Translations under genes and position numbers: made by a program
Shown: in pieces, positions 1-64,000 of the stretch
How the letters are laid out: each line of letters starts with the position of its first letter
Numbering within the stretch: position 1 is the first letter of the stretch
Source: an uncultured virus (IMG/VR IMGVR_UViG_3300034815_000029)
Lineage: Duplodnaviria; Heunggongvirae; Uroviricota; Caudoviricetes
Virus record (IMG/VR): IMGVR_UViG_3300034815_000029
Strand: one strand, 5' to 3'
DNA: 64,000 nucleotides
Notes under the pieces: generated by a model
Database searches by the model: none
What the model was told of the DNA's origin: nothing
The model's input: the letters and a program-made list of their open reading frames with translations, nothing else

Positions 1-127
1 GAGCTATGTGCGGAGCATGACCGAATGGCTCATGCCCTGATGACGCTGCTCGGGGAAACCGAGGACAGCGACTACATGAGTGCGGCAGAACAGCGGGCGA
101 TGGCGCGGGATGCGCTGCCGCCTAACG
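1..127 (+). repeat. 127-bp exact direct repeat, copy 1 (3' part of cassette F)
   Basis: Identical to 35880-36006; diverges right after GCCTAACG. Confidence 0.97.
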
Positions 128-178
128 CTCTCAATGAGGGGCCGCCGAAGGCGGTCCCTCTCGATTGAGTGGTTGGCC
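120..178 (-). repeat. attC site 1 (59 bp)
   Basis: Minus strand reads GGCCAAC CACTC AAT[C]GAG[A]GGG[A]CCGCC TTCG GCGGCCCCTCATT GAGAGC GTTAGGC: R''/L''/L'/R' boxes with the canonical extrahelical bases. Confidence 0.9.
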
Positions 179-199
179 GGCAACGGAAAGGACGATGAC

Positions 200-691
200 A
201 TGAACGAACTGCAATACAACCGCTGGAAACAGATGAGCCTCGGCCTGGCGCGTACCTACACGAACCTGACGCCAGCGCGGAAGGCGAGGCTGCTCGACGA
301 GGTTGAGTGCTGCATCGACTGGGTAGTGTGCAACGGCCTGGAGACCGTGGCGGACTGGGACAGCGGCGTGCAGTACGGCAAGGGCTGGCGCGAGCGCTAC
401 GAGTCCGTGAGCGCACGGGTAGATACCTTCCTTTGGGACAACCGCTACAAGTTCGAGCGCGAGAACAAGCACGGCGTCGAGGTTGTGCGCGGGCGCTTCG
501 GAGACATGCTGTCAGCCTGCGTTCGCGCTGGTTTTGATGTGGCAGTGTCCCCTAGCGGAGGCGTGATCGGCTTCACGGTCGGCGACCTGCGCGACATCTT
601 CGACGGCTCGATACCGGATTGGGTGGCGTCGCACTTCGAGGACCCGGCGGCGGTGCTGGCTGCCGGCCGCGATGAGGGCGTGTGGCTTTGA
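200..691 (+). CDS. Hypothetical protein, cassette 1 (126-698)
   Basis: ATG at 200 after AAGGA; flanked by GTTGGCCG and CGGCCAAC. Confidence 0.75.
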   Translation: MNELQYNRWKQMSLGLARTYTNLTPARKARLLDEVECCIDWVVCNGLETVADWDSGVQYGKGWRERYESVSARVDTFLWDNRYKFERENKHGVEVVRGRFGDMLSACVRAGFDVAVSPSGGVIGFTVGDLRDIFDGSIPDWVASHFEDPAAVLAAGRDEGVWL

Positions 692-692
692 C

Positions 693-751
693 GGCCAACG
701 CAAAAAATGAGGGGCTTGCGCAGCAAGTCCCGCTCGATTGATGGGTTCGGC
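693..751 (-). repeat. attC site 2 (59 bp)
   Basis: GGCCAAC...AATGAGGGG...TCCCGCTCGATT...GTTCGGC imperfect palindrome. Confidence 0.9.
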
Positions 752-773
752 GGCACAGTTAAGCGGAGAGAAA

Positions 774-1040
774 ATGCGACCAACATTTACAGCAAAGAAC
801 ATGATTATTTTGGTAACAGTTCTGCCGATAAGGATAGCTGCTCTTGGTTTACTCTGGTTCATTTCTTGGATTGGCGAGTTGGCAGATGTTGCGGCAGATT
901 GGGTTAGCTACAAAATACCTGGCCTTGAATTTGTGAGAGAAACAGAGGCAGGACGGGAAGAAAGAATGAGGCGGATTGCTGGATTGAGAAAGACTTCGCA
1001 AGAGCGCATTGACGCTGAAATTGACATGATGCATCGGTGA
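774..1040 (+). CDS. Small membrane protein, cassette 2 (699-1047)
   Basis: GGAGA RBS, hydrophobic N-terminus; flanked by GTTCGGCG and CGCCGAAC. Confidence 0.7.
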   Translation: MRPTFTAKNMIILVTVLPIRIAALGLLWFISWIGELADVAADWVSYKIPGLEFVRETEAGREERMRRIAGLRKTSQERIDAEIDMMHR

Positions 1041-1047
1041 CGCCGAA

Positions 1048-1338
1048 CTTAAATTCTTTAAAGAAATGGGGCGTAGACCAGGCGCTGGTTATTCGCTCGA
1101 TAGAATAAATAATAATCTTGGTTACACCGCAGAAAATTGTAAGTGGGCAACCACCGCCGAGCAACAAAGAAATACCAGAACCACAAAGTTGACTTATGCA
1201 TCTGTTAACGCAATGAAGCTACGCAGAGAGGAAGGTGCAACATACAAACAAATTGCTGCCGAGTTTGGCGTTTCAAGAATGTGCGCCACTCACGCAATTA
1301 TCGGAAAAACATGGGCCAATCATGAAAAAACGGAATAA
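1048..1338 (+). pseudogene. N-terminally truncated HNH endonuclease with C-terminal HTH
   Basis: LKFFKEMGRRP..SLDRINNNLGY..ENCKWAT motif; the frame reaches the cassette crossover and no N-terminal half is present. Confidence 0.7.
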
Positions 1339-1801
1339 AAAGTACAAACCGCACCCGGTTTTATCATGGCTACACAATTCAGATCGCACAACGATTGAGA
1401 TTATGTCACGTGTCATGGTAAACAAATTGGTCAGCGGTACTTTTTCTGACATCGACGCCAACACCGTCGCCTACGAACTCAACATCACCCGGCGCCTCGC
1501 CGTGATCGGCGGGCACGAATCCGTCAGGCAAGCCGCCGACGAGTGCATGGCCGCCTACCTCGGCATCCGCGACCGCCAGATGAAAACCGGCAAGTGGGGC
1601 GCGAACGGGCAGGAATTCCAGACCTTCCGCCAGCACCTGGGCGGCTTGTCCGATTACTTCAGCCGCCAGCCCGTGCACCGCATCGAGTCGGCGCGGCAAT
1701 GGGTGCTTGCGATCAATCGGAAAATGCAGGAAGCCGGGGCGATGTCGGCGGATATTGGCGACGACATGAAGTTGGAAAACGTGGTGATGGTTGCGGCATG
1801 A
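1322..1801 (+). CDS. Phage hypothetical protein
   Basis: MKKRNKKYKP start, overlaps both neighbours. Confidence 0.7.
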   Translation: MKKRNKKYKPHPVLSWLHNSDRTTIEIMSRVMVNKLVSGTFSDIDANTVAYELNITRRLAVIGGHESVRQAADECMAAYLGIRDRQMKTGKWGANGQEFQTFRQHLGGLSDYFSRQPVHRIESARQWVLAINRKMQEAGAMSADIGDDMKLENVVMVAA

Positions 1802-2061
1802 CCACCCTGCTCCTCTTCGCCAGCAGCTTCCTCACCGTGTTCGCGCTCGGGTTCCAGCAGCAGAACGTCAGCGGCGGACACCATACCGCCGCCTTCGTCA
1901 CCAGCTTCCTGATCGGCACCGGCCAGCTCGGCATCCTCAAACTGGTGCCAAACACCGATGACCCGATGATGGTGCTGGCCTACCTCGCTGGCGGACCCGT
2001 CGCCATCGTCGCCAGCATGATCATCCACCCGAAAACCGTGGGAAGGAAGACCGCGCCGTGA
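1798..2061 (+). CDS. Small multi-TM phage membrane protein
   Basis: ATGA coupling, three hydrophobic segments. Confidence 0.7.
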   Translation: MTTLLLFASSFLTVFALGFQQQNVSGGHHTAAFVTSFLIGTGQLGILKLVPNTDDPMMVLAYLAGGPVAIVASMIIHPKTVGRKTAP

Positions 2062-2279
2062 GCATCTTCCTGGATTCCACAGAAATGCACGACCTGACCG
2101 GCTACGTGCGCCATGCCGATCAGCGCCGGTGGCTGACAGATCGCGGCTGGACATTCGAGCAGAACGCCAACGGACGCCCGATTGTGCTGCGATCCCACGC
2201 GGAATCCAGGATGGGTGGCGACACGGGGAAACAGGCGGAAAAACGCCCTAACTTTACTGCGATCAAGAAAGCAGCCTAA
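2058..2279 (+). CDS. DUF4224-like excisionase
   Basis: FL..EM.DLTGY....Q..WL...G......NGRP pattern directly upstream of the integrase. Confidence 0.8.
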   Translation: MSIFLDSTEMHDLTGYVRHADQRRWLTDRGWTFEQNANGRPIVLRSHAESRMGGDTGKQAEKRPNFTAIKKAA

Positions 2280-2282
2280 ACT

Positions 2283-3269
2283 ATGAGCATGGGCAGAACC
2301 AGACAATCGAATTTTGCACTCCCGCAACGCATGCACAAGAAGGGCGACGTCTACTATTACGTCACCTCCGGCACGCCGCGCAAGTGGATCAGGCTATCCG
2401 CCAGCCTGGCCGAAGCCAAGATGATGTGGGCACAACTGGAGGGCGGATATTCGGATGCGACCGGGTTGTTTTCTGCCTTGTCCGCGCGATACATCACCGA
2501 ATCACTCGACGCCCTGGCGGAATCCACCCGGCGCCAGTACCGCATCCAGGCCAACGTGCTGGAATCCGTGTTCGGCAGCATGAAGCTGTCCGAAATCAAG
2601 CCTATCCACATCGCCCAATACCTCGACAACCACAAGTCAAAAACCTCGGCCAACAACGAAATGGCGCTGATGTCAGCCATGTTCGAGAAAGCGCTGCGCT
2701 GGGGATTGACGGAAGCCAACCCGGTGAAAGGCGTCAAACGCAACACCGTGGGGAAACGCGACCGCTACATCACCGACGAGGAATTCAAGGCGATCCGGGA
2801 AGCCGCGCCGGACTACATCCGCTGCACCATGGACATCGGCTACCTGACCGGCATGCGGATCTCCGACATCCTGAATGTCTTGATGCAGGACGTGACGGCG
2901 GAAGGGCTGGCCGTCCGGCAAGAAAAAACCGGAAAGCGCCAGCTATTCACCCTGACACCAGAACTTGAAGGCGCCATCGCGGCGGCCAAAGGACTGCGCC
3001 GTACCGTCCGCAGCATGTACCTGATCTGCAACCGCAAGGGCCTGCAGGTAAATTACCGCACATTCCAGGAAGCCTTCGCCAAGGTATGCGCCAAGGTCGG
3101 CATCGAGGATGTCCACTTCCACGACATCCGGGCCAAAGCCGCCACCGACGCCAAAAAACTCGGCCAGGATTACCAGAGCCTGCTCGGCCACGCGAACCGG
3201 AACATGTCGGATCGGTACGTTAAAACAAGGGAAACTGAATCTGTTACACCGCTAAAACGGAAATTGTGA
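2283..3269 (+). CDS. int: Phage tyrosine integrase
   Basis: TGMRISD, HFHDIR, LLGH and Y catalytic motifs; N-terminal arm-binding-type region. Confidence 0.92.
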   Translation: MSMGRTRQSNFALPQRMHKKGDVYYYVTSGTPRKWIRLSASLAEAKMMWAQLEGGYSDATGLFSALSARYITESLDALAESTRRQYRIQANVLESVFGSMKLSEIKPIHIAQYLDNHKSKTSANNEMALMSAMFEKALRWGLTEANPVKGVKRNTVGKRDRYITDEEFKAIREAAPDYIRCTMDIGYLTGMRISDILNVLMQDVTAEGLAVRQEKTGKRQLFTLTPELEGAIAAAKGLRRTVRSMYLICNRKGLQVNYRTFQEAFAKVCAKVGIEDVHFHDIRAKAATDAKKLGQDYQSLLGHANRNMSDRYVKTRETESVTPLKRKL

Positions 3270-3293
3270 TTGTAAAATAATTTTAAAAACGGG

Positions 3294-3322
3294 TTGACTA
3301 ATACGTTCAATGCGCGTATATT
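3294..3322 (+). promoter_or_regulatory. sigma70-type promoter
   Basis: TTGACT-17 bp-TATATT. Confidence 0.7.
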
Positions 3323-3381
3323 TAAAACCGTCAGCACAACGCATGACACCGCGCCTCGGGAACCAGGGGCTGGAGAAGAAA

Positions 3382-3711
3382 ATGAAAGCCATTCACCGCG
3401 TCGCAATCGGCGGCACCCCACGGAACCCATCCCTGCAAGATCAACTTTTCGTCGGCTCGAATGTCTACGGAAAGCGCGGCGGGACGAGCGGGAATCCTGT
3501 TGACGCAGTGTGCGTTGCCACCGGAACCGCCTGCGGTCACCAAACCATCGCCAAGCTGCCAGAAGAAACCCTGCTGCGAATCACCGCCGCGATTGGCCCA
3601 ATCGATGGCCGCCGGGCTAAAAAACTGGCCGAACTCGGTCTGGAAAACGAACTTGTAGCCGAGGTGTTCATCATCAAACTCAACCAGGAGAACAGCTATG
3701 CCGGTATATAA
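3382..3711 (+). CDS. Hypothetical protein
   Basis: GGAGA RBS then ATG. Confidence 0.65.
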   Translation: MKAIHRVAIGGTPRNPSLQDQLFVGSNVYGKRGGTSGNPVDAVCVATGTACGHQTIAKLPEETLLRITAAIGPIDGRRAKKLAELGLENELVAEVFIIKLNQENSYAGI

Positions 3712-3955
3712 AATCGAAGGTGCCGTGGCCGACAAGTACCACGGCTGCGGTCAGGCGCTGGCCGCCGTTGCCGGCGGGCAGCTCGTTGACATTGTGTATT
3801 TGCGTGACGTGATCGATGAAATCGATGAAGAGGACGAGACTTCTGTCAGGCAGGCGCTAGACAGTGAGGAACTAGGCCCGACCGTGCGCTACCTGAGCGC
3901 CATCGGCGAGGTATTTGTCGGCATGTGTTCTTGCTACGAATTTGTGGTCCAGTAA
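3698..3955 (+). CDS. Hypothetical acidic protein
   Basis: AGGAG RBS, overlaps the previous ORF. Confidence 0.7.
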   Translation: MPVYKIEGAVADKYHGCGQALAAVAGGQLVDIVYLRDVIDEIDEEDETSVRQALDSEELGPTVRYLSAIGEVFVGMCSCYEFVVQ

Positions 3956-4182
3956 TGGCGAACCATCCCAACCGAAGCCGGTCAGGAAACTCATCCAGAA
4001 ACCCGGCGCCTGACGAAATCCGTGCCCACAGGGAAAGCGCCGGGCTATCCCAAACCGCAGCCGGTGAACTAGTGCATACCACCTGCAGAACCTGGCAACA
4101 GTGGGAAGCCGGAGACCGCAGAATGCATCCCGCGTTTTGGGAGCTATTCAGAATAAAATCATTACAGCCATCTACAAAATAG
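3955..4182 (+). CDS. XRE/Cro-like HTH protein
   Basis: IRAHRESAGLSQTAAGELV...WQQWEAGDRRM. Confidence 0.85.
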   Translation: MANHPNRSRSGNSSRNPAPDEIRAHRESAGLSQTAAGELVHTTCRTWQQWEAGDRRMHPAFWELFRIKSLQPSTK

Positions 4183-4378
4183 TAGAAAGCCGCCCGGAGA
4201 ACAAGCACTGGCGCGGTGCGCAGAAATTGCTTTATTTTGATACGAAAATGCTGCAACAGCATGAATTATAAACACAAAGACTATTTTTGCTTTCTACAAA
4301 AATCGCGTTTTCACGGTTTTTAATTCATTGTTTTATAAAACATAAAAAAGTTTTGTAGAAACTATTTGGCATATTTAG
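4171..4378. other. Putative attP region
   Basis: AT-rich intergenic DNA between convergent int-side and lysis genes; TCTACAAAA at 4171 and 4293, inverted copy TTTTGTAGA at 4351 (arm-type-like). Confidence 0.5.
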
Positions 4379-4867
4379 TCAAGGTCGCCCCACCTCAAAA
4401 TCAATCAGCGCGTTGATCCGCCAGGCGCAGGTTTCGTACTGTCCGCTGGCTTCGATGGCCCAGGCTTCGACATCGGTATCAGTGGCGGCAGGTGCTCCGG
4501 CATTTTCTGCAGGAGGTTGCCGGGCGGTTTCGCGCAGGGTGAGCTTGCCGGAACTGTTGAGCAGGCTGACAGCGTCAGCAGACAGGCAATCGCGGCCAGT
4601 GGTGACGTTTTTGACATGTTTTATCCTCTCGATGGTTTTTTCGTGGGTGATAGCTTCGGCGGCGGCGAGTCTGGCGGACAGGTCGTTTCCCCGTTCGACT
4701 TCGGCCCGGTATTTCAGGGTCGCCAGGCGCTCGGCGGCGATCTGTTCGGCGGCGTGGCGACCCTTGGTGACTTTGACGCCGTAGCCGAAGCCGGCGGCGA
4801 ACAGGGCGAGCACGATCAGCAATGCCCCGAGGATGCGGTACGGCAGCGGGATGAGTGAGAGCATCAT
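4379..4867 (-). CDS. Rz-like i-spanin
   Basis: N-terminal TM then coiled coil; last gene of the lysis cassette. Confidence 0.7.
   Translation of the reverse strand: MMLSLIPLPYRILGALLIVLALFAAGFGYGVKVTKGRHAAEQIAAERLATLKYRAEVERGNDLSARLAAAEAITHEKTIERIKHVKNVTTGRDCLSADAVSLLNSSGKLTLRETARQPPAENAGAPAATDTDVEAWAIEASGQYETCAWRINALIDFEVGRP
4405..4617 (-). CDS. Embedded Rz1-like o-spanin lipoprotein
   Basis: LTLSAC lipobox, Pro-rich, nested out of frame in Rz. Confidence 0.7.
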   Translation of the reverse strand: MSKTSPLAAIACLLTLSACSTVPASSPCAKPPGNLLQKMPEHLPPLIPMSKPGPSKPADSTKPAPGGSTR

Positions 4868-5079
4868 TTTTCTCCTTGTTCAACATCGCCATAAATCCAG
4901 GTGTATTCGTACTGCTGGCAGTCCCGGCGATAAGGGAACCCGGTCACGCTTTCAGAACAGAACTGTTCCGCCTGAGCCCACGACAGCGGCTTCGAAGTCA
5001 CGACCACGTCCCGTTTCGAACATGACCGGCACAGTACCGGGTGTGCATTGAACAGTGAGGCAAGCCACTCCGGGATCAT
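4864..5079 (-). CDS. Hypothetical protein
   Basis: Translationally coupled within the lysis operon. Confidence 0.5.
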   Translation of the reverse strand: MIPEWLASLFNAHPVLCRSCSKRDVVVTSKPLSWAQAEQFCSESVTGFPYRRDCQQYEYTWIYGDVEQGEK

Positions 5080-5489
5080 GGGTAGAAAATGTGACGACCA
5101 GATTTCGGCGCGCGAATCGACCAGTGGCTCCAGCCCTTGGTCGCGTCAGGATGCTCGATGTAGATCCCGCACAGTTCCAGCTTGTCCTGGTTGTCCAGGC
5201 ACCATTCATCGATGTTGCCCAGCGGGTCGAACAGGTCTACGGCCATCCCCTCTTTGTGGCTGGAATTCGGCGACCCTTGCGGACAATCCTGCGGCCTGAA
5301 CCCGCCGTACCGATGTCCGCTGACCCCTGATTTTGTTGCCGGGTTAGTCGGGAACGCGATCCCATCTGCGGCGGCCATGGCGGTCAGAAGCTCGCAGGCG
5401 ATGAGCAAGCGTTTGGCGTTGCCTTTTCTGGTTTCGTTGGCGTCTGGGTGGTCGATCCATTTACCAAAATATTGCTCGATGGTGATCAT
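5076..5489 (-). CDS. Endolysin, peptidase M15-like
   Basis: GFR...SSH..GMAVD...WSHW zinc peptidase motif. Confidence 0.8.
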   Translation of the reverse strand: MITIEQYFGKWIDHPDANETRKGNAKRLLIACELLTAMAAADGIAFPTNPATKSGVSGHRYGGFRPQDCPQGSPNSSHKEGMAVDLFDPLGNIDEWCLDNQDKLELCGIYIEHPDATKGWSHWSIRAPKSGRHIFYP

Positions 5490-5504
5490 CGGTTATCCCT
5501 CCAA

Positions 5505-5756
5505 TCAGGCATTTCCATTCCTCCGATCAGATACCAGTTTGACGGCCGCGCCGACAAGCAACAGCAAGGTGCCGTGATGCCAGCCCAGCACGATGCCGAC
5601 CGCACCGGCGGCGATAAGCGCATTGGCGGCGGCGATGCTGGCGAAGCGGAACAGGTGGCCGTTGAAATCGCGGGCGTTCATCTTCGCGGCCAGGCAGACG
5701 GTGCGCACCAGCACGATGCTGGCGGCGAGCAACATAATCGAGGCGGCGACGCTCAT
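5505..5756 (-). CDS. Membrane protein (holin/antiholin-like)
   Basis: About three TM segments, in the lysis cassette. Confidence 0.6.
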   Translation of the reverse strand: MSVAASIMLLAASIVLVRTVCLAAKMNARDFNGHLFRFASIAAANALIAAGAVGIVLGWHHGTLLLLVGAAVKLVSDRRNGNA

Positions 5757-6127
5757 GGCTTTGCCTCCCCGACTAGCTGCTTGAGTCTACGGACGGCCAC
5801 CGGGAACAGCGCCGGCGCCAGCGCGCCGATGCTCAGCGCCCCCAGCATGCGCAAACCGGATGATGCGCCGGCCATCCCCGCCACATGAGCAGCAGCCAGA
5901 TCGGCCAGCACAGGCGATCCATAACCCGCCAGCAAGGAGGAGAACAGCACCGCCGATCCGGCCTTGAGGCGGTTATCTATGGATTCCAGCCAGACCGAGA
6001 CGAACAGCGCGGCCAGCAACCCGGCCACCAGCGCGTCGATCTGCGCGCCGAGCAACAATCCCCCGCTGATGCTTATCCCTGCCCCGGCCAATGCCCCTAC
6101 TGCTATTGATGCGTGCGGCTCCGCCAT
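5753..6127 (-). CDS. Putative holin
   Basis: Several TM segments upstream of the endolysin; AGGAG RBS. Confidence 0.65.
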   Translation of the reverse strand: MAEPHASIAVGALAGAGISISGGLLLGAQIDALVAGLLAALFVSVWLESIDNRLKAGSAVLFSSLLAGYGSPVLADLAAAHVAGMAGASSGLRMLGALSIGALAPALFPVAVRRLKQLVGEAKP

Positions 6128-6142
6128 GTTTTCTCCTTTTTA

Positions 6143-6346
6143 TTAAACTTGCGCCACTATTCCCAGCACGCCGTCGCGCACCTCCCATTGGTGGGCATCC
6201 CTCCCCGCCCATTGCTGTTCGCTTGCCACTACCAGCTCGACGGTTCGGCGCGGCAAGGCGCTTACCGTTCCTGTCCTGTCTGGTTGGTCATACCATCCCA
6301 GCACGGGTGCCGGGTTGGTGCCTGGGCGGTAATAGGCGCACTTCAT
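6143..6346 (-). CDS. Small tail-fibre-associated protein
   Basis: Coupled to the upstream gene, downstream of the fibre. Confidence 0.5.
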   Translation of the reverse strand: MKCAYYRPGTNPAPVLGWYDQPDRTGTVSALPRRTVELVVASEQQWAGRDAHQWEVRDGVLGIVAQV

Positions 6347-6735
6347 TTGTTCCCGTCATCCATGAAAGTGGCCTGCCCGAAATTTGGGCCATCCATGCCA
6401 GCGGCAGAGCTTTCGTCGGTCTGAAAGCGGAGCAGAACCGCCAGCCTGCCGTTGCCCTTCCAGCCCGCCCCGCACTGAAAATATTTTTTAGTGAATGGCC
6501 GGATCTGAATCCCGATCCAGAAAGGCAGCCGCAACTGGAGGAATAAAACCCCGTTCATGAACAGGCTAGGGGGATCGCGGTAAATGACGCGCAGCAGATT
6601 AAAGCCGGGATAGATTAAATCGAAGAATCCGCATTGCAGGCTGATCAGGTGTACCGATCGCGCCTCCGGGATGGCGGTATGGTCGCCTAGCCAGTCGATT
6701 AATTTCCAGATTGGCGAACTTGCAAAGGGTCGCAT
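6343..6735 (-). CDS. Conserved hypothetical protein (homolog of 61368-61763)
   Basis: Shares WLGD.TAIPE, IYRDPPSLFMNG and ESSAAGMDGPN with the phage B copy. Confidence 0.85.
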   Translation of the reverse strand: MRPFASSPIWKLIDWLGDHTAIPEARSVHLISLQCGFFDLIYPGFNLLRVIYRDPPSLFMNGVLFLQLRLPFWIGIQIRPFTKKYFQCGAGWKGNGRLAVLLRFQTDESSAAGMDGPNFGQATFMDDGNK

Positions 6736-7595
6736 TACTGATCACCAAATACACTAAAACTGATTTGTGAAAAATCAGCGGCGACTACAGAGGAATTGTA
6801 CGTTTCAAGCCGGAATGTGCTGGCTGTCAATACCGTTGTCACACACGCAAAATAATTCCCACCAGGAATTACCGCATAGTTGGCAGATGACATTGCAGGG
6901 TTCAATGTGATTGTATATACACCTGGTCCACCATCGGTGATGGTTGCGCTTACACCAGACGAAATATCAAACGCAGGAGTGCCCGTACCGTTAAATCTTC
7001 CAAATGCCTTTGCAACCCCGGGATTGTGCTTTACCCCGCTCGGGGTGACGATGACAGCGGAGCTCGTTGCAGCCTCCATGTCGGCCTGAGATGCAAAGGC
7101 CATGGATTTCCCCACAGAAAAAAACGCCGTACCGTTGCAGATCAATATCCCGCTGTCGCCCGGCGCAACCGCCAGCGTCGCGGCGCCGTCTACCAGCTCG
7201 GTGGAATTCGGGTCGATGGTGATGGTGCCGCTGCCGGTGTTGCGGTAGAACACATGCCAGCCGTCGCCCAAAGTCGCGGCGGCGGTGAGGCCAAGCGGCC
7301 AGGTTCCGCTGCAATCGAGCAGTTTCGAGCGGTCTCCGGCGACCGCAGTATAGGCGCCAGTCTTGCTGGAGGTGGCAAATTTGAGTCGCAGCAGGTCGTT
7401 GTTTCCTGCTCCGGCCACGGTTTCGATTTCCACGCCGCCGCCGGTATCGAGCAGCGCCAGCGTGCCGAGTGCGGCCTTGAGCGCGTTGACCATGTCCACC
7501 ACGCCGGCCAGGTCGGTGAGCAGCGCCTGCTTGGGGTCGTCGGTGCTGGCGTCGCAGTTCGCTTTGGTGGCGTCAGCCGGGAGTGTCGTGCTCAT
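6735..7595 (-). CDS. Tail fibre protein
   Basis: Follows the J-like gene; ITIDPNSTELVDGA and ASQADMEAATS..VTP fibre motifs. Confidence 0.75.
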   Translation of the reverse strand: MSTTLPADATKANCDASTDDPKQALLTDLAGVVDMVNALKAALGTLALLDTGGGVEIETVAGAGNNDLLRLKFATSSKTGAYTAVAGDRSKLLDCSGTWPLGLTAAATLGDGWHVFYRNTGSGTITIDPNSTELVDGAATLAVAPGDSGILICNGTAFFSVGKSMAFASQADMEAATSSAVIVTPSGVKHNPGVAKAFGRFNGTGTPAFDISSGVSATITDGGPGVYTITLNPAMSSANYAVIPGGNYFACVTTVLTASTFRLETYNSSVVAADFSQISFSVFGDQ

Positions 7596-10411
7596 GATTT
7601 GGGTCCTTTTAATTCCACGTCGATGACGGCATTGGCCAGCGTGCCCGCGCTGTTATATACCTTGAATTCGGCGGCTGGCTGGCCGTTGACGGTGCTGGTT
7701 TTATTGATCAGCTCCCACGTCCACCCGGAACCGACGTTCTGGATGGCGCGAATGGTGGCGGAGGTGATGGAGGAAAGCTGACCGGAACTGCTGCCGATCT
7801 TGAAATGACCGGCGGCGGTGCTGGCGAACCAGGTGGCGGTCTCGGTGGCGGTGTTCACGTCCTCGAACTCGTCGATCTGGGTTTCGGCATCCAGCAGCAG
7901 CGTGGCGGTATCGATGCGCGGCGCGGTGTCGGCCATGCTGATCTTGAACTGCACGTAGCGCTTGCCGGTGACCGCAGCCAGCGCGGCATACGCCCCAACC
8001 ACCGTGCCGTCCGCCGTGGTGCCGGACTTCATGGTCAGGGTGGCGGAGCCGTTGCCAACCACGCTGAGGACGGGCGTGAAGCTGACGTCGGAGCCGATGT
8101 CGATCACCGGCGTCTCGTAGACGATCGGGCTGCGGTTGGTGCCGACATTGTCGATGGTCGCCGCCAGCGAACTGATCGCCGCGGCCAGTCCGGCGATGGT
8201 GGTGCTGCTCTTGGCCAGCAGCGAGCCGTTGTAGAGGAAGCAGTCGGTCAGCGTTCCGGGCCAGCCCAGGTCGTGCTCCATGCGCGACAGCAGCACGTTG
8301 CGCAGGCGAGGGTTGTCGAGCGTGACGGTGATGAATTTGGCGGTGGCGGACGGGTTACCGGAGCTGTCCACGGTCTTGATCGCCAGCGTCCAGGTGCCGG
8401 CGGCGAGCTCGTTGCTTTCGTAGGGACTGGCCAGCAGCAGGCCGGTATGGAGCGCGGTCATGGCATCCCAGTCCGAGGTGCTGCCGGACTTGTAGCGGAT
8501 CTGGTAGCCGCCGCCGGCGCGCACGTCGTTCGGCACTGTGCCCAGCGTCCAGGCATAGCGCCGGGTTCCGTCCGCCATCCGTGCCGCGGTGAAGGTGTCC
8601 GGAACAGGCGGGGCTTCGGTCTTGCCGATCACCACATGGTTGAGCGCATAAGCCCAGGTGGCGCTGCGCACGCCGATGGTGTTGACCGCGCGCACGCGCA
8701 CGTCGTATGAATTCCCGTCGCTGACCGGCGAGATGTAGACCGCGACCCCGTCCTTGACCGGCGGCGCGGGCGTCCATTCGGTGGCGGACGAGAGCTTGTA
8801 TTCCACGTCGAAATCGTTGGCAAAAGCATCATCCATCGCATTCCAGGTCGCATGGATGCGCGAGATCACCGAGCCGGTTCCGGTTTCAAGCAGGTGGGCC
8901 GAACCGGACGACAGGGTCAGGCCGGACACCGCGCCGACGGTGAACGGGTTGGGCAGGTTGGTATCCGGTGCCGGGTCGACCGTGGTTTCCTCGCCGCTGT
9001 TCCAGTCGAAGCAGGTGGAGGCGGTTTCGCGCAGAGACAGGTCGCAACCCATGCGCTCGCCGTCGAACACCAGTCCGGACTGGATCACCTCGAAGATTTT
9101 CTCCGACCAGCCCAGCATGGCGAAGGTGATCTTCACCGTGTCGCCGGCCTTGAGGCGGTAGCAGGTCATCTTCCCCGGCCATTCCACGCTGATCTGCTGG
9201 CGGATGCGCTCCAGCTCGATCTTGGCGATGCGCTGGGCGGTGGCGGCGGATTTGGTGAAAGGCAGATCGAGTTCGCGCCAGGATCGCTCGGCGCCGTCTT
9301 CCGACAAATAGGTGGCATTGGTGACCGGCGGAAAGTCGGTGGCCTGCCACAGGTTCCCCTCGCTGACGTAGACGCCCTTGACCGCGTTGGCGAGGTCGGA
9401 ACCGGACAGGCGCGGAGTGATCGACGGCACGCCGCGCAGGTCGGACTCGGTCAGGGTGATGGTCGGCACCACGTAAACCGCCGGTTCGAGGCGGAACAGG
9501 CCGCCGATGTAGCGCATCTTGCCGGCATTGGCGGTGAGCATCTTGCCGAGTATGCCGTTGGGGGTGTCGTTGACCTCGAAGGTGCCGTGCAGGGTGTAGC
9601 GGTCCTCGGTGCCTCCGGCGGCCAGCGCGACATTCTCGTCGTCGATATTCGCGGCGGCGATGAGCTGGGTCTCGTCGATTTCCTGGGCATACACCGCCGC
9701 ATAGCCGGCATGGTGGTCGCAGATGAAGTCGGCCTGGCACAGCGACGGATTGGCGCTGTATACGGTGGTGGCGATGCGCGGGTCGTAGACCTTCTTGCCC
9801 TTGATGATGGCGGTGATGTTGGGGACGCCAGCCGGGAACAGGTCGACGCTGGGCGCGAGGCGCACATAAATCTTGGTGCGGCCGGTCTGGCGGTGCGCGT
9901 CGGTCCACTTTCCCTCCGATTGCGCAACAAGGAAAGGGAACGGCTGGCCGGCTTCGTTGCCGAGCGACTTGTGAATCAGCACGTAGCCGGCCCATTTCCC
10001 GGTCCCCTCGCCGTTAATGTCCAGCGGAACGACCTCGTCATTGAACTGGATCGATTCGATTTCCTCGCAGACATGCCCGGCCAGGGTGATCACCATGTGG
10101 AAATAATCGTCGGCGGATTCGTGTGCGAAAGTCATCGCCCCGCCCACCCGCATCCGGCCGTAGATGTAGCGCCAGTGCGTGATCGGCTGGCGCACCGTGA
10201 CCATGTTGTCGCGCAGCTGCTGCTCGAACTGGGGAGAAGCCGAGTCGCCGCTGTCTGAAAAGGCGGAATTCAGGGTGGAGCTGACGGCCATGGCCGTGAC
10301 GGCGCCGCCGATCGTTGCTGCGATGGCTGAACCCGTCATCAGGCCGACATAAGCGGCACCGACCGCCATGGCTTCGCTAGCTGCGATGGCAATAACCACG
10401 GATGTCGGCAT
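7592..10411 (-). CDS. Central tail tip / host-specificity J-like protein
   Basis: IYGR.RVGG, KGKKVYDPR, FN3-like YDVRVRAVN. Confidence 0.85.
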   Translation of the reverse strand: MPTSVVIAIAASEAMAVGAAYVGLMTGSAIAATIGGAVTAMAVSSTLNSAFSDSGDSASPQFEQQLRDNMVTVRQPITHWRYIYGRMRVGGAMTFAHESADDYFHMVITLAGHVCEEIESIQFNDEVVPLDINGEGTGKWAGYVLIHKSLGNEAGQPFPFLVAQSEGKWTDAHRQTGRTKIYVRLAPSVDLFPAGVPNITAIIKGKKVYDPRIATTVYSANPSLCQADFICDHHAGYAAVYAQEIDETQLIAAANIDDENVALAAGGTEDRYTLHGTFEVNDTPNGILGKMLTANAGKMRYIGGLFRLEPAVYVVPTITLTESDLRGVPSITPRLSGSDLANAVKGVYVSEGNLWQATDFPPVTNATYLSEDGAERSWRELDLPFTKSAATAQRIAKIELERIRQQISVEWPGKMTCYRLKAGDTVKITFAMLGWSEKIFEVIQSGLVFDGERMGCDLSLRETASTCFDWNSGEETTVDPAPDTNLPNPFTVGAVSGLTLSSGSAHLLETGTGSVISRIHATWNAMDDAFANDFDVEYKLSSATEWTPAPPVKDGVAVYISPVSDGNSYDVRVRAVNTIGVRSATWAYALNHVVIGKTEAPPVPDTFTAARMADGTRRYAWTLGTVPNDVRAGGGYQIRYKSGSTSDWDAMTALHTGLLLASPYESNELAAGTWTLAIKTVDSSGNPSATAKFITVTLDNPRLRNVLLSRMEHDLGWPGTLTDCFLYNGSLLAKSSTTIAGLAAAISSLAATIDNVGTNRSPIVYETPVIDIGSDVSFTPVLSVVGNGSATLTMKSGTTADGTVVGAYAALAAVTGKRYVQFKISMADTAPRIDTATLLLDAETQIDEFEDVNTATETATWFASTAAGHFKIGSSSGQLSSITSATIRAIQNVGSGWTWELINKTSTVNGQPAAEFKVYNSAGTLANAVIDVELKGPKS

Positions 10412-10818
10412 CAGCCCACCCTCCATGCGCACAGGCAGGACAGCGTCGGCAGGTAAACCAGCCCGTCATCGGCGAGCAGCGCCACCTCGGCTCCGAGGCA
10501 CACGCCCAGGTGCTTCTCCCCGTCCGGCGTCTGCAAGGCGCAGATGTCGCCGCGCCGGGCATGGCGCACGTCGATCCTGTCAGCACCGAAGAACCAGTCG
10601 CCTGCTTCCTCGAAGGTCTTGCCGTGTTTGGCGATGCTCACCTTGGACTGGCGCCTGGTCTTGTAGCCGCACAGCTCCGGCCAGCGGTCCACGCCGGTCA
10701 GTGATGCCACCACCATGCAGGCGACGCGGAAGCAGTCGTGCGAGCCGAGCACGTAGGGCTGATGGCGGGCGAACTCGATGATCTCGACCAGGCGCGATTC
10801 CCATCCCTCGATCCTCAT
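10411..10818 (-). CDS. NlpC/P60-like tail protein
   Basis: GSHDCF...RRGDI...HLGVC. Confidence 0.75.
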   Translation of the reverse strand: MRIEGWESRLVEIIEFARHQPYVLGSHDCFRVACMVVASLTGVDRWPELCGYKTRRQSKVSIAKHGKTFEEAGDWFFGADRIDVRHARRGDICALQTPDGEKHLGVCLGAEVALLADDGLVYLPTLSCLCAWRVG

Positions 10819-11375
10819 CGCCGCCCCCAGGTGAAGACGGCGTCCTGCAGGGATGGCACGTAGTCGAATCCGAGGTCGCCCGGGTGGTCGATCTGCTGGT
10901 CTTCCGAGGTATACCTGCGCTCGCGCCGGCGCGCGCCGTCGATCAGGCGCGACTCGTAGGCCACCGACACCGTGGCGTGGCTCGGGTCGGGGATGATGCT
11001 GGGCTTGTCGGCGCGGCCCTTGAAGCACAGGAACGGGTCGGCTAGCAGCGCGCCGGAACTATCCAGCAGTCCGAGCCAGACGCTTCCCGGCTTGCCGCGC
11101 CGCACCTGCGACAGCGCGGCGGAGATCACCGCCGGCATTTCGCCGTTCAGCGATACGGTGAAGTTGATCGCCTGCAGCTCGCTCACTTCCTGGATGTCGG
11201 TGATCTGCATCATGCCGGCGTCGCCGGTCCAGGTGTAGCCGTTCCAGCTCATGGTTCCGTAGCCGGAGAACAGGCGCAGCCAGCCGCCGGTGAACTCGCC
11301 CTCGTAAAAAAATACCGGCCTGAGATCGCCGGTGACGATGGCGGCGAGCATGGCCGCTGAAAGCGCGCGTGCCAT
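10815..11375 (-). CDS. Minor tail/hub protein
   Basis: RRYTSEDQQ..HPGDLGFDYV motif, tail gene order. Confidence 0.75.
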   Translation of the reverse strand: MARALSAAMLAAIVTGDLRPVFFYEGEFTGGWLRLFSGYGTMSWNGYTWTGDAGMMQITDIQEVSELQAINFTVSLNGEMPAVISAALSQVRRGKPGSVWLGLLDSSGALLADPFLCFKGRADKPSIIPDPSHATVSVAYESRLIDGARRRERRYTSEDQQIDHPGDLGFDYVPSLQDAVFTWGRR

Positions 11376-11998
11376 TACAGGGCCTCCACGGCGGAAAAGC
11401 TGATGCCGAAGATCTGCGCGGTCTGGATATCGTAGCTGCGCTCGTTGCCGGTCAGTCGCCACACGCTTTTGGTCGAGGCCACCACGATCGCCGCGTTGTC
11501 CGCCGGCGCGGTGCGCGGCCCCGGCCACAGTTCCAGCGTGGCGTTGCCGCTGCCGTCGCTGTTGGCGTCCTGGAGCACCTTGTGCAGGCGCGAGGTCGAG
11601 CCGCTGCCGAGCTGTATCCAGTCGCCCGCCTTGAGGATGCCGGTGGTGCTGATGGTCCATCCGTCGGTGAGCAGGGTGCCGCCGGTCTGGCCGGCGCCCT
11701 TCACCAGCGGCGTGCCGGTGGCGATGCCGCGCGCCGTCTGCCCGACCGGGTCGCCCAGCAGGAAAGTTCCGCGCCTCCCGCGCAAGGCGGCCAGGAATGC
11801 CACCCACTGCTCGGCATCGGCGCGGCGCATCGGGATCAGGTCGACCTCGATAGCGAAACGCTTGCCGGCATGCTCGTAGGTTTCCTGCGACAGGGTGTAG
11901 GGCGACTCGTTGCCGCCGACTACGTCGAGCAGGGTGAAGCGCACGCTGCGGATATGGTTAAGGTTCGGGACCGCCAGCGGGAAGGTCATCGCCATCAT
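11375..11998 (-). CDS. Distal tail protein
   Basis: AFLAALRGRRGTF; follows the tape measure gene. Confidence 0.75.
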   Translation of the reverse strand: MMAMTFPLAVPNLNHIRSVRFTLLDVVGGNESPYTLSQETYEHAGKRFAIEVDLIPMRRADAEQWVAFLAALRGRRGTFLLGDPVGQTARGIATGTPLVKGAGQTGGTLLTDGWTISTTGILKAGDWIQLGSGSTSRLHKVLQDANSDGSGNATLELWPGPRTAPADNAAIVVASTKSVWRLTGNERSYDIQTAQIFGISFSAVEAL

Positions 11999-13827
11999 GA
12001 CACCCCGCGCACGCGAGCCTGCGACATGGCGGTCAGGGCGCGCCGCTCGATGCTGCCGTTGACCTGCGCCACCATCTGCTCCAGGCGCTGCACGGCTTCG
12101 ATCGAAGCGCCGCGCATGTCGACGGTGAAGTGGTTGGTGGTTCCGCCGCCACCGCCGCCGGCGTTGTACTTGGCCGGCACGATGGCCTCGCCCTTGTGCA
12201 CCTTGGCGATCATGTCGCGCGGCACGTAGTTGGTGCCGACATCGAAGCTCGGCAGGATGTTTTTGAACCAGTCTCCGATGCCGGAAGAGGACACCGCGCT
12301 GCTCACAGAATTGCCCAGCGGCTCGGTGATCGACTTGCGCACGACGATGCGGGCGATGTCGGCGCTCAGGCTTTTCAGCATATCGCCGAACTCGGCGCCC
12401 TTGACGATGGAATCCTCGAAGGCGCTGGAGAAGGTCAGACCCATTTCCTTGCCGAAGTCGGCGGCTTCCTTGGTGGCAACACTGACGTTGTTCAGCGCAT
12501 CGATCTGCTCGTTGATGGCGAAGCGCGCCTCCATCGCCTGGTCCGCGTTGAAAATTCCGGCCTCTTGCAGCCGGTCGATATCATCCAGTTTTTTGCGGTA
12601 TTGCTCGACCGGGTCGATCAGGGCGATGAATTCGCTTTTCAGCGTGGCCAGCTCGTCCCGGTTTTTGCGGATGGCGTCATCGGCGCCTTCGATATTGCCC
12701 CAGTCGATGTCGAACTCGACCTTGGCGTTGCGCTCGTCCTGTTTGCGGTTTTCGTCAAAGATTTTTTTGGCTTTGTCGGCAGCAGCTTTGGCGGATTTGT
12801 CGTCATCCAAAAACACGCCATCTTTCTTAACCGGTTTCACTGGCTCTGAAACCGGTTCTAAAAATGACTGACGAAGGGAATTAATCCCTCTCATTCGCTT
12901 TTCTACATCATCCACATAACGCTGCTGCCTTGTGATATCTGCATCAGTGATTAAAAAACCAGAAACCCCACCGGCATCTTGTGTCGATTTCATTTCCCCC
13001 AGTTTTCTCTTCGCGTCCAATAGTTCTTTGAACAGATCCCTGGATTTGTTTTCCATTCTTTCCAATGGATTGATGGCCCCACCAAATCCGGCGACGACGC
13101 TGGCTCCAAGTCCAATCCACAGGGCCTTTAGGAGACCGCCTTCTTTGGCGGCTTTATTCATCGCTTTGGCGATGTCATCCAATACCGGTAGCATGTTAAC
13201 TGTCATGGACATGCCGGCCTGAGACGCGCTCTGTTTCAGAAGCGCCAATTTGTCATTGAATGCGTCCGCCATCGGGGCCGCTTTTTCCATTTGCTCGGCG
13301 AAAGCCCTGCTATCAGATGCGGCTTTTTTTAGAGCGTCGCCGCCCTCCAGCAGTAATGGCATCAAATCCTGATAGCTTTTCCCCAATATTTTGTTGGCAG
13401 TATTCGCCCGTTGCTGAGGCGATTCAATTTTTGATAGAGCATCTGATAGCTGGATGAAAGCCTGCACCGGGTCTTTTGCCGTTATGCCAAGTCGCTTTGC
13501 CTGATCCGCATTTTCAGCCATGAAGATAGACATTTTGTTAATGCCTTTGCCGACCGCTTCAAGGCTGGTTCCTGACTGCTCCGAAATTAGCTTCAAGCTT
13601 GCCAGTGCTGAAACTGTGGTTCCGGTTGATTTCGCCAGGTCGTTCAGATTATCGGCTGCGTCTATCGACGACTTTATAAAGCCGACGAAGGCGGCTCCAG
13701 ACAGCGTCACGCCCAACCCGGCGGCGGCGCCTTTCAGAGATGCGATGGAAGCCTGCGCCGACTTGAACGCGTTAACGGTCAGATCGGAGGCGCTGAGGAT
13801 GATTTTGGTTTCGTTCATGGAGGCCAT
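11995..13827 (-). CDS. Tail tape measure protein
   Basis: Ala-rich helical protein with C-terminal FDVGT.YVPRDM.A.VHKGEAIVP. Confidence 0.88.
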   Translation of the reverse strand: MASMNETKIILSASDLTVNAFKSAQASIASLKGAAAGLGVTLSGAAFVGFIKSSIDAADNLNDLAKSTGTTVSALASLKLISEQSGTSLEAVGKGINKMSIFMAENADQAKRLGITAKDPVQAFIQLSDALSKIESPQQRANTANKILGKSYQDLMPLLLEGGDALKKAASDSRAFAEQMEKAAPMADAFNDKLALLKQSASQAGMSMTVNMLPVLDDIAKAMNKAAKEGGLLKALWIGLGASVVAGFGGAINPLERMENKSRDLFKELLDAKRKLGEMKSTQDAGGVSGFLITDADITRQQRYVDDVEKRMRGINSLRQSFLEPVSEPVKPVKKDGVFLDDDKSAKAAADKAKKIFDENRKQDERNAKVEFDIDWGNIEGADDAIRKNRDELATLKSEFIALIDPVEQYRKKLDDIDRLQEAGIFNADQAMEARFAINEQIDALNNVSVATKEAADFGKEMGLTFSSAFEDSIVKGAEFGDMLKSLSADIARIVVRKSITEPLGNSVSSAVSSSGIGDWFKNILPSFDVGTNYVPRDMIAKVHKGEAIVPAKYNAGGGGGGTTNHFTVDMRGASIEAVQRLEQMVAQVNGSIERRALTAMSQARVRGVS

Positions 13828-14054
13828 CAGTCGCGGCCCTTGCTCTGGCGGTCGCGGATGGCGGCGAGCTGGGTTATCAGGATTTCCACGTCTTTCACCC
13901 CATGCATTTCACAGATGACCGGCAATGCTTCCCAGTCGATTTCGCCGCCCATCAGGTTCCAGATGCGGATGGCGGCGCCGGTCTCGTGGTCTTGTCCGCC
14001 TGGCCGGATGCTTTCCGGCAACTGCTGCGCTTCCAGCCAGGCGATCAGTTTTTT
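13827..14054 (-). CDS. Tail assembly chaperone T part (-1 frameshift extension of G)
   Basis: Slippery A AAA AAC at 14048-14054 leads into LIAWLEAQQLPESIR... Confidence 0.75.
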   Translation of the reverse strand, partial: KKLIAWLEAQQLPESIRPGGQDHETGAAIRIWNLMGGEIDWEALPVICEMHGVKDVEILITQLAAIRDRQSKGRD

Positions 14055-14392
14055 ACGGCGGCCTCGCGGCGGGCGACATAGGCTGTATAGCCTTCCTTGA
14101 TGGCCTTGGACAGATCACCCCAGTCGTCGGGGCGGTCCAGCATCCATTCCACCAGCAGGTCGGCGTCGAAATCTGCCGGAACCGGGTTTCCGCCGGGCAC
14201 CAGGTCGATTTCCTTCAGGTCCCAGCCGACCACGAAGCGGCGCAGCAGCTCCTTGACCGGCAGCTTCCCGCCCATCCCGGCGATCTCCGCCATGTCCATG
14301 TCGGTCGGGCGGCGCACGGTGTAGGCATGGCCGCCGACGCTGACTTGCGTCTCGCGCGCCTTGCGCATTTTTTCGATCAGGGACTGGCTCAT
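14045..14392 (-). CDS. Tail assembly chaperone G
   Basis: Between tail tube and tape measure; ends GTA AAA AAC TGA. Confidence 0.8.
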   Translation of the reverse strand: MSQSLIEKMRKARETQVSVGGHAYTVRRPTDMDMAEIAGMGGKLPVKELLRRFVVGWDLKEIDLVPGGNPVPADFDADLLVEWMLDRPDDWGDLSKAIKEGYTAYVARREAAVKN

Positions 14393-14397
14393 TCCGG

Positions 14398-15057
14398 TCA
14401 GCTCGCGTAGTAGGTCGGCGAACCGAAGGCGGTGATGACGGCCGGCGACACCACCTTGTCCTGTCCAGAACCAGTCGGCGCGCCGGCGAATCCGACATAG
14501 CCGTTGCACACCATGATCGGGCCGCCGGTGCCGAAGGTGATCTTGAACGCGCGGGTCGCCTGCGCGTCCGAGGCCGCTTTCATGGCGATCTGCCCGGCAT
14601 CGGATGGGTCCCACAGGTTGTCGAAGCTGTACTTGAGGGGATTGGCTACGCCGGGGATCTCGCTCTTGACGTTGGCGTGGATGGTGGTCGTATCGATGAA
14701 ATCGAAATCGCCACCGGAAGCCGACATCGAAGTCGCGGTGGTGATCGAGGTGCCGAAAGTGATCTTGTTGCAGGTTCCGGAGGTGAAGGCGTCGAAGCCG
14801 GTCGTGTCCAGGCTGGCACCGCCGGTACCTTCGATCACGAAGCTGACGGTGGTGGAAACCGACAGAACGCGGTACACCTCGCCGTTGATCTGGTGCATGC
14901 CGAGCACGTTGAAGACGACATAATCGCCCGCGCTGAAATCGTGCGTGGCGGTGACGGTCGCCGTTGCGCCGACGGCGATGGCGGTGATGGTTTTGTTCGC
15001 GCCCAGGGCGGACTGCATTGCCACCGCCACGTTGGACCACTTGCGGGCTGTTGCCAT
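14398..15057 (-). CDS. Major tail tube protein
   Basis: AAGGAG RBS; GGDFDFIDTT motif. Confidence 0.85.
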   Translation of the reverse strand: MATARKWSNVAVAMQSALGANKTITAIAVGATATVTATHDFSAGDYVVFNVLGMHQINGEVYRVLSVSTTVSFVIEGTGGASLDTTGFDAFTSGTCNKITFGTSITTATSMSASGGDFDFIDTTTIHANVKSEIPGVANPLKYSFDNLWDPSDAGQIAMKAASDAQATRAFKITFGTGGPIMVCNGYVGFAGAPTGSGQDKVVSPAVITAFGSPTYYAS

Positions 15058-15074
15058 GATGTATCTCCTTTAGA

Positions 15075-15521
15075 TTAGCGCGCCACGGTAGGCGCGTTGG
15101 ATGCGGTAACGTAGGTAACGCGGTAACTCAGGGTGGCCATGCCGACCGGGCTTTCCAGCCCGTCCTCCATGTCGATGCGCAGGCCGCTCAGTTCGATGGA
15201 CTTGATCAGGGTAGTCATGACGCTGGCGGCGCCCAGCACGGTCTCGACTTCCTTGGCCATGGTGTCGAGCGTGTCGTCCAGGTTGGCGGCGGCCTTGGCC
15301 ACGCAGCGCACCGAGAGTTCCAGCGTGCGCTCGATGTCCGGCGTGCTGTGCATGGTCAGCTGCTGGATTTCTTCGCTGTCGGTGTTCACCAGCAGGCCGG
15401 GCAGGTTGCTGTCGCGCAGCGCGTGCAGGCGCGACTGGTAGACGCGCGCGCCGCTGGTGGCCAGGCCGGTGAGCAGCGTGGCGGCGGCTTCGCGGATCTG
15501 CTGGCGGACGTGGTTGGCCAT
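15075..15521 (-). CDS. Tail terminator/completion protein
   Basis: HVRQQIREA...DTLDTMAKEVE. Confidence 0.75.
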   Translation of the reverse strand: MANHVRQQIREAAATLLTGLATSGARVYQSRLHALRDSNLPGLLVNTDSEEIQQLTMHSTPDIERTLELSVRCVAKAAANLDDTLDTMAKEVETVLGAASVMTTLIKSIELSGLRIDMEDGLESPVGMATLSYRVTYVTASNAPTVAR

Positions 15522-15814
15522 CAGGCTTTTTCCAGGAGCAGGCGGGTGAAGCCGTTGCCGTCCGGCTTGATCGCGGCGACGGTGTAGTTCACGGCGTTGA
15601 TGGTGATGGCGCTGCCTTCCACCAGGCTGGCCACGTCCGCGCTGGCGCAGGTGAATTCCGGCGCGCTGCCGGACACCATCCCGCCCGGGAATTCCGCATA
15701 GGCGTCGCCCAGCAGGCCGACGGCGCTGCCGCCGCTGAAAGTGGCGGTGTAATTGCCCAGCAGCGCCAGCGTGGCGGCGTTAAGCGTGGGCAGGATGTTG
15801 GCGAAAGCGGTCAT
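15521..15814 (-). CDS. Head-tail joining protein (FII-like)
   Basis: YTVAAIKPDGNGFTRLLL. Confidence 0.75.
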   Translation of the reverse strand: MTAFANILPTLNAATLALLGNYTATFSGGSAVGLLGDAYAEFPGGMVSGSAPEFTCASADVASLVEGSAITINAVNYTVAAIKPDGNGFTRLLLEKA

Positions 15815-15821
15815 GCAGACA

Positions 15822-15869
15822 GCATGGCTGCTGCGCGTCAACTACTTGGGCCGGATGGGTTGCGTTTTT
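15822..15869 (-). promoter_or_regulatory. Putative activator-dependent late promoter, copy 1
   Basis: 36-bp repeat (15834-15869 = 22697-22732) followed by CATGCT-N6-ATG. Confidence 0.65.
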
Positions 15870-15875
15870 GCGATG

Positions 15876-15896
15876 AAAAAACCCGCGCAAGGCGGG
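15876..15896 (-). terminator. Intrinsic terminator
   Basis: CCCGC-cttgc-GCGGG followed by T6 on the minus strand. Confidence 0.7.
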
Positions 15897-15933
15897 CCAT
15901 GGGAATCCGCCATTCGGCGGTCTGGCGGTTTAT

Positions 15934-17514
15934 CTAGGTTCTCGCAGTTCTAGCAATCTGGATTGAATCTCCACTACTAGGCTCATATGCACCAATACTA
16001 GGCGGAACCTGTCTGCGCCGACCTCTGTAGTCCTTTAGGCCAAATCTCGCTTTGCCAGTTCTCCACATTGGCGAGCCAGTAGCCAACTTATAATCCCCGC
16101 CAACAAAATCACTAAACAAAGGATTTACATTAAGGGCAGACGATTCTCGTGCCGCTATCCAAGCAGCTATACTTGCGTAATTTGTTCCAGCATAATGGAA
16201 CGGATTGGCTGGTAACGCGGCTGTTGAATAGTAATTGTTATTGGCAAAAGTTGCACTGTCCCCTGTGGATACCTGCGCAAATTTGACCAACGTCGAATCA
16301 GTGTAAATGATGTTGTTCTCGAAGATGATTCCAGATGCCGCTGTAGCGCTGTCAGCAGTGGTATACATCCCCGTATCGGCATACCCTCCAGCCGACATTA
16401 CCACTGTATTGCCGATAAATTTATCATTCACCCCTGCTTTTGAATACATGCAGAAATCAGTGCATTTTTCAACGACATTGCCGTAGATAAAATTGCCAGA
16501 TGTACCGCCTTTTGACAATAGTCCTATAGAGCAGTAGGAGACTTTGTTTCCCCACATGATGCCGTTATTTACAGACCCAAACATAATTGCGTGATTTGCT
16601 CCTGAGATAGTGTTCTGGTAAATATCAGCTCGAGTTATATTCGGTGTAACAAAGCTGTTGTCGTCTCCAATTCTAATTCCGATGCCAGCGGCAATTGTTC
16701 CAGCCGAAGCCAATGATCCGGTAATGCCGTATGTCTTTGCCACTGCAACCGTAATTGTTGTCGATACCGGCATGGCTGAAGCACATACAGTTGTAAACCC
16801 GCTAATATCGAATGTATGACCTCTCGAAATTTGCGATACAGAGCAGGCTTTTATATTGACACCAGTAAAGTTACTCGATCCGCCGGCGCCTGTTCCCGTG
16901 AAGGCGACATTGTAAATGTCTGCGCTACACCCACTCGCCGTTGGGATGACATAAAAACCGTAGAACGTGCCAGACAAATTGCTTACCGCCACACTTCCCG
17001 TAAGCGAGATTGTGGAAGCGCCGTCAGGAGTCACATTAACCCCCCCAATAGCTGCACCAGTGGCAATTACATGAATTGTCCCGGTCATGTTGCGGAATTT
17101 TGACCCCTTCACACCATACTGCGTGAAGTTCTGTACCCTGACTCCACTGAAAGTAATGTCATTAATGGCTGTCGTGAACTCTGACCCGATGGCATATGTG
17201 GCAGATGAATTTGCATCAACAATAATGTCACCTAGTATCGTTCCGGTAGCAGTAGACTGGACATAAATAGCATTCGATGCGTGGGATGGGCCGCATTTCA
17301 AAGTTCCAGAGTAGGGAGTGTAAGATTGAATTGAGAGGTTGGATTTATCAAGAGAAAAATACCCAGTAGTAGCTAGTGCAATAACCCCATCTACGATTAT
17401 GGTTCCTCCATTCCCAGCCGCAGTATTTGCCGCAGAAAAAGATAGTTTTGATGCCCCGCGAGTTAGACCATTATTAACGTCTGCACCATCAGATGATAAG
17501 TATATGGTAGCCAT
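15934..17514 (-). CDS. Right-handed beta-helix (pectate-lyase-like) virion protein
   Basis: N/G/T-rich repeats; NPLF..GDYKL..GSP and PSIGAYE C-terminus; lower GC than flanks. Confidence 0.75.
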   Translation of the reverse strand: MATIYLSSDGADVNNGLTRGASKLSFSAANTAAGNGGTIIVDGVIALATTGYFSLDKSNLSIQSYTPYSGTLKCGPSHASNAIYVQSTATGTILGDIIVDANSSATYAIGSEFTTAINDITFSGVRVQNFTQYGVKGSKFRNMTGTIHVIATGAAIGGVNVTPDGASTISLTGSVAVSNLSGTFYGFYVIPTASGCSADIYNVAFTGTGAGGSSNFTGVNIKACSVSQISRGHTFDISGFTTVCASAMPVSTTITVAVAKTYGITGSLASAGTIAAGIGIRIGDDNSFVTPNITRADIYQNTISGANHAIMFGSVNNGIMWGNKVSYCSIGLLSKGGTSGNFIYGNVVEKCTDFCMYSKAGVNDKFIGNTVVMSAGGYADTGMYTTADSATAASGIIFENNIIYTDSTLVKFAQVSTGDSATFANNNYYSTAALPANPFHYAGTNYASIAAWIAARESSALNVNPLFSDFVGGDYKLATGSPMWRTGKARFGLKDYRGRRRQVPPSIGAYEPSSGDSIQIARTART

Positions 17515-17524
17515 GTCCTAACCC

Positions 17525-18022
17525 TTAAGAAAAGCGGCCAACGGCAGTGCAGGAAGTCGCCGCTGCCGTGGTGATATTCCACGCACCCACTACCGATACC
17601 AGATTAATAGGCCAGACACCTAATGCCCCGGCAGGAATTACAACAACAGCTGTCGCCCCATCGAAAATCGTAATTGTTCCTGTTGAAGCAGTGATAATTA
17701 TTGAGTGTAGGAAATCTCCTATCGCACCAACTGCGCCGAGTGCTTGGGTTGTTTGCGAAGCAGCGACAGTTTCATATTCAAACTGCTGCTCGACTGCGAT
17801 TACATCAGCGGTTACACGTTCCCCAGCAGTCAGGGTAGATTGGGTGACACACACCGCGCCGTTGATGCTTTTCAGTATCCACTCGGCGCCATTCCACTCA
17901 TATTCCGAATTCGTGTCCGTCTCGTAAAAAATGACGGCCACGCTTGCATACCCGGCGAAAGCCAAGCGGTCCGCATTCGTTCCATGCATTCTCTTGACTT
18001 CATTAACGGTCGTTATGGTCAT
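17525..18022 (-). CDS. Putative head fibre/decoration-associated protein
   Basis: FYETDT..EYEWNG.EW; head operon position. Confidence 0.55.
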   Translation of the reverse strand: MTITTVNEVKRMHGTNADRLAFAGYASVAVIFYETDTNSEYEWNGAEWILKSINGAVCVTQSTLTAGERVTADVIAVEQQFEYETVAASQTTQALGAVGAIGDFLHSIIITASTGTITIFDGATAVVVIPAGALGVWPINLVSVVGAWNITTAAATSCTAVGRFS

Positions 18023-18046
18023 GGCCTGGCCTCTTTGTGCTGGGGG

Positions 18047-18427
18047 TTAGATGATTTTCTTGGCGCCGATGGCGGACACGCCGACGATGGCCGGGCCGGT
18101 GGTGATGGTGCCGACGTAGCGCAGGTACTTTTTCAGGTTCGGCGCGAACACGGTGAGGCTGGCGGTGGCGAGGTCGGTCGCGGTGCCTACGCTGGTGAAG
18201 GCGGCGTCGGTGATGTCGGCGGCGTCGGAGCCGTCGGCGGCATCGCCGTGCTGCAGCTTGCCGACTATGGTGCCGGCGGTGACCACGCCGGTCTGCTGGG
18301 TGACGACGATGTAGCCGTCGTAATCCGTGATGTCCACCGCCGTGCCGGTGGCGGCGGCGGTGTTGGCGTGATCGGCCGGTGACAGCAGGGTGAAGGCGGT
18401 GACGCCGGTGGCGGAGTTCTGGATCAT
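18047..18427 (-). CDS. Capsid decoration/cement protein
   Basis: GTAVDITDY...KLQHGD...KKYLR; downstream of the capsid gene. Confidence 0.65.
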   Translation of the reverse strand: MIQNSATGVTAFTLLSPADHANTAAATGTAVDITDYDGYIVVTQQTGVVTAGTIVGKLQHGDAADGSDAADITDAAFTSVGTATDLATASLTVFAPNLKKYLRYVGTITTGPAIVGVSAIGAKKII

Positions 18428-18690
18428 GATTCTTTCCCTTCATGGGGCGCTGCTGCGGGCGGTTTCGCAGCGGCTGGTTTATTTGTTCCGGCTTTGGGCG
18501 CCTTGCCAGAAACCGCGCCGGCGGCGGTTTCTGTGGTCATCGGGCCGCGTTGTTCCACCGCTCCCACGTATGCGGCCTTCTGCTCGTGAACCAGGGCAGA
18601 GGCGAACACGCGGTCGTCGGTGGAGAACTCGGTGCCGACTTCCTGGCGCTGGCCCTTCACGAGGAAGGGCCGGAGCACGCGCAGCTTCAT
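18424..18690 (-). CDS. Small head-associated hypothetical protein
   Basis: MKLRVLRPF... directly after the capsid gene. Confidence 0.65.
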   Translation of the reverse strand: MKLRVLRPFLVKGQRQEVGTEFSTDDRVFASALVHEQKAAYVGAVEQRGPMTTETAAGAVSGKAPKAGTNKPAAAKPPAAAPHEGKES

Positions 18691-18692
18691 GA

Positions 18693-20558
18693 TCAGGTGA
18701 TCGAGGTGGCGACGCTGAAGGCGCCGGGAACCCGCACGCCCACGTCCATGGCGTAGAGGGCGCGGACGCCGATCAGGCCGGCCTGGAAGTTGGCGAACGG
18801 GTTGACCTCGATCGCCAGGCTGCCCCATTCGGCCATCACCAGCTGCGACCAGTCGCCGAACACCATGGCGGCGGCGGTCATCTGCGCCGAGGACATGCCG
18901 CGGAAGCCGCAGGCGTTGGCGTCCAGGATCGAACCGTCCCACAGCGGGCTGTAGGTGCTGGCGACCTTGACCCGCGCCATCAGCAGCGCGGCGACGGCGG
19001 CGGTAGTGACATAGCCGCAGGTCGGCGACAGGGCGTTGCCGATGTCGGTCTGGAATTCCAGCATGTCCGCATATTCCAGCGAGGTGCCGGTCACGCTGCC
19101 GACGCCGGAGGTGCCGATGATGCCGGTGGGCTGGCCGGAAGAACCGGAACCGGCGAGGCCGGCCAGGTCGGCGGCCAGCGCGACGGCCTTGGCGAGGTCG
19201 TTCATCACCAGGGATTCGGCGTCCGGCGAGGACTGCAGCGCCAGCAGGCGGCTGATCTCGGTATAGGCGCCGATGTGCTTGGGCGTCAGCGACAACTGGC
19301 CGATGGTGGGCTGGCTCTCGGTGATCGAGGTGCCTTCGTTGGTCAGCCAGTAGGTGGTGGCGGCGGCGGTTTCGCGCGGGATGGTGACGTTGCCCATCAG
19401 GCCGCCCATCTTGGTGGCGCCCATCTGCATGCACACCGAGCGGTTGCGCAGCAGGTCGATGAAGGACATGTTCTCCGTGCCGACCAGGTAGTTGGAACCG
19501 GACGCGCCGGCGACGGTCATGTCGCGGACTTCCTGGTGGCGCTTGATGGTCTGCGCCTCCACCGGGACGAAGAAGGTCTGCTCGTTGAGCGGGTTGCCGC
19601 CCAGGCGGCGCTGGATCTCCTGGTGGGCTTCCAGCTCCAGCCCGGCTTTCTGCCAGTTCTTGTCGAGGATGGCGCGCACCGCCTTGAACATCGAATATTC
19701 CTTGGCCTCGCGCTTGCTCAGGCCGAGTTCGCTCGGGTTGACGGCAGTCGGTCCGGAACCGGCGCGGGCGACCAGGATGTCCAGCACCGAGCGGGCGCCG
19801 TCGTCCGGCGTGAAGCGCTCGTTGTCGATCCAGCTGCGCACGGTCTGCTCGTCCACCTTGTGCTGGCGGCCGAGGTCGGTCAGGGTCTTGATGCGCAGGC
19901 GCTCCATCGAAGCGGAATCCGGCGCGCGGGGGTCGGCGGTAGCGCCCGCCTGGACGTTGGTATCTTGAGTCATGGTGATGCTCCTTGTGATAATGGCGGG
20001 TGCCGCCGGGGTGGGGTTTTCTTCGCTTGCCTGTTCTCCGCTGCGCGTCACGCGCACCGGCTTGATGCTGTCTTCATCGCTGCGGCCCAGCCCGACGGAC
20101 GGGTCGGCCGGCACGGTGACAATGCTGGTTTCCAGCAGCTGCCAGTCGGTGGCGGTGAAGGTGTTGGTCTTGGTGTTTTCCTCCACGGTGCGGATGTCGT
20201 AGCCGATGGACACGTTGCGCAGCCCGCCCTCGATCATGGCGCGCACTTCCTGCGCGCGCGGCGTGTCGAACAGGTGCGCGTCGACGATCAGGCGCCCGCC
20301 TTCCAGCCGGCCGCCGTCGAGCATGCCGATGGGGTCGCCCCAGTCGTGGTTGAACAGCAGCGGCGCGGCGCCGCTGTTCAGGCGCCCCATGTCCAGCGCG
20401 CCGGGCGCGTGGCTCAGGATCTCGGTGCCGAACCAGCGGTCCACCGGCAGCTCGGAGCTGGCGGCGAAGCTCAGGGTGTAGACCCCGGCGGCATCGCGCT
20501 TGGTGATCTCCGTGGCGCAGAAATCCCGCGCCAGGCGGGGCAGTTTGAGTTCGCTCAT
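18693..20558 (-). CDS. Prohead protease-major capsid fusion (HK97 fold)
   Basis: LLFNHD, NVSIGY and SIVTVPAD protease motifs followed by the capsid domain. Confidence 0.9.
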   Translation of the reverse strand: MSELKLPRLARDFCATEITKRDAAGVYTLSFAASSELPVDRWFGTEILSHAPGALDMGRLNSGAAPLLFNHDWGDPIGMLDGGRLEGGRLIVDAHLFDTPRAQEVRAMIEGGLRNVSIGYDIRTVEENTKTNTFTATDWQLLETSIVTVPADPSVGLGRSDEDSIKPVRVTRSGEQASEENPTPAAPAIITRSITMTQDTNVQAGATADPRAPDSASMERLRIKTLTDLGRQHKVDEQTVRSWIDNERFTPDDGARSVLDILVARAGSGPTAVNPSELGLSKREAKEYSMFKAVRAILDKNWQKAGLELEAHQEIQRRLGGNPLNEQTFFVPVEAQTIKRHQEVRDMTVAGASGSNYLVGTENMSFIDLLRNRSVCMQMGATKMGGLMGNVTIPRETAAATTYWLTNEGTSITESQPTIGQLSLTPKHIGAYTEISRLLALQSSPDAESLVMNDLAKAVALAADLAGLAGSGSSGQPTGIIGTSGVGSVTGTSLEYADMLEFQTDIGNALSPTCGYVTTAAVAALLMARVKVASTYSPLWDGSILDANACGFRGMSSAQMTAAAMVFGDWSQLVMAEWGSLAIEVNPFANFQAGLIGVRALYAMDVGVRVPGAFSVATSIT

Positions 20559-22126
20559 TCGTAGTCCCTCTTGAAATTGACCAGCCGTCCGCGCGCTTCC
20601 TCTTCGGCGGGGACGGCGGGCGGGTTGGACGGGTCAGCCTCGACTTGCTCCGCCAGCGGGTCGGTGTCGGTCTGGATGTCGGCGGCCCCCATCAGGTCCA
20701 GCTCGCGGCGGCGTTCCTTGATCACGTCTTCCAGGTCCTGGCCGCTGCCGGTCTGCGCGATCACCGCCGACACGGTGGTGAAGCCGCAGCGCACCGCTTC
20801 CTTGTAGGCGTTGACCTCCTTGGTGGGATCGACCCAGGACCAGCCGCGCGGCTTCCAGGTGACGGCGCGGAAATACTCGGGGTTGGCGACGTAGGCCGGC
20901 ACGCTGACGCGCGGCACGGCGCGGGACAGCACGGCGGCTTCGAGCCAGATTTTGTGCAGGCGGGCGCGGAACACGCGTATCCACCACTGCTGCAGCACGC
21001 GCCAGCCTTCGCGGTCGTCCACCAGCGCCATGCGGCTGCTGCTGTAGTTGCTCTGGCTGTAGTCGCGGCTGAGGGATTCGTAGCTGATGCCGAAGGCGGC
21101 GGCGATGTCGCGCAGCGCGGCGCGCACGAAGGGGTCGAAGTTCTCGTTCGGGTAGGTCGGGTTCCAGTCGGCCAGCTTGGTGCCTGACGGCAGGATGTCC
21201 ACCTGTCCCTTGGCGCTGTTCCAGGTCAGGGTGCCATCATTCTCGGAATCGTCGCCCAGGCTTTCGGCGAGCCCGCCGCCCTCGGTTTCTTCCAGCACCA
21301 TGACTTTTTCCGCGCCGATACGCGCCGCGACCACGGCGGCGTCCTGGAATTCTCCCAGCTGGTTGAGGCGCAGCATCGCCGCGTGCATCCACGGCACCCC
21401 GCGCACCTGCGGCCAGCGGTCGATCTGGCGCAGGTGGATGATGTCCTCCGCCGGGACGCGCACCAGCCGGTCGGACACGCGGTCGCGGCGCGGGTCGCCG
21501 GGGTGGTATTCGTGCAGCCAGTAGGCCACCGGGCGGTTGTAGCTGTCGCACTCGACGCCCTGGCGCACCAGGTTGCCGTTGACGCTGGGCGCTTCCCATT
21601 CGTCGGCCAGCCGTTCCGCCTCGATCACTTCCAGCGACAGCGGCACCTTGCCGCGCCCGCTGCGGTGGACGCGGATCAGTACGTCGCCGGCCTCGAACAC
21701 CTCCGCCATGCACAGCCGCTCCAGGTCGGAAAAGTGCAGGCTGCCGCCGATATGGCAGTGTTCCGCCTGCATCCAGTCTTCCCAGGCGGCCTCGATGTCG
21801 GTGTTGAATTCTTCCATCAGGCGCGCGCGGTTGTTGACGATGGCAGCCTGCATGCCGATGCCCTGGCCGATCACGTTGTTCACCACCACGGTGCGGGCGC
21901 GCTTGGCGTGGGCGTTGTCGCGCACCAGGGCGCGGGAGCGGTTGCGCAGCGCGGCCAGGCTGCTGACGGATTCCATGTCGGCGCTGCTGGTGCCGGAACT
22001 CCAGCCGCTGGTCAGGTTGGACTGGCGGGCGGCGGCAAACATGCGCTTGGAATGGCCGGCCACGGTAGAGCGCGGCTGGGCCTTGCCACGGAAATCGAAC
22101 AGGCGGCTGATCCAGTTTTTTGCCAT
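20555..22126 (-). CDS. Lambda-family portal protein
   Basis: LRNRSRALVRDN, QVRGVPW, NYSSSR, WVDPTKE. Confidence 0.92.
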   Translation of the reverse strand: MAKNWISRLFDFRGKAQPRSTVAGHSKRMFAAARQSNLTSGWSSGTSSADMESVSSLAALRNRSRALVRDNAHAKRARTVVVNNVIGQGIGMQAAIVNNRARLMEEFNTDIEAAWEDWMQAEHCHIGGSLHFSDLERLCMAEVFEAGDVLIRVHRSGRGKVPLSLEVIEAERLADEWEAPSVNGNLVRQGVECDSYNRPVAYWLHEYHPGDPRRDRVSDRLVRVPAEDIIHLRQIDRWPQVRGVPWMHAAMLRLNQLGEFQDAAVVAARIGAEKVMVLEETEGGGLAESLGDDSENDGTLTWNSAKGQVDILPSGTKLADWNPTYPNENFDPFVRAALRDIAAAFGISYESLSRDYSQSNYSSSRMALVDDREGWRVLQQWWIRVFRARLHKIWLEAAVLSRAVPRVSVPAYVANPEYFRAVTWKPRGWSWVDPTKEVNAYKEAVRCGFTTVSAVIAQTGSGQDLEDVIKERRRELDLMGAADIQTDTDPLAEQVEADPSNPPAVPAEEEARGRLVNFKRDYE

Positions 22127-22677
22127 CAGCCGAACCTCACCAGCACGCGACGCACGTCGGTGCCTTTTTGCGCCGCCGCCTCGCGCCGGACTTCAGTCAG
22201 CAGCCGGGAGCGCAGCGCCATCAGCGTGGCGGGGTTGTATTCCATGCTGCGATCGGCCAGCGCGGCCTTGACGATGTCGAGCTGCGAGGCCGTGGCCTTG
22301 GAGGTCAGCGCGGCCTCCACCGCATCCAGCATGGTGCGGGCGAAGCTGCGCGCGTCATAGACGGCGTCGGTCTCGAAGTTGTGCAGCACCCTGAGCCGGC
22401 CGGCATCCACCTGGACCCGCTCGCTCGCCGATTCCGCCAGCGCCACCCAGTCGTAGTCGCCGACCGTGTAGGCGGACGTGGTCGCCATGGCCACGGAAAC
22501 GGCATGGTTCACGCCGTCGGCGGCGGCGGCAATGGCAAATTTGGCGGTGGCGTTGCGGAAGTAATACGTCAGCACCCAGGTCGGGGCCGGGTAGTCAGCC
22601 AGATCCTCGCGGCGCCATTTCCAGGTGTCGCCAGCGCGCGCGGAGGTCGGTTCGGTAGTCGGGACGGTTGCGGTCAT
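22126..22677 (-). CDS. Head completion/joining protein
   Basis: AGDTWKW...; between terminase and portal. Confidence 0.65.
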   Translation of the reverse strand: MTATVPTTEPTSARAGDTWKWRREDLADYPAPTWVLTYYFRNATAKFAIAAAADGVNHAVSVAMATTSAYTVGDYDWVALAESASERVQVDAGRLRVLHNFETDAVYDARSFARTMLDAVEAALTSKATASQLDIVKAALADRSMEYNPATLMALRSRLLTEVRREAAAQKGTDVRRVLVRFG

Positions 22678-22684
22678 GTCGAAA

Positions 22685-22732
22685 GCATGGCCTCACCGCG
22701 TCAACTACTTGGGCCGGATGGGTTGCGTTTTT
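22685..22732 (-). promoter_or_regulatory. Putative activator-dependent late promoter, copy 2
   Basis: Same 36-bp element plus CATGCT-N6-ATG. Confidence 0.65.
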
Positions 22733-22761
22733 AGCAACTCCGGAATAGGGGCTATTTTAAG

Positions 22762-23517
22762 TTAGCCGTCAAAGCATCCGCACGGTATTTCGACCGCGCC
22801 CCTAAACATATCCATCTGTGCATCGTCGTACCTCACTAGGTCGGCCCACGCATACGAGCGGCCAAGACCTTTCACGCTGGTTAGTTTCGCGCCTGCTTCC
22901 ATCGCCAGCGCCCGCTGAATCAAATCCGGGTGCTGGCGCTTCAGTTCCAAAATCTCATGCGGCTTGCTGCTCGGGCAAAAGAAGCAGGCGCTTTTCCCCG
23001 GTTGCGGCAGTCCTGCGCGCCGGATCGCTTCCACACATTCATCGCGTCCCCAATCCCACTCAATCAACGGGTAGCGCGTTTCCTCGTACTTCGCTCGGTG
23101 CGCCTCGCCTGCATCAATGCCGACCCAAAACCACGGCGCGGCTATTCCCTGCGCTTTGAGCCACCGCTTCTGCGGCCTGATCTTGTAGTGGTCGCTGCAA
23201 CTCTTAAAGCCATACGCAATTCCAGGCAGTGCGCCGCGTGTAAGGCAGTCGGCTTCAAGGCTTACCGCTTCCGCTACAGTTACGATCCGAGGAAAACCAA
23301 CCCCTTCGCACCAATCGCTTACCGCGTCCTTGTGGCGGTAGGTTTCCGGCCTCTCGCCTCCGGTATCAGCGAACAAAATCAAGTCAGGTCGCTCGCCGCG
23401 TTCGTGCATGCCTATCAGCATGGCCGTGCTGTTCGTACCAGCTCCGTAGCTCACCACAATAGTCGGCGCTGGCAGTACGGCGGCGTTACTCTCAGTTTCT
23501 TGCAAGTTGTTCTCCAA
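22762..23517 (-). CDS. PAPS-reductase-like (PP-loop, Cys-rich) protein, solitary cassette K (22762-23575)
   Basis: SYGAGTNS, FADTGGE, KSACFFCP, CGCFDG; stop codon inside the GTTAGCC core; start codon uncertain. Confidence 0.8.
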   Translation of the reverse strand: MENNLQETESNAAVLPAPTIVVSYGAGTNSTAMLIGMHERGERPDLILFADTGGERPETYRHKDAVSDWCEGVGFPRIVTVAEAVSLEADCLTRGALPGIAYGFKSCSDHYKIRPQKRWLKAQGIAAPWFWVGIDAGEAHRAKYEETRYPLIEWDWGRDECVEAIRRAGLPQPGKSACFFCPSSKPHEILELKRQHPDLIQRALAMEAGAKLTSVKGLGRSYAWADLVRYDDAQMDMFRGAVEIPCGCFDG

Positions 23518-23521
23518 TGCC

Positions 23522-23581
23522 GGCTAACAAGTCATTCCACCGGACGGCCTTCGGCCGCGCGGTGAATTCCGAGCGTTATCG
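23522..23581 (+). repeat. attC site K (60 bp)
   Basis: GGCTAAC AAGTC ATT[C]CACCG...CGGTGAAT TCCGAGC GTTATCG; R'' complements GTTAGCCG at 22761. Confidence 0.88.
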
Positions 23582-23842
23582 GCGCCGGGTGATCTTGTGC
23601 ACGTACTGCCGGCTGACCCCGAAGCGTTCCACCACCACGGCGGTCGGCAACTTCTTGGCCGCCTCGACGATTTCGCGCTTCTTGCCGGTGTCCGGCGCCG
23701 GGATGTAGACCCGCTCGCCCGGCAGGCTGCGCCGGATGGTCTGCTCCAGCTCGCGCGCGCACTGCTCGCCGAAACTCACCGCCGGATGCCGGGCGCGCAG
23801 GAAATTGAGGATCAGGTCGATCTGTTCGTTCAGCGTCGCCAT
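23576..23842 (-). CDS. Mor/C-like transcription activator
   Basis: GERVYIP then C-terminal HTH (RFGVSRQYVHKI). Confidence 0.75.
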   Translation of the reverse strand: MATLNEQIDLILNFLRARHPAVSFGEQCARELEQTIRRSLPGERVYIPAPDTGKKREIVEAAKKLPTAVVVERFGVSRQYVHKITRRR

Positions 23843-23843
23843 C

Positions 23844-25829
23844 CTACCTCCTCCTCACGATGCCGCGCGGGCCGGGTTTTTGTTTTACTGCTGGCGGTGG
23901 TGGAGGGATATTTGTTACATCGAACAGGTCGCCGACCACAGGCTGGAAACGGGTCTCCAGATCGCTCCAGTATTTCGCGCTTTTTTTCGATAATTCAAAA
24001 TAGGTCTCCAGCCACACGGCGTAAACGGTGCAGTCCCAGGCTTCGACACGCTTCCTGATCGCCGTCCAGGTGGACTCCTCACCGCGCACGGTGCGGCGGG
24101 TGGTGCGGGCTTCGCCGGTGAATTGCCTGAAGAATTCGTCGCTGAGTTCGTTGCTGAAATGCATGTACCCGGGACCGGGACGGGTGATTTGCAGGCGCCC
24201 GTAGATCAGGTCTTTGGCGTGGTTGGTGCCGACCCACCACAGCACCAGTCCGTTTTTGCGCAGCCTGCCCTTCCAGTCGATGTCCACTTTGCTGGCGCCG
24301 TCGCGGATGTGTTTTTCACGCCCGGACCGTCCGCCAATGGCGAACACTTTGCGGCGGCTGTGCTTGGCGCAGAAATTGTAAACGGCGTGGGTGTTGTGGC
24401 CGCGAGTATCGATGGCCGTGCCGGATATGCGCAGGCGCTGTCCGCTGGCATGGTTGAATTCTGTCTCGAAGATGAATTCTTCCAGGTCTTGCCAGACTTC
24501 GTCCTCGTCCGGGTTGCCGAAGAAGATGCGGTGGGCGATGGCCCATTTCTCGCAGCCGCGCCCGTATCCCCATACGACGCACTCCAGACGGTTGGGCTGG
24601 GTGTCTACCCCGGCCAGCAACAGCACGGCTCCCATCGGGACGCGCTCCAGCGGGTAGGGTTCGGCGCGGGCGCGGAGTTCGTTTTCGTCCGACTTCTCGA
24701 AGGCTTCTGCCCAGTATTCGCCGAGGGTGGTGTTCCAGAATGCCTGGAGTTTTTCTTTCTTGCCCTCTCCGCCTTCGCGGTAGGCGGCGATAAAGTCGCG
24801 GGCAATGCTCACCCAGGAGACGTTCGGGCTGTAGGCGCTCCAGGTGTGGAAGGCGATGCGCGCCGGAGGGCGGACAAATTGTCCGGTGGCGTCCCTGAAT
24901 ATCCCGGAAGTGTCGCAGGTGGTGCCATCTTCGGACTGGTAGTGGCCCTGGTCGCAAATGGCCAGGTATTGTGCCTGCTCGATCAGCGCACCGCAGTGCG
25001 GGCACAGATGGCGGACCGTCTCCGGGTTGTCGTCTGTCCACTTGAATCCATGGGGCTCGTCCTTGCCGCCCCAGGTTAGCGGATGAAACTCGCCGCATTC
25101 CGGGCAGGGGATGTGCGGCTGCATGAACAGGTCCGCATCGCGCTCGCGCTTTTCGATGTTGGAGAAGCCCTTGAGCTTCGGTGTGCTGCCGATCACCAGC
25201 TTGGGGAAGGTGGCGCCCTCGATGCGCTTTGCCGCGAGCGTTCCGGGGTCTCCCTCCTTTTCGATGTTGCTGTCGAAGGCGTCGTATTCGTCCAGGTAGC
25301 CCGTATCGGCGCTGATGCGGCGGTAATTCTTGGCCGCCTTGCCGCCCTTCAGGTGGGCCATCGATCCGAGGAACTTCTTGGCCTGGAGCGTGTTGTCCTT
25401 GTCGCGCTTGAGGTAGGCAGGGAAAACGCCCTCCATCACCGCTACGTCGCGCAGCATAGGGTCGAGTTCGGTCTTGACAAACTCGTCGCGGTCGTCGTCG
25501 GTAGGCTGCCAAAGGACCTGATTCCGGCGCTTATGCTGGGCAAAGTAACCCATTGCCGCCAGAATGATCTTGGTATATCCGACCCGCGCTGATTTTCTCC
25601 AGATCACCTCGCGGATGTCGTCGTTGCTGATGCAGGCCATGATGGCGCGCTGGAACCACCAGGGCGTCCAGGACTGCTCGACGTAGGATGACTCAGCCGA
25701 TAGATAAAAATGCTTGCACGCCCACTCGTCCAGGCTCATCGGTTCAGGCACACCGAAAGCGGATAGCCCTTTCGCCAGGTGCAGCTGCATGGCAGGCAGA
25801 ATGAATCGGCTGTGCTCGCTCAGGTCCAT
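23844..25829 (-). CDS. Terminase large subunit, lambda gpA family
   Basis: KSARVGYTK Walker A, LDEYD, CPECGE, AGVDTQ. Confidence 0.95.
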   Translation of the reverse strand: MDLSEHSRFILPAMQLHLAKGLSAFGVPEPMSLDEWACKHFYLSAESSYVEQSWTPWWFQRAIMACISNDDIREVIWRKSARVGYTKIILAAMGYFAQHKRRNQVLWQPTDDDRDEFVKTELDPMLRDVAVMEGVFPAYLKRDKDNTLQAKKFLGSMAHLKGGKAAKNYRRISADTGYLDEYDAFDSNIEKEGDPGTLAAKRIEGATFPKLVIGSTPKLKGFSNIEKRERDADLFMQPHIPCPECGEFHPLTWGGKDEPHGFKWTDDNPETVRHLCPHCGALIEQAQYLAICDQGHYQSEDGTTCDTSGIFRDATGQFVRPPARIAFHTWSAYSPNVSWVSIARDFIAAYREGGEGKKEKLQAFWNTTLGEYWAEAFEKSDENELRARAEPYPLERVPMGAVLLLAGVDTQPNRLECVVWGYGRGCEKWAIAHRIFFGNPDEDEVWQDLEEFIFETEFNHASGQRLRISGTAIDTRGHNTHAVYNFCAKHSRRKVFAIGGRSGREKHIRDGASKVDIDWKGRLRKNGLVLWWVGTNHAKDLIYGRLQITRPGPGYMHFSNELSDEFFRQFTGEARTTRRTVRGEESTWTAIRKRVEAWDCTVYAVWLETYFELSKKSAKYWSDLETRFQPVVGDLFDVTNIPPPPPAVKQKPGPRGIVRRR

Positions 25830-26332
25830 CAGACTGGGGTTTCCTCGGTGAGTTCAGGCGCATCGGTATCCTCTGGCGCTTCGTCCAGATCAGCCAGCGA
25901 CATGGCGGCAACCGAGTTGCGCGCCTTGGCAATCTCTCCGGCGATAAGCTCGATGTCGCCAGCAGTCAGCAGCGGAACCCGGCGCCGGATCATGCCCGGT
26001 ATTGCATCCAGAACCCCCGCCACTTTCGACGCGGCCTTGGTCAACACCTCCTCGATCAAGATCACCGGCGCCAGCTCGCCGCGCGTCACGGCATTCTGCA
26101 TTTCGATCCGCACCCGCTGCTCCCGTGCCAACATCGCCCGCTCAGTCGCCAGGTCAAGATCGCCGGCAGCGGCACGGCCAGCCGCTTGCTCGCGGAGGCG
26201 GCGGATGTAAGCCACGCGGATCTGATCAAGTTCTGTCGTTTTCCAGTCAATGCCAAGCTCTGCCATCAGCGTGCTAACCGCCGCCTGGCTCATGTCAAGA
26301 TGCTCCGCAATGTCTAACTGAATCAACAACAT
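25829..26332 (-). CDS. Terminase small subunit (Nu1-like)
   Basis: N-terminal HTH; YIRRLREQAAGR...RGELAP. Confidence 0.85.
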   Translation of the reverse strand: MLLIQLDIAEHLDMSQAAVSTLMAELGIDWKTTELDQIRVAYIRRLREQAAGRAAAGDLDLATERAMLAREQRVRIEMQNAVTRGELAPVILIEEVLTKAASKVAGVLDAIPGMIRRRVPLLTAGDIELIAGEIAKARNSVAAMSLADLDEAPEDTDAPELTEETPV

Positions 26333-26414
26333 AACCCCCTTACAATAACCCCATATCTAGCGCCATGCCGCGCTGCTTCATACCCGTAAAACAAAGCATC
26401 AGGGAGTACCTTTT

Positions 26415-27038
26415 CTATCTGGCACGGTCCATCACCATCTTGATGGCGCGATCCACTTCGATTGGAAGATCACGGCTGATCTTATCCATCACACGCTTGC
26501 TGATGCGCTTCGAGTTGAACATCTGGGAGAATCCGATTACCTGCAGTGGCTTGATAGGCAAACGCCCATCACCTTCACGGGTGAATATGGTGCGGCCTTT
26601 ATTGCCAATGAACGCGCCGTTGATCTTCTTCATCCCTCCACCCTTTTTGATGAGGAATCCCAACTGCTTTTGCAGCGCGGCCAATTCAGACCTCCTACCC
26701 TTTGCCCCGCGCACCTTGATTGCCCTGCCTAATGCCTGAACTGAATTTAGGAAATGGATCATGTTCATTGATCTACCTCTGCGACTCTTCGACCCAAACA
26801 CGCTGATGACCGCCTCAAGCGTTCCACTCCTGGCCCTGCGCAGATCGATGGCGTTCCTCACCTCGCTGGCCTTGACGTTGAACTCTTGGGGAATCGCCCG
26901 GTTGATTTCTGCCCTGGCCTTATCCGCAACCTTGTTGATGGCCGGCTGTAAAACCTTTGGCCGAAGATCGCGCTGGATTGAGTTGAGCTTGCGTTTCACC
27001 TCATCGAATCCACGCACATCAATCTTCATGCCCATCAT
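26415..27038 (-). CDS. Phage minor tail Z-like basic protein
   Basis: AINKVADKAR..., GAFIGNKGRTIF.R. Confidence 0.6.
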   Translation of the reverse strand: MMGMKIDVRGFDEVKRKLNSIQRDLRPKVLQPAINKVADKARAEINRAIPQEFNVKASEVRNAIDLRRARSGTLEAVISVFGSKSRRGRSMNMIHFLNSVQALGRAIKVRGAKGRRSELAALQKQLGFLIKKGGGMKKINGAFIGNKGRTIFTREGDGRLPIKPLQVIGFSQMFNSKRISKRVMDKISRDLPIEVDRAIKMVMDRAR

Positions 27039-27694
27039 GCTTGCGGCCTCGCAACGAATTGGCCTTTACTCTGTGCCGCACGATCAGCGGCACGACTAAA
27101 CCAGTTCAACAGGAATCGGGAATAGTTTTTCTTGCGCTTCCTTGGATTAGCCTTCAGCCATGCCTCTGCTTTCTCAATTTCAGCCATCACATCGATTTTC
27201 TTGAACAAAGATTCCCACTCAATGAATTGGCTTTCAGAAATCTCTCTAAACTCGCCGGCAACAACATCGAAAACCATATTCCCATCGGGCGGTTTTTTAG
27301 TGGCCGAGCTTTTGCTCGGTGCACTATCTGATGATTCAACTGATGGTTCATCCTTATATGTAACCGGCACCGTGTTCCGGGGGGGGGTGGCACCTTGTGC
27401 CGGTAGGGGGGTGGCACCTTGTGCCGGTAGGGGGTGTTCTACCAATTTATACAGGTTGGTTTTTCTCTGACTGCCATCATATCTATGCTCTATGCAAAGC
27501 AGCCCCATTTCCTGAAGCTCTGACAGCGCCTTGCGCACTCCCCTATCACTCAAGCTGCACTTATCCGCCAAACTCTGTTGACCAGGCCAACATTCCCAGT
27601 CATCGTTGGCCCGATCTGCCAGAGCCACCATCACAATCTTTTGTGTGGCAGTCAGATTCAGCTTCCACGCCCAGTTCATCACCTCGATGCTCAT
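27035..27694 (-). CDS. Replication initiator (HTH, lambda O-like)
   Basis: K.VMVALADRAND..CWPGQ.SLA; internal 24-bp repeats. Confidence 0.8.
   Translation of the reverse strand: MSIEVMNWAWKLNLTATQKIVMVALADRANDDWECWPGQQSLADKCSLSDRGVRKALSELQEMGLLCIEHRYDGSQRKTNLYKLVEHPLPAQGATPLPAQGATPPRNTVPVTYKDEPSVESSDSAPSKSSATKKPPDGNMVFDVVAGEFREISESQFIEWESLFKKIDVMAEIEKAEAWLKANPRKRKKNYSRFLLNWFSRAADRAAQSKGQFVARPQA
27366..27434. repeat. Iteron-like 24-bp direct repeats inside the rep gene (putative ori)
   Basis: GGGGGGTGGCACCTTGTGCCGGTA twice plus a degenerate copy. Confidence 0.65.
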
Positions 27695-27948
27695 TTCTTT
27701 TCCTTCCCCTGCCTTCTGTTTTTCTGCTCGAACTCAATCAATTTGCTAATCCTTAACCACTGCTCAAACTTCATCGAAAACGTGCCAACCGGCCGGAAAT
27801 TTCCGATTTTTTTGCCGTTTTCTTCTGCATTAATCAGCTTCACATCACTGCCAAAAGCCGCACGAAACTCAGCCAATACCCCAGCCGCAAACGGAAAGTT
27901 GCGCCGGTTTTCGGCGGCCTGATCTTCCTTGTCACATGTCGACGCCAC
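27691..27948 (-). CDS. Hypothetical protein
   Basis: AGGAGG RBS with GTG start, between dnaB and rep. Confidence 0.6.
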   Translation of the reverse strand: MASTCDKEDQAAENRRNFPFAAGVLAEFRAAFGSDVKLINAEENGKKIGNFRPVGTFSMKFEQWLRISKLIEFEQKNRRQGKEKK

Positions 27949-29371
27949 CGCTGGCCTCCTGATACGGCCTGCCCGCCGAAGCGGTCCTACCGCGCATCTT
28001 CTCCATGCGCGCCAATTTCGACGGAACAGGGGCGCTTCTGTGCCGGTCGTCGAAACGGGTATACTCACCAGCAAAGGTCACATGCACCGTCCCCGTTGGG
28101 CCATTGCGTTGCTTGCCGATGATGATTTCGGCAATCCCCTTGTCCGGGCTGTCCTCGTTGTAAACTTCGTCGCGGTAGATGAACAAAACAATGTCCGCGT
28201 CCTGCTCGATGCTGCCGGAGTCGCGCAAATCGGAAAGAATCGGCCGCTTGTTGGGGCGGGATTCCAGGCCGCGATTGAGCTGAGCCAACGCGATCACCGG
28301 AATGTGCAGCTCCTTCGCCAGCAGCTTCAGCGCGCGGGAAATTTCCGCCATTTCATAGGCGCGGTTGTCCGACTTGCCGGAGCCTTCCATCAGTCCGATA
28401 TAGTCGATCACCACCATATGCAGCCCGCCGCACTCACGGTGCAGCCGCCGCGCCCGAGCGCGCAGCTCGTTGGCCGTCAAGGAGCCTTCCTCGTCCAGAA
28501 ACAGGTGGGTCTCGCGCAGATCACTGGAGGCTTTGTAGAGCTTGGCGAATTCGGCCTCATTCAGGCGCCCGATCTTCACCCGCTGCTGGTTCAGGCGCGC
28601 CACCGAAGCCAGCAGGCGCACGCCCAGTTGATTGTTGGCCATCTCCAGGGAGAAGAAAGCCACGTTCTTGCCGCTCTTCAGCGCCACGTGTTCCGCGATA
28701 TTCAGGGACAACGCCGTCTTGCCCATCGCCGGCCGCGCCGCCACGATGATCAGCTCGCCCGCCTGAAACCCCGTCGTCATCCGGTCCAGTTCCTCGAACC
28801 CCGTCGCCAGCCCGGTCACATCCGTCCGGTTCGGGTTGCCGGAAAGGTCATCGATCTGGCGCAACACATCATCCAGCACCGAACCCACATGCTGCGGACC
28901 CTCCGAACCATTGGCAGCCGACTCGCTCACCGCCATCACCTTGCTTTGCACAAAGTCGAGCAGATCCTTCGCACTGCGCCCGGCCCGGTTGGAAATCGCC
29001 TCCGCCCCCTCGCCCAAAGCCCTGCCCAGCGAACGGATCACCGAACGCTCGCGCACAATCTCCGCATAGCGCTTGATATTCGCCGCGCTCGGCGTGTTCT
29101 GCATCAGCCCGGCCAGAGAGGACAGCCCGCCCACATTCTCCAGCTCGTGGTGCGTTTCAAGGAACTCCGAAACCGTGATTACGTCGGCGGTCTTTCCGGC
29201 CTCCAGCAGGCGCGTGAAGGCCCGGTAAATCTTGCGGTTTTCGATAGCGTAGAAATCGCTCTCGCTGACCACATCCGCGATCTTGTCCCAGGCATTGTTG
29301 TCCAGAAAAAGACCTCCAAGAACAGAGTGTTCGGCATCCAGGCTGAATGAAGCATCCTGCTCATTCGCCAT
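27932..29371 (-). CDS. dnaB: Replicative DNA helicase
   Basis: AARPAMGKT, FSLEM, VIDYI, LRDSGSIEQDAD, KQRNGPTG. Confidence 0.97.
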   Translation of the reverse strand: MANEQDASFSLDAEHSVLGGLFLDNNAWDKIADVVSESDFYAIENRKIYRAFTRLLEAGKTADVITVSEFLETHHELENVGGLSSLAGLMQNTPSAANIKRYAEIVRERSVIRSLGRALGEGAEAISNRAGRSAKDLLDFVQSKVMAVSESAANGSEGPQHVGSVLDDVLRQIDDLSGNPNRTDVTGLATGFEELDRMTTGFQAGELIIVAARPAMGKTALSLNIAEHVALKSGKNVAFFSLEMANNQLGVRLLASVARLNQQRVKIGRLNEAEFAKLYKASSDLRETHLFLDEEGSLTANELRARARRLHRECGGLHMVVIDYIGLMEGSGKSDNRAYEMAEISRALKLLAKELHIPVIALAQLNRGLESRPNKRPILSDLRDSGSIEQDADIVLFIYRDEVYNEDSPDKGIAEIIIGKQRNGPTGTVHVTFAGEYTRFDDRHRSAPVPSKLARMEKMRGRTASAGRPYQEASGGVDM

Positions 29372-29561
29372 TGCGCGACCTCGCATCCTGCTGCTTCTGC
29401 CAGTCGTCCCTGCACTCCGGGCCGCAGAACTGTTCCTCGACGGGGGAGTGGCACCAGTGGCAGGCGCCGATTGACGGCAGGGAATGAATCGACCGGGCGG
29501 CTTTCAAGGCGCGATCCCGGTCGGCTTCCTCGCGGTCACTTGCTCGGTCGGCTTCGTCCAT
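29361..29561 (-). CDS. TraR/DksA-like C4 zinc-finger protein
   Basis: MDEADRA...CHWC...FCGPEC. Confidence 0.7.
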   Translation of the reverse strand: MDEADRASDREEADRDRALKAARSIHSLPSIGACHWCHSPVEEQFCGPECRDDWQKQQDARSRNGE

Positions 29562-29699
29562 GGTCTCTCCCCAGGTTGAGCAATGCCAGAAGGCGTTCGC
29601 ACACGGTATGCGCCGCCTGTTTCTTGTTGAGCTCGACGGGTATCCGCTTGGCCAGTGAGTTGGCCTTGCTGAATACGAAGGTCTCTTGTGCGCGGATGC

Positions 29700-30080
29700 T
29701 CACGCCATCCCCTTGCCCACTGCCTTGATCAGCGCCAGCACGTCCGGCAGCTGCTTCGCCAGTTCAGCCAGAGCGCGGCGCTGCTTCACATCCTCATCTG
29801 TCAGGTATTTCTCGACCAGGTAATAGATCGGGGTCATATCCCCGGTTGCGGCGATGAACTTCTCCAGATCCTCGACCGTAAACCGGCGGTGGTCTTCCGG
29901 ATTCCCGGATAGCTTCCGGGACAGCTCGGACTGGCTCAAGTCCATGTCCGCTGCGATGGTCTTGAGCGGGTTGCGATGCGTATAGGTCGCGGCCCTGACG
30001 CAATCCAGAATGGTCGCGTGGCGCTCGGAAAGTCCGGGCGTGAAATCAAGGGTAAGCTGGCTATTGGAAACTGTTGTCAT
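29700..30080 (-). CDS. CII-like regulator
   Basis: HTH (IAADMDLSQSELSRKL), downstream of cro. Confidence 0.65.
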   Translation of the reverse strand: MTTVSNSQLTLDFTPGLSERHATILDCVRAATYTHRNPLKTIAADMDLSQSELSRKLSGNPEDHRRFTVEDLEKFIAATGDMTPIYYLVEKYLTDEDVKQRRALAELAKQLPDVLALIKAVGKGMA

Positions 30081-30137
30081 GATTCTTTCCCTTACTTTCC
30101 TATAGGAAATCTGGCGAAAAAAAGAAGATAGCCTCAG

Positions 30138-30407
30138 TCATGCCGCAGCCCGTTGATTTGGGTTTTCGCCAAAAACATCCGAGCGCAGGTCATAGCGGGT
30201 TACTTGTCCGCCAGTCGCGTCCTCGATAGCACGGCAGTGCTCTGCGGGCGGCATTGGAGTCTTGGTGGTGTTCAGCCAGTTCCAGACGTGGCCCTGGGCA
30301 ACGCGCACTTCGCGCCCATTCGCCTGGTGCCATTCACGGATGGCGGTCGCCAATGCGACTTGACCTCCGACGAGTTCGATTGCTTTTTGGAGTGGGGTAA
30401 TCATCAT
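30138..30407 (-). CDS. Cro/YdaS-like regulator
   Basis: GGQVALA...AIEDATGGQVTRYDLRSDVFG. Confidence 0.85.
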   Translation of the reverse strand: MMITPLQKAIELVGGQVALATAIREWHQANGREVRVAQGHVWNWLNTTKTPMPPAEHCRAIEDATGGQVTRYDLRSDVFGENPNQRAAA

Positions 30408-30409
30408 GG

Positions 30410-30492
30410 AAACAAATTACCATCATCGTAGTAACGATGTCAACCATCATTGTTGTTTTACACAATACAAGCACGGTTGTATTGTTCAATCC
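30410..30492. promoter_or_regulatory. Divergent cro/cI operator region
   Basis: ACCATCATCGT and ACCATCATTGT near-palindromes; related ACAATCATCGT at ~31898. Confidence 0.6.
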
Positions 30493-30843
30493 ATGAATCT
30501 TGCAGAGCGGATACAGACAGCCAGAAAGCATGCCGCCCTTACACAGGGAGGATTAGCCGAAAAAGCGGGGATTTCTCAGCAGGCCATATCTCGCCTTGAA
30601 ACTGGCGAACAAAAAACCACCACCGATATTGTGCAGATCGCCGTTGCCTGCGGAGTCCGTCCTGAGTGGCTGGCAATGGAATCTGGCGATATGGTGGATG
30701 GGTTGTACGTGCATGACGAAAAGCTCAAGCAGTTGCTCAAAATCGCTCAGGAGTTGCCAGAGTACGGAAAAGACAAGGCGATACGGGAAGTTACTGAGAT
30801 TGTTGAATTCATCGAACAGGCAGCCAAGGCGGCGAAGCAATAA
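30493..30843 (+). CDS. CI-like XRE repressor without peptidase domain
   Basis: LAERIQTARK..LTQ.LAEKAGISQQAISRLE. Confidence 0.85.
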   Translation: MNLAERIQTARKHAALTQGGLAEKAGISQQAISRLETGEQKTTTDIVQIAVACGVRPEWLAMESGDMVDGLYVHDEKLKQLLKIAQELPEYGKDKAIREVTEIVEFIEQAAKAAKQ

Positions 30844-30945
30844 CGTGATCCAGCTTCAAATACAGCTCGCCTTTTGCTTCGACAAGGACACTTATGGCGC
30901 TTAAAAAGCGCGGAAGGCAGTAAACCGAAACGGAGGAATATCGTA

Positions 30946-31458
30946 ATGCGTAAAATTTGTTTCGTTATTTTATGTGCCATTTTAGGCGGCTGCGTTGCTC
31001 CTCAAAAGATAAGCATTTCATCACCGTTCGATCCCGTTCTAACGAAGAAATTGCTTGCGGATGGGATAAACACTATTCAGGGAAGCGCCCTTATCAGGCA
31101 AAGAGGGGGTGGCGTCGTCACCTGCGCAGGACAGGAGGTAACACTTACCCCTGCAACAGCTTACTCATCCGAAAGGGTAAAGGCGCTCTTTGGGTCATCG
31201 CTGGGCGGCTATGCCCCCGCTTTTGGTGGGCGACGAGTCGAATTTGAAAGTACAGCACCAGAATATTGGTCATCCTCAAGATCGACAATATGTGACGCTC
31301 AAGGTAATTTCAGGTTCGATAAAATGGCCGATGGATCATTTTATGTAAATACTCAAATCACCTGGAACGTCAGCCCTTACGCGACGGAAGGGGGAAGCAT
31401 AACCCGTTTAATCACATTATCCGGCGGGGAAACTAAGAATATCGTGCTTACCCCTTGA
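30946..31458 (+). CDS. Lipoprotein (moron)
   Basis: ILGGC lipobox; GGAGG RBS. Confidence 0.8.
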   Translation: MRKICFVILCAILGGCVAPQKISISSPFDPVLTKKLLADGINTIQGSALIRQRGGGVVTCAGQEVTLTPATAYSSERVKALFGSSLGGYAPAFGGRRVEFESTAPEYWSSSRSTICDAQGNFRFDKMADGSFYVNTQITWNVSPYATEGGSITRLITLSGGETKNIVLTP

Positions 31459-31539
31459 TGCTGAAATTGCCCACCAACCCCAGCAACATGCAATGGCAGA
31501 CCACCGCAGAGGCCAGGGCCAAGGATAAATGGGAATAAT

Positions 31540-31779
31540 ATGAGCGCTCATGACTATACGGTCGAGTTTGACTATCTGACTGGCGGGGCTATTTCGGCGA
31601 CTGCAACCCCGGACGGCAGCCTGGTTGCGATTGATTTTGTCCTGCTTCATGACCCATCAATGGCAGTCCGCCTCGCTGTCCCCGCAGAGAAATTAGAAAG
31701 TCTGACCAACGCTTTACTTCAGATTCAGAAGGCCCTGGACGATCCGGAAAGCGGAATACATATTCGCCCTTCGCATTAA
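31540..31779 (+). CDS. Hypothetical protein
   Basis: ORF followed by a terminator. Confidence 0.55.
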   Translation: MSAHDYTVEFDYLTGGAISATATPDGSLVAIDFVLLHDPSMAVRLAVPAEKLESLTNALLQIQKALDDPESGIHIRPSH

Positions 31780-31809
31780 TCTTCATATCTAGCATTTCAC
31801 TCTCCCCAT

Positions 31810-31834
31810 AACCCGCTTCGGCGGGTTTTTTGTT
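31810..31834 (+). terminator. Intrinsic terminator
   Basis: ACCCGC-TTCG-GCGGGT followed by a T run. Confidence 0.85.
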
Positions 31835-31885
31835 GCCCGCGATTTGCGGGTTTTTTCATTGTAGCAAATAAAACAATGATAATGG

Positions 31886-31915
31886 TTGACACATAAACAA
31901 TCATCGTTGTATATT
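31886..31915 (+). promoter_or_regulatory. PL-like early promoter upstream of the cassette array
   Basis: TTGACA-18 bp-TATATT with an operator-like motif in the spacer. Confidence 0.7.
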
Positions 31916-32135
31916 GAACCCCATCGCACCATGAACACCGCCCCTACCGGCAATGACCAGCACCAAGGCACGGCCCACGGGTAGACAGCGCGACAGGCCG
32001 CAGGGCGGGCAGCACAGAACTGAAGAACCCGGTAGGCCGGGCGGTAGCTGGACCGTAACAGCCGACTCGGGGGTCCGAAAAATCCCGCCCTGGCCAGGGA
32101 AAACGGCACCAGACAACCCATAACAGGAGAAAACC

Positions 32136-32522
32136 ATGAGCCTGCTACAAAAAACCCTCGACAGCATCGAAGCCGAAGCCGACAAGAAAAGCGCCATCGC
32201 CGTGGCTCACGCCGGGACCATCCATGAACTGGAAACGCTCACCGGAATCCTGAGCGGACTGGGAGCCGGAGAACTCCGGCCCGTCGTGACTTTTCATGAA
32301 CGCACAGAAGACATCCACTCCGCGATGGCGATCGATGTCCGCATCCTGGTGTTCCAGGATCAAGCCGCCACGCTCCGGGCGGTGGATAAATCGGGGCGTA
32401 GCCATACGCTGGAGATCGGCAAAGGCTATGACGGCAGACCCGAAACTACCGTGCGCTTCGAGGGACTGTCCAGCTACATCACGATAATCGACTACGTGCA
32501 CGCAATGGAACAGGCGGCCTGA
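32136..32522 (+). CDS. Early hypothetical protein
   Basis: AGGAG RBS. Confidence 0.7.
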   Translation: MSLLQKTLDSIEAEADKKSAIAVAHAGTIHELETLTGILSGLGAGELRPVVTFHERTEDIHSAMAIDVRILVFQDQAATLRAVDKSGRSHTLEIGKGYDGRPETTVRFEGLSSYITIIDYVHAMEQAA

Positions 32523-32720
32523 ATGCAGACCCTGATCGGCATCCTCGTCCAGCCCTACGAAGAACAGCGCATCAGCCTGCTGATCGAGGGTATGCAGGCG
32601 CAGAAGCACTGGCTGAGTGTGGATGATTGCCTATACGAGATTCTAAACAACGGAATCATCACCTCCGAGGCGCTTTACCGCGCATCGATTAAAAATATGG
32701 AGAACGACCATGCCTATTGA
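32523..32720 (+). CDS. Early hypothetical protein
   Basis: Abuts the previous ORF. Confidence 0.6.
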   Translation: MQTLIGILVQPYEEQRISLLIEGMQAQKHWLSVDDCLYEILNNGIITSEALYRASIKNMENDHAY

Positions 32721-32901
32721 CCAAGTCATCCCGCTCGGCACCGAAACCCGCCCTGAAATCGCGGCCCGCATGGCGCAGGCGCGCGGACTCATGCTGCTGG
32801 TAAAGCAAGCCACCGGACAGATGATCCTGTGCAGCCGCAAACTTCCCGGCTGGCAGCGCTGGATTGTCGCCATTCACACCTACTCACCGGAGGCCGCATG
32901 A
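32710..32901 (+). CDS. Early hypothetical protein
   Basis: GGAG RBS, coupled. Confidence 0.6.
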   Translation: MPIDQVIPLGTETRPEIAARMAQARGLMLLVKQATGQMILCSRKLPGWQRWIVAIHTYSPEAA

Positions 32902-33125
32902 AGCTCATCATCACCGGATTGATTGTTCTCGCCGTCGCTGCCGCCCTGATCGTCAAGAATGCCGATGCGATCGATAGCTATCAGCTCCACAACGACGGCG
33001 TCACCGCCTGCAAACCGCCGCGCAACGAAGCCGAGAAGCTCGTCGCTACGCTCTACAAAAGCGCCGATGGCGGGCCGCTTACGCTGCATTGCGCCTACCA
33101 CGCCACTGTGAGCTTTGCGCTATGA
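32898..33125 (+). CDS. Early protein with signal/TM segment
   Basis: GGAGG RBS, ATGA overlap. Confidence 0.6.
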   Translation: MKLIITGLIVLAVAAALIVKNADAIDSYQLHNDGVTACKPPRNEAEKLVATLYKSADGGPLTLHCAYHATVSFAL

Positions 33126-33346
33126 GCGTAACCCGCTTCCAGATGCTGACACAGGCACAGCGCAACTTGGACATGGCCGACCTGCTGGCAGCCAATGGAG
33201 ACTATGACGGCGCAGCCAGGAACACGGCCGCAGCCAGAGCACTGATTTTCACCGAGAGCACCAACCCGCCCAGCCGGAGCGTGGCGGCAAGCCCGAATAA
33301 CACCGGCAGCTGCAGCGCTGGCCGAGAAAGCCTCCTTACAGCGTGA
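33122..33346 (+). CDS. Early hypothetical protein
   Basis: ATGA overlap. Confidence 0.55.
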   Translation: MSVTRFQMLTQAQRNLDMADLLAANGDYDGAARNTAAARALIFTESTNPPSRSVAASPNNTGSCSAGRESLLTA

Positions 33347-33383
33347 TGCAACCGGCCGCCGGGAGCCGTAATCCCGGCACTTA

Positions 33384-33461
33384 TTTGAACGTAGAGCTAA
33401 CCGGCGGCGCTTTAGCGCCGTCCAGCGACCGAAGGGAGCGAGGTTGAGCGCCTTGTTAGGG
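33384..33461 (-). repeat. attC A (78 bp)
   Basis: Minus strand CCCTAAC AAGGC GCT[C]AACC...GGTTAGC TCTAC GTTCAAA. Confidence 0.88.
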
Positions 33462-33474
33462 GCCAACTGCACGG

Positions 33475-34173
33475 ATGATTGAACTGCTACACACCGACTG
33501 CATGACTTACATGGCGGCGCTGCCAGATGCGGCCTTTGACTTGGCGATTGTTGACCCGCCATACGGGCGCGGCGAGGACGGCGGCACAAACCGATGCCAC
33601 GGCGTGAAGCAGAAGAACGGCGCGGTGCTGCGGTGCCTCGATGGCGGCTACGCGAAGAAGGCTTGGGACAAGGAACCGCCACCGCCTGAGTATTTCGCGG
33701 AACTGCGCAGGGTGGCAAAGCACCAGATTGTTTGGGGTGCGAACTACATGCCGGTGAAACTGCAAGGCGGGGCAATTGTTTGGGACAAGGTGAATGACGG
33801 AGCCGACCAGAGCGGCGCGGAAATAGCCTACTGCAGCTTGAACGAGCGCGTGGACGTGGTGCGCTATATGTGGCGCGGGATGATGCAGGGAGAGGCGGTA
33901 GGCAGCCAACGCCAGCAGGGAAACAAGGCGCTGAACGAGCGCCGGATTCACCCGACACAGAAGCCGGTTAAGTTGTACGAATGGTTGCTGCAGCAGTACG
34001 CGCAGCCGGGAATGAAGGTTTTAGATACCCACCTTGGCAGCGGGAGCGCGGCGATTGCAGCGCACTACTACGGGGTGGATTTTGTGGGGTGCGAGATAGA
34101 TGCCGACTACTGGCTAGCAGCCAAGGAACGGTTTGAGGCTGAAACCCGGCAGATGGCGTTACTTGGCCCCTAA
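33475..34173 (+). CDS. N4C/N6A DNA methyltransferase, cassette A
   Basis: DPPY, HPTQKP, LDTHLGSGS. Confidence 0.9.
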   Translation: MIELLHTDCMTYMAALPDAAFDLAIVDPPYGRGEDGGTNRCHGVKQKNGAVLRCLDGGYAKKAWDKEPPPPEYFAELRRVAKHQIVWGANYMPVKLQGGAIVWDKVNDGADQSGAEIAYCSLNERVDVVRYMWRGMMQGEAVGSQRQQGNKALNERRIHPTQKPVKLYEWLLQQYAQPGMKVLDTHLGSGSAAIAAHYYGVDFVGCEIDADYWLAAKERFEAETRQMALLGP

Positions 34174-34229
34174 CGCATAGGTAAGGGGACTGAGCAACGC
34201 GAAGTTCCCGCTTGACCGCTGAGTTAGGC
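34168..34229 (-). repeat. attC B (62 bp)
   Basis: CCCTAAC...GGTAAGGGGA...TCCCGCTTGACC...GTTAGGC. Confidence 0.9.
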
Positions 34230-34253
34230 GGAATTTTGAAAAAGGAGATGGTC

Positions 34254-34427
34254 GTGGCAAAACTAATAACGTTGAACATTGAGCGATTTGTGGTTTGCAG
34301 CACTGGCGAGGAAATGGAAATACCAGAACCGGCAGACAGTCTTGAAGCCGCGATAAAACTTCGAGACGATAAGCAGGCTGGTGATGAATATGAGACATGG
34401 GAAATTGTGGCGGAAGTTGCCGCCTAA
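34254..34427 (+). CDS. Hypothetical protein, cassette B
   Basis: AAGGAG RBS; stop codon in GCCTAAC. Confidence 0.65.
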   Translation: MAKLITLNIERFVVCSTGEEMEIPEPADSLEAAIKLRDDKQAGDEYETWEIVAEVAA

Positions 34428-34512
34428 CGGCGAAGCTAAGGGGCGCGAGCGATGACAAAACAACGAAGTGAGCCGGATGTTCGAGCGTCACGCCTTGAGC
34501 GCCTTGTTGGGC
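34422..34512 (-). repeat. attC C (91 bp)
   Basis: GCCTAAC...GCTAAGG...CCTTGAGC...GTTGGGC. Confidence 0.82.
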
Positions 34513-34676
34513 GATTGTGGGCATTAGTCTGGAGGCGATGGATGACTGGCCCAGGTGGGCAACCTCGCCGTGTGGTGCGCGTGAAGGGGTGGCGCACTGC
34601 GATTATTGAGAGCGATTGGGAAATGCGGCAGACCATTACGCCATGTTTCTCGATTTTTGGATGGCGGTTTGATTGA
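34452..34676 (+). CDS. Hypothetical protein, cassette C (starts inside the attC loop)
   Basis: ATG at 34452 lies within attC C. Confidence 0.55.
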   Translation: MTKQRSEPDVRASRLERLVGRLWALVWRRWMTGPGGQPRRVVRVKGWRTAIIESDWEMRQTITPCFSIFGWRFD

Positions 34677-34680
34677 TGAC

Positions 34681-34747
34681 GCCCAACGCCTGATTTCACC
34701 GGCCTGAGCGGCTTTTTGCTCAGGTCCGGTGGAATGATTGGTTGGCC
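34681..34747 (-). repeat. attC D (67 bp)
   Basis: GCCCAAC...TTCACCGGCCTGAGC...GCTCAGGTCCGGTGGAA...GTTGGCC. Confidence 0.9.
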
Positions 34748-34775
34748 GGCTGGTAGCTACGAAGTGAGGAATTAA

Positions 34776-35483
34776 ATGGCTGAAAAAGTAACGATAGGGA
34801 CCGCTGAATTGTGGCACGGAGACTGCAGGGAAGTTCTGCCGTTGCTGCCAGACTGCGACCTGATTTTGACAGACCCGCCATACGGCCTGAACGAAGCGGC
34901 CGGAAAGAACCGAAGCCGTGGAAGCGCTGCAGGCGCGAACAAGTGGAAAGGCTCGCGCAACACGACAGGTGTTGGCGTTGCCTCGACGGACTTTGGCGAG
35001 CCGAGCGAATGGGATAGTGCGCCGCCCCCGACGTGGGTGATTGAGATGATGCGCGCCAAGGGGAAATGGCAAGTGATGTTCGGCGGCAACTATTACCCGC
35101 TGCCGCCGGCCAGGTGCTGGCTTGTGTGGGACAAGGACAACGGGGAAACCGATTTCGCGGACTGCGAACTTGCGTGGACGAACTTGCCGAAAGCGGTGCG
35201 CCGGCTGCGCTGGATGTGGAACGGCATGCTGCAGCAGGACATGGCGAACAAGGAAGAACGACAGCACCCGACGCAGAAGCCGGTGCCGGTGATGCGGTGG
35301 GCTTTGCTTCAAGTTCCCGACGCCGAGACGGTTTGCGACCCATTCATGGGCAGCGGAACAACAGGGGTGGCGTGTTGGATGGAAGGGCGGCGGTTCGTCG
35401 GCATTGAGCGCGAACGCCGGTATTTCGATATTGCTTGCGAGCGGATTGCCCGCGCACAGGCACAAGAGCGGCTGTTCGCATGA
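34776..35483 (+). CDS. N4C/N6A DNA methyltransferase, cassette D
   Basis: TDPPY, HPTQKP, DPFMGSGTTG. Confidence 0.92.
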   Translation: MAEKVTIGTAELWHGDCREVLPLLPDCDLILTDPPYGLNEAAGKNRSRGSAAGANKWKGSRNTTGVGVASTDFGEPSEWDSAPPPTWVIEMMRAKGKWQVMFGGNYYPLPPARCWLVWDKDNGETDFADCELAWTNLPKAVRRLRWMWNGMLQQDMANKEERQHPTQKPVPVMRWALLQVPDAETVCDPFMGSGTTGVACWMEGRRFVGIERERRYFDIACERIARAQAQERLFA

Positions 35484-35487
35484 AGAC

Positions 35488-35556
35488 GGCCAACGCAGAG
35501 GTAAGCCGATGACAAAAGCGCAGCTTTTGGCAGTCGGCTTGACCGCCGGGTTAGCC
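35488..35556 (-). repeat. attC E (69 bp)
   Basis: GGCCAAC...GGTAAGCCGA...TCGGCTTGACC...GTTAGCC. Confidence 0.9.
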
Positions 35557-35736
35557 GGGGGCCGAGCCGCACACGAACAATGGGAGCGCACCCGAGGCGA
35601 TGAAAACGAGTGCGATGCAGAGAAACGGCTACACGAAGAGGTTTCAGAAAGTGGCAACACGATACCGAGTGAGTGGTGGCATGGATGGCTCGAACGCTCC
35701 GATGAGTGGCGAGACGAAATCGAACATGCCGGCTAA
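35509..35736 (+). CDS. Hypothetical protein, cassette E (starts inside attC)
   Basis: GAGGT RBS and ATG within attC E; stop codon in GGCTAAC. Confidence 0.55.
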   Translation: MTKAQLLAVGLTAGLAGGRAAHEQWERTRGDENECDAEKRLHEEVSESGNTIPSEWWHGWLERSDEWRDEIEHAG

Positions 35737-35790
35737 CGATTAGCTTAAGGGGCGGCTGTTAAGCCGTCCCGCTTGAAGCGCCGGTTAGGC
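35731..35790 (-). repeat. attC F (60 bp)
   Basis: GGCTAAC...CTTAAGGGGCGGC...GCCGTCCCGCTTGAAG...GTTAGGC. Confidence 0.9.
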
Positions 35791-35804
35791 GCAGAAAGGT
35801 GAAT

Positions 35805-36047
35805 ATGACAGCAAGGCACGAAATAGGGAAGTGGCTGAATGAACAGCCGAACCGCGAGATTGACCGGCGGGTATTGGCCGAGCTATGTGCGGAGCATGAC
35901 CGAATGGCTCATGCCCTGATGACGCTGCTCGGGGAAACCGAGGACAGCGACTACATGAGTGCGGCAGAACAGCGGGCGATGGCGCGGGATGCGCTGCCGC
36001 CTAACGTCGGCGGTAACCGGCTTGCGCCCGCACAGGAGCAACGATGA
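35805..36047 (+). CDS. Hypothetical protein, cassette F (reads into the next attC)
   Basis: AAGGTG RBS; its 3' part is also present at 1-127. Confidence 0.7.
   Translation: MTARHEIGKWLNEQPNREIDRRVLAELCAEHDRMAHALMTLLGETEDSDYMSAAEQRAMARDALPPNVGGNRLAPAQEQR
35880..36006 (+). repeat. 127-bp exact direct repeat, copy 2
   Basis: Identical to 1-127. Confidence 0.97.
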
Positions 36048-36092
36048 AGAACACCCTTGCCGGCGCAAGTCCGGTTGACCAACCAGTTAGGG
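35999..36092 (-). repeat. attC G (94 bp)
   Basis: GCCTAAC...GGTAACCGGCTTGCGCC...GGCGCAAGTCCGGTTGACC...GTTAGGG. Confidence 0.88.
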
Positions 36093-36349
36093 CGCTGCCT
36101 GAGCCGTTGCCGTGCCCGTTTTGTGGGCGACAGCCGGAGCTAGACAACCCGGACACTCTTTACCCGAACGGCACCGGGTGGAAGCCTTGGCGAGGCTTCC
36201 GTTCTTATGTAGGGTTCCGCGAAGTGCCGAAGGAACAATGGTGCTACGGGATGCACTGCTGCGAGTGCTGCGGTGGATGCGGGGCAGAGATTCACGGCGA
36301 TAGTGCAGCCGAGGCGGTAGAGAAGTGGAACCGGCGCCCTAACGCATGA
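36044..36349 (+). CDS. Lar-family restriction alleviation protein, cassette G
   Basis: LPCPFCG...C..CGA...AVEKWNRR; AGGAG RBS and ATG in the attC loop. Confidence 0.8.
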   Translation: MKNTLAGASPVDQPVRALPEPLPCPFCGRQPELDNPDTLYPNGTGWKPWRGFRSYVGFREVPKEQWCYGMHCCECCGGCGAEIHGDSAAEAVEKWNRRPNA

Positions 36350-36401
36350 AATGAGGGGCAGCGCCGCTTTTGCGCTGTCCCGCTCGATTGACGGGTTGTG
36401 C
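36337..36401 (-). repeat. attC H (65 bp)
   Basis: CCCTAAC...AATGAGGGGCAGCGC...GCGCTGTCCCGCTCGATT...GTTGTGC. Confidence 0.9.
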
Positions 36402-36427
36402 GTCAAAACGTAACTACGGAGTGAGGA

Positions 36428-37432
36428 ATGAATGAGTTGGAGCTTTTCGCAGGCGCTGGTGGCGGAATACTCGGGTCAATGTTGCTCGGGCACAGAACCG
36501 TATGCGCCGTTGAATTCGATGCATATGCCAGATCAGTTTTATTGGCCAGACAAGCCGACGGAACATTCCCGACTTTCCCGGTTTGGGACGACGTGCGCAC
36601 CTTTGACGGAACACCGTGGCGCGGAATTGTTGACGTGGTTTCGGGAGGTTTCCCGTGCCAGGATTTGTCGGTTGCGGGGAAAGGGGCAGGACTTGATGGA
36701 AAGCGCAGCGGATTGTGGCGAGAAATGGCGCGGATCATTGGCGAAGTACGACCCCGCTACGCATTCATTGAAAACAGCCCAGCTCTCATTACTAGAGGAC
36801 TTGACCGGGTGCTCTGTGATCTTGCCGCGCTCGGGTTTGATGCGCGATGGGGTGTGCTCGGAGCTTCCGATGTTGGCGCTCCGCACAAGCGCGAGAGAAT
36901 CTGGATATTGGGCTACTCCCGCAGCTTCGGACGGGACACGGGGAGGAAAAATCACCGACAAGATGACGGGGCAATCATTGGTTCAGATGGTCAACACGCC
37001 AGCGAAGTGGCCGACACCAACGGCGAGCGACCACACGGGGCCGGGATATGCCGCGCAGGGCGGGTTGAATTTGAGGACGGCGGTTGCTCTATGGCCAACC
37101 CCGACAGTCTGCGGGAACTACAACCGCAATGGAGCGAGTGCATCGAGCGGGGATGGGTTGGCAACTGCTGTTCGGACGTGGCCAACAGCAACAGCATACA
37201 AGGGCTGGAGTCAGAAACACAACCGAGCGAACACGGACGACCGGCTGGATTATTCGGTGGAACGCGAGAATTTCAGCATTGGCCAGCAGACCCCGCCGAT
37301 GCGCCTGAATCCAAATTGGGTCGAGTGGTTGATGGGTTGGCCAATCGGGCAAACAGAATTAAAGCCATTGGAAACGGGCAGGTTCCGAGAGTTCGAGCAG
37401 CAGCATGGCGGATTTTGACGCACAACGGCTGA
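36428..37432 (+). CDS. C5 cytosine DNA methyltransferase (alpha polypeptide), cassette H
   Basis: LFAGAGG, GGFPCQD, IENS, HKRERIW, IGNGQVP. Confidence 0.92.
   Translation: MNELELFAGAGGGILGSMLLGHRTVCAVEFDAYARSVLLARQADGTFPTFPVWDDVRTFDGTPWRGIVDVVSGGFPCQDLSVAGKGAGLDGKRSGLWREMARIIGEVRPRYAFIENSPALITRGLDRVLCDLAALGFDARWGVLGASDVGAPHKRERIWILGYSRSFGRDTGRKNHRQDDGAIIGSDGQHASEVADTNGERPHGAGICRAGRVEFEDGGCSMANPDSLRELQPQWSECIERGWVGNCCSDVANSNSIQGLESETQPSEHGRPAGLFGGTREFQHWPADPADAPESKLGRVVDGLANRANRIKAIGNGQVPRVRAAAWRILTHNG
36432..37418 (+). CDS. Overlapping +1-frame ORF, putative beta polypeptide of the MTase
   Basis: Open along the whole gene; WPTP repeats; motif IX-like LNPNWVEWLMGWP. Confidence 0.65.
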   Translation: MSWSFSQALVAEYSGQCCSGTEPYAPLNSMHMPDQFYWPDKPTEHSRLSRFGTTCAPLTEHRGAELLTWFREVSRARICRLRGKGQDLMESAADCGEKWRGSLAKYDPATHSLKTAQLSLLEDLTGCSVILPRSGLMRDGVCSELPMLALRTSARESGYWATPAASDGTRGGKITDKMTGQSLVQMVNTPAKWPTPTASDHTGPGYAAQGGLNLRTAVALWPTPTVCGNYNRNGASASSGDGLATAVRTWPTATAYKGWSQKHNRANTDDRLDYSVERENFSIGQQTPPMRLNPNWVEWLMGWPIGQTELKPLETGRFREFEQQHGGF

Positions 37433-37504
37433 GGTAACCCGGCCGCGCCGCTTTTGGCGCGGTCCGGTGAGCGAAGCGAACGAAGGTTGACCGATGGGTT
37501 AGAA
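37420..37504 (-). repeat. attC I (85 bp)
   Basis: GCACAAC...GGTAACC...GGTTGACC...GTTAGAA. Confidence 0.85.
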
Positions 37505-37525
37505 GGCATTTTGATCGGAGCGAAC

Positions 37526-37864
37526 ATGAACATAGCAGAAGCGGCGGAGTGGCTTGAGCAAATGAGCAGCGAGAAGGCCGCACAGATTGTGCTTGAGCAC
37601 TACCACCTGAAACAGCACTTGTGCGCCCAACGCCTCGGCGTGCCGACCGGCTGCGACGATTGGGTTGCGCGCGCCATTGAACGCGGCGAACACCTGCGGG
37701 AATGCGAAATGCAACTGCGGCTGCTGCTCGACAAGGGGAGCGCGATGCTGGCGGAAGTGAAGTGGAAGACGCGCCACACGGAATGCACCAACTGCCGAGG
37801 CACCGGCCGCACTGGCGAAAATGCTTGCTGCATCTGTCGCGGGACGGGCGCTCGTGCCTTCTAA
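37526..37864 (+). CDS. Protein with DnaJ-type CxxCxGxG zinc finger, cassette I
   Basis: CTNCRGTG...CCICRGTG. Confidence 0.75.
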   Translation: MNIAEAAEWLEQMSSEKAAQIVLEHYHLKQHLCAQRLGVPTGCDDWVARAIERGEHLRECEMQLRLLLDKGSAMLAEVKWKTRHTECTNCRGTGRTGENACCICRGTGARAF

Positions 37865-37924
37865 CGCTGGCGTAACCGGCGCGGAGCCGAAGGCGGAGCG
37901 TCCGCGTTGACGCAAATGTTAGGC
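37859..37924 (-). repeat. attC J (66 bp)
   Basis: TTCTAAC...GCGTAAC...GTTGACGC...GTTAGGC. Confidence 0.85.
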
Positions 37925-37935
37925 ATGGAGTGACG

Positions 37936-38286
37936 ATGAAAGTAAAAGATTGGCACGAACCCAAAGACCAAATGTGCAACTTGGGGCGGCATAGTTGGAG
38001 CGTGCCGCGCCTGTTTGAGCTTGCGCGAGAACTCCCGGTGATGGACGTTCCGCTCAACCACCTGAGCCTGTACTACACCTACGAGAAGCTGACGCTTCGG
38101 GAAATGGTGATGCACATGCGTGCGGTCAATGACGCCGACCTAGAGAAGCCCATCATTTTGGACGAGGACGGGGAACTGATGGACGGACGGCATAGGCTGA
38201 TGAAGGCGATGCTGCTAGGAAACGAAACGATTAAGGCGGTACGGTTCGACGAAAACCCGTCGCCGTGCCAAGTGCGAGATGCCTAA
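37936..38286 (+). CDS. ParB/Srx N-terminal-like protein, cassette J
   Basis: PIILDEDGELMDGRHRL. Confidence 0.78.
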   Translation: MKVKDWHEPKDQMCNLGRHSWSVPRLFELARELPVMDVPLNHLSLYYTYEKLTLREMVMHMRAVNDADLEKPIILDEDGELMDGRHRLMKAMLLGNETIKAVRFDENPSPCQVRDA

Positions 38287-38346
38287 CTTAAAGTAGGCGT
38301 CATGCCGTGCATTAACTAATCGAGCAAAACCAATACAGGAGCCAAC

Positions 38347-38550
38347 ATGCCAAGCTTTAAGCCGGACTTGAGAATCACCGTACAAATTGGCGAAGCATCA
38401 TTCTCCATCGGCGGTTTGCTCCTGCCGGATGGCCGGTATCTTATCAAGCGAGGTCGGGTTATTTCCAAGAAAATGCCACGCGCCAGCCTGACAAAGATAT
38501 TTGAAGTGGCTCGTAAGTGGGCGGTTAATCAACGAAACATGGCTAGATAG
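38347..38550 (+). CDS. Hypothetical basic protein
   Basis: AGGAG RBS. Confidence 0.6.
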   Translation: MPSFKPDLRITVQIGEASFSIGGLLLPDGRYLIKRGRVISKKMPRASLTKIFEVARKWAVNQRNMAR

Positions 38551-38554
38551 TTTT

Positions 38555-38720
38555 CATGCTTACTTGATATATTGCCAGCTTGCTAGGCTGCCTTCTTGCT
38601 GGCTTGCAATCTTGCCAGCTTGCTGGTTGGCCTACTTACTGACTAGTTTTATTGCTTGCTGCATGGCTGGATTGCTGGCTTACAAAACGGCTTGCTTGTT
38701 ATCTGATTTGTCTGCTACAA
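38555..38720. repeat. Degenerate short-period repeat tract, putative parS centromere
   Basis: Many TTGC/TGCT/GGCT units directly upstream of parA. Confidence 0.6.
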
Positions 38721-38750
38721 ATACAGTATGTCGTCACCACTGGAAAAATA

Positions 38751-39395
38751 ATGGCTCAGATATTCGCCGTTGCAAACACCAAGGGGGGAGTGGGCAAGAC
38801 CACTACCGCCGTACATTTCGCCGCCTGGCTGTCGTACCGCGGCAGAACCCTGCTGATCGACACCGACAAGCAGGCCACGGCAGGCTCATGGTCGAGCTGG
38901 CGCCGGGATAACTCCCTGTCGCATAATCCCGACACCGTGCTGCTTCTCAATGACATGGTAGCCAAGGAGGGGAGGGCGCTGGCCAAGGGCTACGATTACG
39001 TGGTGATCGATGCCGGTGGCAAGGACAACCAGGGTATGCGCTACGCCATGCTGATCGCCGATAAGGTGATCGTGCCAATGTCGCACTCGAATTTCGATTC
39101 CGCAGCCTGGACCGACATGTCCGAGATCATCGAGGGCGCGAGGATCAATAACCCGAATCTGGCCGTTCAGGTGTTCATGTCCCGCATCGACACCCGGCGC
39201 CGGCCGCCGCAGGATCTGCGCGACTACCTGGCCGAGCAGCAGGTTTCCGTGGCTGATACACAGATCCCGGAGCGTGCCGCCGTCCTCGCCGCAACAGACC
39301 GGGGCATGGCTGTGTTCGAGATCCGCAAGTCGAGCCCGGAGGCGATCGCCTTCGATGATCTGTTCAACGAGATCATGGGAGGCCAGCATGGTTAA
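38751..39395 (+). CDS. parA: Short (type Ib) ParA ATPase
   Basis: KGGVGKTT, LIDTDKQ, YVVIDAGG; no N-terminal HTH. Confidence 0.9.
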   Translation: MAQIFAVANTKGGVGKTTTAVHFAAWLSYRGRTLLIDTDKQATAGSWSSWRRDNSLSHNPDTVLLLNDMVAKEGRALAKGYDYVVIDAGGKDNQGMRYAMLIADKVIVPMSHSNFDSAAWTDMSEIIEGARINNPNLAVQVFMSRIDTRRRPPQDLRDYLAEQQVSVADTQIPERAAVLAATDRGMAVFEIRKSSPEAIAFDDLFNEIMGGQHG

Positions 39396-39735
39396 GGGTA
39401 AGCCGGACTTATCGCACCTCACACCTTCAGCTATCGAGTTCGCCCAGGCCGCAGACAAGCCAATTATTCCGCCTCGAACAATGGCTGAGATTTTCTCTGC
39501 CGAAACAGAGCCGGCTGCGCGCAAGCACGATAAACAACAAGACCGCATTGCGCCACTCCAGGAGGGCAAGGTAGCCGCGCCGTTGCGTCTGGCCCCATCC
39601 GTACAGCAAAGAATCCGCCGGCTGGTATTCGAGCAGTCAGAGCGGCTAGGGGTGAGGGTGACGGCACAGGACTTCATGGAGTCGGCCATCATGGAAAGAT
39701 TGAGCCGGGAAGAAAAGAAGGTTGATCGTGCGTAG
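39388..39735 (+). CDS. Putative small centromere-binding protein (RHH-like)
   Basis: Overlaps the parA stop; flexible N-terminus and beta-alpha-alpha-like C-terminus. Confidence 0.6.
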   Translation: MVKGKPDLSHLTPSAIEFAQAADKPIIPPRTMAEIFSAETEPAARKHDKQQDRIAPLQEGKVAAPLRLAPSVQQRIRRLVFEQSERLGVRVTAQDFMESAIMERLSREEKKVDRA

Positions 39736-39739
39736 ACCG

Positions 39740-40033
39740 ATGGAGCGAAGCGAAATTATCAGGATGGCGCGCGAAGCTGGGATAAACTTTGACCCGGCCG
39801 GACCATCCGATGACGGTATAGATACTTGGTACGGAAACCAGTATCTACCAAGTGGGGCTATTCGGCGATTAATAGAAATCGCACAAGCAGCAGAGCGTGA
39901 GGCGTGTGCGAAGTTGTGCGAAGAACTGATTGCGCCACAGGGAACGGGCAGTCCAAGCGTGTACGAGGTTGCAACCATGGATTGCGCAGAGGCCATTCTG
40001 AATCGTGCGATGACCGATGATGTTCGGGCCTGA
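39740..40033 (+). CDS. Phage hypothetical protein
   Basis: IIRMAREAG...AEREACAKLCE...CAEAI. Confidence 0.7.
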   Translation: MERSEIIRMAREAGINFDPAGPSDDGIDTWYGNQYLPSGAIRRLIEIAQAAEREACAKLCEELIAPQGTGSPSVYEVATMDCAEAILNRAMTDDVRA

Positions 40034-40608
40034 GTCCATATTCGTCGTGCAACGACCGATATTCATCCGGGCAATGACCGATAAGGCTACAAGCCACAAG
40101 CCAGCAAGGGCAGGGCAGGGCGGTGAATTTTGAGTCACGCTAATCCGGTTTTAATACATCTTAATACCGGCGAACATCGGTCAACGCACGAAACATTGGA
40201 GAGCAACATGACAGACAGAGAACTGCTGGAATTGGCTGCAAAGGCATATTGGGGTGATGAAATAGGAGATGTAGTGTCGATCTGCTATAGCGAACTGGAT
40301 GAATCAATTGCATTCACTCATGGCGAAAACCAAGACCATAACGGGCATGACCGCACGCTTCTGTGGAACCCGCTCACAGATGACGGTGACGCGCTGAGGC
40401 TGGCTGTGAGGCTCAAGCTGGAGGTTGCTATCCATGAAACTGAATCCGGCGTAATCAACGGAAACCTGATCGGTGGAATAGAGAAACATGGCGACGACCC
40501 ATACGCCGCCACTCGCCGCGCAATCGTGCGAGCGGCAGCAGAGATTGGCAAAAGTGTAGTGGCGCCAAACTAACGGTCATTGCACGAAGATCAACGGTCA
40601 TTGCACGA
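40003..40608. repeat. Six 16-bp iterons, putative oriV
   Basis: Consensus AWCGGTCATTGCACGA: inverted at 40003, 40045, 40067; direct at 40176, 40572, 40593. Confidence 0.75.
40208..40573 (+). CDS. Phage hypothetical protein
   Basis: MTDRELLELAAKA...WNPLTDDGDALRLAV...ATRRAIVRAAAEIG. Confidence 0.8.
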   Translation: MTDRELLELAAKAYWGDEIGDVVSICYSELDESIAFTHGENQDHNGHDRTLLWNPLTDDGDALRLAVRLKLEVAIHETESGVINGNLIGGIEKHGDDPYAATRRAIVRAAAEIGKSVVAPN

Positions 40609-40659
40609 ATCCATGTCTTGCAGCTCTGCTATGATTCAGGCGTGAAGAAGGGGAGGGGT

Positions 40660-41496
40660 ATGGCATCGGAACTGGAAGAACGGGTTAAACAGATGGCCGC
40701 TCGTGCAAAGACCGTGGCTGTAGAGACTACGCTGCAGCTCCCGCTATGGCGCGAGGACGTGCGCGGACTGCCTAATTCGCTTGCCCGGTCCGCCCTGTTC
40801 AATGTCGCCAACAAGAAAAAACAGCGCGAGTTCTTCAAGAAGAAGCTGATCGCCTCGGTCAAGGGCGTCGAGATCGTCTACCAGGGCGAAGAGCTGCGCC
40901 AGATGGACGAGGATGTATTTCTGCAGATGCTGCACATATCCCGGATGCAACCGCTGGGCGAGTGGGTCGAGTTCAAGGCGCACGCCTTCCTGAAGGCCCT
41001 TGGCTGGTCACCGAACAGTCGATCCTATGACCGGCTGCGCGAGTGCCTGATACGCTTGTCTACCACGACTCTGACGGTGAAATTCGCGGACGGCAAGCAG
41101 GGCTACGGCGGCTCGCTGGTGCGGAAATTCGCCTGGACGGAAGAGGACGGCGCAACAAAGCTGCAATTCTGGCGCGTCTGGCTGGAAAAGGAAATCATCA
41201 GCCTGTTCGGGCCGGTTGATTACACCCGTCTGGATTGGGAGCAGCGCCTGAGTCTGCCGCCCCTGGCCAAGTGGTTACACGCTTTCTACTTCACCCACAG
41301 AGAACCGCTTCCGTACAAGGTGGAAACCCTGAAAACCCTGTGTGGATCTGACGCCAAGACGGTTTACCATTTCCGCAGCGACCTGAAAGCGGCACTGCAG
41401 ATCCTGAAGGACATCGCTTTCCTGTCAGACTGGCAGCTCGACAGCCGGACCGACACGGTACGCGTGGTGAGGAACTTCAAGAACCTCGTGCATTGA
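40660..41496 (+). CDS. trfA: TrfA-family plasmid replication initiator
   Basis: QLPLW clamp-type motif, PNSLARSALF, YQGEELRQ.DEDV, LAKWLHAFY.TH..P. Confidence 0.85.
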   Translation: MASELEERVKQMAARAKTVAVETTLQLPLWREDVRGLPNSLARSALFNVANKKKQREFFKKKLIASVKGVEIVYQGEELRQMDEDVFLQMLHISRMQPLGEWVEFKAHAFLKALGWSPNSRSYDRLRECLIRLSTTTLTVKFADGKQGYGGSLVRKFAWTEEDGATKLQFWRVWLEKEIISLFGPVDYTRLDWEQRLSLPPLAKWLHAFYFTHREPLPYKVETLKTLCGSDAKTVYHFRSDLKAALQILKDIAFLSDWQLDSRTDTVRVVRNFKNLVH

Positions 41497-41585
41497 CCGA
41501 GGCGGCGGTTTGTGTTAAAACAAGAAACGCATTTTTAATCAATTACTTAGTTCGTGTAATGTGCATTATGTTAAATGAGGTAAAA

Positions 41586-41852
41586 ATGAAAACGCTGCTG
41601 ATAACATCGCTCCTGATTTTGCTCGCCGGATGTGCGCCTGGCTTGCAACAAAAGCCCGTCACCTTGCCGAATGGGGCTCAAGGGTTATACATCTCTTGCA
41701 ATGGTTCGCGTTCTGACTGGACCATGTGCTATGAAATGGCGGCTAAATCCTGCGGCGGGAAATACACGATCATCGAGAAGAAGGAAACCAACACGCCTGA
41801 TGATGGCGGGCCTATCGTGAAGCGCTTCATGATGGTCGAGTGTCCAAGATAA
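41586..41852 (+). CDS. Small lipoprotein
   Basis: LLAGC lipobox; Cys pattern. Confidence 0.75.
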   Translation: MKTLLITSLLILLAGCAPGLQQKPVTLPNGAQGLYISCNGSRSDWTMCYEMAAKSCGGKYTIIEKKETNTPDDGGPIVKRFMMVECPR

Positions 41853-41857
41853 CGATC

Positions 41858-42046
41858 ATGGACAATGCCGTAATCCCGCTCTTTGTCGTCGCGTTTGCTG
41901 GCTATGTGTATTACGTGGCCAGGATGGACAAGAGCGACCAGGAGTCGCACCTGTTCAAAGTCTGGATAGGACTGGCCCTGATGGGCGTCGCTTCCCTGGT
42001 GCTGACAGCAATCTTCCCGGAATTACGGGGTAGCGGGGGTGGATAG
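41858..42046 (+). CDS. Small two-TM membrane protein
   Basis: Two hydrophobic segments. Confidence 0.5.
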   Translation: MDNAVIPLFVVAFAGYVYYVARMDKSDQESHLFKVWIGLALMGVASLVLTAIFPELRGSGGG

Positions 42047-45000
42047 CGCGCGCACCTTATCGTTGAACTTGGTCATCTTCGCGGTAATCTGCGCCTCGAT
42101 CTGCTTGATCTGCGCTCTCGGCGCTTCTTTTTCGATCAGCATCCGCTTCTGCTTGTTCAAGTGGCGCACAATATTCTCCGCTTCGTTGGCCGGTCCGATC
42201 AGTTTGGATTCTGGATTGTCGGTAATGTAGCTGCGGTACTCTTCGTGATGGGTGGCGCGCCCCTTGATTTCCGCTTCGTGGCCATTAATCCGCTTCAGGT
42301 TGTCGTAGAAGCGCCCAGCCTGGCTCGCGCCTTCTTCGGCGTCGCCGTATAACCTGCCCAGCAATGGGCGCTTGTAAGCCGGCAATTCCTCTCCACTGAA
42401 CATCGATTCCCCGGACTGTACTACCTTGGACGCCTCGCGTCCGACGCCGCCGGTTACCTGCCCGATCAGGTAGTCGATCTGGTCCGGCGTCGGGCTGGCC
42501 TTGCCGGGCTGGTAATCTGTGCCGCCGGTCAGGGTGTTGATCGCCTCCGCGGCCCAGCGCGCGTAGAAGCTGCTGGTATTTTTGGCACGGGTGAAGCCTG
42601 GCGTCGGGTTCATGCCGTTCCGTTCCTCACGGTAGATCGGCTTACCGGTCCAGTCCTTATTTTCAGCCAGCGCCGCAATCGGGTCGATCAGCGTCGGGGT
42701 GATGGTTTGCAATGCCGTTGCGCTGCCTATCGGGTTGAATGCGCTCATCAGTATACCGAGCAGCTGCGCCGCCTTGTCGCCTGGATGCCTGAATCCGCCC
42801 AGCGCCAGTTCGGTCGCCAGCCGTCCGATGTTGGGGATGACGTGCAGACCGAGCGGCATGGGGATAGTCAGGTAATTCTTTTTTCCGGATACCGGCGTGA
42901 GCGGAATAATGATGTTGCGCTCGCGCACGAATTCAGGTGGCTCGTCGTCATCGAATCCCGCCATCGCCAGCGCCAGCGCTTGCATCACGCCGATGGTCAG
43001 ACCGCCGAGGATGATCTTCTTACCGGCTGGCCCTTTGAGTGCTTCCGCCATCCGCGCCGTTCCCTGCATCGAGGCGTTGAAGAAGGCGTACAGCGCGCCG
43101 GCCTGTGAGCCCATTCTCCCCTTCCTATTAAAATTAACTGTCAGCGTCTTGGCCAGACTAGCGGCGCGCGGCTTGCTCATGCCGTTATCGATCGCCGTCT
43201 TGTAGGCTGCCAGGCGTACCGAGTTCTCCATGGTTTCGTTGTAGTCAGAAAGCCAATCAAATATCGCCCGGCCAGCGTGCTTGAGCTTTCCTTCGCTGAT
43301 CTGAGCAATCTCGCTTTGCAGCGCCTTGGCACGGTCCTCGCTGGTGCGGAACAGTTCGCTATAGCCAGTGGTGCCGCCTTCGTTCTGCATTTCTTCCCAC
43401 AGCGTCGCCCACTTCGAGGATGGGGTAACGCCCTTGCGGTGATCGCGGATATCCGAATAGATCCCGCGCATCGCAGACAGGGTGTGCTGCAGCACTTCTT
43501 TCTGGTGTCCGGCAATCGGCGTTGATGAAAGGTTGACCAGCGCCCCCTGGATGTCTCGGGTGACGTTCATCAGGCCGAAAATCGGATTGTATTGGGTATT
43601 GATGCTGGCGAAGTAGCGGGTACCCTTGGCGGCCAGCCCGAGTACATGGCCCAGGTCGTCCATGTCCAGGTTCTTCATCGCCGCCGCCATCCTCATGGCG
43701 CGCTCGTCGCGCTCGTTGAACACAACGGCATGCTCTTCCACCTTGCCGGTTTGCGGGTTGACCATGCGCGAAACCACGACATTCTCTCGGCTCTTGAATA
43801 GCGGGTCTGCCTGCGTTACAACGGTATTGGTATCCTCGTCCAGCACGCGCTGAGAGGGGGCCTTGTCGGCGGTCCAGAAGTCCGGGTTTGGGTTGGTCTT
43901 GGCCAGCCCGTACAGCGCCAGCGCCACCCGGTTCTTCTCGCCGCGGACTACGGCGCGCTCGCGCTGCATGGCGATGTTGCCGATGATGTCCACCACCTTG
44001 CGCTTGCTGCCCGTCCGCGCCTTGCTGGATGATCCGCGCACAGAGAAGCCCTGCCCGGTTCCCGGGCCACTGCCGACATCCTCGCGGAACAGCGGGACGT
44101 AATGCTGGTAGGCATCAGACCAGGATTGAATGGTATCGCCCGACTCGATCCGGTAGTCAACCAGTGTCTGGCGCGTCTTGGCGATCATCGCGTCCACCTT
44201 GCCGGCCAGCAGGGAGAGGGTTTTCTTGCGCTCCGGCGCCAGTCCATTCAGGTAGTCGTCGGCCTCCTGGTTGGTCATGCCTGAACCGCCGTCCTGCATA
44301 TCCGGGTTACCAGGATTGATGTCGGCAATGTGCTGGTTCGCTTCCTTGGCGTGGCGGGCGTGCAGATATTCCTCCATCTGCGCAATATCCACCCCGCGCT
44401 GAGTCATTTCCACCAGCAGCGGCTTCAGCTCCTGTGTCTGGAAATCGGAAACCCGCTTGGCGGTGCGTTTGTGGTACAACTCTTCCTGCAAGTAGGGGTC
44501 GAATGAATCCTTGATCTGTCCGTTCTTGTTGATCGCCTCGATCACGCGCTTGGTATCGACGTGCTTGTCCTGCAGCTCGTAGATGATGTTATCCATCTTC
44601 GACGCTTCAGGCGCATCCCAAGCGGATTGATTGACGTGAGGTGTTGCGTTGAGACCTAGACCGCCTTGACGCGGGGTAATGGGTGCAGGTTTGCCGGGGA
44701 TATTTAGGTTGGCTTGACGGCTGGCCAGCGCCACATTCTCCCCGCCAATAGCTTTCAGTTCGCCGCCATCGATGACGTGCCGCCCAGCTTTAGCCAGCAG
44801 CGCTATCACATCTGAATCCGTCCACTTGTCGGTAATGCCCCACTGGCGCAGCTTGCCCATGATGTAGGCAACAATCCTCTTCCAGCCGTTGAGCTTTTCG
44901 ATGGCGACTTCACCCGGCATGTCGGCCAAGACTTCTTCAGTGGCCAGCGCGGCATCATAGCCGTACTGCTTCATCAGCTTGTCAGCCTCGATGCGCACGC

Positions 45001-48000
45001 TCTTGTTGGTCAGGTAAATCTGGCGCATGACGGGCGCGATGCCGTCGCCGAATACCCCGCGCAGGCCGTGGTGGCCAATGGCCTCGTGGATTAGCACGAA
45101 CAAGGCACGTTGCGGCGTAGGAAGATGGTCGGCAACCAGATAGACCTGCTTGCTCTTTGGAAGATACACGCCTTCCATGTCGTTTTCGGCGTTGGCGGAA
45201 TAGACCTGATCGCGCAAGTCGGCAGGAAGATCCTCGATGGATTGAACCACCGTCAGGCTGGGCGCGTTCTTCCAGTGCGCCATGATCTTCTTGGCCATGG
45301 CTTCGACGGCCGCTTTGGGCTGGCCGCTTTGTGCGTTACCGCGCGACAACTTGGCTTCTTTATCTGCCGCAAGATCAATCAATTCTTGTGGCGTGTCATA
45401 GGCTCCGTCCAATGAATCAGCTTGCCCAATCTTTTCCCACTCTTTTATGATCGCAACCTGATAAGAGCCAACTCGAAGCTGTCCTGTTTTTTGAAGCCTA
45501 ACTTCGGCAAGTCCGAACGGTAAAGTTCTAGTGATTGTGGCGGCGCGTCCATCTGGAGTGCGGTACACATCACCCGGACGAACTGCATTGTCGCCTCTAC
45601 TATACAGCGCCGTGCCTTGGTCGGTTTCCTTGGCTACGTTGCTGCCAGAATACTCACGCAGCGCATCGCCGTAACCCATCTTCACCAGCTTGGCCTTTTG
45701 CGCCTCGATGCCGGCCGCCACGGCCGCCTTCTGTTCATCCGGTACGGCGGGGCCTTTCGCCATCAGTGCGCGCTGGACCTTCTTGTGTTCCTCCCGTGCG
45801 TGTTCCAGATCAGCCGACTGCGCAAACGGTTGCTTGGATTGCTCGACCATCGCTGCCGCGTCCTGCTTCGACTTCTCGATCTTGGCTTTGGAATCCTCCA
45901 GCGCAGCCGGCAGGCGGCCGGCATAGTTCACCAGTCGCTGAACGAATCCGCTGGCAGAGAACAATTCAGAGCCCGACCAGGTGCCGACACCACCGGTGGG
46001 GGAATCCAGAACCATGATATTAGCGTGCGGAGCGGACAGCCTGAACGATATGCCGCGGTAAACAATCGTCGCCGACTCGCGCAGCCCGGAGCGAACCAGC
46101 CCTGCAACACTTTCAATCTCCTTGATGGCCTTCTCTTTGTCGGCAAACTTCGAGGTGTTGACAGTGATTGGCGAGTAGCCATCCTTGTTCAGCGGGTGCT
46201 TCTTGATCTCGTCCAGCAGCTCCTGTAGCTCTGCCACATTCTTTGGACCGTAGGTATCGGCGTACTCCTGCGCTGCCTTGGCCTTGCGTGCCATCGCCAC
46301 CACTTCATCGGCGTGTCCGGCCTGCAATTGCTCCAGCCGGCGTACATCGTTGCGCAGTTTGGTTTCGTCCAGGATCAGCGGGTCGCCGGAAGCGGCTGCC
46401 TTCATGTCGGCTGAATTGGCGGCCTCGCCCTCGATGTCGTCGATCTCGTTGATGGTGCCGTCGAAATTGCGCAGTTGCTCGATGCCGCGAGCCTTGTGCT
46501 CCAGGATCTGCCAGCGCCGGGTGTCATAGGTCTGTTCGGTGGCATAGCGGCCGATGTAAATCTCGAAGCTGTCCGGGTTGCCGGCTTTGGCGGCGCGCTC
46601 GTAGAGCTTGTTGCCGCGGCGGATAATCCGCCCCTCGCGCTGCTCCAGATCAGACGGACGCCATGGCGCATCGATATGATGCAGGCCGACCAGCCGTTCC
46701 TGTACGTTGGTGCCGGCGCCCATCTTCGGGGTGGAGCCCAGCAGGAAGCGAATCGCGCCTTTGTTCACCGCCTTGAACAGTTTGTCCTTGGCGGCCGGTG
46801 TTGAGTAGTCATGAATGAAAGCGATTTCGCGTTCCGGTATCCCCTGCTTAATCAGCTTGGCCTTGATGTCATCGTACACGGAAAACCTGGAAGAACCGGA
46901 CATCCCGGCCACATCCTCGCGGCTGAAGAACTCGAAGCCTTCGGTTTCCACCTCGTTTTCATTGTTGTACTCGTCGATCTGCTCCTGGCTGATTTCGCCA
47001 AGCCGCTCGCGGTTTTCTATCCAGGTCTGGCGCTGGTCGGTGTTGGCCAGGATTTCATTGGCTCGGTCGCGCGCCTCCTGCTTGGTGCGCATGTCGCCGA
47101 ACAGCTTGCCGCCTGATACCGCATCGTAGGCATCGAAGCGCTTGGTATCCTTCTCGCCGCGCTGAACCACGAAGTAAGGCAGATCCTCATGCCCTTCCAG
47201 GGTGTGCAGGGTGCCGCGCTTCATTTCCAGCGCCTGATACTCGTCGCGCACATACAGCCGGCGCGCAGATGCGCCGAAGGTGGCACGGGCTGACAGGGGA
47301 ATCGACATGTCACAGAACACCAGTTGCGCGCCCTTGTCGGCGTCCCACTGGTGATAGACCTTGACCATTTTATCCACGGCCAGGTTGATCTTGCTGCCGG
47401 CGAAGTCTGGCGCGGACGGGTCAATCAGGCGATAATCCAGTCCCAGTTTGTTGGCTTCGCCCGTCAGTGACAGCGCATTGACCTTGCCCTTGGTGGCACG
47501 GGTCAGTTCGCGCAGTCTACCGAAGCGACCGAGGATAGATTCGGGGTCCACCGTCACCACCGGCGACAAGGCGCGCTCGACGATCTTCAGGCGCGCATCT
47601 TCTTCGGTGTCGAACTGGCCAATGTCGGTCAGGTATTCAATTCCTTCGCCGTTGATCTGCGTGGCCTTGGCGTGCCACTTGCCGGTATCCTTGACCTGCT
47701 CGATCTCCGGCAGCGCATTCGAGTTCAATGACAGGTCGAACTTGATGGCGCCGCTCTCGTCCTCTTCCGCGCGCGGTATGCCCATCCGTTCCGCCACCAT
47801 CGGCGAACGCTTGGCCACGACGATCTCCGGCCGGCCGCCAACCAGTTTCGGCACCGGGAAACGCTTGCCCTGCGCTTCTTCCTGCGCCTTCAAGTCGTCC
47901 AGCGTCACGGTGTCGGCGAAGGTGTTATACATGTTCATCAAGCCGGTCAGGTTGGTGAACTTGGCGAAGCGGGTAGACTGGCGATAGCCGCTGCCTGACG

Positions 48001-51000
48001 GCGAGACTTCGTAGACGTTTTCCACGCTGCCGAACTGCTTGGCCCAGGCGTCGAACACATGCAAGCCCTCTTTCTTCATGGTCGGGTACTGCATGTAACG
48101 CTGCATGTTATACATCTCGACCAGCGAGTTGGATACCGGCGTGCCAGTGGCCGAGATAAACGGCGTCTTGTCGCCGAAGGTGTCGAACAGCCAGCGCGTC
48201 TTGACGAACAGGTCGAAGGCTTTGGCTGATCCGGCCGGGTTGCCCATGCCGGGGTTGCGGTCCATCGTCGAATGGTAGGTAAGGTTCTTGAATTCGTGCA
48301 TTTCGTCGATGAACATGGCGTCTACGCCAAGCTCGTCGAACGTCACCATCTTGTCACGCTGCCCGATGTTGGCCAGCTTCTCCTTCATCTTGGCCTCCAG
48401 GTTCTTCCTGATCTTCTCCATGTCGCCGATGATGTTCCTGTCACCGCGGCCGCGCTTCATTTCCTCGATGGCCTCGGTGATCTCGTCAAGTTGCTCCTGC
48501 AATACTGCGCGCTCGGTGGCTTCAGGCAGGCCGATTTTCTTCAGAGAGGAATGGCCGATCACTACGGCGTCCCAATCCCCGGTGATGATCTTGGCGAACA
48601 TGCGCTCGCGGTTGCCCTTGCCGAAGTCCTCCGGCGTTGCCGCCAGGATATTCGAGCCGGGATACAGCCGGGTGAATTCGCTGCGCCATTGCAGGGTGAG
48701 GTGATTCGGCACCGCAAACAGCGGCTTGCGCGCAATCCCCATGCGGCGCATTTCCATCGCCAGTGCAGCCATTTCAAAGGTTTTGCCAGCCCCGACCACA
48801 TGGTCATAGAGCACCTGGTAGGATTGCAGCCCACGCCACACCCCGTTTTTCTGGTGCTCCAGCAGGGTGATGGCCGGGTTCATGCCGGGGAAAGTCATGT
48901 GTCCGCCGTCGAACTTGCGCTCCACGATACGGTTCATCTTGTCGTTGAAGATCGAGGCCACACGGTCGGCGCGTGCCGGTTCGCTCCATAGCCATTTCTG
49001 CCATTCGGCCTTGATCGCATTCTGCTTCTCGCGCGCAGCCTCAGTTTCCTTCTCCAGCAGGGTCGTCGTCGTTGAGCCGTCGCCGTTCTTGATGATCTTC
49101 TTGACCACGGCGCCGCGGCCCAACATGCTCAGACTGAACAGTTCCTGCGCGCTCAGGTGCGAGGTGCCGAACTTGCCGGTATTCAGCGCCGCATCCGCGC
49201 CGCCATGATAGGAAATCAGCCATTGCCCGGTTGCCTTGACGTAGGAGGCCGTCGCTGTGCCGCCAGATATCTGCTGGATGAACTGCTCGTAAATCTCGGC
49301 TGGGACGAAGGCCGCCCCGATAGCTGCCGAAATTTCGCTGGGTTTCTTGTCTGCGGGTATGACCGGTTCCAGCGCCTCGACGTTGCGCTTGTACTTGGGA
49401 TTGTCCAGGGCGGCCGCCTTGGCCTCGACCAGCTTGGTCTTGACATCGCCGGACAGGTATTCATCGGCGGTCACGATGCCGGATTGCGGGTCGTCAAACA
49501 CCACGTCGCCCAGCTCTTCGATAATCTCGTCGGCTGTCTTGTGGTAAACCTCAGTCATGTAATCACGGTCCACCTTGCCGCGGTAGTTGAGCGAGGCCAG
49601 CAGCGCATCCTTGGCCGTGGTCACGGTGATGAAGTCCTGCGGCGGGAAGGCGACGCGCTGCCTGAAGATATCCGCCTTGGTGGCGCTGGGCTCACGCAGC
49701 TCCAGATCTTCCTTGTCGGCAACGGCCTTGCTGATGCCCTTGTCGAAATCGAATTCCAGTCCTTGCATCAACGGCGCTTCGGTATCATCGAAGAACAGTT
49801 TGCGGTTGACCTGGCTGTTGACATGGCCGAACTGCTTGAGGAAAGTGTCGTACTGGTTGTTGAGGCGCTTGCGGTTCAGCTCGATTTCGTCCGCCGTCGC
49901 ATCAACCGATCGCTCCAGGCGCATCTGCTTGCGCATCGAATCACGCAGCCCGATCATGCCAGCCATGCGGTCCGTCGCCTTGCCATTGGGCGGGGTCCAT
50001 GGGGTTGCGGTCTTGTTGCCCATCACATCCTCGCCGCGCTGCATGATCTTGCCGCTGGCATCCATATAGTAGGAGCCCGGCTTGATCCCGTCGGGGATCG
50101 CCATATCGACGATGGCCTTGTCGGATTTGCGGTCGATGGTCTTGAAGATATCCTTCGGCAGCGTTTTTACCCATGCGTCGAGCTGGTCCTTCAGCTTGCC
50201 GCTGGCTTCGACGGTGTACTCATTGGCCGAATACATCGAACCAGCAGCAGATACCGTGCCAAGGATATTGTCAGGGTAGGCAATCAGGAACTTGTTGACC
50301 TTGTGGGTCACGGCCTCGCCGGTCTTGGGGTTGTGGTTGACCTGGTCCGCCACATCCACCCAATGCGCCGCGCCGCTAGCAGGCTCTCCGCTGTGTTTCT
50401 TCTGGAAGATCACGATGTCGGTCACAACCTCGGTGCCGGCGTTTTCCTTGAAGGCGGTATTCGGCAGGCGTGCCACCCCGATCAGGTTGGCGCGCTCGGC
50501 GATCCACTTGCGCGCGCGGTTATCCTGCGCGTCGAGGAAGTTGTGCGATACCACGACCTGCATAATTCCACCGGGACGCAGCTTGTCGATGGCCTTGGCG
50601 AGAAAGTAGTTATGGATTGAGAAACCGGAATACTGGCTGCGGTCACTGTCCACGATAGGCGAGCTGCCGAAAGGCGGATTTCCGACCACGACATCGAAGT
50701 ATTCAGCCGGGATATGGAAGTCCTCAAATCCGCTATGGGAGATTTTGGCTTTCGGGTACAGCGCCGTGACTAGCCGGCTGGTCAGAGAATCCAGTTCGAC
50801 GCCGTGCAGGTTGGACGCATTGCGCAGCGCGGCCGGCATCAGGCCGAAGAAGTTGCCCACACCGACGGAGGGCTCCAGGACGCGGCCGCCAGCAAACCCC
50901 ATGCGCTCAAGGCTGGAATACATCGCCTTGACCACATCCGGGCTGGTGTAGTGCGCGTCCAGGGTGGAAGCGCGAGCTGCTTTGAATTCAGCGTCGGTCA

Positions 51001-54000
51001 GCAGTCCTTTAAGTTCTTCGTGCTGCTTGGCCCACTGCTTGTTGGCAGGATCGAAAGCGCCCTTGAGTGCGCCCCATCCGGCATATTTGGCGATCAGCTT
51101 ACGTTCTTCTGGAGTGGCGACGCGGCTTTCTGCCTCCATCGCTTTGATGATCTTGATCGCGGCAATGTTGTCCCGGTACTTCTTGGTCAGTCCGCCCTTG
51201 CCGATTTCCTCGGCATCAATTACGAAGTCGTCGGTGGGCTCAGACTCAGGCCGTACTCCTGAATGATCTCGTGGCGCGCCAGGTGATTGTTCCCCGGATT
51301 GCTCAATACTTCCCGCTCCTGTTCCTCCTGGCTTTGCAGGGCTTCCAGATACTGCCCCGCTTCCACCAGCGCCTTCACGTCCTCCGGCCAGCCCAGCGCC
51401 CAGCGGTTGGCTATCTCGACTGCCAGTTGCGGCATCCGCTTGAGTTTCGCTTGCAGATCCTGCGGGTACTGACTCGGTTTGTATAGGGTTTGCATGGTCG
51501 TCACCATTGGTTGGTCCTGATTTGAGTGTAGCAGAATCAACGTGTTCTGCAATGTTTGCTGCATCCCATCCGCGATACCAGTCTTTTGGATTCTTACCAG
51601 ATGGCGTAGTGAAGTAGGACGGAAGCACGCGGGGCTTGCCGGCTTTGAAGTCAGCTTTTCCGGCTGCGTAGTGGGTGCCTTCGTTCGTGGCTGCTGGCTT
51701 TTGACCATCCTGCGCCAGTTCCTCGACCGTCTTGTACTCATCCTTGCGGTTGCGGATTTCAATGCCGCCGCCAGGGATGATACCGACTGACTCACTCACC
51801 CTGAATCCGCTGTCCGTGTAGAAGCGCACACCGCGCGCGTCCTGATAGATTGCCTTGCCATCCGTGTTGCGACCGACGAAGGTATCCTTGTCCGGTTCAT
51901 TCGCTGTTTGCGAACCGCGAACCTCTGGCCGGACCACATGCCGCATCCGGATGAACCAGCCGCCGTCTTTCTTGAACGTGCCGGTAGGGTCCAGCGTGCG
52001 CGCCTGCTTCTCGGTCAAGGTCTTGGCAATCACGCCTTTAATAGTCTTGCCGGCGCCGCCTTTGGTCACATGCTCGACTTCTGGCAGATTGGTTTCCAGC
52101 TTGTCGCCGACGATCTTCTCGATGTTCCCGAAGTTGGTTTCGGTAACATCCGTCTTGGATGGCGTTGTATCTTTAGTGAAATCATCAACCGGATTGGCCG
52201 CGGAATTAGCGCCATGCCAACCTGCGCTCCACTCATCCGCAGATTTTATTGTTTCACTTGCGCTTTTGCCTTTGATATAGGCGTCAATGTAATCCTTGTC
52301 CATGGCGGGTGAGGATAGCTTGCCAGCCTTGAATGCGGCGGCCCCCATTTCTCTGGCGGATAGCTTGGGTTTATCCTCTGCCTTTGGCTCCGGATTGATG
52401 GTTTTCGCGTAGGCGATAGCCGCCTCTTCCGTAGGGAATATCTTGGCCTCCAGCGTGAACTCGCCAGAATCCGTGTCCTTCTGGACCACATTGAACCGGC
52501 CATTCGTGCCGGTGACAACGTGAGACTCCATGCCGGTATCTTCATTGCGGAAGATATGGAGCGGCCCGGCAGGTTTATCTGCTTGCAGACTATCAACATC
52601 GACCGACTCGACCGAAGCAGCACTATCCATTTCACTTGAGAAGGCGGCAGCGCGTGGATCGAATTTAACCCCCAAAAACCAGCTTTTCAGGTAAGGCTTC
52701 ACCGCGTCGCCCAAATCCTCGATCATCGCCTTGGCGTAGGCCGTGAAGGTGCGTGCGCCTTTTTCTATATGATACCCGGCCAAAGTAATCCCGGCCTGCA
52801 TGACTTCCGGGTCCAGCCCGGTGTTGACCTGTCCGAGTTTCTTCTTCAGCAATGCGCGCGCAGCGGCGGCGGCATCTTCGGTGAATATGGTATTGGTAGA
52901 TGGCTTGCTAGATTGCTGGCTTGCTGGCTCATTGCGTAGATCAAACCCGCCCTGGGTGTTGAACATGTCCACTTGATCTGACGTAACGCTCGGACCGGTC
53001 GCCTTGTTGGCTTCGCGCTCGGCCTTGTCTGCGGCGGCTTTGGCTTTTCTTTCTGCTGCGGCTACCTGGCTTTCGGTTTGTCCTTCGAGGCTGAACTCTT
53101 GTGATGGGCTATCGACTCCTGCGCTTTCTCCAGGTGCTTCGCCCGGATGATCTTCTCCGCGACTTTCCGCGCCGCGGGTGTCAGCTTCGCCATGTCCGCC
53201 TTCAGTTCCTGTAGCCGTTCCTTCATCGGTGCTTTCATTGAAATCTCCAAAAATTGCCGCTTCTTCTTCCTCGATGGTCTTGAATTGCTTGCTGGTAATC
53301 TTGTTCGCCGTCCGGATGTCCATGAACGGGATGTCGTCCAGCATGTCCTCGTCGGCTGCGACCACTTCCGATACCGCGGACTGGTCCGCTTCGGTCAGGT
53401 CGTCGTAGCCATGGCGCACGCCTTCATGCTCCTGCTCCGGCTCTTCGCCGCGCTGGTGCTGTGCATACTTGCTGCCCTGATCCTTGTCATTATAGAGCTT
53501 GTCGAGCATGTCATTCATGTCGTGCTCATCCAGGTAGCCATGCTCATGCAGGGCGCCGGCCATGTCATCGGGCTTCTTGCCGTTCTTATTGAACAGGAAC
53601 ACCGGCAATCCGCTGCCGACCTGGATCTTCATGTTGCCCGTCACGCCCAGCAGGGTGCGGATATCGTTGGCTTCCACGCTGTCGGTATGGAATCCGCCCA
53701 GCTTGCCGATGGCGGTAATCAGGCTGTCGCGGGTATTATCCACGATGCGCTTGGCCTTGACCTTGGGCTTGGGCTCTTCCTTCTCGACGCCGAACACCTT
53801 GACGCCGCGGCCGATTGCGCCGGCTGCCTTCAGGGCATCGCGGATCTGCGCATTGCTCGCTCCCGGCTTGACAGTGATGTCCTCGCCAGTCTCGAAATGC
53901 TGCGCCGGATACTTTCCGATGAAGATCGCGCCGTCCTTGACGGTGATCGGCTCGGCATTGTTCGGCATGGTGCCGATAGACAAGACCTTGGGACCGGCTG

Positions 54001-55891
54001 GCACTTCGGCAACCGGTGCGGCTGCTTTCGGCGCTGGCGCTTTGGGCAGGTATTGACCTCCGGGCAAAGGTGCGGCAGGCGTTACTGTGTCATCCCGCAC
54101 TCCATTTCCAACAGGTCCACCCGCTCCAGCGCTTCCAGCATCCGGTCCGGCAATTCCAGGTCGTCCAGTTCCGTCAGCGACAGGAATTCCATTGCCATCC
54201 ACAGGAACGACATTTCCGCCAGTTCCTCCGGCGATATCGCTGCCTGCTGGTAGGCTTCCAGCATCCAGTCCTCCGTCTCCAGGTTCAGCAGTTGCGCCAT
54301 TTTGTTCCCCTTGGTAAGCGAGCCCTTGAACATCGGATAGCAGCGCGTCGTCTGCGGTTGTAACGGGCGCCGCTTGAGGCAATACGCCCGACCGTGCAGC
54401 CAGGTTCGCCGCTCGGGTAAGGATGCCGCGCTCCGGCACGATCTGGCCGGCGGGGACTTGCGGCGGGTTTGGTGACATCGAGGCGATCACACCGGCATCG
54501 ATGCCGCGCTTGGCAAAATTGGTGTTCCCGACTTCCTGATCGATAGCTTCGCCTATCTGCGCTCCCGCGCTCCGATCTTTGGTGGATTCTGTTGCCGCAC
54601 CACCAATGACGGCAGACCCGCCGCCCGCGATTGCGCCGATCAGCGCGGCCTCTCCGGCCCCTTCCATGAGCGGCCTGCCGGTCAGGTAGTTCTGAATCAT
54701 CTGCTGCGGCAATTCCTGCCAGGGGCCTTCTGATAATGCGCCGACGGCCCCCTTCTTGACGGCGTTGTCGAAAACGAACTTCCCGGCGTCATCAAACATC
54801 TTCAGGTCATTGAACAGGCCGATTTTGTTGGTGACGCCCAGCACGACCATGTTCGCCATGAAGCCTTTGTCTGCTTCGGCCATGGCCTGCTCATCGGTAT
54901 AGCCTTTGCGCTTTAGTTCCTTGAAAACGCCATCGGCCTCTGCTGCCGCCTCAATTGCCGACATTGTTCCGGCACCAGCCCATTTCGCCATCACCGGAGA
55001 AACGATAGATAGCGCACTGGCTCCCTTCATTACGCCGATGCCGGGAACGTAAAACGACGCCATCGATCCGACAGCGTTTACCAGCTTGTCTGTGAAATTC
55101 CCCTCTGCCGGTTGCTTCCCTTGCGCCCATGCGTCCATGCTGTCGCCGATATCGGACAGCGATTGCGCGTTGGTTTTTTTGCCTAGGTAGGACAGCGATG
55201 CGCCCGTAGAGCCGACAACACCACCGGTAAAGTCGTTCCAGTATCTTTCGACGCCACGCTGCGCCTCGAAATCCAGTTTTGAATTTTGAGCAATACCCGG
55301 CATGTCCACGGCGCTCCCCATGGCCACATCGGACCGCGCCTTGTTGTCTGCTGCTTCCGGCGTCATCCCGCCTGTCGTGATCAGGTTGCGACGGCGATCT
55401 TCAACACGGGCAGACATCCCATCGAGGGCTGGAAGCTCTGCCGCCATGGCATCCTGCTTCTGCCATGCCGCTACCTGCGGCGCGGCGACCTGGCCCACAT
55501 AATCAGGACGGCCCGCGATTTCTGCGCGCTTTTCTGGTGTGGCCGCTTCAAGGGTATGGGTGATACCAAGACGGGCTTCAGGTCGAACCGGGGCGCCAGC
55601 TGGGTAGGCGTTGCCTTTCTCTGCGGGCTTGCCGTGCATTACCGAGCCGGGAAGATTGATTGTTTCTGATTTTGCTTCTGCGGGTTGGTCAGACAGGCCG
55701 ACTGCATCCTTGAGATTGTCTATCGTGCCGCTTGCCGCTAGCTTGGCTGCAGATCCTACCTTGGACAGCAGGCTCTGCTTCGGAGCGAATTCTGGATACT
55801 CGCTCTGGATCGCGGTTTCGATATCCTTGTCCGCCATGCCATCAGGAAAATCAAGGTTATCGCCATTCGGCAAGACAATGCGTTGGGCCAT
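42023..55891 (-). CDS. Giant DarB-like polyvalent virion protein (N6 MTase, SNF2 helicase, metallopeptidase, LPD38-like C-terminus)
   Basis: VLEPSVGVGNF/NPPF; HVVGAGKT, DEMH, ATGTP, QREGRIIR; HEAIGHHGL; VNFNRKG. Confidence 0.9.
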   Translation of the reverse strand: MAQRIVLPNGDNLDFPDGMADKDIETAIQSEYPEFAPKQSLLSKVGSAAKLAASGTIDNLKDAVGLSDQPAEAKSETINLPGSVMHGKPAEKGNAYPAGAPVRPEARLGITHTLEAATPEKRAEIAGRPDYVGQVAAPQVAAWQKQDAMAAELPALDGMSARVEDRRRNLITTGGMTPEAADNKARSDVAMGSAVDMPGIAQNSKLDFEAQRGVERYWNDFTGGVVGSTGASLSYLGKKTNAQSLSDIGDSMDAWAQGKQPAEGNFTDKLVNAVGSMASFYVPGIGVMKGASALSIVSPVMAKWAGAGTMSAIEAAAEADGVFKELKRKGYTDEQAMAEADKGFMANMVVLGVTNKIGLFNDLKMFDDAGKFVFDNAVKKGAVGALSEGPWQELPQQMIQNYLTGRPLMEGAGEAALIGAIAGGGSAVIGGAATESTKDRSAGAQIGEAIDQEVGNTNFAKRGIDAGVIASMSPNPPQVPAGQIVPERGILTRAANLAARSGVLPQAAPVTTADDALLSDVQGLAYQGEQNGATAEPGDGGLDAGSLPAGSDIAGGTGGNVVPVDGNGIPVADGTGRPGIAGPDAGSAGAGGPVGNGVRDDTVTPAAPLPGGQYLPKAPAPKAAAPVAEVPAGPKVLSIGTMPNNAEPITVKDGAIFIGKYPAQHFETGEDITVKPGASNAQIRDALKAAGAIGRGVKVFGVEKEEPKPKVKAKRIVDNTRDSLITAIGKLGGFHTDSVEANDIRTLLGVTGNMKIQVGSGLPVFLFNKNGKKPDDMAGALHEHGYLDEHDMNDMLDKLYNDKDQGSKYAQHQRGEEPEQEHEGVRHGYDDLTEADQSAVSEVVAADEDMLDDIPFMDIRTANKITSKQFKTIEEEEAAIFGDFNESTDEGTATGTEGGHGEADTRGAESRGEDHPGEAPGESAGVDSPSQEFSLEGQTESQVAAAERKAKAAADKAEREANKATGPSVTSDQVDMFNTQGGFDLRNEPASQQSSKPSTNTIFTEDAAAAARALLKKKLGQVNTGLDPEVMQAGITLAGYHIEKGARTFTAYAKAMIEDLGDAVKPYLKSWFLGVKFDPRAAAFSSEMDSAASVESVDVDSLQADKPAGPLHIFRNEDTGMESHVVTGTNGRFNVVQKDTDSGEFTLEAKIFPTEEAAIAYAKTINPEPKAEDKPKLSAREMGAAAFKAGKLSSPAMDKDYIDAYIKGKSASETIKSADEWSAGWHGANSAANPVDDFTKDTTPSKTDVTETNFGNIEKIVGDKLETNLPEVEHVTKGGAGKTIKGVIAKTLTEKQARTLDPTGTFKKDGGWFIRMRHVVRPEVRGSQTANEPDKDTFVGRNTDGKAIYQDARGVRFYTDSGFRVSESVGIIPGGGIEIRNRKDEYKTVEELAQDGQKPAATNEGTHYAAGKADFKAGKPRVLPSYFTTPSGKNPKDWYRGWDAANIAEHVDSATLKSGPTNGDDHANPIQTESVPAGSASETQADAATGSRDSQPLGAGLAGGREGAGGSGAVSGSPAKPGGTGAGSIEQSGEQSPGAPRDHSGVRPESEPTDDFVIDAEEIGKGGLTKKYRDNIAAIKIIKAMEAESRVATPEERKLIAKYAGWGALKGAFDPANKQWAKQHEELKGLLTDAEFKAARASTLDAHYTSPDVVKAMYSSLERMGFAGGRVLEPSVGVGNFFGLMPAALRNASNLHGVELDSLTSRLVTALYPKAKISHSGFEDFHIPAEYFDVVVGNPPFGSSPIVDSDRSQYSGFSIHNYFLAKAIDKLRPGGIMQVVVSHNFLDAQDNRARKWIAERANLIGVARLPNTAFKENAGTEVVTDIVIFQKKHSGEPASGAAHWVDVADQVNHNPKTGEAVTHKVNKFLIAYPDNILGTVSAAGSMYSANEYTVEASGKLKDQLDAWVKTLPKDIFKTIDRKSDKAIVDMAIPDGIKPGSYYMDASGKIMQRGEDVMGNKTATPWTPPNGKATDRMAGMIGLRDSMRKQMRLERSVDATADEIELNRKRLNNQYDTFLKQFGHVNSQVNRKLFFDDTEAPLMQGLEFDFDKGISKAVADKEDLELREPSATKADIFRQRVAFPPQDFITVTTAKDALLASLNYRGKVDRDYMTEVYHKTADEIIEELGDVVFDDPQSGIVTADEYLSGDVKTKLVEAKAAALDNPKYKRNVEALEPVIPADKKPSEISAAIGAAFVPAEIYEQFIQQISGGTATASYVKATGQWLISYHGGADAALNTGKFGTSHLSAQELFSLSMLGRGAVVKKIIKNGDGSTTTTLLEKETEAAREKQNAIKAEWQKWLWSEPARADRVASIFNDKMNRIVERKFDGGHMTFPGMNPAITLLEHQKNGVWRGLQSYQVLYDHVVGAGKTFEMAALAMEMRRMGIARKPLFAVPNHLTLQWRSEFTRLYPGSNILAATPEDFGKGNRERMFAKIITGDWDAVVIGHSSLKKIGLPEATERAVLQEQLDEITEAIEEMKRGRGDRNIIGDMEKIRKNLEAKMKEKLANIGQRDKMVTFDELGVDAMFIDEMHEFKNLTYHSTMDRNPGMGNPAGSAKAFDLFVKTRWLFDTFGDKTPFISATGTPVSNSLVEMYNMQRYMQYPTMKKEGLHVFDAWAKQFGSVENVYEVSPSGSGYRQSTRFAKFTNLTGLMNMYNTFADTVTLDDLKAQEEAQGKRFPVPKLVGGRPEIVVAKRSPMVAERMGIPRAEEDESGAIKFDLSLNSNALPEIEQVKDTGKWHAKATQINGEGIEYLTDIGQFDTEEDARLKIVERALSPVVTVDPESILGRFGRLRELTRATKGKVNALSLTGEANKLGLDYRLIDPSAPDFAGSKINLAVDKMVKVYHQWDADKGAQLVFCDMSIPLSARATFGASARRLYVRDEYQALEMKRGTLHTLEGHEDLPYFVVQRGEKDTKRFDAYDAVSGGKLFGDMRTKQEARDRANEILANTDQRQTWIENRERLGEISQEQIDEYNNENEVETEGFEFFSREDVAGMSGSSRFSVYDDIKAKLIKQGIPEREIAFIHDYSTPAAKDKLFKAVNKGAIRFLLGSTPKMGAGTNVQERLVGLHHIDAPWRPSDLEQREGRIIRRGNKLYERAAKAGNPDSFEIYIGRYATEQTYDTRRWQILEHKARGIEQLRNFDGTINEIDDIEGEAANSADMKAAASGDPLILDETKLRNDVRRLEQLQAGHADEVVAMARKAKAAQEYADTYGPKNVAELQELLDEIKKHPLNKDGYSPITVNTSKFADKEKAIKEIESVAGLVRSGLRESATIVYRGISFRLSAPHANIMVLDSPTGGVGTWSGSELFSASGFVQRLVNYAGRLPAALEDSKAKIEKSKQDAAAMVEQSKQPFAQSADLEHAREEHKKVQRALMAKGPAVPDEQKAAVAAGIEAQKAKLVKMGYGDALREYSGSNVAKETDQGTALYSRGDNAVRPGDVYRTPDGRAATITRTLPFGLAEVRLQKTGQLRVGSYQVAIIKEWEKIGQADSLDGAYDTPQELIDLAADKEAKLSRGNAQSGQPKAAVEAMAKKIMAHWKNAPSLTVVQSIEDLPADLRDQVYSANAENDMEGVYLPKSKQVYLVADHLPTPQRALFVLIHEAIGHHGLRGVFGDGIAPVMRQIYLTNKSVRIEADKLMKQYGYDAALATEEVLADMPGEVAIEKLNGWKRIVAYIMGKLRQWGITDKWTDSDVIALLAKAGRHVIDGGELKAIGGENVALASRQANLNIPGKPAPITPRQGGLGLNATPHVNQSAWDAPEASKMDNIIYELQDKHVDTKRVIEAINKNGQIKDSFDPYLQEELYHKRTAKRVSDFQTQELKPLLVEMTQRGVDIAQMEEYLHARHAKEANQHIADINPGNPDMQDGGSGMTNQEADDYLNGLAPERKKTLSLLAGKVDAMIAKTRQTLVDYRIESGDTIQSWSDAYQHYVPLFREDVGSGPGTGQGFSVRGSSSKARTGSKRKVVDIIGNIAMQRERAVVRGEKNRVALALYGLAKTNPNPDFWTADKAPSQRVLDEDTNTVVTQADPLFKSRENVVVSRMVNPQTGKVEEHAVVFNERDERAMRMAAAMKNLDMDDLGHVLGLAAKGTRYFASINTQYNPIFGLMNVTRDIQGALVNLSSTPIAGHQKEVLQHTLSAMRGIYSDIRDHRKGVTPSSKWATLWEEMQNEGGTTGYSELFRTSEDRAKALQSEIAQISEGKLKHAGRAIFDWLSDYNETMENSVRLAAYKTAIDNGMSKPRAASLAKTLTVNFNRKGRMGSQAGALYAFFNASMQGTARMAEALKGPAGKKIILGGLTIGVMQALALAMAGFDDDEPPEFVRERNIIIPLTPVSGKKNYLTIPMPLGLHVIPNIGRLATELALGGFRHPGDKAAQLLGILMSAFNPIGSATALQTITPTLIDPIAALAENKDWTGKPIYREERNGMNPTPGFTRAKNTSSFYARWAAEAINTLTGGTDYQPGKASPTPDQIDYLIGQVTGGVGREASKVVQSGESMFSGEELPAYKRPLLGRLYGDAEEGASQAGRFYDNLKRINGHEAEIKGRATHHEEYRSYITDNPESKLIGPANEAENIVRHLNKQKRMLIEKEAPRAQIKQIEAQITAKMTKFNDKVRALSTPATP
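51220..51495 (-). CDS. Nested out-of-frame ORF in the giant gene
   Basis: Globular-looking IANRWALGWP...YLEAL over a low-complexity linker. Confidence 0.55.
   Translation of the reverse strand: MQTLYKPSQYPQDLQAKLKRMPQLAVEIANRWALGWPEDVKALVEAGQYLEALQSQEEQEREVLSNPGNNHLARHEIIQEYGLSLSPPTTS
53062..53238 (-). CDS. Nested out-of-frame ORF in the giant gene
   Basis: GGAG RBS; helical MKERLQELKADMAKLTP. Confidence 0.4.
   Translation of the reverse strand: MKAPMKERLQELKADMAKLTPAARKVAEKIIRAKHLEKAQESIAHHKSSASKDKPKAR
54082..54300 (-). CDS. Nested out-of-frame acidic ORF in the giant gene
   Basis: AAGGGG RBS; L/E-rich sequence. Confidence 0.5.
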   Translation of the reverse strand: MAQLLNLETEDWMLEAYQQAAISPEELAEMSFLWMAMEFLSLTELDDLELPDRMLEALERVDLLEMECGMTQ

Positions 55892-55960
55892 GCGGGACTC
55901 CAAAAGAAAATGGCGAGGTATCTACCCCGCCATTCTCCTGTTTAGGCCAGCATTGAAAGC

Positions 55961-57250
55961 CTACTTATCGACAAACCCCTTTCCTGGCACGTAGACTCGT
56001 GTTCTTGCTGCGGGTTGATCGGTTGGCGCTACAGCCACCCCGCCCTTCGCCTTGGTAGCCGGACGTACTACGGTCTTTGTTCCATCCGATGAAAAGCGAG
56101 TGATCTCCCCGGTCTGCGGGTCTGCCGTCGTGGTGTTGCCGTACTGGTCGGTCGTCACCTTCTCGTTGACCGCCTCGCCCAATTGGGTCGCCATCTTCCA
56201 GGCTTCCGCATCGGTCTTGGCGATTCCCCTCTCCTTCAGCCATTCCGCCGTGGCCACATGGGTAGGCTGCTTGCCGTTAAGCTCGCCGCGCTTGGCGCGT
56301 GTCTCAGCAACGCTCAACATGGCGGCGAACCGCTTGTCGTCACGCATGGCATTGGCGGTATTCCTCATTTCCTCTCGCGCCATCTTCCCGGCCTCGGTCT
56401 TGTCTAGCTGCGCCTGCTTCTGGGTCAATACCCCCATTTCCATATTATGCTTGGTAATCAGCTCGATGGCTTTTGCTGGCTCCAGGCCTTGTATTGCGCT
56501 GCCAGCAATTTCTTTCGCCGTGGCGGTTTTCGCGCCCAACTGATTGCCGGTCTCGTCGTACTGCGTCACCGTGAAAGCATCGCCTTCACCTTTAGTGACC
56601 TTGACGAATTTCCCGTCCGGCAGACTCTGGTTATATAACTTCTCCAACACCGGCAAAGCGGCCTCATAGTTTCCAGACTGGACGGCATTGTTCGCCGCCA
56701 TCCAGGTCTTGCCGTACTGCTGCAACTGGTTGCTCTCGCGCAGTTTCCTTACTGTTTCCGCTGCGGGTAGGTTGTTGTTCTTGATATGTTGCGCCTCAAG
56801 CCCTTGGGAGTATTCGTTCCAGAACATATCCTCCTTGGTGACTTTTGGCCGGTCGATGGTATCGGTGGCCGCTGAGGCAATCGGTGAGCGCAAATCCTGA
56901 GACACGCCAATCTGAGCCGCCATTGAACTGGGATTCGGTCCATAACTCGGCGCGTCAGGATTGGCCGCCATGGATTGAGGCGCGGAAACTGGCGACTCGG
57001 CATCTGGAGTTAAGGTTACGCGGGTCGATGAAGGCGACGGTAGCGCATTCCGCCTATTGGCCTCGGCCTCGGCATCGCTCATCGCCTTCTCGCTGGCGGC
57101 ATCTGCGGTATCCTCTTTGGCGTACTTCTTCTGCGCACGCTCGCGCTCGGTGCGCTTCCATTGGATATCTTCGTCCTGTGCCTGCATGTCCTTGGCAAAT
57201 TTGTACCCGGTGCCGGCGCCCCCGATGAAGGCAGCTAGATTGAAAGCCAT
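55961..57250 (-). CDS. Internal virion/ejection protein
   Basis: AFIGGAGTGY N-terminus, coiled coil, position in the operon. Confidence 0.65.
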   Translation of the reverse strand: MAFNLAAFIGGAGTGYKFAKDMQAQDEDIQWKRTERERAQKKYAKEDTADAASEKAMSDAEAEANRRNALPSPSSTRVTLTPDAESPVSAPQSMAANPDAPSYGPNPSSMAAQIGVSQDLRSPIASAATDTIDRPKVTKEDMFWNEYSQGLEAQHIKNNNLPAAETVRKLRESNQLQQYGKTWMAANNAVQSGNYEAALPVLEKLYNQSLPDGKFVKVTKGEGDAFTVTQYDETGNQLGAKTATAKEIAGSAIQGLEPAKAIELITKHNMEMGVLTQKQAQLDKTEAGKMAREEMRNTANAMRDDKRFAAMLSVAETRAKRGELNGKQPTHVATAEWLKERGIAKTDAEAWKMATQLGEAVNEKVTTDQYGNTTTADPQTGEITRFSSDGTKTVVRPATKAKGGVAVAPTDQPAARTRVYVPGKGFVDK

Positions 57251-57285
57251 ATTATTTTACCTCGCTCATTTTTCGCTAGTATTCT

Positions 57286-58155
57286 CTACCTGATCGATCC
57301 GCCGATTTTTGATCCGGCAGCAGCGCCGGCTGGTCCGCCAAAATAGAATCCTGCTGCGGTTCCGATTGCGGAACCAATTCCTGCGCTTGCCTGCCCGGAT
57401 GCCGCCGTGTTTGCCGCATAGCCGCGCATTTGTGCATCGTACTGGCCAAGATACAGATTCCCGCTTGCCGTATTCGCGCCGACTGAGGTGTTGAATCCTT
57501 GGTTCATCAACCCAGCACTGGCATTTGCCGCGGCACTTCCTGCGCCGACGTTCGCTGTCGCGCTGTTCCCGGCAGTCAAAGCCAGTCCGGCGCTGGTCGC
57601 CTGGCTGCTGGGCAGGTTGCGCCCAAGCCCGGCCGCGTCCATCTTCTTCGCCCAACTGATTTGCTTGGTAGCGAGCCGCGCCTTGTTCATCGCGTCGGCT
57701 TTGCTCGCCGCCTGCTGGTCGCCGGACTGCTGATTGACCGTCGCCCACTTTCCAGAATTCGGGTTGATCCCCAGCGAGGCCATGCCGCGCGCCGTGTTCT
57801 CGCGCTGCGCATTGAACTGCGTATCCACCCCAGCGCCTGCATCCGTGGCAGCCTGTTCCTGCTCGCCGGTCGTGTCCTTCATCGCCTCGCCAACAATGGC
57901 GCCTTCAACCGGCCGGAAGGTGCCTTTCATGTAGTCGGCGTAGTCCTTGGCCAGCGCGGTCGAACTGTCCATCGAAGCCAGCGAGGCGTCTGCCGCCTTG
58001 ATGCTGTATTCATCAGTCAGCGCCTGCCTTGGCTTGTTATCTTCGTAGACTTGCTTGTTGAAGGCTAGTGCTTCACGTCCGACCTCTGCATTGGCCTGGG
58101 CGGCGACTCCGATAGCTGGATCTGGTGCTGGTGCTGATGGGGTTGAGCTGCACAT
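57286..58155 (-). CDS. Internal virion/pilot protein
   Basis: APAPDP.IG, MASLGINPNSG, Gly/Ala-rich C-terminus. Confidence 0.7.
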   Translation of the reverse strand: MCSSTPSAPAPDPAIGVAAQANAEVGREALAFNKQVYEDNKPRQALTDEYSIKAADASLASMDSSTALAKDYADYMKGTFRPVEGAIVGEAMKDTTGEQEQAATDAGAGVDTQFNAQRENTARGMASLGINPNSGKWATVNQQSGDQQAASKADAMNKARLATKQISWAKKMDAAGLGRNLPSSQATSAGLALTAGNSATANVGAGSAAANASAGLMNQGFNTSVGANTASGNLYLGQYDAQMRGYAANTAASGQASAGIGSAIGTAAGFYFGGPAGAAAGSKIGGSIR

Positions 58156-58165
58156 AGTCTTTACC

Positions 58166-58651
58166 TCAAATAATCTTGCTGTACTGCACTGCGACGGCCT
58201 TGAATCCCATGCGCTCCAGTAGCACATTGGCCTTGTTCATGGTCTTGACGCTGACGATCACCTCCTTGACGCCAAAGGCTCTCAGTACGCGCTCGATATA
58301 TTTCTGGAACCGCAACGAGGCAAACCCGCCGCGGATTTCTTTCAGAAAAAACAGCGAATCCTCGGTCGCCATCGGAAGTTGCGTGTGCATACTTGTAGCC
58401 AGGTACATCGAGCAATCCCCTACCAGCCTTCCATCCTTGCGCACCGTGAACAGGATATAGCCGCCGTTCCGCTCGTAGGCGATCAGGCTTGCGTAGTTCG
58501 GGTTGAGTGCGATCCCCTGCATGTGGCCCTCGGTTTCTTCCCAATGCGCCAGGTGCAACGGCTTCAGTTCTTCAAGTACGGTTTCCATGCGCTCCACGGC
58601 GAACACCAGGCCGGAATACTCGGTACTCGGAATCTCGTCGTATGGAATCAT
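58166..58651 (-). CDS. GNAT-like acetyltransferase
   Basis: D.LFFLKEIRGG...LLERMGF; podovirus tail operon position. Confidence 0.7.
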   Translation of the reverse strand: MIPYDEIPSTEYSGLVFAVERMETVLEELKPLHLAHWEETEGHMQGIALNPNYASLIAYERNGGYILFTVRKDGRLVGDCSMYLATSMHTQLPMATEDSLFFLKEIRGGFASLRFQKYIERVLRAFGVKEVIVSVKTMNKANVLLERMGFKAVAVQYSKII

Positions 58652-58652
58652 G

Positions 58653-58832
58653 TCACCCCTGCAAAAGTTCGATTACCTCGTTCACTTTGGCTACGATATC
58701 AGCAAGGGTAGCATTAGCGGCCAATGGCGCGATTTTCACTCCAGCCCGACCGGTAATAATGTCCACGATCTGCGCAATCGCCTGGATGTTCTTCTTGGTC
58801 GGCTCGCTGCCTGGTATCGCTGGCTTCTTCAT
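58653..58832 (-). CDS. Small hypothetical virion protein (59 aa, below the ORF-track cutoff)
   Basis: MKKPAIP...IITGR...ATLADIVAKVNEVIELLQG fills the intergenic gap. Confidence 0.65.
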   Translation of the reverse strand: MKKPAIPGSEPTKKNIQAIAQIVDIITGRAGVKIAPLAANATLADIVAKVNEVIELLQG

Positions 58833-61030
58833 CAGGCGCCTTTCAGTCCGAGCATGGATTCGGCGGCGACCACCGCATAAACCCGGACATTCCCAGCCAG
58901 CCGGTGCGCCATCGTGTCGGACTTGTACCCGGCCGGCAACGAAAATGCCTTGCTGTCTACCACCTGCTTGGTGAACTTGAGCGCGCCCCCAATGTAAAGG
59001 CTGTACTGTAGCGAGTCGAACGTCAGCGGAGGCAGATCGGCCAGCGCGTCGCCTCCAAGCGGATAAGCGCCGATGGCAGAAGAGCCCAACGCACCGTACA
59101 GCAGCGCTGGATCGCCGAAGAATGCCAGCGTCGGAGTGGTCGAGGTCGTTGCCGCCGCGGTCAGGGTAATCTGCGTTGCGCTGTCCACGCTCTTGATCCG
59201 CGTGCTTGCCGGTATCCCAGAGCCAGTCACGTTAAGAGATGCGTATAGGTCCGCCGTGGTGGCCAGTCCCGTTACTATGGCGGTTGAGTTTGTCACGGCT
59301 GCGCGACTGATCGATGCCGCCCCGATTCTTACCTGGTTGGCCGTATAGACCGCATCGTAAGCTGTCTGCGCAGCCAGTTGCTCGGCTTCTGTCATGGTGA
59401 AGTCGGCATCAATCTTCACCGCTCCCATGTTGACTGGCGGGAGCGTCAGGAATTCCTTGCTCATCCAGTCGTACAATCGCCTTACCCCGGTATCGCCTTC
59501 CCATTCTAGGATCTCGATTCCGACTGCCACATACAGTTTTCCGGTTTCCGGGTCGTTCCATGCCGCGGTGATGGCATCATTGGCCTTGGCCAGAATCCCG
59601 TTTCCGCCGTCAAGGATCAGCATTCCGCTGACGGAGGCGCTTGCCTCGTAGTAAGCGTAATACTTGCTGTCATGCAGGGCGGCAATGAAAGAACTCGGAA
59701 CCAGCGGCAGCCACTCTGCCTGGGTGTAAAGCGGCTTTGTCAGAAGATTTGCGCCGCCCGCTCCAATAAACGCAATCCCGCTGTTGGTCGGATACATCAC
59801 CCCGCCATCACCGGACACCATGCCGCGCTTGGACAGGCACGGCCAGATATTGTCGATCCGGTCCATGCTCATCGCGTCCGGGCTCGATCCGCTCAGGGTG
59901 TAGGGCGTTCCGGTCGTGCCGATCACGATAGTCGTGCCAATCGAACCAAGTGCCACAATCGGGTAATCCGTGGTTTGCCGATACCCAACCGGCCAGGCAT
60001 TAGGATGCCACGGCTCGCACAGGCACATTTCATTGCCCGCGAATCCAGCCATCATGCCGTTTGGCAAGGAAATCAGCCCGAGCATGTCCGCGGGCGGCAT
60101 GTGGTAGCTGGTGCAGGTCATCTGCGCGCCGTTGGCCGTGCTGCCGGCCACGGTGTCGCTGGTCGTGGCGACGGCGATATTCTCTTTCACCAGCCAGTAG
60201 ACGCCATTATCTGACCAGTAGATGCGCTTGGTCATGCTGGCGATATTGTGCGGCGCCAACCGCGTCGACGTGCCGACACCATCCGTGACGGTGGGATCAA
60301 CTGCCATCGCCACGCGATAGGTGGTCGGGCTCGGCACGTCATAGACTTTCTGCTCGCCGTTGAGCGAGGCCGGCGCAAAGCCGGAATTGGTCACATACTC
60401 GTTCGCGCGCAAGCCGAAGGTGCTGGTGCAGGTGAAAGTCAGATAACCGCCCGACCATGCTACGCCAGTGACGACGTAGCTGTTCAGAGGCGCCGTGTCC
60501 ATGCTGGCAATGGTCCAGGTGCCGTCAACCTTGCCGGTAATCACTGCCGAAGCCGGTGACGGCGCGCTTTCCTCGCCCCATGCGGTGACGAAGGTATATT
60601 GAAACGATCTCGATACCGCCGCCCCCGTTCCACCCGCATGGCTGGGTGACGCCGCCGTAGTGGGCTGGAATACGCCCAGCACATAGAACGCCGTCGGGTA
60701 AGGCGCGGAAGATGTTGCCAGCGCGTAATTGGTGACACGGGGCTCGCCGGCACCGGTAAAGTAGGTACGGTACGACGTATCGCCGGCAATCGGTCCGCGG
60801 CAGGCGTTGACATCCTTGTTCCAGGCCACAAACTTGTCGTTGATGCGGAAAATCGACTTGATGATGCCGGAAATTCCTGGCGTATTGGCAACGGAATTCC
60901 CGTTAAGCGATTTCAACTCGCCGGACACCAGGTTGCAGTTGATGGCGACCTGCGCTTGGTTGTCAGCAAGCAGTCGCTTGGATAGGCGCGGTACTATACC
61001 GCCAAAACCGTGGACGCGGAAGGCTACCAT
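58832..61030 (-). CDS. Tail tubular B / DNA stabilisation protein
   Basis: FGGIVPRL, YTFVTAWGEES.PSP, CEPWHPNAWP. Confidence 0.78.
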   Translation of the reverse strand: MVAFRVHGFGGIVPRLSKRLLADNQAQVAINCNLVSGELKSLNGNSVANTPGISGIIKSIFRINDKFVAWNKDVNACRGPIAGDTSYRTYFTGAGEPRVTNYALATSSAPYPTAFYVLGVFQPTTAASPSHAGGTGAAVSRSFQYTFVTAWGEESAPSPASAVITGKVDGTWTIASMDTAPLNSYVVTGVAWSGGYLTFTCTSTFGLRANEYVTNSGFAPASLNGEQKVYDVPSPTTYRVAMAVDPTVTDGVGTSTRLAPHNIASMTKRIYWSDNGVYWLVKENIAVATTSDTVAGSTANGAQMTCTSYHMPPADMLGLISLPNGMMAGFAGNEMCLCEPWHPNAWPVGYRQTTDYPIVALGSIGTTIVIGTTGTPYTLSGSSPDAMSMDRIDNIWPCLSKRGMVSGDGGVMYPTNSGIAFIGAGGANLLTKPLYTQAEWLPLVPSSFIAALHDSKYYAYYEASASVSGMLILDGGNGILAKANDAITAAWNDPETGKLYVAVGIEILEWEGDTGVRRLYDWMSKEFLTLPPVNMGAVKIDADFTMTEAEQLAAQTAYDAVYTANQVRIGAASISRAAVTNSTAIVTGLATTADLYASLNVTGSGIPASTRIKSVDSATQITLTAAATTSTTPTLAFFGDPALLYGALGSSAIGAYPLGGDALADLPPLTFDSLQYSLYIGGALKFTKQVVDSKAFSLPAGYKSDTMAHRLAGNVRVYAVVAAESMLGLKGA

Positions 61031-61368
61031 CAGCGTTTCCCGCCTTCATACGGAACAGCCAGGCCCAGCGCCAGCATTTCCTGATTGATCGATCTCCACC
61101 CGCCATCAACCCGCTCCAGGATGTCTACCAGCCAGCGCCCGTATTTGTCCGCCTTGGCGGTTTCTACCTCTAGCCTGCTCAAGTCGTTGCCGATACGCCC
61201 GATCAGCCATTGCTTTGCCGCCTCGCCGCCGCTCGCCATTTCCGGCGTGTTAATATGTGCCATTCGGCAGATGGCCCGATAGCTCATTCTGAAACCACAA
61301 TCGAAGGTCATTTCTACGCTATCCCCGTCGATTACGCGAGCAGCAATGATTTTGTATCGGTAGGTCAC
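61030..61368 (-). CDS. Thermonuclease (SNase) family protein
   Basis: RVIDGDS, INTPE, DKYGRWL, YEGGKR. Confidence 0.85.
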   Translation of the reverse strand: MTYRYKIIAARVIDGDSVEMTFDCGFRMSYRAICRMAHINTPEMASGGEAAKQWLIGRIGNDLSRLEVETAKADKYGRWLVDILERVDGGWRSINQEMLALGLAVPYEGGKR

Positions 61369-61763
61369 TATTTTGCTCCGTCATTCATATATGTGGCCTG
61401 TCCATAATTTGGGCCGTCCATACCTGCTGCGCTGGATTCATCATGCTGAAACCGAATTGGGATGCCAAGCCTACCATTACCCTTCCACCCTATACCACAC
61501 TGGAAATAACGTTCTGTAAATGGGCGAATCTGAATCCCGATCCAGAATGGAAGGCGCATTTGCAGGAAGAAAACCCCATTCATGAACAGGCTGGGCGGAT
61601 CACGATAGATTAGTCGCGCCAACGTGAAACCCACATGGTCGAAGAACCCGCATTGCAGGCTCAACAGGTGGATGGAGTATCGTTCTGGTATAGCAGTGCG
61701 ATCACCGAGCCAGTCGATGATCTGCCAGAGCGTTGTAAGATTCTCGAATGGTCTGCTCATCAT
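61368..61763 (-). CDS. Conserved hypothetical protein (homolog of 6343-6735)
   Basis: Full-length similarity to the phage A gene. Confidence 0.85.
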   Translation of the reverse strand: MMSRPFENLTTLWQIIDWLGDRTAIPERYSIHLLSLQCGFFDHVGFTLARLIYRDPPSLFMNGVFFLQMRLPFWIGIQIRPFTERYFQCGIGWKGNGRLGIPIRFQHDESSAAGMDGPNYGQATYMNDGAK

Positions 61764-62830
61764 TGGTCGCCAAAGCAAACGAAATTAACATCCACAGGAT
61801 CAAAATACGCGCTGTCCGCTACGTTTCTGCAAAGAATTTGAAATGATCCTGCGGCGCGACTGGCATATATGACGAATCCGCTGTCGTGCATTGAAGCGAC
61901 AATGGTGTAATTCCCGCTAGACATATCGTCACCAAGTGTCACAGCGTAAATTCCAAGTGATGAGCGCACCACGCTGGTTATGTTGTGACCGGCTTGCAAT
62001 GTCCCAGCGCCAGTGAACATACCCCACGCCTTTGCTACACCGGGATTATGTTTTACTACGCTAGGTGTAACAACAACTGTTGCGCTAGTTGCCGCCTCCA
62101 TGTCGGCCTGAGATGCCACATTTGCAGTCAGTGCGCCCGCTGATAGCGATAGACCGGCTCCAACCGTCAATTCTTCAATAGCGCCTGTTGATGCTGTTGT
62201 CCGGCCAAGTATTCTCCCCGTTGCCTGCGTCAATCCAGACCCGGTTATTGCGCCAATGGCGGCGTACAGTGCATCGAAATAAGTCTTGAGCGTTGCCTTA
62301 ACATTTGCCCAGGTGACGTTCTTCAGCACACCGCCGACCATCACCGGCATTACGTTCGCATCGACAGGCGTTACCGCTGCGGCGGCCACAATATCCGCAT
62401 CCGTGATGACATTCCCGTCACGATCTGCAAAGGTATAGGTGCGTGCCGCCGTGTTGGTGTTAGTGAATACTGACTTGAAGGTCTTGGCCGCGTTGTAAAA
62501 ATTGTTCTTGAACTCGTACAGCAGATCCAGCAGCGAGGCGTTGACCGCGCACAACTCGATTACATCCCCAGCAACCCATGAAGCATAGGCCGTGCTGCCA
62601 TCAGCACCTCGTCCACCCGATGCGGGCGTCAGTGTGGTTCCAGCAATCGTGCCGATCTTGATGACTTCGCGCACTAGGGAAGAGTTCTTGATGACCACAT
62701 AGCACCAGTCGCCAGCGCCAAGAGTTGGCAGGTTTGAGGCGGAGGTGACGGTAAATGCGGCCTCGGTGGTGCCGGTCGGCGGTGTCGCAAGCGTCGTGGA
62801 AAAAAAGTTGCTGTGTTTGACTGCGCCCAT
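61760..62830 (-). CDS. Tail fibre protein
   Basis: C-terminal domain homologous to the phage A fibre (ASQADMEAATS...KHNPGVAKA...FGDQ). Confidence 0.78.
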   Translation of the reverse strand: MGAVKHSNFFSTTLATPPTGTTEAAFTVTSASNLPTLGAGDWCYVVIKNSSLVREVIKIGTIAGTTLTPASGGRGADGSTAYASWVAGDVIELCAVNASLLDLLYEFKNNFYNAAKTFKSVFTNTNTAARTYTFADRDGNVITDADIVAAAAVTPVDANVMPVMVGGVLKNVTWANVKATLKTYFDALYAAIGAITGSGLTQATGRILGRTTASTGAIEELTVGAGLSLSAGALTANVASQADMEAATSATVVVTPSVVKHNPGVAKAWGMFTGAGTLQAGHNITSVVRSSLGIYAVTLGDDMSSGNYTIVASMHDSGFVIYASRAAGSFQILCRNVADSAYFDPVDVNFVCFGDQ

Positions 62831-62840
62831 AACCTATCCC

Positions 62841-63485
62841 TTAGAAGTATTGCCCGCGCACGCGTAGCTTGGCGCGACCAAATCCAGTAGCGACTTTGTG
62901 CTTGGTGTTGTCGATCTCGGTATTGAAGAAAGCGAAGCACTGCGCCGCACCCGCGGGATCGGAATAGGGTTTGCCCACACTGATCTTCAGCCGATACAGC
63001 GCGCCGTTCTTGATCGCCTCCAAATACTCTTCATGGATGCGCTGCTCTATCGTTGTGGACGCGCGAGTCGGCTTGAGCGCAACCCGCATCTTCAACGCAC
63101 TGGCCAGGCTGGCAGAAGGGAATGGCACCAGCCGGATATTCGTTTCGTCGTCCTGGGTGTAATACAGCGGCGTCCCGGTTTCGTTGCGCCAGTCGCTCGA
63201 CGCATAGATGGCCTTCAGCTCGTCCGGCGTCTTGGGTGTAATCTCGATGCCGTTGTAGAACGCCTGCAGCACCTTGGCCACTACCGTTCCAGATGTCGGC
63301 ACAAAGGCATAGGTCGCCGTTGCCGCTACTGCGCTGATGGCCGGATGGTTGTAGATGTAGGCCAGTGTTTTCTGGCAAAACTCGATGGCCGCATTGCGAA
63401 TCGCATTCAGCGCGACGGCCTGCAGGCATCCCGGCACCTCGGGCAAGACCTCATCGTAAAAAGCCGTGTAGGCAACGGTCGTCAT
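62841..63485 (-). CDS. Head-tail adaptor / tail tubular A-like protein
   Basis: VPGC...AIRNAAIEFC...ALKPTR. Confidence 0.75.
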   Translation of the reverse strand: MTTVAYTAFYDEVLPEVPGCLQAVALNAIRNAAIEFCQKTLAYIYNHPAISAVAATATYAFVPTSGTVVAKVLQAFYNGIEITPKTPDELKAIYASSDWRNETGTPLYYTQDDETNIRLVPFPSASLASALKMRVALKPTRASTTIEQRIHEEYLEAIKNGALYRLKISVGKPYSDPAGAAQCFAFFNTEIDNTKHKVATGFGRAKLRVRGQYF

Positions 63486-63811
63486 ACTTGCCCCTTAACC
63501 AGATTGAAGAACAGGGCGGCACGCTCAGTCAGCACGCTCTCGTCGTTTTTCGTTTCTGCGCGCGCGGTCACGTAGTCGGCCAGCGCCGGCACAATCTCTG
63601 CATTCAGCGGGAAAGTGTCGTCCAGCGCCAGATTCTCAGTGGTTGACAGCGTGCCAAACAGCCCGAAGAACAGATCAGGGCGCTTGTTGCGCAGCAGCAG
63701 AATGCCGTCTTGGGCGAACACCAGCAGGGCCGCATCGGTGAAGCGCACCTTGTCGTCGTCGTTGATCGGGGTGCGTCCACGGTCAACGATATTTTGCATG
63801 GTGTAGCTCAT
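63482..63811 (-). CDS. Adaptor-like hypothetical protein
   Basis: RF.DA.LL...RPDLF...ALADYVTARA. Confidence 0.65.
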   Translation of the reverse strand: MSYTMQNIVDRGRTPINDDDKVRFTDAALLVFAQDGILLLRNKRPDLFFGLFGTLSTTENLALDDTFPLNAEIVPALADYVTARAETKNDESVLTERAALFFNLVKGQV

Positions 63812-64000
63812 GGCGCCCGCCCGTTCTCGAAGTCAATCAAGGTGTTCAGCCTGGTTGCGCAGGTATCGTAATATTGGCCGGCTTCGACGGCCCAAGTCGC
63901 AATGTCGGCGTCAGAGGCGGCAAGTGTTCTGGAACTTTCTGGCGTAGATTCCCCGGCGCCTCCACCTGTGGTGGTGCCGTTGGGCATGTCTCGCACCCCG
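63808..64000 (-). CDS. Rz-like spanin (5' end outside the window)
   Basis: C-terminus similar to 4379-4867 (WA.EA..Y.TCA.R.N.LIDFE.GR). Confidence 0.7.
   Translation of the reverse strand, partial: GVRDMPNGTTTGGGAGESTPESSRTLAASDADIATWAVEAGQYYDTCATRLNTLIDFENGRAP

What the first reader, a model, noticed from the sequence alone, without database searches (positions are those of the whole stretch)
33384..38292. Phage-borne integron-type cassette array: ten early genes, each with its own attC, and no intI
Seen: ten 60-94 bp imperfect palindromes (33384, 34168, 34422, 34681, 35488, 35731, 35999, 36337, 37420, 37859) separate ten consecutive genes. Each has AAC...GTT core boxes, short spacers and the extra C in L''. 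The sites differ from one another, so this is not a simple repeat family. Established: this is the attC (59-be) architecture recombined by IntI as a folded single strand. Inference: the phage's variable early region is built and reshuffled by cassette recombination using an IntI supplied in trans, presumably by the host. I do not know of a formal description of such arrays made of ordinary phage genes, but cannot check the literature here.
Basis: partly seen in the sequence, partly recalled or inferred. Interest (0 to 1): 0.95.

Follow-up and report, generated by a model that had tools for sequence, protein, structure and literature searches.

The report
Phage gene-cassette arrays with reversed attC sites
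The ten hairpins are genuine integron-type attC recombination sites that package phage anti-restriction genes as swappable cassettes, a kind of array already reported in phages, but here each gene faces the opposite way to normal relative to its attC site.

Summary
All ten sites exist at the stated coordinates and are attC sites. A covariance model trained only on attCs of plasmid R46 and phage TJE1 hits 8 of 10 and only one other place in 64 kb. A model built from window sites finds all 4 R46 attCs. The window holds 13 sites in all.

Cassettes carry three DNA methyltransferases, a weak Lar-like match and small unknowns. No IntI is in the window.

- **Not new as a kind.** Phage attC clusters with methyltransferase cargo are published (Qi et al. 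2023, PMC9892861).
- **Polarity is reversed.** The recombinogenic bottom strand is the coding strand, so each cassette reads attC-RBS-ORF-TAA|C.
- **The ten-cassette array is probably an assembly composite.** Two co-occurring phages share one 100% identical cassette, and contig depth drops 3-5 fold at 36006.
- **Related phages carry IntI.** 72 IMG/VR contigs encode IntI. All 169 attC hits, in 47 of them, lie on the intI strand. The window's array ends keep the first 6-9 bases of their attI.
- **Cassette-precise breakpoints are seen.** They appear within the window, in relatives and in metagenome contigs.

Verdict: real, and a new variant of a known kind.

The parts
33358..33378 (+). Terminator-like GC hairpin followed by a T-rich run. 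The R'' of site 1 (TTTGAAC) lies in that run. This marks the left edge of the array.
   Evidence: top terminator-like hit. Homology to the array-less relative G007 ends at the AAC of site 1.
33384..33461 (+). attC 1, bottom strand on +. Its R'' comes from the phage flank and is not complementary to R'.
   Evidence: 14 bits, E 0.67; 28.2 bits, E 3e-5
33475..34173 (+). Cassette 1 ORF: N6/N4 DNA methyltransferase, 232 aa. Its stop codon is the TAA of CCCTAAC.
   Evidence: PF01555, 2.4e-17; phrog_23224, 1.3e-50
34168..34229 (+). attC 2
   Evidence: 40.2 bits, held out of model R1; 21.2 bits
34212..34427 (+). Cassette 2 ORF, 59-71 aa, unknown function. An in-frame ATG lies at 34248 after AAGGAG.
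   Evidence: no family
34422..34512 (+). attC 3. The start codon of cassette 3 (34452) lies in its loop.
   Evidence: 54.7 bits. Not found by R2.
34452..34676 (+). Cassette 3 ORF, 74 aa, unknown function
34681..34747 (+). attC 4
   Evidence: DNA fold z -4.2; 44.7 bits, held out; 20.1 bits
34776..35483 (+). Cassette 4 ORF: N6/N4 DNA methyltransferase, 235 aa
   Evidence: PF01555, 2.2e-19; phrog_67, 2e-47
35488..35556 (+). attC 5. Its L arms (GGTAAGCCGA / TCGGCTTGACC) are nearly those of the bottom strand of the R46 orfD attC.
   Evidence: z -5.4; 32.5 bits, held out; 36.2 bits, best R2 hit
35509..35736 (+). Cassette 5 ORF, 75 aa, unknown function; it starts inside the attC 5 loop
35731..35790 (+). 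attC 6
   Evidence: 60.7 bits; 21.6 bits. A Logan contig boundary lies at 35725-35739.
35799..36047 (+). Cassette 6 ORF, 82 aa, unknown function. The cassette ends at CCTAA|C (36005). 35880-36006 is repeated 100% at window 1-127.
35999..36092 (+). attC 7. The start codon of the Lar-like ORF lies in its loop.
   Evidence: 50.7 bits; 18.9 bits
36044..36349 (+). Cassette 7 ORF, 101 aa, weak Lar-like restriction-alleviation match
   Evidence: PF14354, 3.6e-6, 27.5 bits, below the 28.6 cut-off; phrog_599, 2.5e-8
36337..36401 (+). attC 8
   Evidence: 70.7 bits. Not found by R2.
36428..37432 (+). Cassette 8 ORF: C5 cytosine DNA methyltransferase, 334 aa
   Evidence: PF00145, 8e-32; phrog_363, 4.4e-65. 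Homologues sit in IntI-bearing arrays.
37420..37504 (+). attC 9, with an 18-nt insertion in the 3' arm
   Evidence: 45.5 bits; 25.3 bits
37526..37864 (+). Cassette 9 ORF, 112-136 aa, unknown function
37859..37924 (+). attC 10
   Evidence: 28.7 bits, held out; 34.1 bits
37930..38286 (+). Cassette 10 ORF, 118 aa (phrog_17560, unknown function). attC 10 plus this ORF recurs as a unit in the unrelated complete phage record G002.
   Evidence: (window 37862-38287 matches L002 9933-10355 at 85%, the only shared DNA)
38282..38293 (+). Right edge of the array: a lone GCCTAA|C followed by TTAAA, which matches the first bases of the attI of related phage integrons
1..1055 (+). End of a second array. 1-127 is the tail of a cassette-6 copy. 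It is followed by attC 120-178, ORF 200-691, attC 693-751 and ORF 774-1040. The edge is GCCGAA|C followed by TTAAATTC, so the junction CTTAAATTC is 9 of 9 identical to the start of attI in L140 and L141.
   Evidence: (58.1 and 63.2 bits)
22764..23581 (-). Single cassette in the head module, read on the - strand. attC 23581-23522 is followed by a 251-aa ORF (23517-22762) with a weak PAPS-reductase-like match. The cassette ends at GGCTAA|C followed by TTAAAA.
   Evidence: 27.6 bits; PF01507, E 0.0015, below cut-off; 17.7 bits
2283..3269 (+). Phage-type tyrosine integrase; not an integron integrase
   Evidence: (TIGR02249, 30.4 bits against the 265 cut-off)

Best explanation
The region is an integron-type gene-cassette array without its own integrase (a CALIN). 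It sits in the leftward early operon of a lambda-like temperate phage, probably of Betaproteobacteria.

Each unit is one cassette, written on the coding strand as AA|C-attC-ribosome-binding site-ORF-...(T)AA|C. The attC sites are oriented so that the strand IntI recombines (the bottom strand, with extrahelical G and T) is the coding strand. This is the opposite of class 1 integrons and of phage TJE1.

Known cargo is anti-restriction: two N6/N4 and one C5 orphan DNA methyltransferase, plus a weak Lar-like match. The rest is unknown.

Shown here:
- attC identity.
- Reversed polarity.
- Absence of IntI in the window.
- Cassette-precise sharing and breakpoints.
- Related phages that carry IntI and attI directly downstream of arrays of the same attC type.

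Inferred:
- The window's arrays descend from such a phage integron, or were seeded at attI-like sites, because their ends keep the first 6-9 bases of that attI.
- Cassettes are excised and inserted by an IntI supplied in trans, from a co-resident IntI-bearing prophage or a host integron. The bottom strand would be exposed as single-stranded DNA during replication, recombination or transcription.
- The genes are expressed by read-through from the phage early promoter, each from its own ribosome-binding site.
For: 1. Independent model. R2 was trained only on the bottom strands of 3 R46 and 3 TJE1 attCs. It gives 9 hits at E<=1 in the 64 kb on both strands.

2. Reciprocal test. R1 was built from 7 window sites. 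It finds the 5 held-out window sites, 4 of them at E<=1.5e-4. It finds all 4 attCs of the R46 class 1 integron and nothing else in 50 kb of R46.

3. Polarity.
- R46 and TJE1 attCs match only on the strand opposite their genes.
- Window sites match only on the gene strand. In a relative's array (L002) the same places score under 10 bits on the wrong strand.
- Direct reading of real attCs shows the extra C on the 5' arm of the gene strand. The window has the extra G on the 3' arm.

4. The mobile unit is the upstream attC plus the ORF.
- L002 shares only window 37862-38287.
- The copy at window 1-127 matches 35880-36006 and diverges after AACG.
- Metagenome contigs branch at 35725-35739 and at 36006, and continue into window 128 onward.
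- At least four different left flanks join at 33388/33389.

5. An array-less complete relative, G007, loses homology at the AAC of site 1.

6. Covariation in 37 attCs of relatives.
- 88.8% of cells are paired, against 75.1% in shuffles (0 of 500 shuffles reach the observed value).
- 12 of 16 pairs show changes on both sides.
- Slid controls give 30-46% paired.

7. IntI in relatives.
- IntI scores over the cut-off in 2 of 5 genomes holding TerL relatives, once on the same 19.7-kb contig as TerL.
- 72 IMG/VR contigs encode relatives of that IntI.
- 169 of 169 R1 hits, in 47 of those 72 loci, lie on the intI strand, almost all upstream of intI.

8. Homologues of window cassettes lie inside IntI-bearing arrays on the bottom strand: the 200-691 ORF in L168, and the C5 methyltransferase in L139 and L141.

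9. L140 and L141 are about 99% identical. They differ by indels bounded by attCs and by replaced cassettes next to attI, with homology resuming exactly at AA|C.

10. AACTTAAA occurs 4 times in the window, 3 of them at cassette right edges.
Against: - No recombination was observed directly. All evidence is comparative.
- R1 scores site 1 weakly (14 bits, E 0.67) and finds 0 of 3 TJE1 attCs.
- R2 misses sites 3 and 8 and both sites at the window start.
- Only 5 of 10 MFE folds are clearly better than shuffles (z below -2.7), and z is about 0 for site 3.
- The alignment behind the covariation count was fitted to the model.
- Reversed polarity is not universal in relatives.
  - By ORF length, 19 of 30 intervals in IntI-less relatives favour the bottom strand.
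  - In IntI-bearing arrays ORF length gives 52 for and 54 against.
  - A codon log-odds test gives 49 for, 12 against and 47 unclear, out of 108.
- The physical ten-cassette array is doubtful.
- The host is not identified. The window's own assembly is not held, so an IntI elsewhere in the genome cannot be excluded.
- A terminator-like hairpin precedes the array, so read-through expression is an assumption.
Confidence: 0.8

Rival explanations
1. Dead relic. The arrays are fossils of a phage integron that lost intI and most of attI. The attCs persist only as intergenic spacers, and cassettes no longer move in this phage.
For: No IntI in the window. Only 6-9 bases of attI remain at the array ends. 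Site 1 is degenerate in R1. Zero of 5 array-bearing viral records have IntI, including one complete genome.
Against: Cassette 6 is 100% identical in two genomic contexts in the same samples, with junctions at the core sites. Several alternative left joins occur at 33388/33389. The extrahelical G is kept in 13 of 13 sites. IntI-bearing relatives share cassettes with the window.
Confidence: 0.12
2. The hairpins are RNA or transcription elements of the early operon, such as intrinsic terminators, RNase III processing sites or mRNA stabilisers. They only resemble attC.
For: They are intergenic, co-oriented with the genes and would be transcribed. Some contain start codons in their loops.
Against: None of the 10 is called terminator-like; none has a T-run. 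They match models of true attCs strand-specifically. Breakpoints between genomes fall at AA|C, not at stem bases. The same sites sit next to IntI and attI in relatives.
Confidence: 0.03
3. Not phage-borne. The array is part of a bacterial chromosomal integron wrongly joined or binned with phage DNA.
For: The window is at least partly a composite assembly. Two MAGs with TerL relatives carry IntI.
Against: The array is flanked on both sides by phage or plasmid-type genes. Contigs of 4 of 4 runs link the left phage flank to the array. A complete 37-kb phage record with terminal repeats (G002) carries 7 such sites. Arrays in G008 lie between RecT or nuclease genes and a phage integrase.
Confidence: 0.03

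Closest known systems
attC clusters lacking an integrase (CALINs) in bacteriophage genomes. Source: Qi, Rajabal, Ghaly, Tetu and Gillings 2023, Front Microbiol, PMC9892861. I read the abstract, sections 2.1 and 3.4, and passages; the supplements were not opened.
   Same: attC arrays without intI inside phage genomes. DNA methyltransferases are among the cargo. One array lies just downstream of a terminator. Their phage attCs were recombined by IntI1 in 5 of 6 tests.
   Different: - Their illustrated TJE1 array has 3 attCs and 4 ORFs. Here there are about 8 cassettes in one phage and at least 5 in the other.
- TJE1 has canonical polarity, checked here. Here the ORFs lie on the bottom strand.
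- Here the array ends keep an attI core, and IntI-bearing sister phages are numerous.
- Their Supplementary Table S1, which lists the other CALINs, was not seen and could hold larger or reversed arrays.
Class 1 mobile integron: the intI1-attI1-cassette array of plasmid R46 (NC_003292)
   Same: Same attC anatomy: AAC/GTT cores, 5-6 nt unpaired spacers, and L arms with an extrahelical G. The models cross-detect each other's sites. The bottom strand lies on the intI strand, upstream of intI, as in the IntI-bearing phage relatives.
   Different: R46 has intI1, attI1 and a promoter driving ORFs on the top strand, with resistance cargo. The window has no intI, its ORFs lie on the bottom strand, and its cargo is phage anti-restriction genes.
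Complete integrons on temperate-phage contigs found here (L127 in a Rhodocyclaceae MAG; 72 IMG/VR contigs such as L140 and L141)
   Same: Same attC type, at 25-61 bits with R1. Shared cassettes. The same CTTAAATTC... junction. The same position, between early genes and the phage integrase.
   Different: They keep the full attI and intI directly downstream of, and co-directional with, most classifiable cassette ORFs. The window's arrays stop 6-9 bases into attI.
Sedentary chromosomal integrons as stores of anti-phage defence cassettes (Darracq et al. 2024 preprint, 10.1101/2024.07.02.601686; listing and passages seen)
   Same: Integron cassettes used as an exchangeable arsenal in the phage-bacterium conflict.
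   Different: That is the bacterial side, with defence genes in canonical integrons. Here it is the phage side, with counter-restriction genes.

Membership tests
integron attC site | Inverse core and core boxes (R'' ...AAC and R' GTT...) that pair with each other | tested here: met
   AAC and GTT are invariant in 10 of 10. At least 6 of 7 bases are complementary in 6 of the 10 sites as delimited here. Strict RYYYAAC/GTTRRRY holds in only 1 of 10. The end site 1 pairs only at AAC/GTT, as expected for a site whose outer half comes from the flank.
integron attC site | L''/L' stem with extrahelical bases on one strand, separated from the R boxes by an unpaired central spacer | tested here: met
   A perfect 6-bp L stem with one extra G in 10 of 10. 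Spacers are 5-7 nt and 5-6 nt. The same geometry was read in R46 and TJE1 attCs.
integron attC site | Match to a covariance model of accepted attC sites (the IntegronFinder/HattCI type of test) | tested here: met
   R2, built from 6 R46 and TJE1 attCs, hits 8 of 10 sites at E<=0.016, with one other hit in 64 kb. IntegronFinder's own model was not available.
integron attC site | Recombined by IntI as a folded bottom strand | not testable with these tools
   No experiment was possible. Support is indirect only: breakpoints at AA|C.
integron gene cassette array | One (rarely two) ORF per attC, with units bounded at the G|TT crossover | tested here: met
   Ten ORFs for ten attCs. Unit boundaries are seen.
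complete integron | intI and attI adjacent to the array | tested here: not met
   No IntI in the window. Only the first 6-9 bases of the relatives' attI remain. Hence this is a CALIN. The rest of the genome could not be searched.
canonical cassette orientation | ORF on the attC top strand, followed by its attC | tested here: not met
   In 12 of 12 window intervals the longer ORF is on the bottom strand, with Pfam support for 4 of them. Controls are the opposite: R46 and TJE1.
intrinsic terminator or REP-like intergenic hairpin | GC stem followed by a T-run, or a near-identical repeat family | tested here: not met
   None of the 10 is called terminator-like. The sites differ in sequence, with 46% mean column identity.

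The most novel reading that the evidence does not exclude
A large and, by my searches, undescribed family of temperate-phage integrons exists in which cassettes are built the other way round. The ORF lies on the attC bottom strand, transcribed toward attI and intI. Co-infecting phages would use this system to trade counter-defence genes such as methyltransferases, Lar-like and NADAR proteins. The window's intI-less arrays, and a single cassette inserted at an attI-like TTTAAG|TT site in the head module, would be offshoots that depend on IntI from sister phages.
Probability: 0.55. Interest if true: 0.8.

Novelty: new variant of a known kind. Interest (0 to 1): 0.62.

Why it matters
Integrons are known as bacterial devices for stockpiling resistance genes and, more recently, anti-phage defence genes. 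This window, with its relatives, suggests that temperate phages run the same machinery for the opposite purpose. They package orphan methyltransferases and other host-takeover genes as cassettes and exchange them between unrelated phages in the same sediment community.

The reversed gene polarity means phage cassettes would be silent in a classical bacterial integron, and bacterial cassettes silent in a phage array. That is a testable barrier between the two cassette pools.

It also gives a concrete site-specific mechanism for part of the mosaicism of phage accessory regions, and a ready source of small candidate counter-defence genes.

Tried and rejected
- A strict RYYYAAC...GTTRRRY regex found 1 site. 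A box-complementarity scan alone was not discriminating, with 55 hits per strand.
- MFE folding of single sites recovers the attC fold in only some cases.
- MAFFT alignments A1-A3 were too poorly registered in the 5' arm to model. I used the seven sites with 6-nt spacers instead (A4).
- blastn against GenBank phages gave only methyltransferase-gene matches and no related array.
- The 85-aa ORF left of the array has no relatives in IMG/VR.
- No exact empty site was found. G007 differs on the right side as well.
- ORF length is an unreliable strand call in this GC-rich DNA. In L141 it picked the antisense frame of the C5 methyltransferase.
- The right flanks of the two arrays are unrelated beyond AACTTAAA.
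- A deletion variant lacking cassettes 4-5 was suspected from depth (64.7, 48.3, 68.4), but no joint is listed. This is left open.
- The window's own assembly is not held.
- One literature term was rejected by the tool and not replaced.

Full report
**1. Observation**

The ten imperfect palindromes are in the sequence at exactly the stated starts. On the + strand each reads as follows:
- four bases plus AAC;
- an unpaired spacer of 5-7 nt;
- a stem arm;
- a variable loop;
- the complementary arm interrupted by one extra G, and often a further T or G;
- a 5-6 nt spacer;
- GTT plus four bases.

My scanner requires a perfect 6-bp L stem with one bulged base. It finds all ten on the + strand, with the bulged base being G in 10 of 10. 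With at least two outer R pairs also required, the window gives 10 hits against 0.9 expected (30 Markov shuffles, maximum 3).

The models add a third, at 23522-23581 on the - strand. None of the ten is terminator-like.

**2. Are they attC sites?**

I fetched accepted attCs for comparison:
- the class 1 integron of plasmid R46;
- the array of Tetrasphaera phage TJE1. Qi et al. tested two TJE1 attCs among six phage attCs; five of the six recombined with IntI1 (PMC9892861, section 3.4).

Model R1 was built from seven window sites. It recovers the five held-out window sites:

| Site | Bits |
|---|---|
| s4 | 44.7 |
| s2 | 40.2 |
| s5 | 32.5 |
| s10 | 28.7 |
| s1 | 14 (E 0.67) |

R1 also recovers all four R46 attCs (26.6-35.4 bits), with no other hit in 50 kb of R46. 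It finds 0 of 3 TJE1 sites.

The independent model R2 was trained only on three R46 and three TJE1 bottom strands. It gives nine hits at E<=1 in the whole window. It misses sites 3 and 8 and the two sites at the window start.

In 37 attCs from relatives, the modelled pairs behave as follows:
- 88.8% of cells are paired, against 75.1% in shuffles (0 of 500 shuffles reach the observed value).
- 12 of 16 pairs show changes on both sides.
- Slid controls give 30-46% paired.
- The alignment was fitted to the model, which favours it.

**3. Polarity**

In R46 and TJE1 the gene strand carries the extra C on the 5' L arm, for example GGT C AAG ... CTTACC in the orfD attC. In the window the gene strand carries the extra G on the 3' arm, GGTAAG ... 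CTT G ACC. That is the sequence of the orfD bottom strand.

Both my scanner and R1 find R46 and TJE1 sites only on the strand opposite their genes, and window sites only on the gene strand. In a relative's array (L002) the same places score under 10 bits on the other strand.

The genes are certainly on the + strand. Three methyltransferases and the Lar-like ORF have family matches there. In 12 of 12 intervals the longer ORF is on that strand, and in 5 of 10 the stop codon is the TAA of the next ..TAAC box. So each cassette is attC first and gene second, ending at AA|C. This is the mirror image of a classical cassette.

**4. What moves is exactly this unit**

Four comparisons agree.

(a) A complete 37-kb phage record (G002, seen through locus L002) shares nothing with the window except 37862-38287, at 85% identity. 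That stretch is attC 10 plus ORF 10 up to GCCTAA. In G002 the unit sits in a five-cassette array and is followed by a further attC.

(b) Window 1-127 is 100% identical to 35880-36006. The two copies diverge right after ..CCTAACG into different attCs and genes.

(c) Logan contigs of four sediment runs were laid on 32000-39500:
- They break at 35725-35739 and at 36006.
- In X3 a contig runs from 36006 straight into window 128-157.
- In X1, X2 and X4 the deeper contigs continue into the 693-751 attC and the gene behind it.
- At 33388/33389, the AA|C of site 1, contigs from all four runs join four different left sequences.

(d) G007 is a complete relative whose integrase is 94% identical and which has no attC hit. 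It is homologous up to the AAC of site 1 and then carries another gene.

**5. The ten-cassette array is probably composite**

Contig depth on either side of 36006:

| Run | Left of 36006 | Right of 36006 |
|---|---|---|
| X1 | 48-68 | 13-22 |
| X2 | 13.8 | about 0-7 |
| X4 | 10.7 | about 0-1.6 |

Together with the 35,879-bp spacing of the repeat, this suggests two genomes:
- **Phage A** is a lambda-like genome of about 36 kb, corresponding to window 1-35879. It encodes an integrase, tail, capsid, portal, terminase, DnaB and a CII-like protein. Its array would hold cassettes 1-6 plus the two at the window start.
- **Phage B** is a second element with ParA, TrfA and a 4626-aa polyvalent protein. 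Its array would hold cassettes 6-10.

Depth from contigs is rough, and a true minor recombinant is not excluded. Either way the conclusion about the sites stands. The identical cassette 6 in two contexts points to recent exchange.

**6. Where is the integrase?**

The window has none. The 328-aa recombinase scores 30 bits against the 265-bit IntI cut-off, and tblastn with a phage IntI finds nothing. None of five array-bearing viral records has one, including the complete G002.

However, IntI is present close by in relatives:
- TerL relatives lie in Betaproteobacteria: 85% identity in a Pseudomonadota MAG, 65% in a Rhodocyclaceae MAG, and 53-60% in Achromobacter, Verticiella, Thauera and others.
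- The two closest genomes each encode an IntI over the cut-off, at 454 and 481 bits. The other three do not.
- In the Rhodocyclaceae MAG the IntI is on the same 19.7-kb contig as Nu1, TerL, Mor and a phage integrase.
- On that contig the gene strand reads flank-attC-ORF-attC-ORF-AA|C-attI-like sequence-intI.
- 72 IMG/VR contigs encode relatives of this IntI at 46-86% identity.
- R1 gives 169 hits in 47 of them. All 169 are on the intI strand, and nearly all lie upstream of intI. There are up to 11 hits per locus.
- One such locus (L141) has ParB, SSB, a phage integrase and a Dam methylase behind intI.

Window cassettes have homologues inside these arrays on the bottom strand.

L140 and L141 are about 99% identical. 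They differ by indels bounded by attCs and by different cassettes next to attI. Homology resumes exactly at AA|C followed by TTAAATTCAACGAC....

The window's three right edges read AA|C followed by TTAAATTC, TTAAAG and TTAAAA. AACTTAAA occurs only four times in the window. The arrays therefore end in the first 6-9 bases of that attI.

**7. How general is the reversed polarity?**

| Set | Method | Bottom strand | Opposite | Unclear |
|---|---|---|---|---|
| IntI-less relatives, 30 intervals | ORF length | 19 | 11 (opposite or tied) | - |
| IntI-bearing arrays, 108 intervals | ORF length | 52 | 54 | 2 ties |
| IntI-bearing arrays, 108 intervals | Codon log-odds | 49 | 12 | 47 |

ORF length is uninformative in the IntI-bearing arrays, and it demonstrably errs in L141. 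The codon test was trained on long ORFs; its controls behave as expected, with R46 scoring opposite and the window scoring bottom strand. All six homology-supported cassettes inside arrays are on the bottom strand. I read this as a strong but not absolute tendency.

**8. Mechanism**

Established knowledge: IntI binds the folded bottom strand of attC, guided by the extrahelical bases. It excises cassettes by attC x attC recombination and inserts them at attI or, less well, at attC or GTT secondary sites.

Shown here: the sites, their strand, the cassette-precise junctions, and IntI- and attI-bearing sister phages.

Inferred:
- Cassettes of this phage are moved by an IntI made in trans by a co-resident phage or by the host.
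- The array arose from a phage integron by loss of intI, or by insertion at attI-like TTTAAG|TT sites. The single PAPS-reductase-like cassette in the head module argues that such insertions occur.
- Genes are expressed from the phage early promoter, each with its own ribosome-binding site behind its attC.
- Because the bottom strand is the non-template strand, transcription as well as replication could expose it. This last point is speculation.

**9. Comparison with the literature and novelty**

Five literature searches returned one directly relevant paper, Qi et al. 2023. It reports 3 integrons, one In0 element and 17 CALINs in 10,705 phage genomes. It also notes methyltransferase cargo and shows recombination by IntI1.

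The existence of phage-borne attC arrays, and the idea that they carry counter-restriction genes, are therefore known. I did not find the following in print in those searches:
- the reversed coding polarity;
- arrays of this size;
- the attI remnant;
- the many IntI-bearing temperate-phage contigs;
- direct metagenomic evidence of cassette exchange between phages.

Their supplements were not opened and might bear on array size and polarity. I therefore class this as a new variant of a known kind.

Noticed in passing
window 42023-55903 (-): A single 4626-aa ORF with LPD38, Eco57I/N6 methylase and helicase domains. It is a 'large polyvalent protein' of the type linked to counter-defence in phages and conjugative elements.
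   Followed up: partly
window 38652-39395 and 40618-41496 (+): ParA partition ATPase and a TrfA-type replication initiator lie directly right of the array. The second element may therefore be a phage-plasmid.
   Followed up: no
window 22764-23581 (-): A lone attC plus a 251-aa PAPS-reductase-like ORF is inserted between a small head gene and the next gene. It is bounded by GATAA|C and by GGCTAA|C followed by TTAAAA, so it is a single cassette outside any array.
   Followed up: partly
window 36006 (and 35725-35739): There is a 3-5 fold step in contig depth, with contig branch points in four sediment runs. The window is probably a chimeric path through a cassette shared by two phages.
   Followed up: partly
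window 15807-15869 and 22670-22732: A 63-nt direct repeat (89% identity) that ends in a T-run. One copy lies just beyond the single cassette's right edge.
   Followed up: no
window 6353-7094 vs 61378-62116: Tail-region genes of the two halves of the window are 73% identical. The two elements are therefore partly related and probably share a host.
   Followed up: no
L127 1440-1500 and 3125-3190: In the Rhodocyclaceae prophage contig, a roughly 50-nt attI-like sequence occurs twice. One copy is upstream of intI; the other follows a cassette that lies downstream of intI. Cassettes thus flank intI on both sides.
   Followed up: partly
L127 18354-18881; L141 4513-5325: Cassettes in relatives encode a NADAR domain protein (1.4e-28) and a weak DHH/DHHA1 phosphoesterase-like protein. 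Both are candidate counter-defence enzymes.
   Followed up: no
L140 vs L141: Two IntI-bearing phage contigs, about 99% identical, differ by extra cassettes flanked by near-identical attC copies, and by a replaced pair of cassettes next to attI.
   Followed up: partly
window 33358-33378: The array starts immediately after a terminator-like hairpin. Qi et al. remark on the same placement for the TJE1 array (PMC9892861 section 3.4).
   Followed up: no

What the first reader, a model, noticed from the sequence alone, without database searches (positions are those of the whole stretch)
33384..38286. Inverted cassette polarity: every ORF is antisense to its attC
Seen: the extrahelical bases put the attC top strand on minus for the 12 sites in the plus-transcribed early region, and on plus for site K in the minus-transcribed late region. 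So 13 of 13 ORFs read away from their own attC. Established: canonical cassettes mostly read toward their attC from the integron Pc promoter. Inference: this may be a distinct cassette class expressed from phage promoters (TTGACA-18-TATATT at 31886), in which new cassettes enter at the promoter-distal end. Such cassettes would not be driven by Pc in a host integron.
Basis: partly seen in the sequence, partly recalled or inferred. Interest (0 to 1): 0.88.

Follow-up and report, generated by a model that had tools for sequence, protein, structure and literature searches.

The report
Phage integron cassettes with reversed genes
A phage carries an integron-style array of swappable anti-restriction gene cassettes whose genes all read in the opposite direction to those of bacterial integrons, which points to a separate cassette pool kept by phages.

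Summary
The window holds 13 attC-type sites: 12 on the + strand and 1 on the - strand. In all 13 the coding strand is the attC bottom strand: the AAC triplet is in the 5' box and the extrahelical bases sit on the other arm at positions 16/20/23-25 (criteria from Nivina 2016). For 13 of 13 cassettes the GTTRRRY before the ORF is the perfect complement of the RYYYAAC after it; this holds for 0 of 13 box pairs within one site. Arrays start with a full site and end in a lone RYYYAAC plus an attI-like motif. The same attC family forms arrays in at least 135 viral and 150 bacterial stretches. Pfam-supported cassette ORFs lie on the bottom strand in 23 of 23 viral cases and on the top strand in 25 of 25 bacterial cases. 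Related phage contigs and a Thiobacillus prophage carry a true IntI co-oriented with such cassettes. The window has no IntI. Cargo is anti-restriction: methylases, Lar and a PAPS reductase. Six literature searches found no description of this polarity. Caveat: the contig is probably a composite of two variants.

The parts
31886..31915 (+). Sigma-70-like promoter TTGACA-18-TATATT upstream of the early operon and array
   Evidence: 11 of 12 hexamer matches, the best in 30000-42100. It follows two terminator-like hairpins at 31810-31851. Use of the promoter is not shown.
33358..33378 (+). Terminator-like hairpin abutting the left junction of the array
   Evidence: Its T-rich tail (ACTTATTTGA) runs into the hybrid 5' box TTTGAAC of site A.
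33384..33461 (+). attC site A, first and attI-distal site. Its 5' box TTTGAAC is non-canonical (a hybrid with the flank)
   Evidence: 11.9 bits, weak. Its 3' box GTTAGGG is the perfect complement of CCCTAAC at site B.
33475..34173 (+). Cassette 1 ORF: N6/N4 DNA methyltransferase
   Evidence: PF01555 2.4e-17; phrog_23224 1.3e-50. The stop TAA lies in the R box of site B.
34168..34229 (+). attC site B (extra bases G16, G20, T25)
   Evidence: (61.7 bits)
34248..34427 (+). Cassette 2 ORF, 59 aa, no family
   Evidence: ORF structure only; the stop TAA lies in the R box of site C.
34422..34512 (+). attC site C, with a long variable loop that holds the ATG of the next ORF
   Evidence: (22.3 bits)
34452..34676 (+). 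Cassette 3 ORF, 74 aa, no family. The start is uncertain
   Evidence: no hit
34681..34747 (+). attC site D (T23; a T.G wobble pair in place of G16)
   Evidence: z -4.2; 47.4 bits
34776..35483 (+). Cassette 4 ORF: N6/N4 DNA methyltransferase
   Evidence: PF01555 2.2e-19; phrog_67 2e-47
35488..35556 (+). attC site E (G16, G24)
   Evidence: z -5.0; 46.1 bits
35600..35743 (+). Cassette 5: short ORF, frame uncertain
   Evidence: No family hit (on the overlapping frame 35404-35736).
35731..35790 (+). attC site F (G16, G20, T24)
   Evidence: (51.4 bits)
35799..36047 (+). Cassette 6 ORF, 82 aa. Its last 127 nt up to the R box are repeated at window 1-127
35999..36092 (+). attC site G (G16, T23). The loop holds the ATG of Lar. 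This is the branch point between the two array variants, at 36006
   Evidence: (20.4 bits)
36044..36349 (+). Cassette 7 ORF: Lar-like restriction alleviation protein
   Evidence: PF14354 3.6e-06 (27.5 bits, just under the 28.6 cut-off); phrog_599 2.5e-08. 87.5% identical to a cassette in viral locus L084.
36337..36401 (+). attC site H (G16, G20, T24)
   Evidence: (53.5 bits)
36428..37432 (+). Cassette 8 ORF: C-5 cytosine DNA methyltransferase
   Evidence: PF00145 8e-32. Relatives at 65-75% identity lie in arrays of L128, L104, L134 and L126; a relative at 53% lies in the Thiobacillus prophage integron.
37420..37504 (+). attC site I (G16; an insertion in the 3' arm)
   Evidence: (16.2 bits, weak)
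37454..37864 (+). Cassette 9 ORF (136 aa from TTG, or 112 aa from ATG 37526), cysteine-rich C-terminus
   Evidence: weak phrog_3931 1.3e-4 only
37859..37924 (+). attC site J (G16, C20, T24), the site nearest attI
   Evidence: (43.1 bits)
37930..38286 (+). Cassette 10 ORF, 118 aa, phage family of unknown function. A DNA match in another phage record is annotated parB-like
   Evidence: phrog_17560 3.8e-15; H10
38281..38312 (+). Lone R box GCCTAAC plus the attI-like sequence TTAAAGTAGGCGTCATGCCGTGCA: the inferred insertion point
   Evidence: The motif NNNWWNTWGNC is shared with 13 of 43 viral array ends, and with the attI next to intI in bacterial locus L271.
120..178 (+). attC site X (G16, T20, T24), in the alternative branch after cassette 6
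   Evidence: z -5.9; 53.5 bits
200..691 (+). Cassette X ORF, 163 aa, no family
   Evidence: no hit
693..751 (+). attC site Y (G16, G20, T24)
   Evidence: (43.1 bits; not in the training set)
774..1040 (+). Cassette Y ORF, 88 aa, hydrophobic, no family
   Evidence: no hit
1042..1056 (+). Lone R box GCCGAAC plus TTAAATTC: the remnant of an attI of the type that precedes true IntI in L104 and L109
2283..3269 (+). Tyrosine recombinase (phage integrase type, not IntI) downstream of the second array end, on the same strand
   Evidence: PF00589 1.7e-20; TIGR02249 30 bits against a cut-off of 265; phrog_1 4e-50. Homologs sit in the same position in L106, L090, L117 and L127.
23522..23581 (-). attC site K, bottom strand on minus, in the late (minus-transcribed) region
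   Evidence: (23.8 bits; not in the training set). 92% identical to a site at the same position in relative L057.
22762..23517 (-). Cassette K ORF: phosphoadenosine phosphosulfate reductase-like protein
   Evidence: phrog_424 9.9e-38
22746..22767 (-). Lone R box GGCTAAC plus the attI-like TTAAAATAGCCCC (read on the minus strand)

Best explanation
These are genuine integron-type gene cassettes sitting in phage DNA, but with mirror-image coding polarity.

Each mobile unit is: C, the attC hairpin (bottom strand), GTTRRRY, a ribosome-binding site, the ORF, then RYYYAA. The gene therefore lies on the attC bottom strand and downstream of its own attC. In bacterial integrons the gene lies on the top strand and upstream of its attC.

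The arrays are embedded co-directionally in phage transcription units, so the cassettes are read through from phage promoters toward an attI-like site at the far end. New cassettes would be inserted at that site. In related phages and in a Thiobacillus prophage, an ordinary integron integrase gene sits just beyond it on the same strand.

This window has no IntI. Its arrays are integrase-less arrays that keep an attI, and they would be serviced in trans by the IntI of the host or of a co-resident prophage.

The cargo is counter-defence: orphan methylases, Lar and a PAPS reductase here; Mom, a Tad2-like protein, RNA ligase and more methylases in relatives.

Shown: the site anatomy, the polarity, the cassette-boundary logic, the attI-like ends, the contrast between phage and bacterial arrays, and IntI in relatives.

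Inferred: that IntI moves these cassettes; that they are expressed by read-through; and that the polarity is selected because only bottom-strand genes are expressed when the attI-intI module is co-oriented with a phage operon.
For: (1) attC anatomy on the sense strand. RYYYAAC, a 5-6 nt unpaired spacer, an L box, a variable loop (sites are 59-94 nt long), an L box with bulged G16, an optional base at 20 and T at 23-25, then GTTRRRY. There are 31 extra bases on the arm opposite AAC and 5 on the AAC arm.

(2) Boxes across the ORFs are perfect complements in 13 of 13 cassettes; boxes within one site in 0 of 13. In 73 viral loci the figures are 109 of 189 against 26 of 188.

(3) Array ends carry a lone R box plus an attI-like motif. 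It is found at 13 of 43 viral array ends, against 35 of 17,935 positions after any AAC. The same motif precedes intI in bacterial locus L271.

(4) The same attC family makes long arrays in Nitrosomonadales-type bacteria. IntI scores over the curated cut-off in 5 of 5 genomes tested. In 3 of 3 cases where it adjoins the array, it is on the model's strand.

(5) ORF strand relative to the bottom strand. By Pfam, viral 23 of 23 on the same strand (246 ORFs tested). Bacterial 25 of 25 non-transposase ORFs on the opposite strand (104 ORFs tested). By the longest-ORF heuristic, viral 66 same, 22 opposite, 102 ambiguous; bacterial 3 same, 48 opposite, 38 ambiguous.

(6) True IntI (TIGR02249 479, 475 and 370 bits) lies 81-534 nt beyond array ends in viral L104, L109 and L094, on the bottom strand there; Pfam or PHROG families put cassette ORFs on that same strand in L104 and L109, whereas L094's only inter-site ORF was called opposite-strand and has no family hit. 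L109 also carries baseplate, tail and diversity-generating retroelement genes.

(7) Thiobacillus denitrificans contig G004:C52 is prophage-like. It reads: anti-repressor, four sites with two methylases on the same strand, attI, an intact IntI, then a phage integrase. The same genome's chromosomal array (L271) has opposite-strand ORFs.

(8) Cassettes are shared among viral arrays: Lar at 87.5% identity and the C5 methylase at 65-75%.

(9) In other sediment metagenomes, contigs cover 33419-36006 with 0 differences and then split into two continuations exactly at the R box at 36006.
Against: No IntI in the 64 kb (tblastn best E 0.33), so no recombinase for these sites is in hand here.

Nothing shows activity or expression. 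No RNA run was listed.

Sites A and I score weakly (11.9 and 16.2 bits).

Seven of the 13 window ORFs have no family support.

The longest-ORF heuristic called 22 of 190 viral intervals opposite-strand. None of these was confirmed or refuted by Pfam.

The comparison sets came from one strand-specific pattern of one attC family.

The model was trained on the window's own sites.

The published phage array of TJE1 has canonical polarity, so this is not a general property of phages.

The 10-cassette array as assembled is probably a composite.

The layout 'array then integrase on the same strand' is also what a lambda-like early operon would give. Adjacency of the non-IntI integrases is therefore weak evidence.
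Confidence: 0.8

Rival explanations
1. The hairpins act in RNA, for example as intercistronic processing, stabilising or attenuating stem-loops of the early transcript. That would tie them to the sense strand. Under this reading the mosaic junctions arise by homologous recombination between conserved intergenic repeats, as proposed for the promoter/stem-loop cassettes of T4-type phages (recalled from memory, not read here).
For: All 13 sites are on the sense strand. They sit between genes. Two of them hold the next start codon in their loop. G.T pairs occur more often on the sense fold.
Against: In bacterial arrays the same family lies antisense to the genes, in 25 of 25 cases, so it has no sense-RNA role there. 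Bulge positions 16/20/24 match the requirements of integrase binding. The 7-nt boxes are complementary across the ORFs and not within the hairpin (13 of 13 against 0 of 13); an RNA stem would select the reverse. The attI-like ends and adjacent IntI in relatives are not explained. No Rfam family matched.
Confidence: 0.04
2. The arrays are dead fragments of host chromosomal integrons that phages picked up by illegitimate or off-target recombination, which is the possibility raised by Qi et al. 2023. Their orientation relative to the genes would then be incidental.
For: No IntI in the window. The left junction abuts a terminator-like hairpin, as Qi et al. noted for TJE1. The attI remnant at 1049 is cut to 8 nt and is followed by an HNH-like gene.
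Against: Host arrays of this family carry top-strand genes, so a captured fragment would keep that relation whichever way it was inserted. The relation between a gene and its attC cannot be changed by flipping the whole fragment. Viral arrays show 23 of 23 bottom-strand genes. The cargo is useful to a phage. Three separate loci in one window each match the local direction of transcription. Cassettes are shared between phages. Cassette content varies between samples at the attI-proximal end.
Confidence: 0.08
3. The cassettes are moved not by IntI but by the phage's own tyrosine recombinase (the family of 2283-3269), which has taken over attC-like sites.
For: Homologs of this recombinase (35-37% identity in L106 and L090; weaker in L117 and L127) lie just beyond array ends on the same strand. 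In all, 10 of 11 tyrosine recombinases found within about 1 kb of array ends are co-oriented with the array.
Against: The sites meet the IntI-specific bottom-strand signature. The attI motif is that of bacterial integrons next to IntI. True IntI is present in L104, L109, L094 and the Thiobacillus prophage, and in the prophage a separate phage integrase follows it. This shows the two enzymes coexist with different jobs. The recombinase scores 30 bits against a cut-off of 265 on the IntI model, and I did not show that it has the IntI-specific extra helix. A temperate phage would have int at this place anyway.
Confidence: 0.07
4. The apparent polarity is an artefact of a chimeric assembly or of wrong gene calls.
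For: Window 1-127 equals 35880-36006 exactly, the size of an assembler word overlap. Depths in other samples differ about tenfold between the two continuations. The 64 kb therefore probably joins a 35.9-kb circular phage to part of a second element.
Against: Polarity is a local property of each site and its neighbouring ORF, and it is the same in both parts. Six ORFs have family support on that strand. Independent contigs from other samples cover 33419-36006 with 0 differences. Twenty other viral loci show the same polarity.
Confidence: 0.01

Closest known systems
Canonical bacterial integrons (mobile class 1; sedentary chromosomal integrons such as those of Nitrosomonadales-type Betaproteobacteria)
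   Same: The attC architecture, extrahelical bases, AAC/GTT crossover boxes and circularisable cassette logic. An attI at one end. In relatives, an intI whose coding strand is the attC bottom strand and whose 5' end faces attI. IntI proteins from the phage-borne integrons are 59-62% identical to chromosomal ones.
   Different: The cassette gene lies on the bottom strand and downstream of its own attC. Transcription therefore runs toward attI and intI instead of away from them, and Pc could not drive these genes. Cargo is counter-defence rather than defence or resistance. The window's arrays lack IntI.
[quoted passage not shown]
   Same: attC arrays in phages. Orphan DNA methylases as cargo. 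Phage attC bottom strands are recombined by IntI1 (5 of 6 sites in their assay). A terminator lies at an array boundary.
   Different: They report 17 CALINs and 3 complete integrons. They describe the arrays as typical, and they do not discuss the polarity of gene against attC. By my check their TJE1 array is canonical: the top strand is the gene strand. Their supplementary tables, which I could not see, may list attC strands.
'Inverted integrase' integrons of Treponema, Chlorobi and other groups (recalled from memory: Coleman 2004, Boucher 2007; not read here)
   Same: intI and the cassette genes point the same way.
   Different: As I recall it, there the intI gene is flipped relative to attI (intI, then attI, then cassettes) and the cassettes keep the normal gene-attC relation. 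Here the attI-intI relation is normal, and it is the gene inside each cassette that is flipped (cassettes, then attI, then intI).
Inverted cassettes with their own promoters (for example toxin-antitoxin cassettes) in chromosomal integrons (recalled from memory; only the search listing of PMC13108822 was seen)
   Same: Individual cassettes whose gene is antisense to Pc.
   Different: Those are a minority within otherwise canonical arrays. In my bacterial sample, toxin cassettes (YoeB, HicA, ParE, BrnT) were on the canonical strand. Here whole arrays are uniformly reversed.
attG secondary-site insertion of cassettes (Loot et al., bioRxiv 2022.09.11.507474; passages read)
   Same: Cassettes outside a platform that depend on resident promoters. 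This is a possible route for the single cassette K.
   Different: attG needs only GWT. The three array ends in the window share a longer attI-like motif.

Membership tests
Integron attC site | Terminal inverse-core and core boxes RYYYAAC ... GTTRRRY with a conserved AAC/GTT | tested here: met
   all 13 sites have AAC and GTT. The 5' boxes of A (TTTGAAC) and K (CGATAAC) are off-consensus, as expected for hybrid end boxes.
Integron attC site | [quoted passage not shown] | tested here: met
   G16 in 11 of 13 sites, G17 in K, none in D. A base at 20 in 6 sites. T at 23-25 in 9. 31 extra bases on that arm against 5 on the other.
Integron attC site | An unpaired central spacer of 5-6 nt and a variable terminal structure; low sequence conservation but a conserved fold | tested here: met
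   spacers of 4-6 nt; sites of 59-94 nt; mean column identity 47%; GAA or GAAG loops in X, J and K. Fold z-scores range from -5.9 to +0.1, so not every site folds better than shuffles.
Integron gene cassette | Circularisable unit: the half box at the start of the cassette matches the box of its own attC, not that of the neighbouring cassette | tested here: met
   13 of 13 perfect across the ORFs, 0 of 13 within sites.
Integron gene cassette | The gene lies on the attC top strand, reading toward its own attC (typical of the family, not strictly defining) | tested here: not met
   all 13 ORFs are on the bottom strand. The bacterial control gave 25 of 25 on the top strand.
Complete integron | An integron integrase gene (IntI, TIGR02249 over its cut-off) next to attI | tested here: not met
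   the only tyrosine recombinase tested scores 30 bits against 265; tblastn with two phage IntI proteins finds nothing in the window (best E 0.33). The feature is met in relatives L104, L109, L094 and G004:C52.
Complete integron | An attI site at the array end facing intI | tested here: inconclusive
   the ends carry a motif shared with attI next to intI in L271 and with 13 of 43 viral array ends. No binding or recombination data exist, and the end at 1049 keeps only 8 nt.
[quoted passage not shown] | Two or more attC sites in series with no IntI nearby | tested here: met
Integron attC site | Recombined as a folded bottom strand by IntI | not testable with these tools
   Needs a suicide-conjugation or in vitro assay.

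The most novel reading that the evidence does not exclude
Phages of Thiobacillus/Gallionella-type Betaproteobacteria keep their own mirror-polarity integrons, a counter-defence 'biobank'. In these, IntI, attI and attC are standard, but every cassette gene sits on the attC bottom strand. Cassettes and intI then form one phage-driven transcription unit, and new genes enter at its far end. Because polarity decides which promoter can read a cassette, the phage and host cassette pools would be mutually silent when exchanged. One recombination machinery would serve two expression-isolated gene pools on the two sides of the arms race.
Probability: 0.55. Interest if true: 0.9.

Novelty: new variant of a known kind. 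Interest (0 to 1): 0.85.

Why it matters
Integrons are understood as bacterial devices in which strand selectivity for the attC bottom strand guarantees that promoterless genes face Pc. Here the same machinery appears in phages with the gene flipped inside the cassette. It is consistent across 20 viral loci and a prophage, while the hosts' own arrays of the same attC family stay canonical.

If this holds, three things follow.

- It defines a second, phage-side cassette pool rich in anti-restriction and anti-defence genes. That pool is a ready source for discovering counter-defence genes among the many unannotated small cassettes.

- It shows that cassette polarity is an evolvable trait that partitions gene pools by who can express them.

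- It offers a natural test of how cassettes are born, since the gene-attC relation cannot be changed by simply inverting a cassette.

It also warns annotation pipelines that assume genes read toward their attC.

Tried and rejected
Rfam at gathering thresholds: no match in the window.

GenBank phages: no near match. In distant mode only methylase genes matched.

ParA as a bait for related loci: 11 pattern matches, none confirmed.

The window's own assembly is not held. G001 is a 20.2-kb piece identical to 11642-31830 and does not reach the arrays.

The repeat 15807-15869 / 22670-22732 was examined as a possible empty insertion site. It is a shared late-promoter-like element, not an empty site.

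Relatives of the terminase lacking a cassette at the K position were too diverged to give a clean empty site.

A codon log-odds caller for the coding strand failed on known methylase cassettes and was dropped. I replaced it with a longest-ORF heuristic and Pfam support.

Hard-constraint folding did not always keep the R boxes paired, so I used arm-against-arm alignment instead.

The IntI of genome G002 proved to lie on a different contig from the L227 array, so that case was left out of the adjacency count.

MW202573 gave only one weak model hit, inside a methylase gene, and was not pursued.

Sequencing runs: no RNA holder was listed. Parts of 36600-40000 without contig cover in runs X3-X5 are not interpreted.

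The joint '36006 to 36377' is an alignment effect of the similar 3' arms of sites H and Y, not a deletion.

No structure prediction, complex prediction or large protein search was needed.

Full report
WHAT IS THERE

The window is phage DNA. It holds terminase, portal, capsid-protease, Nu1-like and adaptor genes on the minus strand. On the plus strand it holds a repressor, a CII-like gene, DnaB, an early operon, ParA, TrfA and a 4626-aa DarB-like protein.

Between the early genes lie hairpin sites of one design: RYYYAAC, a short unpaired spacer, a stem with single-base bulges, a variable loop, and GTTRRRY.

A covariance model built from seven of them and run over all 64 kb with filters off found thirteen. 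Ten lie in series at 33384-37924. Two lie at 120-751. One lies on the minus strand at 23522-23581, among the late genes. Six of the thirteen were not used for training. The reverse strand of each site scores far lower, at most 16.4 bits. Only ten of the twelve plus-strand sites lie inside the stated coordinates.

WHICH STRAND IS WHICH

Nivina et al. 2016 (passages read) define the recombined bottom strand. It has the AAC triplet in its 5' box. Its extrahelical bases sit on the opposite arm: usually G at 16, sometimes a base at 20, and a conserved T at 23/24. Its loops often read GAA.

I aligned each 5' arm against the reverse complement of its 3' arm. This gave G16 in 11 of 13 sites (G17 in K, none in D). 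A base at 20 is present in 6 sites, and T at 23-25 in 9. Overall, 31 extra bases lie on the arm opposite AAC and 5 lie on the AAC arm. Those five lie in the poorly aligned distal parts of A, C and K.

The strand that carries this signature is the coding strand in every case. Six of the 13 ORFs have family support on that strand: two N6/N4 methylases, a C5 methylase, Lar (just under Pfam's cut-off but supported by PHROGs), phrog_17560 and a PAPS reductase. The other seven are short ORFs without a family.

CASSETTE LOGIC

In an integron, the crossover inside the boxes makes the half box at the start of a cassette match the box of that cassette's own attC, not the box of its neighbour.

In the window, the GTTRRRY that precedes each ORF is the perfect 7-nt complement of the RYYYAAC that follows it in 13 of 13 cassettes. 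The two boxes of one hairpin are never perfect complements: 0 of 13, with a mean of 5.1 of 7 positions matching. An RNA stem or a protein-binding palindrome would select the opposite pattern.

Each array starts with a full site whose 5' box is off-consensus: TTTGAAC at site A and CGATAAC at site K. Each ends with a lone RYYYAAC followed by TTAAAGTAGGC (38288), TTAAATTC (1049) or TTAAAATAGCC (minus strand, 22760).

Read on the opposite strand, this is exactly the canonical layout: attI, G|TTRRRY, the cassettes, and a last attC. So the array-level anatomy, independently of the bulges, says that the attC top strand is antisense to the genes. It also says that the insertion point is at the promoter-distal end.

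IS IT A CLASS?

A strand-specific pattern taken from the sites found at least 135 stretches in viral contigs and at least 150 in bacterial genomes. The bacterial hits were mostly Thiobacillus, Gallionella, Methylotenera, Methylobacillus, Sideroxydans and other Betaproteobacteria.

I ran the model over 73 viral loci, one per contig region, and it gave 257 matches at E<=0.02. I left out nine overlapping duplicates and the 55 loci that were not listed. I also ran it over 43 bacterial loci, which gave 178 matches at E<=0.05, including overlapping duplicates. Within a locus, the matches share one strand.

IntI scores over NCBIfam's cut-off in 5 of 5 bacterial genomes tested. Where it adjoins the array (L259, L271, L291; 3 of 3 cases), its coding strand is the model's strand, as in canonical integrons. 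A fourth genome's IntI proved to lie on another contig and was not counted.

I then asked on which strand the genes between consecutive sites lie.

- The longest-ORF heuristic gave, for bacteria, 3 same, 48 opposite and 38 ambiguous out of 89 intervals. For viral loci it gave 66 same, 22 opposite and 102 ambiguous out of 190.

- Because GC-rich DNA makes shadow ORFs, I sent every longest ORF of at least 70 aa on either strand to Pfam at E<=1e-5.

- Viral: 246 ORFs (145 same-strand, 101 opposite) gave 23 hits, all on the bottom strand (12, 11), from 20 loci on 19 contigs. One hit, a terminase in a 2.9-kb interval of L095, is not a cassette. That leaves 22 of 22.

- Bacterial: 104 ORFs (34 same, 70 opposite) gave 28 hits, 26 opposite and 2 same. 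Three of the 28 are IS transposases (two same, one opposite). That leaves 25 of 25 cassette genes on the top strand, from 13 loci.

The viral cargo is eight DNA methylases of four families, Mom, a Tad2-like anti-Thoeris domain, two RNA ligases, DUF551, DUF3850, AlpA and HTH proteins, and HNH and GIY-YIG nucleases. The bacterial cargo is toxins, GNAT, glyoxalase, GFA, NERD, Mrr and the like.

PHAGE-BORNE COMPLETE INTEGRONS

I looked 3 kb beyond the 36 viral array ends that had an ORF of at least 150 aa there. Eleven have a tyrosine recombinase within about 1 kb, and ten of these are on the array's strand.

Three of the eleven are true IntI: L104 at 479 bits, L109 at 475 and L094 at 370, against a cut-off of 265.

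L109 reads, all on one strand: baseplate, tail, tail fibre, the Avd and reverse transcriptase of a diversity-generating retroelement, four sites with a Dam methylase, GGCTAAC|TTAAATTC, and 81 nt later IntI.

L104 reads: phage-family cassettes, a DHH phosphoesterase, a C5 methylase, the same TTAAATTC, IntI, and a ParB-like gene.

The window's C5 methylase led to contig C52 of Thiobacillus denitrificans RG. This is a 24.8-kb prophage-like contig, with a minor tail protein, a replication initiator, a helicase loader, a holin and an anti-repressor. There, four plus-strand sites carry two methylases on the plus strand. They are followed by an attI, an intact IntI (457 bits) and then a phage integrase.

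The same genome's chromosomal array (L271) sits next to a frameshifted intI and has its genes on the other strand. So one host carries both polarities, sorted by context.

The phage-borne IntI proteins are 64-66% identical to each other and 59-62% identical to chromosomal ones. They are ordinary integron integrases.

THE attI END

Thirteen of 43 viral array ends match NNNWWNTWGNC right after the box. Only 35 of 17,935 positions after any AAC in the same loci do so. Some of the 43 'ends' are really followed by a further site that the model missed.

The attI next to intI in L271 reads AAC|GTTAAATAGCC, almost the same as in viral L088.

The window's second array end keeps only TTAAATTC, the start of the L104/L109 attI. 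It is followed by an HNH-like ORF and a non-IntI integrase.

The window has no IntI.

ASSEMBLY CAVEAT AND POPULATION DATA

Window 1-127 equals 35880-36006 exactly and then diverges right after CCTAACG. A 127-nt identity at a contig start is what an assembler's word overlap looks like.

Read that way, 128-36006 is a 35,879-bp circle. It holds X, Y, the attI remnant, HNH, Int, the late genes, the early operon and cassettes 1-6. The stretch 36007-64000 belongs to a second element with Lar, the C5 methylase, cassettes 9-10, an attI, ParA, TrfA and the DarB-like gene.

Two observations fit this reading. The 20.2-kb identical record G001 is rated 51% complete. In other sediment metagenomes, contigs cover 33419-36006 with no difference and then continue into site X at depth 12.5 and 10.7, while the continuation into site G has depth 5.9 and 1.2 (runs X2 and X4).

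So the ten-cassette array is probably a composite of two variants. They share the attI-distal cassettes 1-6 and differ in the attI-proximal ones. That is the pattern expected if cassettes are added at attI, although exchange between two phages at an attC would give the same pattern. Polarity is unaffected by this caveat.

HOW IT MOST LIKELY WORKS

Shown: standard attC, attI-like and (in relatives) IntI parts, with genes on the bottom strand, co-oriented with intI and with the surrounding phage operon.

Inferred: IntI, supplied by the host or by a co-resident prophage for this phage, folds the bottom strand and exchanges cassettes at AA|C. Cassettes are expressed by read-through from phage promoters such as the one at 31886.

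The attI-intI module has a fixed geometry. A phage that keeps all its genes co-directional can therefore express only cassettes whose gene lies on the bottom strand. That would select and maintain a mirror-polarity pool.

One consequence is that the sense strand, which is the non-template strand, is the recombinogenic strand. Transcription might then expose it. This is speculation.

The gene-attC relation cannot be produced by inserting a canonical cassette backwards. These cassettes must arise, or be converted, separately.

WHAT IS KNOWN

Qi et al. 2023 reported attC clusters and a few integrons in phages, methylase cargo, and recombination of phage attC sites by IntI1. They do not address polarity. 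Their TJE1 array is canonical by my check: the extra C and A lie on the 5' arm of the gene strand, and the model hits the opposite strand at 14 bits. Their supplements were not available to me.

Six full-text searches and term look-ups in two preprints found no description of reversed cassette polarity in phage arrays.

The 'inverted integrase' integrons, inverted toxin-antitoxin cassettes and T4 stem-loop cassettes are recalled from memory. They differ as set out under Closest known systems.

VERDICT

This is a new variant of a known kind: integrons or CALINs of phages with mirror-image cassettes.

Confidence is 0.8 that these are IntI-type cassettes with reversed gene polarity maintained in phages. 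It is lower, about 0.55, for the wider claim of a separate, expression-isolated phage cassette pool.

Noticed in passing
window 1-127 and 35880-36006: An exact 127-nt repeat ends at the attC R box. It implies a 35,879-bp circular phage (128-36006) joined in the contig to part of a second element that bears ParA, TrfA and a DarB-like gene (36007-64000). The identical 20.2-kb record G001 is rated 51% complete.
   Followed up: partly
window 42023-55903 (-): A 4626-aa ORF matches DarB-like antirestriction proteins (phrog_10089, 1954 bits) and has methylase, helicase and lysin-like segments.
   Followed up: no
window 38556-38700: A run of 8-bp-period repeats (TTGCnnGC type, 8 copies) lies just upstream of, or overlapping, the start of ParA. 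It may be a centromere-like or iteron region.
   Followed up: no
window 39727-40082 and 40176-40609: Two families of 15-17-nt direct repeats, inverted relative to each other, flank ORF 40130-40573 just upstream of the TrfA-like initiator. They look like iterons of a plasmid-type origin.
   Followed up: no
window 15807-15869 and 22670-22732: A 63-nt repeat at 89% identity (AAAAACGCAACCCATCCGGCCCAAGTAGTTGACGCG...) lies ahead of two late genes on the minus strand. It is probably a late promoter or activator site. Cassette K sits immediately upstream of one copy.
   Followed up: partly
window 1066 to about 1330 (+): An ORF with an HNH_3-like motif (the motif is recognised from memory; no family search was run on it) sits where relatives L104 and L109 have IntI. 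Viral locus L082 also has an HNH_3 gene just beyond its array end.
   Followed up: no
window 34422-34512 and 35999-36092: The two longest attC sites (C and G) hold the start codon of the downstream ORF inside their variable loop. Several stop codons are the TAA of the R box.
   Followed up: no
window 30438-30460 and 31869-31891: A 23-nt inverted repeat, 87% complementary, overlaps the -35 region of the 31886 promoter and the start of the repressor gene region. It looks like a shared operator.
   Followed up: no
L377 16783-19999 and L378 (G004:C52); L271 (same genome): One Thiobacillus denitrificans genome carries two integrons. One is prophage-borne, with an intact IntI and reversed cassettes. 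The other is chromosomal, with a frameshifted intI and canonical cassettes of the same attC family.
   Followed up: partly
L109 4135-5290: Diversity-generating retroelement genes (Avd and a reverse transcriptase) lie directly upstream of the cassette array of this phage fragment.
   Followed up: no
L057 2131-4281 and L051 6393-7740: Relatives of the window's terminase carry two or more methylase cassettes (N6_N4, MT-A70) at the position where the window has the single PAPS-reductase cassette K. Their first site is 81-92% identical to site K.
   Followed up: partly
L227 (Methylotenera MAG): A chromosomal array of at least 27 sites in 12 kb. Ten intervals of about 245 nt between CCCTAAC/GTTAGGG boxes hold no ORF over 50 aa. 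They look like repeated empty or non-coding cassettes.
   Followed up: no

Follow-up and report, generated by a model that had tools for sequence, protein, structure and literature searches.

The question raised by this locus is whether two phages share one molecule or only one contig. The window, the whole stretch of 64,000 nucleotides analysed here from the viral record IMGVR_UViG_3300034815_000029, carries a row of cassettes that leads uninterrupted from the early operon of a lambdoid phage into a par/rep phage-plasmid with podovirus-type virion genes. Such an unbroken array had been claimed in an earlier note, and both the gene sets and the attC-like hairpins confirm it. The same note allowed for either a real fusion of two replicons, mediated by attC sites or by homology, or a misassembly through a shared cassette. 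We refer to the left and right partners as phage A and phage-plasmid B. The main features of A, apart from its cassettes, are as follows.

1..35879, no strand: phage A, a complete circular lambdoid siphovirus genome of 35,879 bp (gene set; closure contigs in runs X1-X3)
2058..3269, + strand: excisionase and phage integrase of A (profile matches; not an integron integrase)
31886..31915, + strand: sigma-70-type promoter match (11/12) that heads the early operon (consensus match only)

Phage A encodes cI/cro/cII, DnaB, an O-like initiator, a gpA-type terminase, a lambda portal, a protease-capsid fusion, a siphovirus tail, lysis genes, xis and int. Its integrase scores 30.4 bits against TIGR02249, where the cut-off is 265, and is thus an ordinary phage integrase; a host search with this protein returned only matches of 20-25%. 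Closing A gives a single early operon that extends from 32136 across the cassettes as far as xis and int, and the promoter match at 31886-31915 is, from its sequence, the likely promoter of A's array. Record G001 equals 11642-31641 and 28500-31830 at 100%. Another relative, G006, is complete at 37,074 bases; its match to A extends to 33386 and resumes at 1367. AAC is present in it at the position where A's array begins, and the slot of the array holds a reverse-transcriptase block. No match to par or trfA was found in G006. In the slot itself (L382:1-2300 plus the record end), the reverse transcriptase is accompanied by a bAvd-like gene and by Lcl-domain genes with repeats, which is the layout of a diversity-generating retroelement. 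Elsewhere in A, a 63-base direct repeat (36 bases exact) at 15807-15869 and 22670-22732 lies upstream of two head-tail genes and brackets the head module together with an AT-rich gene of 526 aa (15934-17514). Three small + strand genes follow int at 3300-4200, where attP is expected, and the last of them encodes a helix-turn-helix protein.

38542..41496, + strand: plasmid module of B, with short repeats, ParA, a partner gene and the TrfA initiator
42023..63811, - strand: podovirus-type virion module of B, with a 4,626-aa protein, internal virion proteins, a tail fibre and an SU10 adaptor

Phage-plasmids carry plasmid replication and partition genes on one replicon with virion genes, and B, which extends from 36007 onward, appears to combine ParA (38751-39395) and TrfA (40660-41496) with the virion module listed above. 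B is incomplete, 28 kb of it lying within the window, and no capsid, portal or terminase gene of B was recognised there. The best phage matches of its virion proteins are Bcep22-like Burkholderia phages, its internal virion protein being 35-36% identical to those of Bcep22, BcepIL02 and DC1, and its initiator is 48-53% identical to plasmid TrfA proteins. Unlike the Bcep22-like podoviruses, B appears to join that virion module to a TrfA/ParA replicon and a cassette array. In run X1, ParA, TrfA and the virion genes share a depth of 14-24 but are found on separate contigs, one of which, 23,572 bases long, starts at 41551. The 4,626-aa protein (42023-55903, - strand) has N6 methylase, helicase and LPD38 domains, and we take it to resemble the large proteins that Bcep22-type phages inject. 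Ahead of parA (38542-38700), short degenerate repeats, with a second patch inside the giant gene (52891-52930), are candidate partition or iteron sites. A close variant of B trfA with many substitutions (40878-41404) is present in X1 at depth 10-16, and a 20,672-base contig carries TrfA and ParA from the same 90% clusters as those of B. Another TrfA/ParA viral contig (L006:3281-5200, L007) has an inverted cassette array near its replicon.

The cassettes of both partners were delimited with our own site scanner, which was built from the bottom-strand geometry of attC aadA7 (Table S3, PMC9892861) and the extra-G rule (PMC2727003).

120..178, + strand: attC-like site after X in A, its bottom strand being the + strand (scanner; fold z -4.95)
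200..691, + strand: A cassette gene of 163 aa with no function assigned (open reading frame)
693..751, + strand: attC-like site of A (scanner)
774..1040, + strand: last cassette gene of A's array, 88 aa (open reading frame)
1042..1056, + strand: attI-like end site of the A array (motif like that upstream of phage and bacterial integron integrases)
22753..23581, - strand: lone cassette in the late operon of A, a PAPS-reductase-family gene between the terminase and a head-tail joining gene
33384..33461, + strand: first attC-like site of the A array (near-identity to bacterial repeats)
33475..34676, + strand: three cassettes, with an N6/N4 methyltransferase, a 59-aa and a 74-aa gene (sites 34168-34229 and 34422-34512)
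34681..35736, + strand: two A-only cassettes, a second N6/N4 methyltransferase behind site 34681-34747 and gene W
35731..36006, + strand: shared cassette X, with its site at 35731-35790 and its gene from 35805
35999..36349, + strand: first B-specific cassette, site 35999-36092 and a Lar-like gene (fold z -3.58)
36337..38286, + strand: three more B cassettes, with a C5 methyltransferase, a 112-aa gene and a 116-aa gene
38281..38295, + strand: attI-like end site of the B array (motif)

Genes and sites are closely interlocked in these arrays. Gene W (35509-35736) begins inside its site at 35488-35556, and the Lar-like gene (36044-36349) starts in the loop of site 35999-36092. Gene X has no stop at the next box, and its final 13 residues come from whichever site follows. 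The remaining B cassettes have sites at 36337-36401, at about 37420-37504 (read by eye, with a weak fold, z -1.04) and at 37859-37924; the 116-aa gene product is 70% identical to one annotated as parB-like. The lone cassette of A has an attC-like site at 23581-23522 with a weak hairpin (z -0.72) and its own attI-like end at 22763-22753. When nine sites were folded, four were weak (z above -1.7).

The join between A and B lies inside this row, at the end of cassette X.

1..127, + strand: exact copy of the final 127 bases of cassette X, at 35880-36006 (sequence self-comparison)
36006..36007, no strand: chimeric switch from phage A to phage B (repeat, depth, run contigs)

This copy is the sole exact repeat of more than 36 bases within the window, and the stretch common to both halves covers at least 35880-36006. 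The switch sits one base past the AAC of the box at 35999-36005, and the sequences from 128 and from 36007 onward are wholly different. JGI assemblies are described as made with metaSPAdes at k up to 127 (bioRxiv 10.1101/2023.03.06.531389), and the terminal repeat of G006 is also exactly 127 bases. The 127-base repeat is most likely the k-mer overlap of the assembler, marking the closure of phage A; since 1-127 equals 35880-36006, positions 1-35879 close as a circle. The JGI/IMG listing places the window proteins on a 65,568-base contig, and the window probably starts where that contig starts. We propose that one sediment community would hold two replicons, the circular A of 35,879 bp and a less abundant TrfA/ParA phage-plasmid B, each with a row of attC-bounded cassettes in its early operon and with X common to both. 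At k = 127, X would form a node of the de Bruijn graph with two exits, and the contig would start at this node, circle A once, re-enter the node and exit along B. This is presumably the walk that the assembler took; the repeat, the closure and the depth step are seen directly.

Ten sediment runs matched 31001-41000, and the best four of them (X1-X4), all as contigs, were compared over 29001-44000; X1 is possibly the source sample, and the four may come from one campaign. The median depths to the left and right of the join are 55.3 and 17.5 in X1, 13.4 and 3.1 in X2, 10.1 and 0.15 in X3, and 4.9 and 0.22 in X4. Depth thus falls about threefold or more in all four runs, and the coverage step that had been named beforehand as the sign against a cointegrate is present in each. 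The A:B ratio is about 3:1 in X1 and higher in X2-X4; A and B co-occur in X1-X3, and the ratios there fit a constant value of about 3:1 if thin cover is allowed for. Contigs leave the window at 36006 with depths of 47.4 (X1), 12.5 (X2) and 10.7 (X3) and continue at 128. These contigs re-match 21 bases that are repeated at 727-747, and their loose end is window 748-777 in X1-X3. A 7,128-base contig of X3 covers 33419-36006 with no branch, and a Logan contig of that same length holds exact matches to the A integrase and the 163-aa cassette gene. Twenty protein look-ups, five of them for proteins absent from the collection, gave a similar picture: gene X with the A tail is on seven contigs, the longest of 36,023 bases, and with the B tail on one; five A proteins, in exact or JGI-called form, are on 4-7 contigs each, and exact B proteins on one each.

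The same runs reveal that B has a copy of X of its own. In X1, the bin over X has a depth of 69.3 against 48.3 in the preceding bin, a gain visible in this run only, and a contig of X2 that begins 30 bases within X extends into the Lar cassette as far as 36344, with a depth of 5.9. The copy of X in B is real, and since a path at k = 127 needs 127 identical bases, X is identical over at least 127 bases in A and B. Another X1 contig, 33423-34688, has a depth of 64.7, about that of A plus B, and the contig 34659-35739 one of 48.3; judged from depth alone, B may share three further cassettes, those of the 33423-34688 block. No entry of B into X was seen among the loose ends and pieces listed. The whole of X lies within one contig in X2 and likewise in X3, and no branch enters there; the low and patchy depth of B may explain this. 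Two candidates for the arrangement of B were rejected: loose ends before 33388 are unassignable as its entry, the same site being repeated in bacterial genomes, and the contig end at 35739 is at odds with a B form that has lost the two A-only cassettes by deletion. Viral and metagenome collections yielded no exact match to the DNA of X; its protein was found in neither the viral nor the genome collections, B TrfA alone in no viral contig, and the B adaptor in no genome. Since close records may be absent from these collections, such negative results carry no weight.

These data bear directly on the proposal that an integron integrase joined the site after X in A to a B site, so that X would belong to A alone. 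The switch does lie exactly at the predicted crossover, and integrase-mediated cointegrates through phage attC sites are described as forming in the laboratory (PMC9892861); however, any array variant would diverge at this point anyway. Such a fusion needs no second X and needs a reciprocal join into 128. It predicts no gain in depth over X, where X1 shows 69.3 against 48.3, and the X1 contig runs unbroken from X to at least 777 at a depth of 47.4, against 48-49 for A. We therefore consider an attC by attC fusion, one of the two routes offered by the earlier note, extremely improbable.

The other route would be a RecA-type crossover within the shared cassette block that fused one copy of A into the plasmid form of B in a doubly infected cell, the contig following that molecule. 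Two circles and a cointegrate that arose by homology within X give the same k-mer graph. No branch into 128 is found in X1-X3, which counts against the attC by attC form; a cointegrate of the homology type would leave no distinct k-mer. Such a molecule would contain X-A-X-B, the order of the contig, as a true sub-path. A and B are found together in X1-X3, and the sequence that they have in common is 127 bases or longer, with perhaps another 1.3 kb (depth 64.7, 33423-34688). However, the depths permit at most about one third of A in this form, X is joined to A's own start on seven contigs and to B on one, and a molecule of more than 65 kb would be far above the A genome and probably above the head of B, whose relatives have 57-64 kb. 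No datum requires such a cointegrate, and even as a minority form it appears unlikely.

A further possibility is that the link from X to the Lar cassette belongs to a third element or to a variant of the A array, with another hidden join inside 36007-38300. In X4 the Lar cassette has a depth of 4.0 where the B core is near zero, contigs of X2 and X4 exit at 36428 into another gene, and the X1 depth over X is somewhat above A plus B. On the other side, depth in X1 is level at 14-24 over 36001-44000, one contig (37901-39061) spans the last cassette, the end site and the parA start, and the sites are shorter than 127 bases, so that an assembly at k = 127 crosses them. Such a third element, array variant or further join is very unlikely.

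We conclude, with high confidence, that the A/B fusion is an assembly artefact in which two separate replicons were joined through the shared cassette X. Of the two possibilities left by the earlier note, misassembly is favoured by the 127-base repeat, the closure contigs and the depth step, and a cointegrate is not supported. Chimeras in which co-existing viruses are joined through a highly similar region have been described from short-read viromes (Roux et al. 2017, PMC5610896), usually as less than 5% of contigs of at least 10 kb and more commonly with metaSPAdes than with MEGAHIT. In contrast to the chimeras described there, the shared region in our window is one mobile cassette, the contig holds the first of the two genomes in full, and other runs show the alternative join.

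The sharing of cassette X between A and B is real, although the join itself is very probably an artefact. That two phages draw on one cassette pool, as the earlier note had held, is borne out by depth, by contig counts and by the divergence of X tails, but their description as unrelated needs a qualifier, for A and B also share a diverged tail-fibre module. This consists of a tail-fibre tip (44% amino-acid identity) and its neighbour gene (74%), at 6343-7595 in A and 61368-62830 (- strand) in B, and is their only other homology; it suggests a common host receptor. Together with this module, the co-occurrence of A and B at about 3:1 points to one host, but the ratio by itself would also fit physical linkage.

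What kind of array do A and B share? Our scanner found seven attC-like hairpins in 33301-38400 where 0.035 were expected (200 Markov shuffles, maximum 2), and eight sites with paired boxes and the extra G in the whole window against 0.25 expected. At all eight of these sites the coding (+) strand of the array is the bottom strand. The controls show the opposite: in TJE1 (three array sites) and in the Shewanella M16-3 integron (four sites) the coding strand is the top strand. The final scanner found no sites in the Vibrio control L004, and two earlier scanners were too strict and missed control sites. An attI-like motif occurs in the window exactly at the three array ends against 0.50 expected, with 1 of 100 shuffles reaching three, a count that is not independent because the motif was drawn with those three sites in view.

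With the + strand as bottom strand, the crossover is predicted at AA/C, at the left edge of each site. Contigs of the runs end at 34688, 35739, 36006 and 36344, one or two bases past AAC, and near-identical copies of four of the sites in other contigs begin at AAC or two bases before it. Nine X sequences are invariant through the residues encoded by the box and then continue into eight different tails; X homologs diverge exactly at the predicted integrase crossover. Gene W keeps its site-encoded N-terminus in all 14 aligned members of a 64-member cluster, Lar homologs vary in theirs, and in L282 the second methyltransferase is found at 92% behind a different upstream site. Site and gene are not always inherited together, and sites are swapped in front of genes. 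The cassette unit runs on the + strand from one AA/C to the next, where the integron integrase would cut the folded strand, so that a site goes with the gene that follows it and the genes point towards the attI-like end. The geometry and the divergence of homologs thus show a cassette polarity that is the reverse of that in bacterial cassettes, and the A and B arrays represent a variant of the integron cassette array in which the genes are inverted.

A pattern drawn from the window sites matched at least 126 stretches in IMG/VR, 80 of which were analysed with their flanks. When frames ending at a site were compared with PHROGs, none of 86 on the top strand matched, against 32 of 86 on the bottom strand (the first 86 of 163). 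Applied to bacterial genomes, this pattern returned 176 frames on the top strand and 62 on the bottom strand, and a Pfam match was found for 13 of the first 62 top frames against 5 of 62 bottom frames, a weaker lean but in the opposite direction. AT skew gives a clean signal in viruses (206 of 221 sites) and was not used alone because it is mixed in bacterial genomes (150 of 246, and 31 of 57 beside an integrase). Gene direction judged by open-frame length was noisy and was set aside.

Neither A nor B, the latter incomplete, has an integron integrase gene within the window. However, four of the 80 viral loci (L057:1870-2940, L077:1030-2200, L088:3050-4110 and L101:1033-2100) carry one above the TIGR02249 cut-off, with 427-450 bits; they represent three distinct phages, L077 and L088 being near twins. 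Each of these contigs holds a complete integron-like unit: the integron integrase lies directly behind the inverted array, on the strand of the genes, and is followed by what, as judged by eye, are an excisionase and a phage integrase. A short motif before the integron integrase resembles the site upstream of several bacterial integron integrases. In A, 1066-1338 holds an HNH-endonuclease fragment with a helix-turn-helix, where related phages have an integron integrase behind an attI-like site. From 33388, the first site of A shares 96-99% identity with repeats of Hydrogenophilales, Thiobacillus and Nitrosomonadales genomes, and three of four genomes with such repeats encode an integron integrase. 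This bacterial group is the likely host group and the likely source of the enzyme in trans. Cassettes would most likely be moved by an integron integrase supplied in trans from the host chromosome or from another phage, assisted by homologous recombination between arrays in a co-infected cell, and would be expressed from the phage early promoter.

The closest known systems are the phage CALINs, clusters of attC sites without an integron integrase whose sites are reported to work with IntI1 (Qi et al. 2023, PMC9892861). The arrays of the window resemble them in having attC sites in rows, no integrase and a cargo rich in DNA methyltransferases, and with our scanner, not the programs of that paper, they show at least two attC sites within 3 kb and no integron integrase, as phage CALINs do. 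The methyltransferase of the CALIN phage TJE1 is a homolog of the gene at 33475, but the TJE1 genes lie on the top strand as in bacteria and the window genes on the bottom strand. The passages of Qi et al. compared here describe no inverted genes, although the Dryad annotation may show inverted cases, and mention neither attI-like array ends nor a cassette common to co-occurring unrelated phages. As in integrons (PMC4889954, PMC2727003), the window has the site geometry with the extra G, the predicted crossover position and a candidate attI-like end site; the first site of A is nearly identical to chromosomal repeats of Hydrogenophilales and Thiobacillus, and cassettes change neighbours at the predicted crossover. 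Unlike in integrons, there is no intI in the window, the genes face the end site, and expression would come from the phage early promoter. These arrays also differ from the published 'inverted integrase' integrons, in which the integrase is turned; here the integrase geometry of relatives is normal and the genes are turned. Cassette insertion at simple GWT sites is documented (bioRxiv 10.1101/2022.09.11.507474). Among the titles and abstract openings surveyed, with few subscription papers among them, none dealt with inverted genes in phage arrays or with integrases carried by phages in such a layout.

Taking these results together, we lean slightly towards the view that temperate phages and phage-plasmids of sediment Betaproteobacteria run an integron variant of their own. 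It would consist of attI-anchored arrays whose genes face the end site and are driven by the early promoter, with integrases carried by some phages between the array and xis-int and borrowed in trans by others. A and B would be clients of a single host, without integrases of their own, and would have exchanged X in the recent past, perhaps by way of a transient cointegrate. As this is a joint reading, our mild preference applies to all of its parts together.

For the record itself, our results mean that the fusion should be discarded and the sequence divided at 36006/36007, giving a complete phage of 35.9 kb and part of a second one, and that such cassette arrays are hot spots for chimeric viral contigs. 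At the level of the population, there is direct evidence that one cassette is held by both a siphovirus and a podovirus-type phage-plasmid, and its natural breakpoints fall at the predicted integrase crossover. Should an integrase drive the inverted arrays, the small-gene mosaicism of phage early regions would have a named mechanism, and the sites, the end sites and the phage-borne integrases would be its testable substrates. If the phages do run their own integron variant, methyltransferases and restriction-alleviation genes would move as a common counter-defence pool across morphotypes, and the reversed polarity would keep this phage pool apart from the cassette pool of the host.
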